Origin: Pseudomonadota bacterium
Lineage (GTDB): Bacteria > Pseudomonadota > Alphaproteobacteria > Rhizobiales > Pleomorphomonadaceae
NCBI GenBank assembly: GCA_023436885.1
Contig: JAEZHI010000038.1
Coordinates: forward strand, 1 to 24,000
Reading direction: 5' to 3'
DNA length: 24,000 bases
The position numbers and the translations under genes were made by a program. Below are positions 1 to 24,000 of the stretch, piece after piece (the stretch's first letter is position 1; the number at the start of each line of letters is the position of its first letter). Under the pieces are notes generated by a model. The model searched no databases, had not been told where the DNA came from, and saw only the letters and a program-made list of their open reading frames with translations.

Positions 1-1
1 C

Positions 2-115
2 ATCGACCTCAGGAACATCTACCGTCCCGAGGAAGTCGAGAAGCACGGCTTCAGCTACCTCAGCGTCGGCAGAGGCACACAGCTTGCCGGCTCCGTGGCG
101 GAGGCAGCCGAGTAA
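2..115 (+). CDS. UDP-glucose/GDP-mannose 6-dehydrogenase family protein, C-terminal fragment (gene runs off the left edge)
   Basis: Frame 2 reads IDLRNIYRPEEVEKHGFSYLSVGRGTQLAGSVAEAAE, then TAA at 113-115. The DLRN.Y.P......GF.Y.S.GR ending resembles the C-termini of UDP-glucose 6-dehydrogenases. It is absent from the ORF track because it is 5'-truncated. The family call rests on only 37 residues. Confidence 0.5.
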   Translation: MDLRNIYRPEEVEKHGFSYLSVGRGTQLAGSVAEAAE

Positions 116-182
116 TGAGGTTCCTGACTACAGGCACAGCCGGCTTCATCGGCCAAACTTCCAACGCCGGATTCCCATAAGG

Positions 183-226
183 CCGGAAAACCAAAGGGCA
201 AGCGACTCGAAAAGCCGCTTGCCCTT
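183..226 (-). terminator. Rho-independent terminator downstream of the manC-like gene (hairpin usable on both strands between convergent genes)
   Basis: Perfect 11-bp stem, AAGGGCAAGCG (194-204) pairing with CGCTTGCCCTT (216-226), with an 11-nt loop. On the minus strand the hairpin is followed by TTTGGTTTTCC (193-183). It lies 43 nt past the minus-strand stop at 269. Confidence 0.6.
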
Positions 227-268
227 CAGACATAATCAAACGGCAGGCAATCAGCCGCCATTTGTCCC

Positions 269-1699
269 TTAGCTGCGCTGATAAATATCCTCGATCCGCT
301 CGATATCGTCGTTACCAAGATAGGCGCCAGACTGCACTTCTATCAGTTCGAGGGGTATCTTCCCACGGTTGGACAGCCGGTGCTTGGCGCCAAGCGGCAC
401 ATAAGCAGACTGATTGATCGCGAGAAGGCGCGGCGCCTCCCCCTCGATCTCAATCGTCGCCGTGCCGTTCACCACGACCCAGTGCTCGGCCCGATGCTGG
501 TGGCGCTGCAGCGATAGCACACCACCAGGATCAACCACGATATGCTTGACGGCATAGTGGGTTCCGGCGACCAATGACTCAATATAGCCCCAGGGGCGGA
601 AATCGCGACGGTGCAACGTCGCCTCGTCACGCCCGCCTTCCTTCAGGGCATCGACCAACCCCTTGACCGCTTGAGCCTGTTCACGAGGCGCAACCATTAC
701 CGCGTCGGGCGTCGCGACGACCAGAAGACCTTCGGCCCCGACAACAGTCGTCAGGATGCCCTGACTGTGAACCAGACAATCCCGCGAAGCGAGTATCACA
801 CCGTCGCCATGGACGGCATTGCCCTCATCGTCGCGATCACTCACCTGCCAGATCGCATCCCAGGCGCCAACATCCGACCAGCGGAAACGTCCCTTGACCA
901 CGGCAATCTCCGTGGTCTTTTCGATCACCGCATAGTCGATCGAGGTCTTGCGCGCTGTCGCGAAAGCTTCCGGATCGAGCCTGACAAAGCCAATGTCTTC
1001 CGCAGCCTTGTCGACGGCCTCGGAGGCTGAAATACTGATGTCAGCCGCATACTTGCCGAACTCGGCGAGCATATGGCTGGCCTTGAACAGGAAGTTACCC
1101 GAGTTCCACAGATAGCCCTGCTTGAGATACTCAAGCGCCGTCGTGGCGTTGGGCTTCTCGACAAAGGCATCGACGAGACAAAGGTCATCGTTGCCGTAAA
1201 GTGCGGCACCGGGGCGAATGTAGCCGTAAGCAGTCTTCGGTTCCGTCGGCACGAGACCGAACACGACGATCTTGCCGTCCTCCGCAGCCTTGAGGCCAAG
1301 GCGGACCGCATCACGGAACACCTCGTCGTCGAGAACCACATGGTCGGCAGCGAGCGCCAGAACGGCGCTGCCGGGACGCGTCTTCTCGACATAGGCGGCA
1401 GCGGCGGCCACGGCGGCAGCGCTGTCGCGACGAGCCGGCTCCAGAACCACTGTCACATTGACACCCACGTCCGCCGCCTGACGACGGGCAAAGAAGCGGA
1501 AGGCGTCGGAGGTGATCACCACCGGGTCATCAAACAGGGTGGGATCGGCGACACGTCGCAGTGTCTCCTGATAAGTCGACAGATCACCGGTCAGCGGCTG
1601 GAACTGCTTGGGAAACGCATCGCGTGAAGCCGGCCAGAGACGGGTGCCGGAGCCGCCCGCCAGAATGACGGGAACGATCTTGGGGGATCCTTTTGTCAT
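269..1699 (-). CDS. manC: Bifunctional mannose-1-phosphate guanylyltransferase / mannose-6-phosphate isomerase (type II PMI-GMP)
   Basis: 476 aa. N-terminal nucleotidyltransferase motif VILAGGSGTRLWPASR. C-terminal cupin region RPWGY...VKHIVVDPGGVLSLQRHQHRAEHWVVVNG, typical of ManC/CpsB/XanB/NoeJ enzymes. Sits 8 nt downstream of the phosphomannomutase gene on the same strand. Confidence 0.9.
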   Translation of the reverse strand: MTKGSPKIVPVILAGGSGTRLWPASRDAFPKQFQPLTGDLSTYQETLRRVADPTLFDDPVVITSDAFRFFARRQAADVGVNVTVVLEPARRDSAAAVAAAAAYVEKTRPGSAVLALAADHVVLDDEVFRDAVRLGLKAAEDGKIVVFGLVPTEPKTAYGYIRPGAALYGNDDLCLVDAFVEKPNATTALEYLKQGYLWNSGNFLFKASHMLAEFGKYAADISISASEAVDKAAEDIGFVRLDPEAFATARKTSIDYAVIEKTTEIAVVKGRFRWSDVGAWDAIWQVSDRDDEGNAVHGDGVILASRDCLVHSQGILTTVVGAEGLLVVATPDAVMVAPREQAQAVKGLVDALKEGGRDEATLHRRDFRPWGYIESLVAGTHYAVKHIVVDPGGVLSLQRHQHRAEHWVVVNGTATIEIEGEAPRLLAINQSAYVPLGAKHRLSNRGKIPLELIEVQSGAYLGNDDIERIEDIYQRS

Positions 1700-1707
1700 C
1701 GGTTCTC

Positions 1708-3114
1708 TCAGGCAGCGAAATGGCGGTTGAGGGCGACGAGCATGTCGGCAAGCAACGCGTCGGTCGCTTCGACGCTATCGGTTTCGACATAGCAGCGGAG
1801 TTCAGGTGCATTCCCGGACTGGCGGAAATGAACGATATTTCCACTCGAGAGCACCAAGCGAAGCCCGTCCGTATGATCGACGGCGACAGGCGAAGCGAGG
1901 CGCGGGTCGAGCGCAACACGGGCCTCGCGCGAACTGTCCAGAGCAGCCATCAGCTTTGCCCCATCGGCAGGGGCAATCTTTTTGAGGCGATCTGCCTTCA
2001 TGACACGTGGCGGCAGATCGGCAACGAGAGCCGACAGCGGCCGCTTGGCTTCGGCTGCCGCGACCAGCGCCGTCACCATTGGAAGAATAGCATCGCGAGT
2101 CGGCAACCGCTTCAGCGAACCGCCGGAAAGAGTGATGTCACTTTCGATGAGGAAACCGCCATTGGCCTCAAAACCAACCACCGGCGCCGCTTTGGCGGCA
2201 GCCATTCCGGCCACCACATAGGGCGAGCCGATGCGGGTGCGAACAACGGTTTCGAACCAGCCGGTCATCTCGATGGCGGACGTCGAGGAAATCGGCGTTA
2301 CCACCGTTTTCGCACCGAGGCGGCGGGCCGTGAGAATGCCGAGCACGTCACCGTTTACCTGGCGGCCGCTTTCGTCGATCACCAGCGGGCGGTCACCGTC
2401 ACCGTCGGTCGAAACGACCGCATCAAGTCGATGAGCGGCGATCTCGGCCTTGGCGCGAGCCAGATCGGCCGGATCGAGCGCTTCGGTGTCAACGGCGATG
2501 AAATGGTCCGAGCGCCGGAACGGAAAGACTTCGGCCCCAAGTCCCTCGATAATACGAGCCGTCAGATCGCGCCCGACGGCGGAATGCAGATCGAGCCCAA
2601 CCCTCAGCCCCTTGAGAGGCTTGCCCGCGAAAGCATTGATGTAACGAGCAACATAGGCTTCCGCGATAGCCGGATCGACGGGCGGCAAGCTGCCGCCGCC
2701 GGCAGAAAGATTCCCGGCAAGCAGAACCTCGGCGCGCTCACGGGCCGGTGCCTCGTCCTCCTTCAGAAACTCACCGTCGGGGCGATAGAACTTGATGCCG
2801 TTATAATCTTCGGGAATGTGGCTGCCGGTCACCATGACGGCCGGCGATTGTCGCTCCAAAGAATAGGCCGCGAGGGCCGGGGTCGGCACATTGCCGGCGT
2901 AAACGGGCGTCCATCCCGCCGCAGCGATCGCTGCGGCGGCATAGCCAGCGATCTCAGGACTGGATGCTCTGAGATCGGCGCCGAGGTAGACCGTTCTGGA
3001 TGAAGCGCTGGAACAAATGACCTCCAGAAAGGCACGCACATAAGCAGCCGTGGTAGAGCCGGTAAAATCAATAGCTGGGCCACGCAGACCCGAAGTTCCA
3101 AAACTGACGGACAT
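1708..3114 (-). CDS. manB: Phosphomannomutase/phosphoglucomutase (alpha-D-phosphohexomutase family)
   Basis: N-terminus MSVSFGTSGLRG and the phosphoserine loop TGSHIPEDYNGIKF (T-x-S-H-x-P signature). The track ORF starts at a TTG at 3126. I prefer the in-frame ATG at 3114, but the start is not resolved. Confidence 0.9.
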   Translation of the reverse strand: MSVSFGTSGLRGPAIDFTGSTTAAYVRAFLEVICSSASSRTVYLGADLRASSPEIAGYAAAAIAAAGWTPVYAGNVPTPALAAYSLERQSPAVMVTGSHIPEDYNGIKFYRPDGEFLKEDEAPARERAEVLLAGNLSAGGGSLPPVDPAIAEAYVARYINAFAGKPLKGLRVGLDLHSAVGRDLTARIIEGLGAEVFPFRRSDHFIAVDTEALDPADLARAKAEIAAHRLDAVVSTDGDGDRPLVIDESGRQVNGDVLGILTARRLGAKTVVTPISSTSAIEMTGWFETVVRTRIGSPYVVAGMAAAKAAPVVGFEANGGFLIESDITLSGGSLKRLPTRDAILPMVTALVAAAEAKRPLSALVADLPPRVMKADRLKKIAPADGAKLMAALDSSREARVALDPRLASPVAVDHTDGLRLVLSSGNIVHFRQSGNAPELRCYVETDSVEATDALLADMLVALNRHFAA

Positions 3115-3260
3115 GGCATCTCGCAATCAAGAGGGAACGATGATCGGAAGAAGTAGTTGGAATCTATCGAAAGAACGGAAAAGCTTTGTACAGATCGTAT
3201 GTAGTCTAGCGGATCGGCGGAGGCAATCCCGCTCGATGCCTCTCGCCCGACTCGGTTAAG

Positions 3261-3992
3261 CTAGAAACGTACCAGGAGATAGGCGGGTTCCTGAGTATCG
3301 ACCCCGGCGATTGTGAAGCCGGCCGCAAGAGCTGCCTCCATTTCCCTGCGAACTCTCAAACGCTCTGCATTGGCGGTATCAGGATCGGTCCTGATCAGCC
3401 TGGCGAAATCGGACGGCAGGGCAATTCGGCGCGCAAGGGCTGTCTCATCCCTCGTCAGCATGGCCTCGCCCGATCGGCAGCGGGCATAGCGATCACCATC
3501 GAGCACCCAGTCAACCAGAAGCCGATCGGACGCTGTTCCTGCGTTGATGCCCCCCATCTCCCCATAATAGTCGCGATGGTAGGTTGAAGCCGTGGCTCCA
3601 AGACGAGCGATGTTGAGAGCGGCATTCGGAAGACGCAACGGATCATAGGTCCAGCGCACATGCCGGATACCGCGTTGAAGGCACCATTCTGCCTGATAGA
3701 GCTTCAGTTTGAGACCAAGCCCCAGACCTCTCGCTTCGACACGCACCGCCAGGCGGTGCGAGTGCTGCACGCCCGGCGTGACCGTTGGAAAGGCGAAAAC
3801 ATAGCCAATCAGACGGTCACCGAGAAAAGCGCCGGCAGCTAGGCCACCTTCCGCCTGGATGACCATCATCAGGTCGCCGGGATCGATCTTGTCGTCTGGC
3901 CCCCAAACATCGCGTTGAAGATCCTCCGCAGCGTGGAATTCGCTCATGCCCACGAGGTCGCGGATAATCGGCTGCGTTTCGGCGGGATTCAT
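3261..3992 (-). CDS. GNAT-fold acyl-CoA N-acyltransferase, possible N-succinyl/N-acetyl transferase partner of the upstream racemase-like enzyme
   Basis: 243 aa. The acyl-CoA binding motif-A-like segment is HRLAVRVEARGLGLGLKLKLYQAEW (R-x-x-G-x-G). Its ATG overlaps the stop of the upstream enolase-superfamily gene (ATGA, 3989-3992), which implies translational coupling. The acyl donor and acceptor cannot be read from the sequence. Confidence 0.65.
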   Translation of the reverse strand: MNPAETQPIIRDLVGMSEFHAAEDLQRDVWGPDDKIDPGDLMMVIQAEGGLAAGAFLGDRLIGYVFAFPTVTPGVQHSHRLAVRVEARGLGLGLKLKLYQAEWCLQRGIRHVRWTYDPLRLPNAALNIARLGATASTYHRDYYGEMGGINAGTASDRLLVDWVLDGDRYARCRSGEAMLTRDETALARRIALPSDFARLIRTDPDTANAERLRVRREMEAALAAGFTIAGVDTQEPAYLLVRF

Positions 3993-5107
3993 GTCGAGAA
4001 AGTCCTGACCGAGCGTGTGACGCCATCCAAGGCATCGCGATCAAGGTGAACGCCGATTCCAGATCCATCAGGCACCGGCATGCGCCCATCGATTGTCTCC
4101 AGCTTCTCGACGATGATATCGCGGTGGAAATAGCGACTTGCCGACGAAGTATCGCCGGGTTTCCGGAAGTTGGGCAGCGTCGAGAGATGGATATTGTGGG
4201 CGCGTCCGATACCCGATTCGAGCATCCCTCCGCACCAGACAGGAACATCAAAGGCAGCCGCAATGTCGTGGACCCGGATCGCTTCGGCGATGCCACCCAC
4301 CCGACCGACCTTGATATTGATGACGCGTGTCGCGTCAGCCTGGAGAGCCCTCCGAGCGTGGCCAACGCTTCGGATGCTTTCATCGAGACAGATCGGCGTC
4401 TTGAGCCGGCTCTGCAGCCGCGCATGGTCGACGATATCGTCGTGAGCGAGCGGTTGCTCAATGTATTCGAGATGGAAGTCATCAAGCCGGCCGAGTACCG
4501 CCCAATCCGAAAGGCGATAGGCGCTGTTGGCGTCGACCGAGAGCTTGATGGTAGGGAAGGATCGCCGCACCGCTTCCAAAAGCTCAATGTCATGTCCCGG
4601 CATGATCTTGAGCTTGATGCGCTTGTAGCCTTGCGCCACATGGCTCTCCACACGCCCAAGCGTCCCGTCGATCGCACCGATGCCCAGCGAGACACCGACG
4701 TCGACCGCATCGCCAGAGCCACCGATCAACGTCTTGAGCGGGAGATCTAGCCATTTGGCCCAAAGATCCCAAAAGGCCATTTCCACCGTGGCAAGTGCCA
4801 TGCGATTGCCACGCCAAGGCGAAAGCAACCTCTCTACCGCCGCTGGATTGTCGAAAGACCGCCCCATCATGGACGGCAGAATTGTCTCGCCGATCAGATC
4901 TATGGCACCCGCGATCGTCTCCTCAAGGAAGTCCGGCAACGGATCCATGACACCCTCGGCATAGCCCTCAAGCCCACCCGCGGACAATGTCACCAGCGGA
5001 AAGACGCGCTCGGTCATGGTGCCGGTCGAGATCGTGAAGGGATTGATGAGCGGCAACCTGACGAGCCTCAACTCGGCACGCTCAATAGGCGGAAGTGGAC
5101 GCGGCAT
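3989..5107 (-). CDS. Enolase-superfamily enzyme of the o-succinylbenzoate synthase / N-acyl(succinyl)amino acid racemase (MenC/NSAR) family
   Basis: KxK catalytic motif (YKRIKLKIMPG). Metal-ligand motifs SVDANSAY, EYIEQPL and CLDESI. Second catalytic Lys in INIKVGRVGG. C-terminal CGGMLESGIG. The track ORF starts at TTG 5164, but ATG 5107 (MPRPLPPIERAEL) is preceded by GGAGG with an 8-nt spacer and gives a family-typical length of about 372 aa. Confidence 0.85.
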   Translation of the reverse strand: MPRPLPPIERAELRLVRLPLINPFTISTGTMTERVFPLVTLSAGGLEGYAEGVMDPLPDFLEETIAGAIDLIGETILPSMMGRSFDNPAAVERLLSPWRGNRMALATVEMAFWDLWAKWLDLPLKTLIGGSGDAVDVGVSLGIGAIDGTLGRVESHVAQGYKRIKLKIMPGHDIELLEAVRRSFPTIKLSVDANSAYRLSDWAVLGRLDDFHLEYIEQPLAHDDIVDHARLQSRLKTPICLDESIRSVGHARRALQADATRVINIKVGRVGGIAEAIRVHDIAAAFDVPVWCGGMLESGIGRAHNIHLSTLPNFRKPGDTSSASRYFHRDIIVEKLETIDGRMPVPDGSGIGVHLDRDALDGVTRSVRTFST

Positions 5108-5167
5108 CGGCAGAACCTCCGGGAAGTGATCACGAACGGTAGGCTCCTGCAAGTTTCTTTGCAAGAT

Positions 5168-5191
5168 TGACAGCCGGCAATTTCCCTGTCA
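5168..5191. promoter_or_regulatory. Inverted repeat TGACAG-N12-CTGTCA in the divergent intergenic region (candidate operator)
   Basis: TGACAG (5168-5173) and CTGTCA (5186-5191) are exact reverse complements. They lie between the minus-strand racemase-like start (5107) and the plus-strand RpiR start (5215). With only 6-bp arms, the statistical support is modest. Confidence 0.3.
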
Positions 5192-5214
5192 GCGTCCATC
5201 TAAACACCGGAGAG

Positions 5215-6186
5215 ATGGGCGTGAAGGAATCGCGTGGCGCAAAGGAAACGTCGGGATCGGGCGCGGACCTTCGGCGCCGGATCGAAGAAAGCCTTGCTTC
5301 AGCCACCCACACCGAAGCAGCCATCGCCAGCTTCTTCCTGAGTGACCTTTCCAGCCTGCCCTTCGAAACAGCCGGATCGATTGCTCGCCGTATCGGCGTG
5401 TCGGAAGCCTCGGTCGGCCGCTATTGTCGCGCCATTGGCTTTCGTCATTTCAAGGACCTGAAGGGATCGCTCCGGATGGACCTTGGCGACCGCGCCTTTC
5501 TGATCGGCGACCGGCTGCGCGACTTTGCCGAGCGCAGCCGTGGCGGGGAGAGTCGCGCTCTCGAAAAGGAAATCGCGGCCATCGTTGCCAATCATGAGCT
5601 GGCGGCGACCCCGGCTTTTCGCGATGTGGCAGCGCGGCTTGCCCATGCCAAGACGGTGTTTGTCGCCGGCTTTCAGACGGAACGCGGCCATGCCCAGTAT
5701 CTGGCACACGGGCTTTCCTATCTTCGACCCGGCGTGCATTTGATGGATACAGCCGACGGCACTTTCGCCGACCTCCTGCTTGATACGCCGTCGGAGGCCG
5801 CACTGGTCATCATCGACGGCCGGCGCTATTCGCGACTCGCACGCCACCTGGGCATCGCGGCCCGGACAGCCGGCGCACATGTGACGCTGATTACTGACCC
5901 CTATTGCACCTGGGGTCGCGAAGCCGCAGACGAAATGTTCGCCGTTCGCACCGATTTCGATCAGTTCTGGGATGCAACGTCAGCCATGGCCAGCCTGATC
6001 GGGCTGCTGGTCAACGCAGTCTTCGGCGAGCTCGGACCTGCGGTTGAGGCCCGGCTCAGTGCGGTTTCAGCTCTCTATGGTGACTTTATCGGTCATACCG
6101 CCGCAGGTGGAAAAAGCATGGATCGGCCCGTGCGACGAATCACCCCAGTTCGCCCGCGCCGAAAGACCGAAACACCGCATCGATAG
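5215..6186 (+). CDS. RpiR/MurR-family transcriptional regulator (N-terminal HTH plus C-terminal SIS domain)
   Basis: The HTH region is ETAGSIARRIGVSEASVGRYCRAIGFRHFKDLK. A SIS-like body follows (TVFVAGFQTERGHAQYLAHGL...LVIIDGRRYS). The track ORF starts at TTG 5167. ATG 5215 is chosen because it leaves a family-typical N-terminal length and is preceded by GGAGAG, though the spacing is short. The start is uncertain. Confidence 0.85.
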   Translation: MGVKESRGAKETSGSGADLRRRIEESLASATHTEAAIASFFLSDLSSLPFETAGSIARRIGVSEASVGRYCRAIGFRHFKDLKGSLRMDLGDRAFLIGDRLRDFAERSRGGESRALEKEIAAIVANHELAATPAFRDVAARLAHAKTVFVAGFQTERGHAQYLAHGLSYLRPGVHLMDTADGTFADLLLDTPSEAALVIIDGRRYSRLARHLGIAARTAGAHVTLITDPYCTWGREAADEMFAVRTDFDQFWDATSAMASLIGLLVNAVFGELGPAVEARLSAVSALYGDFIGHTAAGGKSMDRPVRRITPVRPRRKTETPHR

Positions 6187-6224
6187 CGCCATTGGGTTGC
6201 TGGCCGGGCTCGCCAAAAGCAAAT

Positions 6225-6251
6225 GCGCCCGGATCCTGACGGATCGGGCGC
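6225..6251. terminator. Strong hairpin between convergent genes (probable bidirectional terminator)
   Basis: GCGCCCGGATCC (6225-6236), loop TGAC, then GGATCGGGCGC (6241-6251), giving 11 pairs with one bulged G. An A/T-rich run CCAATATTTAAG follows on the plus strand, and GCATTTGCTTTTGG follows on the minus strand. It lies 39 nt after the RpiR stop and 35 nt after the small minus-strand ORF stop. Confidence 0.5.
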
Positions 6252-6285
6252 CAATATTTAAGTCATCAGCCGAAGATCAAGCGTA

Positions 6286-6429
6286 TCAGAGACCGGCAAC
6301 TCGGCTGCTGCCAGCGCGGACATACTGACGCTCGCGGAATTCCGAACCGAAACCGCGCACGTAGCTCGTACCCCGCTCGACGGCGCGCGACTCGCGGAAC
6401 GTCTTGTTGAGGGCAGCCTGGGCGAACAT
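6286..6429 (-). CDS. Small basic hypothetical protein (47 aa)
   Basis: MFAQAALNKTFRESRAVERGTSYVRGFGSEFRERQYVRAGSSRVAGL. The ATG at 6429 is preceded by AGGAAAGGAAACCGAA, a strong Shine-Dalgarno with about 6-nt spacing. By my hand count about three quarters of third codon positions are G/C, which matches real genes in this window. I recognise no family. The track ORF (6286-6489) extends further upstream. Confidence 0.4.
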   Translation of the reverse strand: MFAQAALNKTFRESRAVERGTSYVRGFGSEFRERQYVRAGSSRVAGL

Positions 6430-6779
6430 TTCGGTTTCCTTTCCTGATGACAAACGGTCATATCCGATGCCGCTCATATAGGCCACCATTGCCTTATACG
6501 AAAGTCGTAATCAGTGAAGGCGGGCCAAAGAAAATCTGAAACCGGCGTTAGCTTATCCTTTACCCTTTCGATGAAGCGCAAGGTGGCGCCCCGAACGGCT
6601 GGACTCATCTTTCGCCCTCAAAATGGCGGCGCCAATTGGAAGAACGGGCTTTCAAGACCGACGGCCATCGGTAACCCTCCGGCTGGACAAGGCATTGTTT
6701 ATCTCGCTTGATGCGCCAAATCATGGTCGCATCGGCCTGAGCGGCCTATCATGGATGCGTCCGAAAACGAGGAACCGCC

Positions 6780-8318
6780 ATGACCGAGACGCTGAGCCAG
6801 CTGCGCAGGATCGCGCAGAACCCCACTCTGAGCTTCAAGCAGAAGGAACATGCGCTGGCGGTCGAGGCCGAGAACATGCTTCCCTATGTGCTGCTCGATG
6901 CCGAGACCCGTGCAGCACTCGATGCGCGCATCATCTGCGACATGTACGAGGGCAACGCGCCCTACAAGCCGCGATATGTGCTGCCTGATTACGAAGCTGT
7001 TCTCAAAAGCGGTTCGGCCCATCTCGAGCTGCCGAAGCCGGAAACGCTCGATGAGGCAATCAACACGCTGCAGATTGCCTATCACCATGTTCCCTCGGTG
7101 ACGGGCATGCCGGTGTTCATCGGCCATCTCGATGCGCTGTTGCTGCCCTTCTGCGACGGCGTTTCAGATGATGAGCTCTATCGCAAGATCAAGCTGTTCT
7201 GGCGCTATATCGACCGCGTTTTGCCGGACGCCTTCCTGCACGCCGACATCGGTCCCACCGACAATCGCGTTGCCCGGGCCATTCTGAGGGTCGACGCCGA
7301 GCTGAAGCAGATCGCCCCCAACCTCACCTTCCTTTACGATCCCGAGATCAGCGGCGAAGCCATTCTGCGTCTTTGCACCGACAACATCATCGCTTGCTCG
7401 AAACCGCATATCGCCAACCACCCTATTCACCGCGAGGTGTTCGATGACCCCGGTTATGCGATCGTCAGCTGCTACAACGCCTTGCCGCTCAGGGGCGGGG
7501 CTGCCTCGCTGGCTCGCATCAACCTGAAGAAGGTTGCCGAGGCGAGCGCCAGCGAAACCGATTTCCTCGACGCCCAACTGCCACACTACGTCAAGCTCAA
7601 TGCCCGCCTGATGCGCGCCCGCATCGACTACCTGTTCCGTCAGTCCGGATTCTTCGAGAACAACTTCCTGGTCGAAGAAGGCTGGATCGACAAGGATCGC
7701 TTCACGGCGATGTTCGGCATCTTTGCGATGGCCGAGGCAGTCAATCATCTGCAGGACCTGGCCGGCCGAGCCGGGCGCTACGGACATGACGCCAACGCCA
7801 ACGCACTCGGCCACCGCATTTCGGCGCGCCTCGCCGGACTCGTCGAGCGCGAACCGATGGAGCACGTCTGGCGCGGGGGTGCCATGCTGCACGCCCAGGC
7901 CGGCCTTTCCAGCGATGCCGGCACCACGCCGGGCGTGCGCATTCCCTATGGCAGCGAGCCTGATCCGGTGAGCCATGTGCAGGCCCTCTTGCCGCACCAC
8001 CGGTACTATCTCTCCGGCGTCTCGGAGATTCTCACCCTCGACGAAACGGTGCGGGGCAATCCGGAAGCGGTGTTCCAGCTCGCCAAAGGCGCCTTGCAGC
8101 TCGGCTTCCGCGAGTTCACCGCCAATGTCAGCGGCAACGATCTGGTGCGCGTGACCGGCTTCATGGTTCGGCTCTCCGACATCAAACTCTACAACGAGGC
8201 AAAAGGATCGCGCGTCAACACCACCGCGCTCGGCGCCGAGGCAGCTGGAACGGTGCACATTCTCGATCGCAAGCCGCGTGTCGTCGGGCTGGAACTGATG
8301 GCGGGTTCAGGTGCCTGA
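6780..8318 (+). CDS. YjjI-type (DUF3029-like) glycyl radical enzyme, substrate unknown
   Basis: 512 aa. The C-terminal glycyl-radical fingerprint is NDLVRVTGFMVRLSD, with the candidate radical Gly at residue 460 (GGC 8157-8159), 52 residues from the C-terminus. The RBS GAGGAA lies upstream of the ATG. The stop overlaps the start of a glycyl-radical activase gene by 8 nt. The family call is from memory of the E. coli YjjI/YjjW pair (similar size and the same partner) and was not aligned. Confidence 0.75.
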   Translation: MTETLSQLRRIAQNPTLSFKQKEHALAVEAENMLPYVLLDAETRAALDARIICDMYEGNAPYKPRYVLPDYEAVLKSGSAHLELPKPETLDEAINTLQIAYHHVPSVTGMPVFIGHLDALLLPFCDGVSDDELYRKIKLFWRYIDRVLPDAFLHADIGPTDNRVARAILRVDAELKQIAPNLTFLYDPEISGEAILRLCTDNIIACSKPHIANHPIHREVFDDPGYAIVSCYNALPLRGGAASLARINLKKVAEASASETDFLDAQLPHYVKLNARLMRARIDYLFRQSGFFENNFLVEEGWIDKDRFTAMFGIFAMAEAVNHLQDLAGRAGRYGHDANANALGHRISARLAGLVEREPMEHVWRGGAMLHAQAGLSSDAGTTPGVRIPYGSEPDPVSHVQALLPHHRYYLSGVSEILTLDETVRGNPEAVFQLAKGALQLGFREFTANVSGNDLVRVTGFMVRLSDIKLYNEAKGSRVNTTALGAEAAGTVHILDRKPRVVGLELMAGSGA

Positions 8319-9180
8319 CGGCGTGGTCGCCGTCAGCAAATTCCTGACCTGGTCGGTGGTCGACGGGCCGGGAAACCGCTTCGTGCTGTTCCTGCAGGGG
8401 TGCAATTTCCGTTGCGTGACCTGCCACAACCCACACACCATCGGCATCTGCAACGACTGCGGCAGCTGCGTTGCCGTATGTCCGTCGGGCGCCCTGACCA
8501 AGACCGGACGCAAGGTCGTCCACGACCCGGCCCCTTGCATTTCCTGCGATAGTTGCCTTGCCGCCTGCCCGACACGCGCCAATCCCATGGTGCGGCGGAT
8601 GACGGTCGCAGATATCCTCGATCTCCTCCGCCGCAACGGAGCCTTTCTCAATGGCCTTACCGTGTCGGGCGGCGAGGCAACGATCCATCTCGAATTTCTG
8701 ATCGACCTCTTCAAGGCGGTTCGGGCCGCACCCGATCTATCGCACCTCACCCTCTTCATCGACAGCAACGGCCATTTGCCGGCCGAGGATTGGCAGAGAA
8801 TACTCCCCCTGACCGATGGCGTGATGCTGGATATCAAGGCTTTCGATCCCGAACGCCACCGCCGTCTCACCGGCGCTGACAATACACTCTCGATTGCTTC
8901 GGCCAGATTGCTGGCGGCAGCCGGCAAACTCTATGAGCTGCGCTTCTTGATGATTCCCGGCGAGACCGATCGTTCCGAAGAAATTGCGGCGCTCGCGGCA
9001 ATGGCGAACGAACTCGGTGTGGACACCCGGCTCCGTCTCAATGCTTTCCAGCACCACGGCGTCCGCGGCGCGGCTGCGACGTGGGCGGCAATGCCACGCG
9101 AAGGCGTCGAGACGGCTGCTGCGACGCTCAAGGCTGCGGGCATAAGTGAGGTGGCGGTGCCTTCGGTCTGGTTACCCTGA
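8311..9180 (+). CDS. Glycyl-radical enzyme activating protein (radical SAM, YjjW-type with a ferredoxin-like insert)
   Basis: GPGNRFVLFLQGCNFRCVTCHNP carries the CX3CX2C radical-SAM cluster motif (8401-8424). Two further Cys clusters follow, CNDCGSCVAVCP and CISCDSCLAACP. The SAM-binding motif SGGEAT is present. The GTG start at 8311 overlaps the upstream stop (GTGCCTGA). An alternative GTG lies at 8323. Confidence 0.9.
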   Translation: MPDGVVAVSKFLTWSVVDGPGNRFVLFLQGCNFRCVTCHNPHTIGICNDCGSCVAVCPSGALTKTGRKVVHDPAPCISCDSCLAACPTRANPMVRRMTVADILDLLRRNGAFLNGLTVSGGEATIHLEFLIDLFKAVRAAPDLSHLTLFIDSNGHLPAEDWQRILPLTDGVMLDIKAFDPERHRRLTGADNTLSIASARLLAAAGKLYELRFLMIPGETDRSEEIAALAAMANELGVDTRLRLNAFQHHGVRGAAATWAAMPREGVETAAATLKAAGISEVAVPSVWLP

Positions 9181-9319
9181 GACGGAAAGTTCCCACTCGA
9201 TCCGCCATCGTCAATTGGCGGGACTCAATGAACTCTATGTCGGGCGTCGAATTTCCTTCGCCCACCGGCTTGCTCATGTTCGGCACAATGACGCCGTTCA
9301 CCTGAGGAGCCGCCCGACC

Positions 9320-10837
9320 ATGTTGATGCACCATCTTCTTTATCGCGCTGCCGAGCGCGCACCAGACGCTGTTGCGCTCAACTGGGTGGACCGCAACTTG
9401 GCTCTCACCGCCGCCGAGGCAGTGGATGGGATGGAGAGGATGGCGGGTGCACTGGCGTATCTCGGCGTCGCGCCCGGCGACCGGGTGCTTGTCTTCGCTC
9501 ATAACGGCATGGACTATCTGCTTGCCATGCTGGGAACCTGGCGGCTCGGCGCTATATCGGCGTTGGTCAACGTCAAATATGCAGACGACCTTGCCTATTA
9601 CGTCGACGACCATCGCCCCAAGGCAATCATCTACACTCATGACATGGAGAAGCCCGTAAAGGCTGCGGCCGCCGCCGTGGGATGCGTCGCGCACCTCATC
9701 TGCATGGATGGCCCGCAGGAAGGCGCCCATGCGTTGCCCGAACTTTTATCGGCTCGCTTCGCACCGCCGATGGATCCCGAAGACGCCACCGCCATCGCCC
9801 ACCTGTCCTACACCTCCGGCACGACGGGCAAACCCAAGGGCGCCTGCCTCGCTCACGAACCGACGGTCACTGCCGCACGCTGTATCGGCGAGCGGTTGCG
9901 CATCCGCGCCGCCGATCGCTCTTTCGGGCCGACGGCCTTGTCGAGCTCCTATCAACTGGTCGCCAATCTGCTGCCACCGATGGCAGCGGGCGCCACCGTC
10001 AACGTCATGGGCAAATGGACCCAGGCGACCGGCTGGGAGGCTCTCGAGCGAACCGGCGCTACGTTTTTCGTCGGCAATCCGGTCGTGCTGACCGAACTTC
10101 TTGAGGAATCTCAGGCACGCGGCCGGCTGCCATCGCCGCTGCGCTTCGGCCTTTCCGGCGGTGGGCCGGTGCCTCCAACCCTGCGGAAGGCATTCCGCGA
10201 CGTGCTGAAGCTGCCGCTGGTCGAGAGTTTCGGTCAGAGCGAGATTGGCGGTTTCTTCGCCCTCGGTTTTCCCGAACTCGAAACCGACGACAGCAAGCTT
10301 GTCCGTGTCGGCCCCGGCACGCCAGACAAGGAAGTGGCCATCCTCACAACAGCGGGAACCAGAGCACCCATCGGAACGGTGGGTGAAATCTGCCTGAGAG
10401 GCGGCTTCATGGCTGGCTACTGGGGCCGGCCCGAGAAAACCGCCGAGGCAACACGCGGCGGCTGGCTGCACTCCGGAGATCTCGGAAGCATCGATGCCGA
10501 TGGGTATGTCACGATGCGTGGCCGCCTCGCCGAACTGGTCACAGTGGAAGGGATCGACTGGTTCCCTCGCGATGTTGAGGAAGCTCTTGCCGCCCAACCC
10601 GGCGTGCTGCTGGCCGCATTGGTCGGCGTGCCCAATCCCAAGGGTGGCAACACACCGATCGCCTTCATAACCGAACGCCCGGGCGCAACGGTCGATGTCG
10701 CGGCGCTCAAGGCCGCCATCGCGCCGCTCGTCTCTTACGATGTGGCACCTCTGATCATCCGCAAGGCGACAAGCCTGCCCATGACGCCAACCGGCAAGAT
10801 CGCCAAGGCCACCCTTGCCGCCGAAGCCGCAGCGTGA
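9320..10837 (+). CDS. Adenylate-forming acyl-CoA synthetase / AMP-dependent ligase (ANL superfamily)
   Basis: AMP-binding core motif LSYTSGTTGKPKG, then GQSEIGG, GWLHSGDLG and the C-terminal catalytic Lys region PMTPTGKIAK. The track ORF begins at 9146, but ATG 9320 (MLMHHLLYRAAERAPDAVAL) follows GAGGAG with a 10-nt spacer and matches the usual family N-terminus. Confidence 0.9.
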   Translation: MLMHHLLYRAAERAPDAVALNWVDRNLALTAAEAVDGMERMAGALAYLGVAPGDRVLVFAHNGMDYLLAMLGTWRLGAISALVNVKYADDLAYYVDDHRPKAIIYTHDMEKPVKAAAAAVGCVAHLICMDGPQEGAHALPELLSARFAPPMDPEDATAIAHLSYTSGTTGKPKGACLAHEPTVTAARCIGERLRIRAADRSFGPTALSSSYQLVANLLPPMAAGATVNVMGKWTQATGWEALERTGATFFVGNPVVLTELLEESQARGRLPSPLRFGLSGGGPVPPTLRKAFRDVLKLPLVESFGQSEIGGFFALGFPELETDDSKLVRVGPGTPDKEVAILTTAGTRAPIGTVGEICLRGGFMAGYWGRPEKTAEATRGGWLHSGDLGSIDADGYVTMRGRLAELVTVEGIDWFPRDVEEALAAQPGVLLAALVGVPNPKGGNTPIAFITERPGATVDVAALKAAIAPLVSYDVAPLIIRKATSLPMTPTGKIAKATLAAEAAA

Positions 10838-11655
10838 GTGACGACATGACCTCCTTTTCCTGGTGGAACCTCTCCACCGCGGACTTCGCGGGCCGCGATC
10901 TGTCAAGAACAGTGGTCGTACTGCCCGTCGGAGCAATCGAACAACACGGCCCACATTTGCCGGTCAGCGTCGACGCAGCGATCAACGCCGGCGTACTGGC
11001 CGATGCACTGACGAAGCTTGCTGCCGACACTGACGTTCTGGTCCTGCCTCCCCTGCCCTATGGCAAATCCGACGAGCACATCGCTTTCCCGGGAACGATT
11101 GCCGTCACAGGCGAAACGCTGGCGCGCATCTGGTTCGAAATCGCCGAAAGCGTCCACCGGGCCGGTGTCCACAAGCTGGTCTTCTTCAATGCCCATGGCG
11201 GCCAGATCGCCCTGATCGACATCGTCTGCCGCGAAATTCGCGTGAAGCTCGGCATGCTGGCCGTCGCCTGCTCTTGGTTCCGCATCACCGCCGTCGATGA
11301 CATCATTTCAGCCGCCGAATCGACGCATGGCATCCACGGGGGGGACCTGGAGACCAGTGTCATGCTGCATCTCCATGGCGACCTCGTTGCCATGGAGAAA
11401 GCCGAGGACTTCGTGCCGCTGACCGTCGAGATCGAGGCGTCCGGCAGCCTTTTGACCGCCGAGGGAGCTGTCGGTTTCGGCTGGCAGGCACAGGATCTTC
11501 ACCCCTGTGGCGTCGCAGGAAATGCCAGGATCGCCACAGCCGAAAAAGGACGGATCATCGTCGACCGCGCCGGATCGGCTTTCGTCGCCTTGCTTGGGGA
11601 TGTTGCAGGCTTCGATCTCGACCGATTGACGAGGCGCACGGCGTTTTCTCAATGA
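10834..11655 (+). CDS. Creatininase-family metal-dependent amidohydrolase
   Basis: LPVGAIEQHGPHLPVSVD, PYGKSDEHIAFPGTI, FFNAHGGQ and HGGDLETSVML match the creatininase-fold signature segments (the family of creatinine amidohydrolase, ArfB and MftE). The GTG at 10834 overlaps the ligase stop (GTGA). An alternative ATG lies at 10846. Confidence 0.85.
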   Translation: MSDDMTSFSWWNLSTADFAGRDLSRTVVVLPVGAIEQHGPHLPVSVDAAINAGVLADALTKLAADTDVLVLPPLPYGKSDEHIAFPGTIAVTGETLARIWFEIAESVHRAGVHKLVFFNAHGGQIALIDIVCREIRVKLGMLAVACSWFRITAVDDIISAAESTHGIHGGDLETSVMLHLHGDLVAMEKAEDFVPLTVEIEASGSLLTAEGAVGFGWQAQDLHPCGVAGNARIATAEKGRIIVDRAGSAFVALLGDVAGFDLDRLTRRTAFSQ

Positions 11656-11659
11656 TCCC

Positions 11660-12445
11660 TCAGGCTTTCGCAGCAAGCCGCCTCAACCGGCGGCGGCGAT
11701 AGGCCTCGCTCAGGCCAACGAGTACCGCCGTCAAGACCAGAACGACGACCTGCATGGCATTGAGATCGGGTCTGAGCTCCCGCCGGAATTCGGAGGCCAC
11801 CATCAGCGACAGCGGTTGTGTTCGGCCGGCGAGAAACATCGCGATGGTCAGATCAGCCAGCGACAGGATGACACCCACCGAATAGGCGCCCGACAAAGCC
11901 GGCCTGATCTGCGGCAGCAACACGCGCAGGAATGCCTGCCATGGCGAAGCGCCGAGATCGCGCGCCGCTTCGATCAGACGACGGTCGAATCGGATCATGA
12001 CCGCCGATATCAAGGCGGTGGCAAAGGGAAGCGCCACCAGCGATTGGGCGAGAATCAACGCCGTCGCCCCGCGCTCGAAGCCGATGCGACTCATGATCAT
12101 CGCCTGTGCGATCGACAGGACACTCTTCGGAACCAGAAATGGGACGAGCAACAGCACCGCAAAGAGGCCGCGCCAACGAAACCCAGGCGCTGTCAGGGCA
12201 AGCGAAGCCATCAGGCCGAACAGCATGGCGAGGATGCCAACCGGCTGGGAAATCAGGAACGACGTGACGAAGCCCTTGAGGAAATTCTCGTTCTGCGCCA
12301 GCTCGCGATACCATTCGAGCGTGAAGCCTGACAGCGGGAACGCCATTAGGGCCGAATCGTTGAAGGAAAACACGGCGAGCACGACGAGCGGCAGATAGAG
12401 AAATCCTGCCGCGATGATGAGCACGGAAAGACTGGACCGTCCCAT
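11660..12445 (-). CDS. ABC transporter permease (PotC/PotI-like, binding-protein-dependent inner-membrane component)
   Basis: About 261 aa and multi-pass hydrophobic. The EAA-type loop is LIEAARDLGASPWQAFLRVLLPQIRPAL. The ATG at 12445 overlaps the upstream permease stop (TGATG). The track uses TTG 12448. Confidence 0.9.
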   Translation of the reverse strand: MGRSSLSVLIIAAGFLYLPLVVLAVFSFNDSALMAFPLSGFTLEWYRELAQNENFLKGFVTSFLISQPVGILAMLFGLMASLALTAPGFRWRGLFAVLLLVPFLVPKSVLSIAQAMIMSRIGFERGATALILAQSLVALPFATALISAVMIRFDRRLIEAARDLGASPWQAFLRVLLPQIRPALSGAYSVGVILSLADLTIAMFLAGRTQPLSLMVASEFRRELRPDLNAMQVVVLVLTAVLVGLSEAYRRRRLRRLAAKA

Positions 12446-13305
12446 CAAACCCTCCCCATCACGGCGCGCGCACCTTTAAAGCGCAGCAGCAATCCGGCCA
12501 TCGCCGACGCCACGAGGAACAATGTTGCGAGCAGAGCCAAGGCCAGAGCCGAAGCGAGCGGCCAGTCGAAGGCCGTTCCGAACAGATTGTCAACGAGCGC
12601 CATGGCCGTGGAACCCGACGTGCCGCCCAGAAGGCTAGGCGTCAGCATCTCACCTGCGGACAGGGCAAAAACCGTGAGGCTGCCGGCGGCAAGGCCGGGG
12701 GTGGTGAGTGGGAAAACGACACGGGAAAAGGCATCGACCGGTCGCGCGCCCAGATCGCGTGCCGCCTCGATCAGCCGTCGATCGATCATTTCGGCCGATA
12801 CCCAGATGGCGAGCACCATGAAGGGCAGATTGTTGTAGGTGAGGACGAGGCCGATGGTAAAGGGCGAAAACAACAGGAATTTCAATGGTTCATCAATAAG
12901 GCCTAATCCCTGGAGTATCGAGTTGATAAGGCCCTCTCCGCCCAGCACCATACGCCAGGCGTAGATGCGCACGATCTCGCCAGTGTAGAGCGGTGTCAGC
13001 AGTACGATGATGGCGAGCCCCTTTCCCGAGGCTGCAAGGCGCGTCAACGCCAGCGCTACCGGGTAGCCGAGAAAGGCCGTGAACATCGTGGTTGCAACAC
13101 CCGAAAGCACGGCCTTGCCAATCAGGAACCAGTCAGTCGAAGAGGCGAACAGCTCTCCCCATGCCCTGAATGAAAAGGCCGGGACCAGCTCGAAATCTTC
13201 CACCTCGTAAAAGCTGAAAGCAACGAGAACGGCGAGTGGCGCAAGACATCCCGCCACGATCGCCGCCGCAACCGGCAGCGCAAGATGGCGCTGGCGGAAG
13301 ATCAT
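12445..13305 (-). CDS. ABC transporter permease (PotB/PotH-like)
   Basis: 286 aa and hydrophobic. The EAA loop is LIEAARDLGARPVDAFSRVVFPLTTPGL. The ATG at 13305 overlaps the ATPase stop (ATGA). Confidence 0.9.
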   Translation of the reverse strand: MIFRQRHLALPVAAAIVAGCLAPLAVLVAFSFYEVEDFELVPAFSFRAWGELFASSTDWFLIGKAVLSGVATTMFTAFLGYPVALALTRLAASGKGLAIIVLLTPLYTGEIVRIYAWRMVLGGEGLINSILQGLGLIDEPLKFLLFSPFTIGLVLTYNNLPFMVLAIWVSAEMIDRRLIEAARDLGARPVDAFSRVVFPLTTPGLAAGSLTVFALSAGEMLTPSLLGGTSGSTAMALVDNLFGTAFDWPLASALALALLATLFLVASAMAGLLLRFKGARAVMGRV

Positions 13306-14396
13306 GAGACAACCCTTGTGATGAAGCCGCGGCCGGCATCAAACCAGAGAGCCACCGGCGAGCCTGGCGAATAGAGCGTTTCGGCAGCGAAGCGCAGGGG
13401 CAATCCGGACACGTCGGCCTCGATCATGCTGCGCTCGCCCTGGAAAACACAGTTGCTGACCGTTCCGCTGAAGGTCGCCGTCCCGTCCCCTCGCGTCGAC
13501 AACAGCTCGGGTCGGATTACCAACACTGCGGTATCGCCGCTGACGAGCCCATCGGCAACGGGTGCGGTAATCGCTCCAAGCGCCGTTTCGATGGTCGCCT
13601 CGTCACCGAGGCGCTGCAGGATCTTGCCCTCGACCAAGGTAGAGTTGCCGATGAAGTCAGCGACGAAGCTGTCAGCGGGACGGCTATAGATGGTCTGCGG
13701 GTCTGCCTTCTGAGCGATATGTCCCTTGTTCATCACCACCACAATATCGGACAGTGCAAAGGCTTCCTCCTGATCGTGCGTCACATAGACGAAGGCAATA
13801 CCCAGGCGGCGCTGCAGGGCTTTCAGCTCGATCTGCAAATGCGCGCGCATCTTGCGATCGAGAGCGGACAAGGGTTCGTCCAAAAGAAGAAGCCGCGGCT
13901 CGGCGATGATCGACCGCGCGACGGCGACACGCTGTTGCTGCCCGCCGGAGAGCTGATGCGGAAAGCGGTCACCGAAATCAGCCATATGCACAGCGTCGAG
14001 AGCGCGGCGCACGCGTGCTGATAAGTCGGAGACGCCGCCCCTGAGCTTTAGCGCGAAGGCGACATTCTCGTTGACCGTGAGATGGGGGAAGAGAGCATAC
14101 GATTGAAAGACGGTGTTGACGGGACGACGCTCGGGCGGAACGCCGGCGAGCGGCGTGTTGTCGAGCAGCATATCACCGGCATTCGGCGTCTCGAAACCGG
14201 CGATCATCCGGAGAACCGTCGTCTTGCCGCACCCTGACGGCCCGAGCAAGGTCAGGAAGGCACGTTCGGGAACATCGAGATCGATGCCATCCACCGCCGT
14301 CGCGCGACCGAATTTCTTGACGACACCTCGCATGGCAAGAAGCAGCGGCGACAATGCCGGCTCCGTCCGCTTTTGAATACCGCTATCCACCACCAT
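13302..14396 (-). CDS. ABC transporter ATP-binding protein (PotA/PotG-like, with C-terminal regulatory/TOBE-like extension)
   Basis: Walker A GPSGCGKTT, Q-loop FQSYALFPH, signature LSGGQQQRVAVAR, Walker B LLLLDEP and H-loop VTHDQ. The first ATG is at 14396. The track starts one codon earlier at TTG 14399. Confidence 0.92.
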   Translation of the reverse strand: MVVDSGIQKRTEPALSPLLLAMRGVVKKFGRATAVDGIDLDVPERAFLTLLGPSGCGKTTVLRMIAGFETPNAGDMLLDNTPLAGVPPERRPVNTVFQSYALFPHLTVNENVAFALKLRGGVSDLSARVRRALDAVHMADFGDRFPHQLSGGQQQRVAVARSIIAEPRLLLLDEPLSALDRKMRAHLQIELKALQRRLGIAFVYVTHDQEEAFALSDIVVVMNKGHIAQKADPQTIYSRPADSFVADFIGNSTLVEGKILQRLGDEATIETALGAITAPVADGLVSGDTAVLVIRPELLSTRGDGTATFSGTVSNCVFQGERSMIEADVSGLPLRFAAETLYSPGSPVALWFDAGRGFITRVVS

Positions 14397-14411
14397 CAAT
14401 GCCCCGGTTTC

Positions 14412-14481
14412 CGAGGTCGGACTTGCGAAGCCCGACCTCGTTCGACAAGCAAACTCCGCACCGCCCGGCCAGGACCGGGCG
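14412..14481. repeat. Two intercistronic GC-rich palindromic hairpins between the binding-protein gene and the ATPase gene
   Basis: Hairpin 1 is CGAGGTCGG (14412-14420) pairing with CCGACCTCG (14432-14440), around an internally palindromic loop A-CTTGCGAAG-C. Hairpin 2 is CGCCCGG (14462-14468) pairing with CCGGGCG (14475-14481), with loop CCAGGA. No T-tract follows either one on the coding (minus) strand. Confidence 0.6.
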
Positions 14482-14495
14482 ATGCGAGCGGCAGA

Positions 14496-15578
14496 TCAAG
14501 CAGCCTTGACCTCGTTCCAGACCTTCAGCCACTCCGAATAATTGTCCGGCGCAACCGGCCACATGAAGTTCTGCATGACCGAGAGATCATCAACGAAGAT
14601 CGCCTCCTGCTTCTCGTGGCTGAGCTTGTCGCGGATAATCGACGAGGTCGTCGCGTAGTTGCCGATCTCGGCGATGGTTGAGGCATAATCGGCGCCAAGC
14701 AGATAGTCGGCGAATTTGTAGGCGATTTCCACCTTCTCGTCCGGCAAGCTGGCCGGAATGCCGAAGCAATCGCACCAACCCATGATGCCGGCCTTTGGCT
14801 TGGCCATCGCCACCTTCATCTTGTCCTTCAAGGCGTCATAGGGCACACGCCAGGAGAAGGCGGCCGTCACCTCGCCAGTGGCGAAGAGATTGGTCAGATC
14901 GCCGATGGTCTGCCAGTAAGTCCTGAGAAGCGGCTTCTGGGCGATCAACGCCTTCTTGACCTCAGCCAGCTCATCGGATGTCAGTAGGAAGGCACGCTCG
15001 CGCGGAATGCCGATGTGCAGGGCGCCAATGGCGATTGATTCCAGCGCGTAGTCGCGCATGGCAAGCTGACCTTTGAACTTCGGGTCGAACAGCGTCGAGT
15101 AGGTCGGCTCTTCGGTATAGATGTCGGACCGGTAGACGATGGGGTTGAGACCCCAGAGATAGGGAATGGCGTATGTCGCGCCGTCTTCGCCCTTCACCTT
15201 CGGCGTCGTCTTGAACACATCATACATGTGCGCAACGTTCGGAACCTTGGAGAGATCGAGCGGCTTCAGTACCTTGGCCTTGATGTACCGCCAGGCACCG
15301 TTCAAAGAGGGATTGACGATGTCCCAGTCGGAAGCCGAACCGGTCTTCAGCGCCGCGAACTGGGCATCTTCGCTGGACAGGAAGGACAGCTTCACCTTGG
15401 TGCCGGTCGCCTTCTCGAACGCCGCGACATATTCGGGATGACCGTTTGAATCCCAGGTTGCCCAGACAATCTCGGAGACGGCCGCCGAGGCCCGCCCCAT
15501 CGGCCCAAGGAGCGAAAGTCCTGCGCCGGCTGCCAATCCCCCGAGCATCTGGCGACGGTTGAGTATGAAACGCTGCAT
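14496..15578 (-). CDS. Periplasmic substrate-binding protein of a PotD/PotF-type (polyamine/opine-like) ABC importer
   Basis: About 360 aa from MQRFILNRRQMLGGLAAGAGLSLLGPMGRASA (signal peptide with an RR motif, ending ASA). It is the first gene of a four-gene minus-strand transporter operon. ATG 15578 is preceded by GAGAGGGG. The upstream 28 codons of the track ORF are probably not translated. The ligand cannot be inferred from the sequence. Confidence 0.85.
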   Translation of the reverse strand: MQRFILNRRQMLGGLAAGAGLSLLGPMGRASAAVSEIVWATWDSNGHPEYVAAFEKATGTKVKLSFLSSEDAQFAALKTGSASDWDIVNPSLNGAWRYIKAKVLKPLDLSKVPNVAHMYDVFKTTPKVKGEDGATYAIPYLWGLNPIVYRSDIYTEEPTYSTLFDPKFKGQLAMRDYALESIAIGALHIGIPRERAFLLTSDELAEVKKALIAQKPLLRTYWQTIGDLTNLFATGEVTAAFSWRVPYDALKDKMKVAMAKPKAGIMGWCDCFGIPASLPDEKVEIAYKFADYLLGADYASTIAEIGNYATTSSIIRDKLSHEKQEAIFVDDLSVMQNFMWPVAPDNYSEWLKVWNEVKAA

Positions 15579-15767
15579 GTGAGACCCCTCTCGCTTGCGG
15601 AAAACAGTCCTGTTCCCTTTTATTTTGGGAAAGTCTGCCTTGGGCCTCCGGGCACCGTCCATATGGCGGTCACAATAGACACTATAGGCACATGCCTAGG
15701 CCGGGTGCTTATGCATGCCGAGAATCTCGACTAAGATCGCTTATGCTGATCAATCAAATGGACCGCC

Positions 15768-16256
15768 ATGCCGCTTCCCGATCTCGACCATGCCATATAT
15801 CTCCGTCGCACCTTTGCCATTGCGGCAGAGACAGCGAAGAACGGAAGTCACCCGTTCGGCGCTCTTCTGGTGAGCGGCGACGGCACGATCCTGATGGAAC
15901 AGGGCAACGCCTATCTGCCCGATCACGACATGACTGGCCACGCCGAGCGTGTGGTCGCAACCCGTGCATCGCAGCGCTTTCAGCCAGCCGAACTTGTCAA
16001 CGCGACGCTCTACTCGTCGGCTGAACCCTGTGCGATGTGTGCTGGCGCTGCCTATTGGGCAGGCATCGGCCGTATTGTTTATGGCCTTTCGGAAAACACG
16101 CTGAAGCAGATCACCGGCAATCATCCGGAGAACCCGACGCTTGACCTGCCCTGCCGGATCGTTCTGGAAAGTGGCCAGCGCCCGGTGGAAGTCGTTGGCC
16201 CACTGCTTGAAGAAGAAGCTGCAGAACTCCACCGATCGTTTTGGGCACAGCGTTGA
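15768..16256 (+). CDS. Zinc-dependent nucleoside/nucleobase deaminase (CMP/dCMP deaminase fold; guanine-deaminase/TadA-like)
   Basis: 162 aa. The zinc-binding motifs HAE (MTGHAERVV) and PCxxC (SAEPCAMCAGA) have the typical spacing. Confidence 0.85.
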   Translation: MPLPDLDHAIYLRRTFAIAAETAKNGSHPFGALLVSGDGTILMEQGNAYLPDHDMTGHAERVVATRASQRFQPAELVNATLYSSAEPCAMCAGAAYWAGIGRIVYGLSENTLKQITGNHPENPTLDLPCRIVLESGQRPVEVVGPLLEEEAAELHRSFWAQR

Positions 16257-16262
16257 GCGGGC

Positions 16263-17234
16263 TTACTCGGCAGCCACAGGAAACATTTGCGGCACAGCTT
16301 CGCTGGACCATTTCAAGTCGGCAACTGCAGCCTTCACCAAATGGCGGAACCATGTGTGGGCCGGGGAATGGTGCTTGCAATCGTGCCAGAGCAGATAAAA
16401 ATCCATCAATCCAAACTCTGCTGGCGCATTAATGACAGCAAAGTCCCCCTGGTCAGCGATCCGCTCGGCGAAGGGTGCTCCGGTGGTGAAAACCAAATCG
16501 GAACCTGCCAGCATATGCGGAACAATGGCGTATTCCGGCACCGAGGCGGCGATATGCCGGCTAAGACCGAGCTCCATCAAACGGCCGTCGATTGGGCTGT
16601 ACTGCTTCATGACGTCAGCCGACGGAGAAAGATGTCGCTCGGACAGATATAGATCCATGCCCAGCGAGCCTATGGTCTTCGCAAGCCGATGATTGGCAGC
16701 GACAACGCACTTGATCGGCGTCGATAACAGCGGCGCCAAACGCAACTGCTCAGGCGGCCGCGGCCAATTTCCGACAACAAGATCAAGCGAGCCATCCGCG
16801 AGATGAGCCATCAGCTCATCATGGCCGGGAAGCGTTGCCACATCGATTGACGCCTTTGGCGCCTCCTCGGCAAGTCGCGCAAAGATTCGCGGCAGAAAAG
16901 CAGCATCGAGACAATTGGCAGCGGCTATGCGAAAGCGCCGCTCCGTGCGCAATGGGTCAAAACTGGGCGGCGGCGCCAGTATCGCGTCGATATCGGCCAG
17001 CAACCGCTGCAGCGCGGCTCGCAGTTCCAAGCCACGCTCGGTCGGTACGAGAGCCCCACCCGAACGAACCAGAATCGGATCACCGATCAGCTCGCGCAGC
17101 CGCTTCAGAGCCAGACTGACCGTCGGTTGCGTCTGACCCAGGATTTCGGCAGTACGAGACACACTGCATTCCGTGACGAGCAGCAGCAGGGTCCGCATCA
17201 GGCGGACATCGAGGGCACCATTGACGGGCTCCAT
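16263..17234 (-). CDS. LysR-family transcriptional regulator
   Basis: 323 aa. The N-terminal winged HTH is LDVRLMRTLLLLVTECSVSRTAEILGQTQPTVSLALKRLRE, followed by a LysR substrate-binding body. ATG at 17234. Confidence 0.9.
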   Translation of the reverse strand: MEPVNGALDVRLMRTLLLLVTECSVSRTAEILGQTQPTVSLALKRLRELIGDPILVRSGGALVPTERGLELRAALQRLLADIDAILAPPPSFDPLRTERRFRIAAANCLDAAFLPRIFARLAEEAPKASIDVATLPGHDELMAHLADGSLDLVVGNWPRPPEQLRLAPLLSTPIKCVVAANHRLAKTIGSLGMDLYLSERHLSPSADVMKQYSPIDGRLMELGLSRHIAASVPEYAIVPHMLAGSDLVFTTGAPFAERIADQGDFAVINAPAEFGLMDFYLLWHDCKHHSPAHTWFRHLVKAAVADLKWSSEAVPQMFPVAAE

Positions 17235-17353
17235 AAGCGCTCGATCCTCAAATCCGGTACGGTTACGCTAAGAGCAAAGCACCAAACGTGCCAAGCCGAG
17301 CGCAAAACGTCGCAGGACCGAGCGCCAGTGGTGAGAAGACTAAATCAGGAAAA

Positions 17354-17443
17354 TGGCGGAGAGGGAGGGATTTGAACCCCCGATACCCTTGCGAGTATGC
17401 CGCATTTCGAGTGCGGTGCAATCGACCACTCTGCCACCTCTCC
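17354..17443 (-). tRNA. tRNA-Ser (anticodon CGA), class II with a long variable arm, encoded CCA end
   Basis: The minus strand reads GGAGAGG-TG-GCA-GAGTGGTCGAT-TGC-A-CCGCA-CTCGAAA-TGCGG-CATACTCGCAAGGGTATC-GGGGG-TTCAAAT-CCCTC-CCTCTCC-G-CCA. It has a 7-bp acceptor stem, a 3-bp D stem, a 5-bp anticodon stem with loop CU-CGA-AA, an 18-nt variable arm and a T-loop TTCAAAT. Total length 90 nt. Confidence 0.95.
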
Positions 17444-17486
17444 GCGGTGCTTTTTAGGATGTGATCCCGGTCGAAAGCGGCGCGGA

Positions 17487-17515
17487 CCATAACCGCGAGA
17501 AATGCCTCTGGCAAG
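17487..17515 (-). promoter_or_regulatory. Candidate sigma-70 promoter for tRNA-Ser
   Basis: The minus strand reads CTTGCC (17515-17510), a 17-nt spacer, then TTATGG (17492-17487). This resembles the alphaproteobacterial CTTGAC-N17-CTATAT consensus and lies about 45 nt upstream of the mature tRNA 5' end. This is a pattern match only. Confidence 0.3.
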
Positions 17516-17655
17516 AGGGGCAAAAGCCTATCGGAACGGTTTTTTGACCGCCGCCAACACCTAATCCGAAACCATTCGCCAGGCAGCGAGTGGAAAGTGT
17601 CCTTCATCGTTGACCGGAAGAGGCTTTCCGTGTAGGGAAAACGCGGCTTAATGGG

Positions 17656-17687
17656 AGCCCGGCTAATTTGTCCGGGTTTTTTGTTTT
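17656..17687 (+). terminator. Terminator-like hairpin plus U-tract inside the rplU upstream region (possible leader attenuator or 3' end of a small RNA)
   Basis: AGCCCGG (17656-17662), loop CTAATTTGT, CCGGGTT, then a TTTTTTGTTTT run (17677-17687). It lies 67 nt upstream of the rplU ATG on the same strand. The stem is short, with 5 GC pairs plus A-T and G-T extensions. Confidence 0.4.
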
Positions 17688-17753
17688 GCTGAACAGTCGC
17701 GCGCAACCAATGCGGCGCGGCCAAAAACCATCTGAAGAAGGACTGGCACGACC

Positions 17754-18068
17754 ATGTTCGCAGTAATCAAGACCGGCGGCAAGCAGTACAAGGTTGCCGT
17801 TGATGACGTGTTCGACATCGAGAAGATCGAGCTTGAGGACGGCGCTGCCGTCACCTTCGACGAAGTGCTGGCTGTTGGCTCCGACGCTGGCGTGACCGTT
17901 GGCGCCCCCACCGTTGCTGGCGCCACCGTCGTCGCCGAGGTGGTCGAGCAGACCCGCGGTCCCAAGGTGATCTCCTTCAAGAAGCGCCGCCGCCAGAACT
18001 CCAAGCGCAAGCGCGGCCATCGGCAGCTGCTGACCACGGTGAAGATCACCGCGATCAACGCCGCCTGA
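17754..18068 (+). CDS. rplU: 50S ribosomal protein L21
   Basis: [14 protein letters not shown]... and ...[20 protein letters not shown] are unmistakable L21 sequence. 104 aa. Confidence 0.97.
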
Positions 18069-18180
18069 CGAAATTCCTTTCCGACAGACTGCTGCCGGAA
18101 CCTGACCCGATAACCGTCCATAAAGGTGTTGAGCGCCGCACCGCTCCGCCACCGGACGATACGACAGACTGGAGACTGAA

Positions 18181-18450
18181 ATGGCTCACAAAAAAGCAGG
18201 CGGCTCGTCCCGCAACGGTCGCGATACCGCTGGCCGACGCCTCGGCGTGAAGAAGTTCGGCGGCGAAGCCGTCATCCCAGGCAACATCATTATCCGTCAG
18301 CGCGGCACCCAATGGCACCCGGGCGCCAACGTTGGCATCGGCGTCGATCATACGATCTTCGCCCTCACGGAAGGCAATGTGTCTTTCGCCACCAAGAGCA
18401 ACGGCCGAGTCTACGTTTCGGTCGTTCCGACGACGGCGGCAGCTGAGTAA
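18181..18450 (+). CDS. rpmA: 50S ribosomal protein L27
   Basis: [29 protein letters not shown]...[24 protein letters not shown] is canonical L27. 89 aa. RBS GGAGA lies upstream. Confidence 0.97.
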
Positions 18451-18523
18451 GCCGGATGGAGCTGAAGCGGCCCGCCGGCGTCCCACGGACCCGGACGGAC
18501 CGCGATCCAAGCGCGCGATGTGA

Positions 18524-18560
18524 CAGGGGAAGTGGGGCGCCACTTCCCCTGATTTCATTT
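18524..18560 (+). terminator. Rho-independent terminator after rpmA
   Basis: A 12-bp perfect stem, CAGGGGAAGTGG (18524-18535), loop GGCG, CCACTTCCCCTG (18540-18551), followed by ATTTCATTT. Confidence 0.8.
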
Positions 18561-18579
18561 GGAGCGCTAGGAGAGCCCC

Positions 18580-19275
18580 ATGTCAGAGCTGAGCGAGACC
18601 GACGAACCTGACAGTCCCTGCGGCTGGCCGTTGATGGCAGCCGTGAGACCCGCCATTGAGACCAGGCGCCTCGTGCTGAGGCCTCCGGTCGACGATGATG
18701 CGGAAACCATCGCACGACTGGCAAACTCGGCAGCCGTAGCTCGCAATCTCATCGGGATGCCGCATCCCTATCGCATCGAACACGCGCGAGCCTGGCTCGC
18801 CGAGCCAGTCGATCCGAGAGGACAGCGCCATCTCGTTTGCCGCAAGGGCTTTGATGCGGCGCCGACGCCGATCGGCATCGTCACGCTCGACATGCGGGGC
18901 CGGGCTGGGCCGGGTTGGCTCGGCTGCTGGCTAGGCGAGCGCCATTGGGGACAGGGCTTTGCAACGGAAGCCTGTCATGCGGCAATTGATTATGCCTTTC
19001 TTCACCAGCGGCATGAGAGATTACTGTTCGCTTGCCGGGTTACCAACCCGACAGGGCGTCGGGTGATCGAGAAATGCGGTTTCCAGATGGTCGCACAGGA
19101 GCTGGCCTCGGTGGTCGGCAACGGGGCGGCTGTTGCAATCGATCGGTTCCGCATAGATCGCAGCACCTGGGAGAGTATCAGGGCCTGGGAGCCATTGCGC
19201 GTCCACGACCATGAGGCCGGCGAGGCAACATGGAATGAGCGCACAAAGCTTTCGGCTCCGGTGGAGCAGATTTGA
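18580..19275 (+). CDS. GNAT-family N-acetyltransferase (RimJ/RimL-like), copy 1
   Basis: 231 aa. IETRRLVLRPP...VARNL...PHPY, then GCWLGERHWGQGFATEA and NPTGRRVIEKCGFQMV are typical of the RimJ/RimL-like GNAT subgroup. RBS AGGAGAG lies upstream. Confidence 0.8.
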   Translation: MSELSETDEPDSPCGWPLMAAVRPAIETRRLVLRPPVDDDAETIARLANSAAVARNLIGMPHPYRIEHARAWLAEPVDPRGQRHLVCRKGFDAAPTPIGIVTLDMRGRAGPGWLGCWLGERHWGQGFATEACHAAIDYAFLHQRHERLLFACRVTNPTGRRVIEKCGFQMVAQELASVVGNGAAVAIDRFRIDRSTWESIRAWEPLRVHDHEAGEATWNERTKLSAPVEQI

Positions 19276-19419
19276 ACGGATGCGGCGGCACTTGTCGCCG
19301 CTCGGACGCCAAATTCTCCACTGAAAGCGTGAGTACTAGTGGTCCGCTTCCTACATTCAGAACCGACGAATTAGTCGGGTTTGAGAGGAATTGCGGGCCT
19401 CTAGAGAGGTGAGTACGGA

Positions 19420-20022
19420 ATGAAGTTGCTTTCCGGTGCCTTTGGTTCGTGGCGTCCTCGCGCGGCTCTCTCCCCGCGCATCGAGACTGGCCGCCTTGTT
19501 CTGAGGCAACTCGAACCCATCGATGCCTATGCCGTCGCTGCCTACCTCGGAGATATCGAGGTAGCGCGCTGGCTCGTCCGTGTGCCTCACCCTTTTACCG
19601 TGGACGACGCAACGGATTTCATCAGTCAATGCTGCGCCACAGCGAGCCTCGGTACCGCCGCGACGCTTGGCATGGTGATCCGCGGCGACGATAGAGCGAT
19701 CGTCCGGGGCATCGTGGCACTGCACAGTCTGGACACGCGCCCAGAGATCGGCTTCTGGCTCGGGCGCCCGTTCTGGGGCCAGGGGCTGATGAGCGAAGCG
19801 GTGGACGCCACGCTGGCCTGGGCCTACGCCAGCCTCGACGTCGATGACATTGCTGCGGGCGCTTTTTATGGAAATGTGGCGTCTCTGGCCATTCAAGCGC
19901 GCCAGGGTTTTGAAGTGGTCGGCATGAGCCGCCGTCCCTCGCTGATCGAAGAGCGGCTCCTTGATCACGTCGATACGCGTCTCACGCGATCACGCCATGC
20001 GGCTCGACCGTGGCGACCGTGA
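19420..20022 (+). CDS. GNAT-family N-acetyltransferase (RimJ/RimL-like), copy 2 (paralogue of the preceding gene)
   Basis: 200 aa. IETGRLVLRQL...VARWLVRVPHPF, GFWLGRPFWGQGLMSEA and NVASLAIQARQGFEVV line up motif for motif with copy 1. RBS GAGAGGTGAG lies upstream. Confidence 0.8.
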   Translation: MKLLSGAFGSWRPRAALSPRIETGRLVLRQLEPIDAYAVAAYLGDIEVARWLVRVPHPFTVDDATDFISQCCATASLGTAATLGMVIRGDDRAIVRGIVALHSLDTRPEIGFWLGRPFWGQGLMSEAVDATLAWAYASLDVDDIAAGAFYGNVASLAIQARQGFEVVGMSRRPSLIEERLLDHVDTRLTRSRHAARPWRP

Positions 20023-20078
20023 TTCTCAGCTTGGCCTAATCCCAAAAATCCGTTCATTTTCGGCGCGCGATGCTCTAA

Positions 20079-22416
<2,338 letters not shown>

Positions 22417-22418
22417 CC

Positions 22419-23696
22419 ATGACCGCATTGACCGACGTTTCCGTTCACGACCTGATGGCCGACGTGGGCCGGCGCGCCCGCATTGCGGCCCGCCGCCTCG
22501 CCCGCGCTTCCACGCGAGAAAAAGTGGAAGCTCTCGCGGCCATGGCCAGAGAGGTCCGCGCCCGCCAGGCCGACATTCTCAAAGCCAACGCCATCGATGT
22601 TGCAGCGATGAAGGAAAATGGCGTCATCGCCTCATTTTTGGATCGCGGCACGCTCGATCCCAGCCGCGTCGAAGCCATTGCCAAGGCACTGGAAGAAATC
22701 GCTGCCCTACCCGATCCGGTCGGTCGCGTTCTTGCCGCCTGGACCCGGCCGAATGGTCTCGCCATCGAGCGGGTGGCAACACCGCTTGGCGTCATCGGCA
22801 TCATTTTCGAAAGCCGCCCCAACGTCACGGCCGACGCCGGCGCTTTATGTCTGATGGCTGGAAACGCCGCAATTCTGCGCTGCGGCTCCGATTCGCTTCG
22901 CTCGTCCCAGGCAATCCTGACCGCACTAGCCGCCGGCCTTAAAGCCGCTGGTTTGCCCGAGGATGCCATCCAGCTGGTGCCGATCAAGGATCGCGCCGCG
23001 GTCGGCGAAATGTTGACGGGGCTCAACGGATCGATTGACGTCATCGTCCCGCGCGGCGGCAAGAGCCTCGTTGCCCGTGTGCAAGCCGAGGCGCGTGTCC
23101 CGGTATTCGCCCATCTCGAGGGCCTTTGCCACATCTATATCGACAAGGCGGCCGATCTCGACATGGCCGTTAATGTCACCGTCAATGCAAAACTGAGACG
23201 CGTCGGTGTCTGCGGCTCCGCCGAGACACTGCTCGTTGATCGCGCGGTTGTCGAAACCCACCTGCTCCCCATCTTGACCGCGCTTCACGAACGCGGTTGC
23301 GAAATCAGGGCAACGGACGAAATTCGCGCCCGCTTTCCGGCGGCTGTACCCGTAACCGAAGCCGATTGGTCAACCGAATATCTGGCACCGATCATCTCGG
23401 TAAAACTGGTCGACGGTGTCGATGCGGCCATCGAACACATAGAAACCTATGGCTCGCACCATACGGAGAGCATCATCACGGCGGACGAGGCGACCGCTGC
23501 CCGCTTCCTGGCGAATGTCGACTCGGCCATCGTGCTGCACAATGCCTCCACGCAGTTTGCCGATGGCGGTGAGTTCGGCATGGGCGCTGAAATCGGCATC
23601 GCCACCGGCAAGATGCATGCGCGCGGTCCGGTCGGCGTCGAGCAATTGACGTCGTTCAAATACCGCGTGCGTGGGAACGGCCAGACGCGGCCATGA
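22419..23696 (+). CDS. proA: Gamma-glutamyl phosphate reductase
   Basis: 425 aa. [21 protein letters not shown], the catalytic Cys region [18 protein letters not shown], and the HTESIIT and [12 protein letters not shown] motifs. It starts 2 nt after the proB stop. Confidence 0.97.
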
Positions 23697-24000
23697 CACC
23701 TCCTCGCCTCCCCGCCACGTTCCCTGGCATGCACGTTGGCCTCTACGGCGGTTCCTTCAACCCGCCGCACAGAGGCCACGCGCACGTGGCGCGTCTGGCC
23801 TTCCAGCGCCTTGGACTTGACCGCATTTGGTGGCTGGTCAGCCCAGGCAACCCGCTGAAATCGGCGGATGGTCTGCCTGACGTTGATCAGCGATTGGCCG
23901 CGGTGCGAAAGATCGCCCGGCACCCGCGCGCTGTCGTAACCGATCTCGAAGCGCGTCTCCGCACCCGCTACACGGTCGATCTCGTTCGTCGGCTGAAGGC
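23693..24000 (+). CDS. nadD: Nicotinate-nucleotide adenylyltransferase, 5' portion (runs off the right edge)
   Basis: My own translation from ATG 23693 gives [56 protein letters not shown]..., which carries the GGSFNPxHxGH nucleotidyltransferase motif. The ATGA overlaps the proA stop. It is not in the ORF track because there is no stop within the window. Confidence 0.85.

Follow-up and report, generated by a model that had tools for sequence, protein, structure and literature searches.

Positions 6667-9181 of the window, by which we mean the whole 24,000-nucleotide stretch of DNA analysed here, very probably form a self-contained yjjI-yjjW module in a Pleomorphomonas chromosome, working by a YjjW-activated glycyl radical mechanism. 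Judged by its family models, the first ORF of the module encodes a glycyl radical enzyme of the YjjI family in its full length, and the window copy is a typical, intact yjjI/yjjW pair of a widespread kind in a facultative anaerobe (Table 1). YjjI/YjjW is among the last glycyl radical enzyme families without a known reaction, and its presence in Escherichia coli itself makes the assignment of its chemistry a matter of real interest. The initial annotation had regarded the substrate as unassigned, and the literature up to August 2026 concurs: no biochemical characterisation of YjjI/YjjW was found in it, other family names included. The window copy adds no clue to the reaction, and its suggestive neighbours are accessory DNA. 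The gains are family-wide, namely the predicted assignment of Cys231 as the catalytic cysteine, a second invariant cysteine (Cys53), class III ribonucleotide reductase (RNR) as the nearest solved fold, and the recognition that the genomic context is uninformative.

Table 1. Features of the yjjI-yjjW locus and its right-hand flank, in window coordinates.
Feature	Position	Strand	Description	Basis
Conserved segment 5' of yjjI	6667..6779	+	probable promoter and 5' UTR	alignment of 11 upstream regions
yjjI	6780..8318	+	512-aa YjjI-family glycyl radical enzyme, ATG start	PF11230, TIGR04040, AF2 model, Foldseek
Cys53 codon	6936..6938	+	ICDMYEG motif, second invariant cysteine	
Cys231 codon	7470..7472	+	VSCYN; predicted thiyl-radical cysteine, Cys finger loop	
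Gly460 codon (GGC)	8157..8159	+	RVTGF within LVRVTGFMVRL; predicted glycyl radical site, 52 residues from the C-terminal end	
yjjW	8311..9180	+	289-aa radical-SAM activase, long form, GTG start	TIGR04041
CX3CX2C motif	8401..8424	+	CNFRCVTC, radical-SAM cluster motif, C31/C35/C38	read from sequence; PF04055, PF13353 matches
CX2CX2CX3C motifs	8449..8568	+	two ferredoxin-like motifs	motif scan; Fer4_7, Fer4_10, Fer4 matches over residues 46-90
Accessory block	9182..17347		8.2 kb, from yjjW stop codon to tRNA-Ser; outside the yjjIW system	Pfam annotation
tRNA-Ser(CGA)	17354..17443	-	right edge of accessory block	ARAGORN; Rfam RF00005, 57.7 bits

The family membership of both proteins is given by full-length matches to curated models. 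YjjI matched TIGR04040 with 682.7 bits (cut-off 498.3, E = 2.5e-205) over HMM positions 2-497 of 497, and PF11230, formerly DUF3029, with 661.3 bits (cut-off 23, E = 8.5e-199) over positions 1-485 of 485. YjjW matched TIGR04041 over its full length with 344 bits (cut-off 250.2, E = 6.2e-103); its next-best models were those of pyruvate formate-lyase (PFL) and other glycyl radical enzyme activases, all under their cut-offs, and the NrdG models reached 45.6-66.3 bits against cut-offs of 126-131. The YjjI and YjjW assignments proposed in the initial annotation are thus borne out by the HMM search, and so is its remark on the shortness of the enzyme, since YjjI falls about 250-300 residues below PFL and PFL-like enzymes. 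In a set of 80 YjjI sequences from the Alphaproteobacteria, Gammaproteobacteria, Actinomycetota, and Trueperaceae, which spans four or more phyla, 78 positions are invariant.

Some 50 residues ahead of its C-terminus, the window YjjI bears the R-x-T-G-[YF] glycine motif, in which R457, T459, and G460 are invariant in all 80 sequences; the predicted radical glycine had been placed correctly at Gly460. In the AF2 model, strands 455-458 and 461-464 pair in a beta-hairpin with this residue at its tip, and Gly460 aligns with PFL Gly734 and E. coli YjjI Gly465. According to a preprint of August 2026, in which YjjI is termed an "uncharacterized putative GRE", a radical-trapping probe labels Gly465 of E. 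coli in living cells, and an EPR glycyl radical is reported for no YjjI. Phe follows the glycine in 12 of the 80 sequences, all of them from Pleomorphomonas or Oryzibacter.

For the thiyl radical, two candidate cysteines had been named and neither chosen. Cys231 (AIVSCYNALPL) stands: the V-S-C-Y-N loop is kept in the window YjjI, and S230, C231, Y232, and N233 are invariant in the whole set. Cys206 (IIACSKPH) was rejected as the catalytic cysteine, being Thr in 16 of the 80 sequences. In the AF2 model, Cys231 is at a hairpin tip between strands 226-229 and 233-236. The "YaivsC" of the YjjI HMM aligned with the "YAIACC" of PflB, which sets C231 opposite PFL C419, and a Pfam PFL-like local match (residues 162-254) spans the Cys231 region; the individual alignments between YjjI and PFL are weak (5.6 bits for HMM to sequence; 15.1 bits for Pfam PF02901, under its cut-off of 24.3, with no PF01228 match), and in those of the HMM with PflB only the Cys and Gly loops are usable. 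The catalytic cysteine of YjjI is assignable, as a prediction, to Cys231, equivalent to PFL Cys419. The other invariant cysteine, Cys53, had been overlooked. C53, D54, E57, and G58 are the same in 80/80 sequences, and the model places Cys53 on a short strand (52-54), beyond which a loop (57-59) is modelled with low confidence.

The activase gene begins within yjjI, the yjjI stop (TGA, 8316-8318) overlapping the yjjW start (GTG, 8311) by 8 nt. Both this overlap and the location of the CX3CX2C motif with two ferredoxin-like cysteine clusters behind it were confirmed as first described. The ferredoxin-like motifs read CNDCGSCVAVC (residues 47-57) and CISCDSCLAAC (residues 76-86) and probably bind auxiliary [4Fe-4S] clusters. 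Both occur in 46 of 47 activases (loci L001-L046 and L055), a sample made up of Proteobacteria, one member of the Trueperaceae, and one uncultured bacterium, in which L035 is cut off by a contig end. They are missing from the actinobacterial form of YjjW, which has about 240 residues.

Structure prediction, which the initial annotation had suggested as a check, gave the barrel common to PFL and NrdD (AF2 model with pLDDT 84.3 and pTM 0.87, searched with Foldseek). Foldseek returned a probability of 1.00 to NrdD, PFL, YbiW, PflD, and HypD, with TM scores of 0.58-0.67. The best matches were the NrdD proteins of T4, Prevotella copri, and Streptococcus thermophilus (E = 2.5e-15 to about 1e-12; TM 0.61-0.67, normalised to query length), followed by PFL, YbiW, PflD, and HypD at E of about 1e-11 and the PFL-like set overall at 1e-11 to 1e-9. 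YjjI is therefore predicted to adopt the ten-stranded alpha/beta barrel of the glycyl radical enzymes, in a form nearest to class III RNR. No solved structure related to YjjI by sequence was detected, even at E <= 10.

The closest solved fold, T4 NrdD (1h78; E = 2.5e-15, TM 0.65), belongs to a class of enzymes of similar size (534-560 modelled residues) that also have a C-terminal glycyl radical loop and a Cys finger loop. The two differ in that identity is only 12-14% and that the Cys loop is MGCRSF in class III RNR but VSCYN in YjjI. The PFL-like enzymes (PflB, YbiW, PflD, HypD, and the glycerol and propanediol dehydratases) share the barrel fold at TM 0.58-0.67; the Cys loop of PflB, YAIACC, resembles the YAIvsC of YjjI, its Gly loop is RVSGY where YjjI has RVTGY, and YjjW resembles PflA. 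On the other hand, PFL carries a Cys418-Cys419 pair where YjjI has Ser230-Cys231, and YjjI lacks the C-x-E motif, which we take to be that of the dehydratase/lyase glycyl radical enzymes.

With regard to gene neighbourhood, the gene directly after yjjI is yjjW at 76 of the 79 loci. No other conserved partner gene was found when the 18 window proteins were compared with the 79 loci by tblastn, and no shared neighbour besides yjjW emerged from de novo clustering of neighbouring ORFs, which is noisy in high-GC DNA, or from the Pfam-annotated contigs of Trueperaceae, Hoeflea, and Desulfobulbaceae. The pst-phoU-phoRB genes beside yjjIW in an acI genome were set aside as a candidate, being confined to two closely related loci. 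Because only the activase is linked to yjjI, genomic context is useless for guessing the substrate. In Pleomorphomonas, the conserved DNA unit is exactly 6667-9181, and the flanking DNA is highly variable. To the right lies the accessory block, which contains genes for an acyl-CoA ligase, a creatininase-family hydrolase, a four-gene ABC transporter, a CDA-type deaminase, and a LysR regulator. To the left, a small conserved ORF without a Pfam match (6286-6489, minus strand) lies between an RpiR gene and yjjI.

Homology among the Pleomorphomonas loci restarts at 6666/6667, after a variable junction. The conserved segment that follows contains ATCATGG twice, near 6721 and near 6749, and an AGGA ribosome-binding site that precedes the ATG by 8-9 nt. 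Neither a sigma-70 consensus (by scan) nor an Rfam element was found upstream of yjjI, and the same is true of any other recognisable oxygen-responsive site. A search for FNR/FixK anaeroboxes with up to two mismatches allowed gave 12 matches across the window, against 5.7 expected, and none of them falls in 6186-6780. In the absence of an anaerobox 5' of yjjI, micro-oxic regulation is without support in the window.

Since NrdD structures rank above PFL-type enzymes in Foldseek, YjjI could be regarded as a minimal relative of class III RNR, which would remove a hydroxyl group reductively in the manner of NrdD (with formate or a thiol pair) from a nucleotide, nucleoside, or sugar phosphate, its two invariant cysteines taking the active-site roles of those in NrdD. 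NrdD was also matched by an earlier structure prediction, some members of the YjjI family have a weak precomputed match to PF13597 (NRDD), and in E. coli yjjI is divergent to deoCABD. We nevertheless consider this reading unlikely. No NRDD/NrdD model (PF13597, NCBIfam) matched the window YjjI at E <= 0.01; there is no Cys in its last 120 residues, and hence no zinc ribbon of the NrdD type, and an ATP cone is likewise absent; the activase belongs with PflA/YjjW rather than with NrdG; and the deo adjacency is not conserved at other yjjI loci. In an hhalign alignment with E. coli NrdD, which is unreliable (probability 9%), NrdD Cys175 falls opposite a gap and not opposite Cys53, and the Asn 21 residues past the NrdD catalytic Cys, presumably the conserved T4 Asn311, is replaced by Ser/Thr in YjjI.

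The accessory block invites a different reading, in which yjjIW makes up, in this strain, the front half of a catabolic operon that continues with the acyl-CoA ligase and the creatininase-family amidohydrolase and is fed by the ABC transporter, and the radical step acts on an imported amide or N-heterocycle. The genes are indeed on the same strand, with 139 nt from the yjjW stop to the likely ligase start at 9320 and no terminator-like site in 6100-9400; there is a 4-nt overlap between the ligase and creatininase genes, and the arrangement is seen in eight Pleomorphomonas loci. Against this, P. oryzae (L013) lacks the entire block, which has its own LysR regulator, and runs from the yjjW stop through 45 bp directly to tRNA-Ser; at locus L007, other DNA replaces it; the yjjW stop codon is precisely where homology between Pleomorphomonas loci breaks off; and block genes stand beside yjjIW in none of about 65 loci outside Pleomorphomonas, nor in the annotated contigs. 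Such an operon is therefore very improbable. We find it scarcely credible that this organism retains the pair only as a remnant, decaying or no longer functional. The variable flanks and the lack of a recognisable promoter or anaerobox upstream would suit a remnant, but both ORFs are intact, YjjI retains all 78 family-invariant residues, YjjW retains all 11 cluster cysteines, and 110 nt upstream of yjjI are conserved. Moreover, between species the protein (92-94%) is more conserved than the DNA (about 84%), which points to purifying selection.

The self-contained, YjjW-activated module would then work as follows. YjjW would carry one SAM-cleaving [4Fe-4S] cluster, held by C31, C35, and C38, together with its two ferredoxin-like auxiliary clusters. 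When conditions are reducing and anoxic, YjjW would cleave S-adenosylmethionine to yield a 5'-deoxyadenosyl radical, which would remove a hydrogen atom from YjjI at Gly460. The resulting glycyl radical would be stored on the C-terminal finger loop of the small barrel predicted above. Each turnover would transfer the radical to Cys231, on the finger loop opposite, and the thiyl radical so formed would take a hydrogen from the substrate; on exposure to O2, the chain would break at Gly460. The analysis itself supplies the family membership, the intact catalytic motifs, the fold class (from the predicted model), and the strict linkage of yjjW to yjjI; the radical relay and the oxygen sensitivity we infer by analogy with the established mechanism of PFL and related glycyl radical enzymes.

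As for the substrate, we tentatively suggest a common cytoplasmic metabolite and not a niche nutrient, because YjjI is extremely conserved and no transporter or pathway gene travels along with it. We are doubtful about a bolder speculation, namely that YjjI is a minimal NrdD-like enzyme that converts a universal metabolite in a conserved housekeeping reaction and does not serve niche catabolism. It would explain the extreme conservation, the activase as sole conserved partner, and the presence of YjjI in streamlined planktonic Actinobacteria (acI / Nanopelagicales, with a 1.4-Mb genome), which are usually deemed aerobes. If it were true, glycyl radical chemistry would be used, or tolerated, in far more oxic lifestyles than has been assumed, and the Pleomorphomonas copy would be one accessible, culturable representative.

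The window pair closely resembles that of E. coli. Its proteins align over their full length with YjjI (b4380) and YjjW (b4379), at 57.8% and 49% identity, respectively; the RVTG[YF] glycine motif, the VSCYN loop, and the ICDM[YF]EG motif are shared; and in E. coli too the genes overlap and the activase has the CX3CX2C motif with two ferredoxin-like motifs. They differ in that E. coli YjjI has Tyr after the radical glycine where the window protein has Phe, in that the gene overlap is 29 nt in E. coli and 8 nt here, and in their genomic neighbours. Both E. coli genes are listed among those activated by FNR, and yjjI shows co-expression with narG, whereas no FNR-type site was detected upstream in the window.

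The host of the window is a Pleomorphomonas (Hyphomicrobiales; family Pleomorphomonadaceae), and the nearest yjjI loci are all from this genus, so that the earlier description of a "Rhizobiaceae-like chromosome" has to be corrected. The window YjjI is 92-94% identical to those of most Pleomorphomonas species and 84% identical to that of P. koreensis, and at the DNA level the identity is 76-84%. Members of this facultatively anaerobic genus have been isolated under strict anoxia, and anaerobic CO oxidation, denitrification, N2 fixation, and several hydrogenases are known among them; an O2-labile glycyl radical enzyme is therefore to be expected in such a host and needs no special explanation. 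The initial annotation had argued for a niche-specific micro-oxic or anoxic function from relatives that are aerobes or microaerobic symbionts, an argument that loses its support because the host genus is capable of anaerobic life and the family is routine in other Alphaproteobacteria, such as Hoeflea, Devosia, Roseibium, and the Rhodobacteraceae (about 70% identity). The YjjI family is likewise common in the Gammaproteobacteria and Actinomycetota. Its occurrence in freshwater Actinobacteria, usually considered aerobes, is a poor fit with a strictly anoxic role. It should be mentioned that close relatives of the window YjjI are already labelled "YjjI family glycine radical enzyme" by standard annotation pipelines.

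The HMM searches place both proteins firmly in their families. YjjI, the putative glycyl radical enzyme (GRE), covers the entire Pfam YjjI-like model PF11230 (661.3 bits, E = 8.5e-199) and scores 682.7 bits against NCBIfam TIGR04040 (curated cut-off 498.3), and its radical-SAM activase YjjW scores 344 bits against the YjjW activase model TIGR04041 (cut-off 250.2). Activase models for pyruvate formate-lyase (PFL), HypD, CutC, BssD, and NrdG each fell far under their own cut-offs on YjjW. The Escherichia coli proteins are 57.8% (YjjI) and 49% (YjjW) identical to those of the window, and E. coli Gly465 aligns to Gly460. The initial annotation had proposed these assignments together with the two ORFs, their overlap, Gly460, and the CX3CX2C motif, all of which were recovered at the same coordinates (see table); an AGGA ribosome-binding site lies upstream of the yjjI ATG. 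It had also stated that the family has no assigned substrate or reaction, and a recent preprint still describes E. coli YjjI as uncharacterised. The source databases already give these proteins the name “YjjI family glycine radical enzyme”; the pair adds one more example to a family that is known and annotated automatically, and the window gives no fresh handle on its function.

Features of the yjjIW region and its surroundings (window coordinates)
Feature	Position	Strand	Remarks
GNAT acetyltransferase overlapping enolase-superfamily protein	3261-5164	-	
RpiR/SIS regulator	5167-6186	+	divergent from GNAT/enolase genes; SapR-like, under SapR model cut-off
Small ORF	6286-6489	-	47-67 aa; DNA segment conserved in loci L001 and L007
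yjjI	6780-8318	+	ATG start, 512 aa
Gly460 codon	8157-8159	+	inside LVRVTGFMVRL
yjjI stop TGA	8316-8318	+	8-nt overlap with yjjW start GTG at 8311
yjjW	8311-9180	+	GTG start, 289 aa
CX3CX2C of YjjW (CNFRCVTC)	8401-8424	+	residues 31-38; read from sequence
Downstream YjjW cysteine motifs			CNDCGSCVAVC, residues 47-57; CISCDSCLAAC, residues 76-86
Accessory block	9182-17347		8.2 kb, yjjW stop codon to 3' end of tRNA-Ser(CGA)
Genes 3' of yjjW			acyl-CoA ligase (likely start 9320), creatininase-family hydrolase
Genes further 3'			convergent four-gene PotABCD-like ABC transporter, CDA-type deaminase, LysR regulator
tRNA-Ser(CGA)	17354-17443	-	

In an alignment of 80 YjjI sequences, 78 of the 512 columns are invariant, among them R457, T459, and G460. 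The only invariant cysteines are Cys53 (I-C-D-M-[YF]-E-G) and Cys231 (V-S-C-Y-N); Cys125 and Cys199 vary. When the YjjI HMM was compared with E. coli PflB with filters off, “YaivsC” fell opposite “YAIACC” and “VRVTGY” opposite “IRVSGY”. These matches, confined to the Cys and Gly loops, are weak on their own, and they agree both with a sub-threshold PFL-like Pfam match (residues 162-254) and with the structure model. Ser230-Cys231 therefore corresponds to Cys418-Cys419 of PFL, the latter being the cysteine common to all GREs, and Gly460, the radical glycine proposed in the initial annotation, to Gly734. Two candidates had been put forward for the thiyl-radical cysteine: Cys231 stands, and Cys206 (IIACSKPH) falls away, being replaced by Thr in 16 of the 80 sequences. 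In 68 sequences a Tyr follows this glycine (Gly460), and Phe at that position is limited to the window, ten loci of the Pleomorphomonas clade (L001-L008, L013, L043), and one of Oryzibacter (L011).

No solved structure could be found for YjjI by sequence, even at E <= 10, and the structure prediction suggested earlier was carried out with AlphaFold2 on a 40-sequence alignment (mean pLDDT 84.3, pTM 0.87). The model places Gly460 and Cys231 at the tips of hairpins (strands 455-458/461-464 and 226-229/233-236, respectively). Its best Foldseek match in the PDB is the class III ribonucleotide reductase (NrdD) of phage T4 (1h78, E = 2.5e-15, TM 0.65), followed by the NrdDs of Prevotella copri and Streptococcus thermophilus and then by YbiW, PFL, PflD, HypD, and diol dehydratases (E = 1e-11 to 1e-9). 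The predicted fold is thus that of a genuine GRE barrel, nearest to NrdD in size and shape. We reject YjjI as an NrdD itself, since it matches no NrdD model, lacks the zinc-ribbon cysteines that NrdD carries at its C-terminus, and is partnered by an activase that is not of the NrdG type. An NrdD-like reductive mechanism is a minority possibility, favoured by the NrdD-like fold of the model and by the second invariant cysteine, Cys53. The C-terminal tail (residues 479-512, nt 8214-8315; the last 34) is predicted to be disordered, with pLDDT below 50, and may be an activase docking segment or a dimer contact. Four residues within it (L484, R497, R500, and E505) are invariant or nearly so.

The mechanism that we propose is modelled on what is established for PFL and PflA and on the features of the window pair. 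YjjW would cleave SAM via its CX3CX2C cluster, with electrons probably relayed through its two auxiliary clusters, and the 5'-deoxyadenosyl radical would take a hydrogen from Gly460. The radical thus formed on the glycine would then move reversibly to Cys231, where a thiyl radical would attack the substrate, and O2 would cut the chain at Gly460. The sole experimental support for any YjjI comes from the preprint that calls the protein uncharacterised, in which Gly465 of the E. coli protein was labelled in vivo by a radical-trapping probe. YjjW itself occurs in two architectures. The long form, found in Proteobacteria and Trueperaceae, has about 288 aa and carries a pair of ferredoxin-like CX2CX2CX3C motifs. 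A short form (about 231-250 aa) with neither motif is found in many Actinomycetota (L047-L054, L056, L058, L059, L061, L062, L069, L070, L072-L075, L077, L078), about 1.5 kb 3' of the yjjI start. A Desulfobulbaceae YjjW (L085, 245 aa) likewise has no ferredoxin-like Pfam match, and some Ilumatobacteraceae proteins (285 aa) have one strict motif only. Because forms without these motifs exist, the auxiliary clusters appear dispensable for YjjI activation.

Scanning a single genome for each species gave 79 loci, and in 76 of them yjjW lies directly 3' of yjjI on the same strand. Two of the others (L065, L071) hold only the yjjW start, truncated by the contig end, and the third (L024) yielded only 126 residues of yjjW. 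No other conserved neighbour was seen across the 79 loci, and the surroundings in Trueperaceae, Hoeflea, Desulfobulbaceae, and acI Actinobacteria contigs are unrelated. Given this lack of a linked transporter or pathway gene and the extreme conservation, we consider the substrate more likely to be a common metabolite of the cytoplasm than a niche nutrient, a choice drawn from negative evidence. A pst-phoU-phoRB linkage, with a PhoR/PhoB-like two-component system and pst-phoU directly 5' of yjjIW, is limited to one acI genome and its nearest relative (L061 and L059) and is not general.

Together with the downstream genes yjjIW resembles an operon, but 9182-17347 is accessory DNA and a joint operon is unlikely. 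In the DNA alignment, P. oryzae (L013) passes from the yjjW stop codon through 45 bp to the 3' end of tRNA-Ser(CGA), and a MAG (L007) carries other DNA at this place. The block is found in eight Pleomorphomonas loci, no integrase was seen within it, and its appearance is that of a catabolic islet beside a tRNA gene, serving some amide or N-heterocycle. Upstream, homology among the genomes ends about 110 bp 5' of the yjjI ATG, and the RpiR regulator, the enolase (N-succinylamino-acid racemase/OSBS type; TIGR01928, 330 bits), and the GNAT gene are either missing or differ in their distance from yjjI. The genus-conserved unit is therefore 6667-9181. We take the GNAT-racemase pairing to be reminiscent of the N-succinylamino-acid racemase route from D- to L-amino acids. 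A second variable junction lies at 6571-6666, with matching positions in L001, L002, L007, and L013, and across Pleomorphomonas genomes the RpiR-yjjI interval is filled by unrelated DNA, 0.1 to 4 kb long, or the upstream DNA is wholly different. With variable junctions on both sides, the yjjIW cassette is flanked by recombination-prone junctions. The segment of the small ORF, which has no Pfam match, keeps to the yjjI side of the RpiR-yjjI insertions in L001 and L007.

The conserved 110-nt segment 5' of yjjI contains no FNR/FixK anaerobox (up to 2 mismatches), sigma-70 consensus, or Rfam element. The genus-conserved stretch at 6655-6760 has ATCATGG twice, at about 6721 and 6749, plus TTGATGCGCCAAATCA, and this stretch may be a regulator-binding site. 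For E. coli, a tabulation of FNR-activated genes includes both yjjI and yjjW, and narG is co-expressed with yjjI; these observations, from E. coli only, fit anaerobic use.

The Rhizobiaceae-like host that had been supposed is not borne out. The closest loci all belong to Pleomorphomonas (Pleomorphomonadaceae, Hyphomicrobiales), with YjjI identities of 94% in P. carboxyditropha and strain NRK KF1, 93% in P. diazotrophica, 92% in P. oryzae, and 84% in P. koreensis, followed by Oryzibacter at 83%. The window DNA is 79-84% identical to that of the closest species representatives, and for P. koreensis and Oryzibacter the figure is about 75-76%, so that a further Pleomorphomonas species is its probable source. 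Published members of the genus fix N2 and possess [FeFe]-hydrogenases with their maturases, oxidize CO anaerobically with H2 production, include isolates from the deep subsurface under strict anoxia, and have several hydrogenases alongside complete pathways for denitrification, and they also grow in air. This makes the host a facultative anaerobe, in which an O2-labile enzyme calls for no special explanation, and the earlier argument for a particular oxygen niche loses its footing.

YjjI is common and, judged by its sequences, strongly conserved. When 1.84 billion cluster representatives were searched exhaustively, 489 matched at E <= 1e-3. Only about 25 of these are 50%-identity clusters of full length, and the best 150 include no large GRE, which shows a compact family set well apart from others. 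Proteins about 70-74% identical occur in Hoeflea, Devosia, Roseibium, many Rhodobacteraceae, Paludibacterium (P0010), Woeseiaceae (P0047), Xanthomonadales (P0089), and a Desulfobulbaceae MAG (P0024), whereas those of Enterobacterales and Vibrionales, among others (Photobacterium, Shewanella, Providencia, Gilliamella), reach only 54-58%. That some beta-, gamma-, and deltaproteobacterial copies are so much closer to the alphaproteobacterial ones suggests that the two-gene cassette has been transferred from class to class. Many Actinomycetota and a Trueperaceae MAG have YjjI at 43-49% identity. The hosts of yjjIW include streamlined freshwater planktonic Actinobacteria, namely Candidatus Planktophila/Nanopelagicaceae (L059, L061, L062, L070) and Ilumatobacteraceae (L060, L063, L064, L066-L068), among them a complete 1.4-Mb chromosome; since these bacteria are regarded as aerobes, they are odd hosts for an O2-labile GRE.

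Follow-up and report, generated by a model that had tools for sequence, protein, structure and literature searches.

We conclude that the window (the whole stretch of DNA analysed, 24,000 nucleotides from a Pseudomonadota bacterium, a Pleomorphomonas) very probably holds two unrelated units lying side by side: a glycyl radical enzyme (GRE) operon, yjjI-yjjW, and, adjoining the GRE genes, a catabolic island located at a tRNA hot spot. The arrangement is not a new radical-enzyme pathway. The yjjIW genes and the catabolic genes are adjacent because the 8-kb island sits at the tRNA hot spot beside yjjIW. A sequence-only reading of this DNA had joined the GRE, its activase, an acyl-CoA ligase, a creatininase-like hydrolase and a four-gene importer into one uptake-plus-degradation unit for a single small molecule, with an RpiR/SIS regulator upstream. 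The genes and families it listed were recovered where it had placed them, by ORF calls and by Pfam and NCBIfam matches, and the RpiR/SIS regulator is indeed present, ending at 6186. A LysR gene that lay outside the proposed unit and a tRNA-Ser(CGA) gene are both needed to see the real one.

The first unit (6667-9180) is an operon of two genes, complete in itself and preceded by a short upstream region of its own; it encodes an orphan GRE and its activase. Homology to all the Pleomorphomonas loci starts at 6666/6667 (at 6712 in L006), and the DNA to the left of 6667 differs from strain to strain among the loci compared, which places the left border of the unit at the start of a conserved region 5' of yjjI (6667-6779, plus strand). 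The sequence TTGAT-N7-ATCAT lies about -75 from yjjI, where other loci have FNR/FixK-like boxes; its spacing here is non-canonical. The YjjI-family GRE (6780-8318, plus strand, 512 aa) matches TIGR04040 over its full length with 683 bits, above the curated cut-off of 498, and PF11230 with 661 bits over profile positions 1-485 of 485. Its C-terminal glycyl radical motif, RVTG460F (R457-V-T-G460-F), conforms to RVxG[FYW], with R457, V458, T459 and G460 invariant in all 12 sequences aligned, and the protein retains ~70% identity across Alpha-, Beta- and Gammaproteobacteria and Desulfobulbaceae. The YjjW-family radical-SAM activase (8311-9180, plus strand, 289 aa; TIGR04041 344 bits, cut-off 250) overlaps yjjI by 8 nt and carries the activase motif CX3CX2C (C31x3C35x2C38) together with two ferredoxin-type CxxCxxCxxxC clusters.

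As with YjjI/YjjW of E. coli, both the TIGR04040 and TIGR04041 cut-offs are passed full-length, the two-gene arrangement is the same, the activase combines CX3CX2C with two ferredoxin-type clusters, and the motif VTG465YMVR in E. coli corresponds to RVTG460FMVR here. We see no substantial difference between the two pairs and regard the present one as a straightforward family member. E. coli YjjI was termed an 'uncharacterized putative GRE' in August 2026; existing data on its glycyl site come from probe labelling of G465, and the sole functional hint for YjjI is co-expression with nitrate/nitrite genes (PMC3228777).

The second unit is an 8.17-kb presence/absence cassette (9181-17347) that runs from the yjjW stop codon to the 3' end of tRNA-Ser(CGA) (17354-17443, minus strand; ARAGORN, Rfam RF00005 57.7 bits), the tRNA 3' end forming its right border. 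In P. oryzae (L013), whose YjjI is 92% identical, window positions 9182-17347 correspond to only 39 bp, and the same tRNA-Ser follows yjjW across those 39 bp. In L007 an unrelated 2.3 kb with a GGDEF-EAL gene stands in place of the cassette, and L001-L006 and L008 all carry it. The position that it fills, at the tRNA-Ser(CGA) 3' end, is variable, and in Pleomorphomonas this site happens to fall just downstream of yjjW.

The first gene of the cassette encodes an ANL-superfamily adenylate-forming enzyme (9320-10837, plus strand, 505 aa), assigned to the superfamily by its Pfam AMP-binding (219 bits) and AMP-binding_C (34 bits) domains, and probably an acyl-CoA ligase. No NCBIfam equivalog or substrate-specific model reaches its cut-off for this protein, the best being PRK06187 (299 bits vs 476). 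Its orthologues are widespread (63-77% identity), with a creatininase-family gene beside them or within 2.5 kb; we looked at four ligase-orthologue contexts and saw the pair in each, and 11 of the 89 hydrolase/ligase loci have it. The hydrolase itself (10834-11655, plus strand) is a creatininase-family (PF02633) metal amidohydrolase (235 bits, cut-off 31). The ATG at 10846 is the more likely start codon, judged by alignment, because the closest homologues are 269 aa long and begin at that Met. The ligase and hydrolase genes would therefore be separated by an 8-nt gap, so that of the two overlapping junctions reported earlier, the one between yjjI and yjjW holds and the 4-nt overlap of ligase and hydrolase probably does not; an overlap of 4 nt between these genes is seen in L081, L090, L166 and L169.

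The hydrolase retains the residues aligned to E, H, D, H and HGG..E of crystallised creatininase 1Q3K, positions that we take to be the metal ligands and that are invariant in 12 orthologues. It shares these positions and PF02633 with the Pseudomonas putida creatinine amidohydrolase (PDB 1J2T/1Q3K; TIGR04448), but the HYE stretch of that enzyme is HGG here, as in the 3LUB protein, and the PDB alignments of the hydrolase are weak (61-69 bits). An assignment as creatininase proper (EC 3.5.2.10) was rejected, with TIGR04448 giving 104 bits vs a cut-off of 235; the protein is a PF02633 member only.

At the other end of the cassette, a CDA-fold zinc deaminase (15768-16256, plus strand, 162 aa; PF00383 64 bits, HAE and PCxxC motifs) is encoded divergently from the binding protein of the importer. 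The sequence-only list lacked this gene, whose positional counterparts in L081 and L166 are 72% and 70% identical to it, respectively. It is followed by a LysR-type regulator (16263-17234, minus strand; HTH_1 and LysR_substrate), whose gene lies inside the indel and is a member of the cassette; its identity is 68-70% with the L081 cassette's LysR and 54% with the one in A. vitis L083. Two candidate operators were located, CAATGAACTCTAT (9226-9238, plus strand), 82-94 nt upstream of the ligase start, and CAATAGACACTAT (15673-15685, plus strand), in the divergent binding-protein/deaminase intergenic region. The pattern CAATRR-N3-CTAT occurs only twice in the window, at 9226 and 15673, a count made in the same sequences from which the motif was derived post hoc. 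L081 and L166 have related boxes, under this post hoc definition, in both of the corresponding intergenic regions.

Each unit occurs without the other. We inspected the best 80 of 291 YjjI loci, those closest to the query; 79 of the 80 have yjjI and yjjW next to each other. No neighbour of yjjIW is conserved among these 80 loci, the commonest being a divergent AraC-type regulator (16/80); many Proteobacteria carry the two genes by themselves, as a pair. The informative loci, with at least 2.5 kb after yjjW, number 72 among these best 80: in 65 of them, P. oryzae included, yjjI-yjjW stands without the cassette, and in 7 it is followed by ligase and hydrolase orthologues, all 7 being Pleomorphomonas-type with YjjI at least 91% identical. 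Ligase, hydrolase and importer genes were not found at the betaproteobacterial and Desulfobulbaceae yjjIW loci. Neither yjjI nor yjjW is present at any of the 89 hydrolase/ligase loci (825 kb).

The same cassette is found without any GRE in other Hyphomicrobiales. In L081 and L166 the ligase, hydrolase, PotCBA, binding-protein and deaminase genes are arranged as here, at 67-82% identity, and the L081 cassette includes the LysR as well; for the set taken with deaminase and LysR, in L081 and, as far as its locus extends, in L166, amino-acid identities are 55-81%. A. vitis L083 has LysR, importer and hydrolase. Elsewhere the partners of the cassette include flavin and Rieske oxygenases, a 2OG oxygenase, a molybdenum hydroxylase, a CocE/NonD hydrolase and a CodA-type 'cytosine deaminase'. 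The oxygenase and molybdenum hydroxylase partners indicate aerobic chemistry for the cassette, and the partner genes as a whole point to chemistry of the N-heterocycle type, unlike the setting of an oxygen-sensitive GRE. In the clusters of choline TMA-lyase (CutC/CutD), hydroxyproline dehydratase and 4-hydroxyphenylacetate decarboxylase, the accessory genes accompany the GRE from taxon to taxon. The present locus resembles these GRE catabolic clusters in that a GRE and its activase adjoin transport and accessory-enzyme genes, but here the accessory genes are not co-conserved with the GRE, and YjjW falls far below the cut-offs of their activases.

These distributions bear directly on the proposal that importer, creatininase-like hydrolase, ligase and GRE act in sequence on one small molecule under RpiR control, to which we now give almost no credence and which the synteny data largely refute. 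The four plus-strand genes are certainly collinear and close, no terminator is predicted between yjjW and the ligase, and 7 related Pleomorphomonas loci show the same arrangement. However, the link is limited to that one sublineage, with a clean break at the yjjW stop in both P. oryzae and L007; the cassette brings a LysR and an upstream region of its own, and its usual partners are oxygen-dependent enzymes. RpiR does not serve the unit either: it accompanies the divergent MR_MLE/GNAT/PMM/ManC block even where 5-6.6 kb of other DNA lies between it and yjjI; its partners are these upstream sugar and enolase-superfamily genes rather than yjjI. Loss of synteny in other genomes had been named by the sequence-only reading as the result that would speak against it, and this is what we find for GRE, activase and RpiR. 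What survives of the single uptake-plus-degradation unit is its ligase-hydrolase-importer part, as ligase, creatininase-family gene and PotD-like transporter travel together in L081 and, to the end of the locus, in L166.

A weaker coupling, in which read-through from the yjjI promoter into the ligase and hydrolase genes would give anoxic co-expression with no common pathway in cassette-bearing Pleomorphomonas, we consider unlikely. The genes yjjI, yjjW, ligase and hydrolase share a strand, and no terminator-like hairpin was found in the 139-nt yjjW-ligase gap, as this idea would have it. Yet the DNA of the gap belongs to the cassette and carries the box common to the importer/deaminase promoter region (a post hoc pattern), and in L081 and L166 the ligase gene is preceded by a separate upstream region into which no gene reads.

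The importer might also have been an ordinary spermidine/putrescine system (PotABCD/PotFGHI) with no tie to the neighbouring enzymes. Its genes (11660-15578, minus strand) end 4 nt from the hydrolase stop and encode a PotC-like ABC permease (11660-12448; PF00528; PotC model 141 bits vs 326), a PotB-like ABC permease (12445-13305; PotB model 145 bits vs 348), a PotA-like ABC ATPase with a TOBE domain (13302-14399; PF00005 and PF08402; PotA model 364 bits vs 482) and a periplasmic binding protein of the PotD/PotF fold (14496-15578; SBP_bac_8, 92 bits), whose start at 15578 is backed by homologue alignment. The importer shares with PotABCD/PotFGHI its four-gene layout, its permease and ATPase families and its binding-protein fold; among families it matches Pot proteins best, and PotD and PotF are the top PDB hits of the binding protein (~77 bits). 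All four subunits nevertheless fall below the equivalog cut-offs, the binding protein far below (PotD 72 bits vs 582, PotF 69 vs 636, YdcS 66 vs 725), and its specificity is predicted to differ from that of PotD/PotF. Both permeases are 71% identical to their L081 counterparts, and the binding protein is 79-82% identical to those of the L081/L166 cassettes and 71% identical to that of A. vitis L083, proteins encoded beside the same hydrolase, deaminase and LysR genes. The entire importer lies within the indel and is co-inherited with deaminase and hydrolase genes, not with polyamine metabolism genes. We therefore regard a plain polyamine importer as very improbable.

For the catabolic island next to an independent yjjIW operon, we suggest the following scheme. 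Since no cassette enzyme reaches an equivalog cut-off of the NCBIfam models, and we found no paper describing this gene combination, we infer the substrate only as a class, from family memberships and neighbours: an amino-substituted N-heterocycle or a cyclic amide. The cassette LysR would sense the substrate or an intermediate and act on two promoter regions, the yjjW-ligase gap and the binding-protein/deaminase intergenic region, through their common CAATRR-N3-CTAT box. It could thereby turn on three transcription units, namely the PotABCD-like importer, the zinc deaminase and the ligase-hydrolase pair. The imported compound may be an amino-substituted N-heterocycle or a cyclic amide/guanidine, like cytosine, creatinine or guanine. 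The deaminase would strip the exocyclic amine, the creatininase-family metallo-hydrolase would open a ring amide, and the ANL enzyme would activate the carboxylate so formed, probably by making its CoA thioester, so that it can be degraded further.

The cassette qualifies as a tRNA-associated genomic island by its location at the tRNA 3' end and by its presence/absence polymorphism among relatives. Like other tRNA-adjacent genomic and catabolic islands, it sits exactly at the tRNA 3' end, is present, absent or replaced among close relatives, and combines regulator, transporter and enzymes in a self-contained set. It differs from them in this window in that there is no integrase among the cassette ORFs, no att-type direct repeat or duplicated tRNA 3' end at the cassette and no compositional (GC) anomaly. 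The cassette may equally well be an old insertion or an ancestral block that P. oryzae has since lost. The related cassettes in two other genomes also lie near a tRNA, in both cases tRNA-Arg, which is 237 nt from the cassette in L166 and, together with an integrase that was seen only near this copy, ~6 kb from the cassette in L081.

We suggest that the genes around the glycyl radical enzyme (GRE) very probably belong to two units, an orphan GRE pair and a separate catabolic cassette that sits at a tRNA hot spot. ORF calls and family profiles recovered every gene named in the sequence-only reading, in the positions it had assigned. YjjI (6780-8318, plus strand) scores 683 bits against TIGR04040 (cut-off 498) and carries the glycyl motif RVTG460F; its activase, YjjW (8311-9180, plus strand), scores 344 bits against TIGR04041 (cut-off 250) and has a C31x3C35x2C38 motif together with two ferredoxin-type clusters. 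The two genes overlap by 8 nt, as had been noted. Beyond them lie a ligase of the ANL superfamily (9320-10837, plus strand), a hydrolase of the PF02633 creatininase family (10834-11655, plus strand) and a set of PotC/PotB/PotA-like and binding-protein genes (11660-15578, minus strand) that ends 4 nt from the hydrolase stop, again as described. The earlier gene list is correct in what it contains but missed a 162-residue CDA-fold zinc deaminase with HAE and PCxxC motifs (15768-16256, plus strand), which diverges from the binding-protein gene and is followed by a LysR gene (16263-17234, minus strand) and, beyond that, by tRNA-Ser(CGA) (17354-17443, minus strand). The 4-nt overlap reported for the ligase and hydrolase genes is real in four related loci (L081, L090, L166 and L169) but uncertain in this strain, because the closest homologues of the hydrolase are 269 residues long and begin at the methionine encoded at 10846. 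The G+C content is approximately 61% over the window, with no compositional break, and Pleomorphomonas species give the best genome matches (YjjI 91-94% identical), marking the organism as a Pleomorphomonas-like alphaproteobacterium.

The sequence-only reading had combined these genes into one uptake-plus-degradation unit centred on the GRE, with an RpiR regulator upstream. Comparison with other genomes preserves the ligase, hydrolase and importer as a unit and removes both the GRE and RpiR from it. An alignment of YjjI was used to scan one genome per species, which yielded 291 relatives; the best 80 loci were taken with 10-kb flanks and compared with all window proteins by tblastn. yjjI adjoins yjjW in 79 of these best 80 loci. 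Orthologues of the ligase and hydrolase accompany the pair in seven (L001-L006 and L008) of the 72 loci that have at least 2.5 kb after yjjW, and all seven are of Pleomorphomonas type (YjjI identity 91% or higher). In the remaining 65 of the 72, YjjI is 65-92% identical and no such orthologues occur; these loci span other Pleomorphomonas, Oryzibacter, Rhodobacteraceae, Roseibium, Hoeflea, Devosia, Pseudovibrio, Woeseiaceae, Lysobacterales and Rhodoferax; occasional ANL or PotA/PotB matches within them (25-45%, at varying positions) are generic paralogues. One Paludibacterium and one Desulfobulbaceae locus likewise have yjjIW alone. Conversely, neither yjjI nor yjjW occurs in any of 89 hydrolase/ligase loci (825 kb). 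Synteny of yjjI homologues with the ligase, hydrolase and importer genes, which a shared pathway had been expected to show, is thus confined to one sublineage, and the proposed four-enzyme GRE pathway is a composite and not a real unit.

Alignment to the closest relatives locates the boundary between the two units. In Pleomorphomonas oryzae DSM 16300 (L013), the segments corresponding to 6666-9181 and 17348-20080 are contiguous, and the 8.17 kb between them (9182-17347) is represented by just 39 bp (12403-12441 of that locus). A metagenome-assembled genome, D110 (L007), has an unrelated 2.3 kb at the same position (12402-14695) encoding a 655-residue GGDEF-EAL protein, and the 8.17-kb cassette is found in the window and in seven other Pleomorphomonas strains. 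It is bordered by the yjjW stop codon on the left and by the 3' end of tRNA-Ser(CGA) on the right. Since this junction is empty, GGDEF-EAL-filled or cassette-filled according to the strain, we consider it a variable site beside a tRNA gene. In the window, the interval holds a complete set of regulator, transporter and enzymes (LysR, importer, ligase, hydrolase and deaminase). A search for direct or inverted repeats at the borders found no att-like duplication. A 45-nt repeat shared by potA and 16113-16157 is 76% identical, and it was set aside, as blastx of the surrounding region to PotA was non-significant (E = 0.32). Downstream of the tRNA, a pair of genes for GNAT acetyltransferases precedes obg, proB and proA (18580-23696), a core housekeeping context that confirms the position of the cassette within the chromosomal backbone. 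tRNA genes are also found near related cassettes: in Methyloraptor (L166), tRNA-Arg(CCG) (8688-8764) is 237 nt ahead of the ligase, and in L081, tRNA-Arg(CCG) with an adjacent phage-type integrase (906-2203) is about 6 kb upstream of the cassette.

Away from yjjIW, the cassette recurs. Hydrolase and ligase homologues are plentiful in many Hyphomicrobiales (57-77% identity), and the hydrolase gene was beside the ligase gene or no more than 2.5 kb from it in all four ligase-orthologue contexts examined; a metagenome scan added the pair in five further loci. L081 reproduces the convergent and divergent arrangement of the window (ligase 73%, hydrolase 70%, PotC/B/A 67-71%, binding protein 79-82%, deaminase 72% and LysR 68-70%) and has in addition a diaminopropionate ammonia-lyase-like gene and a CN-hydrolase. 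These two genes had raised the idea of a diaminopropionate-containing substrate, which we dropped, both being absent from the window. The Methyloraptor locus shares the cassette core with L081 and adds a CocE/NonD hydrolase and a flavin monooxygenase, and in that of A. vitis (L083) a flavin monooxygenase replaces the ligase, with LysR, the hydrolase (63%) and the importer (binding protein 71%) all retained. Recurrent partners are CDA-fold deaminases or CodA-type "cytosine deaminases", CocE/NonD hydrolases, FAD_binding_4 oxidases, Rieske and 2OG oxygenases, a xanthine-dehydrogenase-type molybdenum hydroxylase, an arylamine N-acetyltransferase homologue and an acyl-CoA dehydrogenase; the importers are of PotD or NMT1 type. 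The deaminase slot is filled by two unrelated folds, the CodA-type enzyme (PRK07583, 634 bits) being encoded directly upstream of the ligase-hydrolase pair in Pseudorhodoplanes (L168, 7544-8995), where it replaces the CDA-fold deaminase. A CocE/NonD (Peptidase_S15) gene very often follows the creatininase-family gene (L084 at 10001-12455, L092, L166, L167 and L168) and, in Methylobacterium, the two are paired even without the ligase, beside genes for uricase and OHCU decarboxylase; no CocE/NonD gene occurs in the window.

The partner enzymes indicate that a nitrogen heterocycle or cyclic amide is broken down by oxygen-dependent steps, a setting in which an oxygen-sensitive GRE is not expected. 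It could be argued that, in the cassette-bearing Pleomorphomonas strains, the orphan GRE has been recruited under anoxia to act on what the ligase or hydrolase produces, such as a CoA thioester or a ring-opened amine. The one argument for such recruitment is adjacency in a single clade with no terminator between yjjW and the cassette; we regard it as highly improbable, although, were it true, it would provide the first substrate clue for YjjI. An orphan pair next to a separate cassette is the explanation we adopt.

In alignment, the hydrolase matches Pseudomonas creatininase at the conserved positions E, H, D, H and HGG..E, which we take to be the metal ligands and catalytic histidine. Creatininase has an HYE stretch, whereas the window hydrolase has HGG there, and the 104 bits of the hydrolase fall short of the 235 bits set as cut-off for creatininase proper; as judged by alignment and profile, it is a member of the creatininase family (PF02633) and not creatininase itself. 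The ligase reached no substrate-specific profile cut-off, and its best PDB relatives (approximately 150 bits) are feruloyl-, oxalyl-, fatty-acyl- and benzoyl-CoA ligases. The fold of the binding protein is that of PotD/PotF, yet it reaches only about 70 bits where the cut-offs are near 600. Its co-inheritance with the cassette enzymes argues against plain polyamine uptake. PDB sequence searches with the ligase, hydrolase and binding protein gave distant matches only, none of which names a substrate. From family chemistry and neighbouring genes, we infer a route in which import would be followed by deamination, ring-amide hydrolysis and activation of the resulting carboxylate.

yjjW and the ligase gene lie 139 nt apart, and alignment to relatives assigns the DNA between them to the cassette. 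This gap contains CAATGAACTCTAT (9226-9238), a match to CAATRR-N3-CTAT; the sole other match in the 24-kb window is CAATAGACACTAT (15673-15685), in the divergent region between the binding-protein and deaminase genes. L081 and L166 have related boxes at both equivalent sites. The motif, which was derived from those very sites so that its statistics are not independent, is a candidate LysR operator. Read-through from yjjIW into the ligase and hydrolase genes may occur, since no terminator-like hairpin was found after yjjW; the promoter and terminator scan is uninformative in such GC-rich DNA (two promoter-like sites against 2.1 expected). An Rfam scan of 6000-18700 revealed no riboswitch from which a ligand might be named, the tRNA being its sole match.

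YjjI and YjjW are a known family, and the orphan pair here is an ordinary one. YjjI has long been an orphan among glycyl radical enzymes, and conserved pathway neighbours would have pointed to its substrate. Our literature search found no characterised function: a preprint of August 2026 calls YjjI an "uncharacterized putative GRE" and detected labelling of Gly465 of the Escherichia coli protein, and an older biclustering study suggested a link of YjjI/YjjW to nitrogen metabolism (PMC3228777). The substrate lead offered by the neighbours in the window is false, as they belong to a separate island, and nothing in the window helps with the YjjI question. Clustering of all flanking ORFs in the best 80 of 291 loci identified no conserved metabolic neighbour of yjjIW, and we therefore argue that genomic neighbourhoods will not reveal what YjjI does. 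The cassette is of a conventional catabolic kind, recurrent, and our literature search found no description of a cluster combining a creatininase-family protein with a CoA ligase. It is recognised by the close linkage of an ANL ligase to a creatininase-family hydrolase, in most cases accompanied by a deaminase, an ABC importer and LysR, and is widely distributed among Hyphomicrobiales and soil metagenomes. The cassette can be tested as a well-defined candidate for a route, as yet undescribed but of an ordinary kind, for the catabolism of a nitrogen heterocycle or cyclic amide, and it is a modest new target for substrate discovery.

Upstream of yjjI, homology to relatives begins abruptly at 6667, beyond which the strains differ (6187-6666 in the window, and L001-L004 and L006-L008). 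Among the relatives compared, the RpiR/SIS gene (5167-6186, plus strand) is always beside divergent MR_MLE, GNAT, PMM and ManC genes (in the window, ManC, phosphomannomutase, GNAT and enolase-superfamily MR_MLE, 269-5164, minus strand). Because RpiR stays with this block while the intervening DNA varies, the comparative evidence does not make it a yjjI regulator; the block, a sugar-acid or sugar-phosphate unit, is more likely its regulon. A match of RpiR to the NCBIfam model for SapR, a Burkholderia virulence regulator, is uninformative (188 bits against a cut-off of 500). In several strains, RpiR and yjjI are separated by a K+-channel-like ORF (approximately 300 residues) or by 5-6.6 kb of other sequence. 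A small minus-strand ORF in the window (6286-6489; 67 residues, or about 47 from an internal methionine, MFAQAALNKTFRESRAVERG...) lies inside a stretch of approximately 300 bp that is 76-84% conserved in L001, L007 and L013.

TTGA-N6-TCAA is matched at seven or more of eight positions in 22 of the 80 yjjI upstream regions (best 80 of 291 loci), compared to 8% of random windows. In at least 11 loci, FNR/FixK-like half-palindromes (TTGAC-N4-ATCAT, TTGCG-N4-TTCAA) keep a constant spacing ahead of yjjI, at about -71 to -75 from its start (L032, L040, L046, L050, L067, L072, L073, L075, L078-L080 and others). No canonical FNR or NsrR box precedes yjjI in the window, which has at the corresponding place (approximately 6705-6721) a TTGAT-N7-ATCAT of non-canonical spacing. 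These motifs suggest anaerobic control of yjjIW by a regulator of the FNR/CRP family. The commonest neighbour of yjjIW is a divergent AraC-type regulator, present in 16 of the best 80 of 291 loci and in Paludibacterium as well; it has a cupin-like N-terminus and an HTH_18 domain and lies approximately 110-170 nt upstream of yjjI (for example, L010, L014, L017, L028 and L074, and L170 at 5957-6835). The window has no gene of this kind. Five Rhodobacteraceae loci (L030, L042, L044, L045 and L049) have U32-peptidase-like and SCP2-like genes directly upstream of yjjI on the same strand, which by eye resemble ubiU/ubiV and ubiT of oxygen-independent ubiquinone synthesis.
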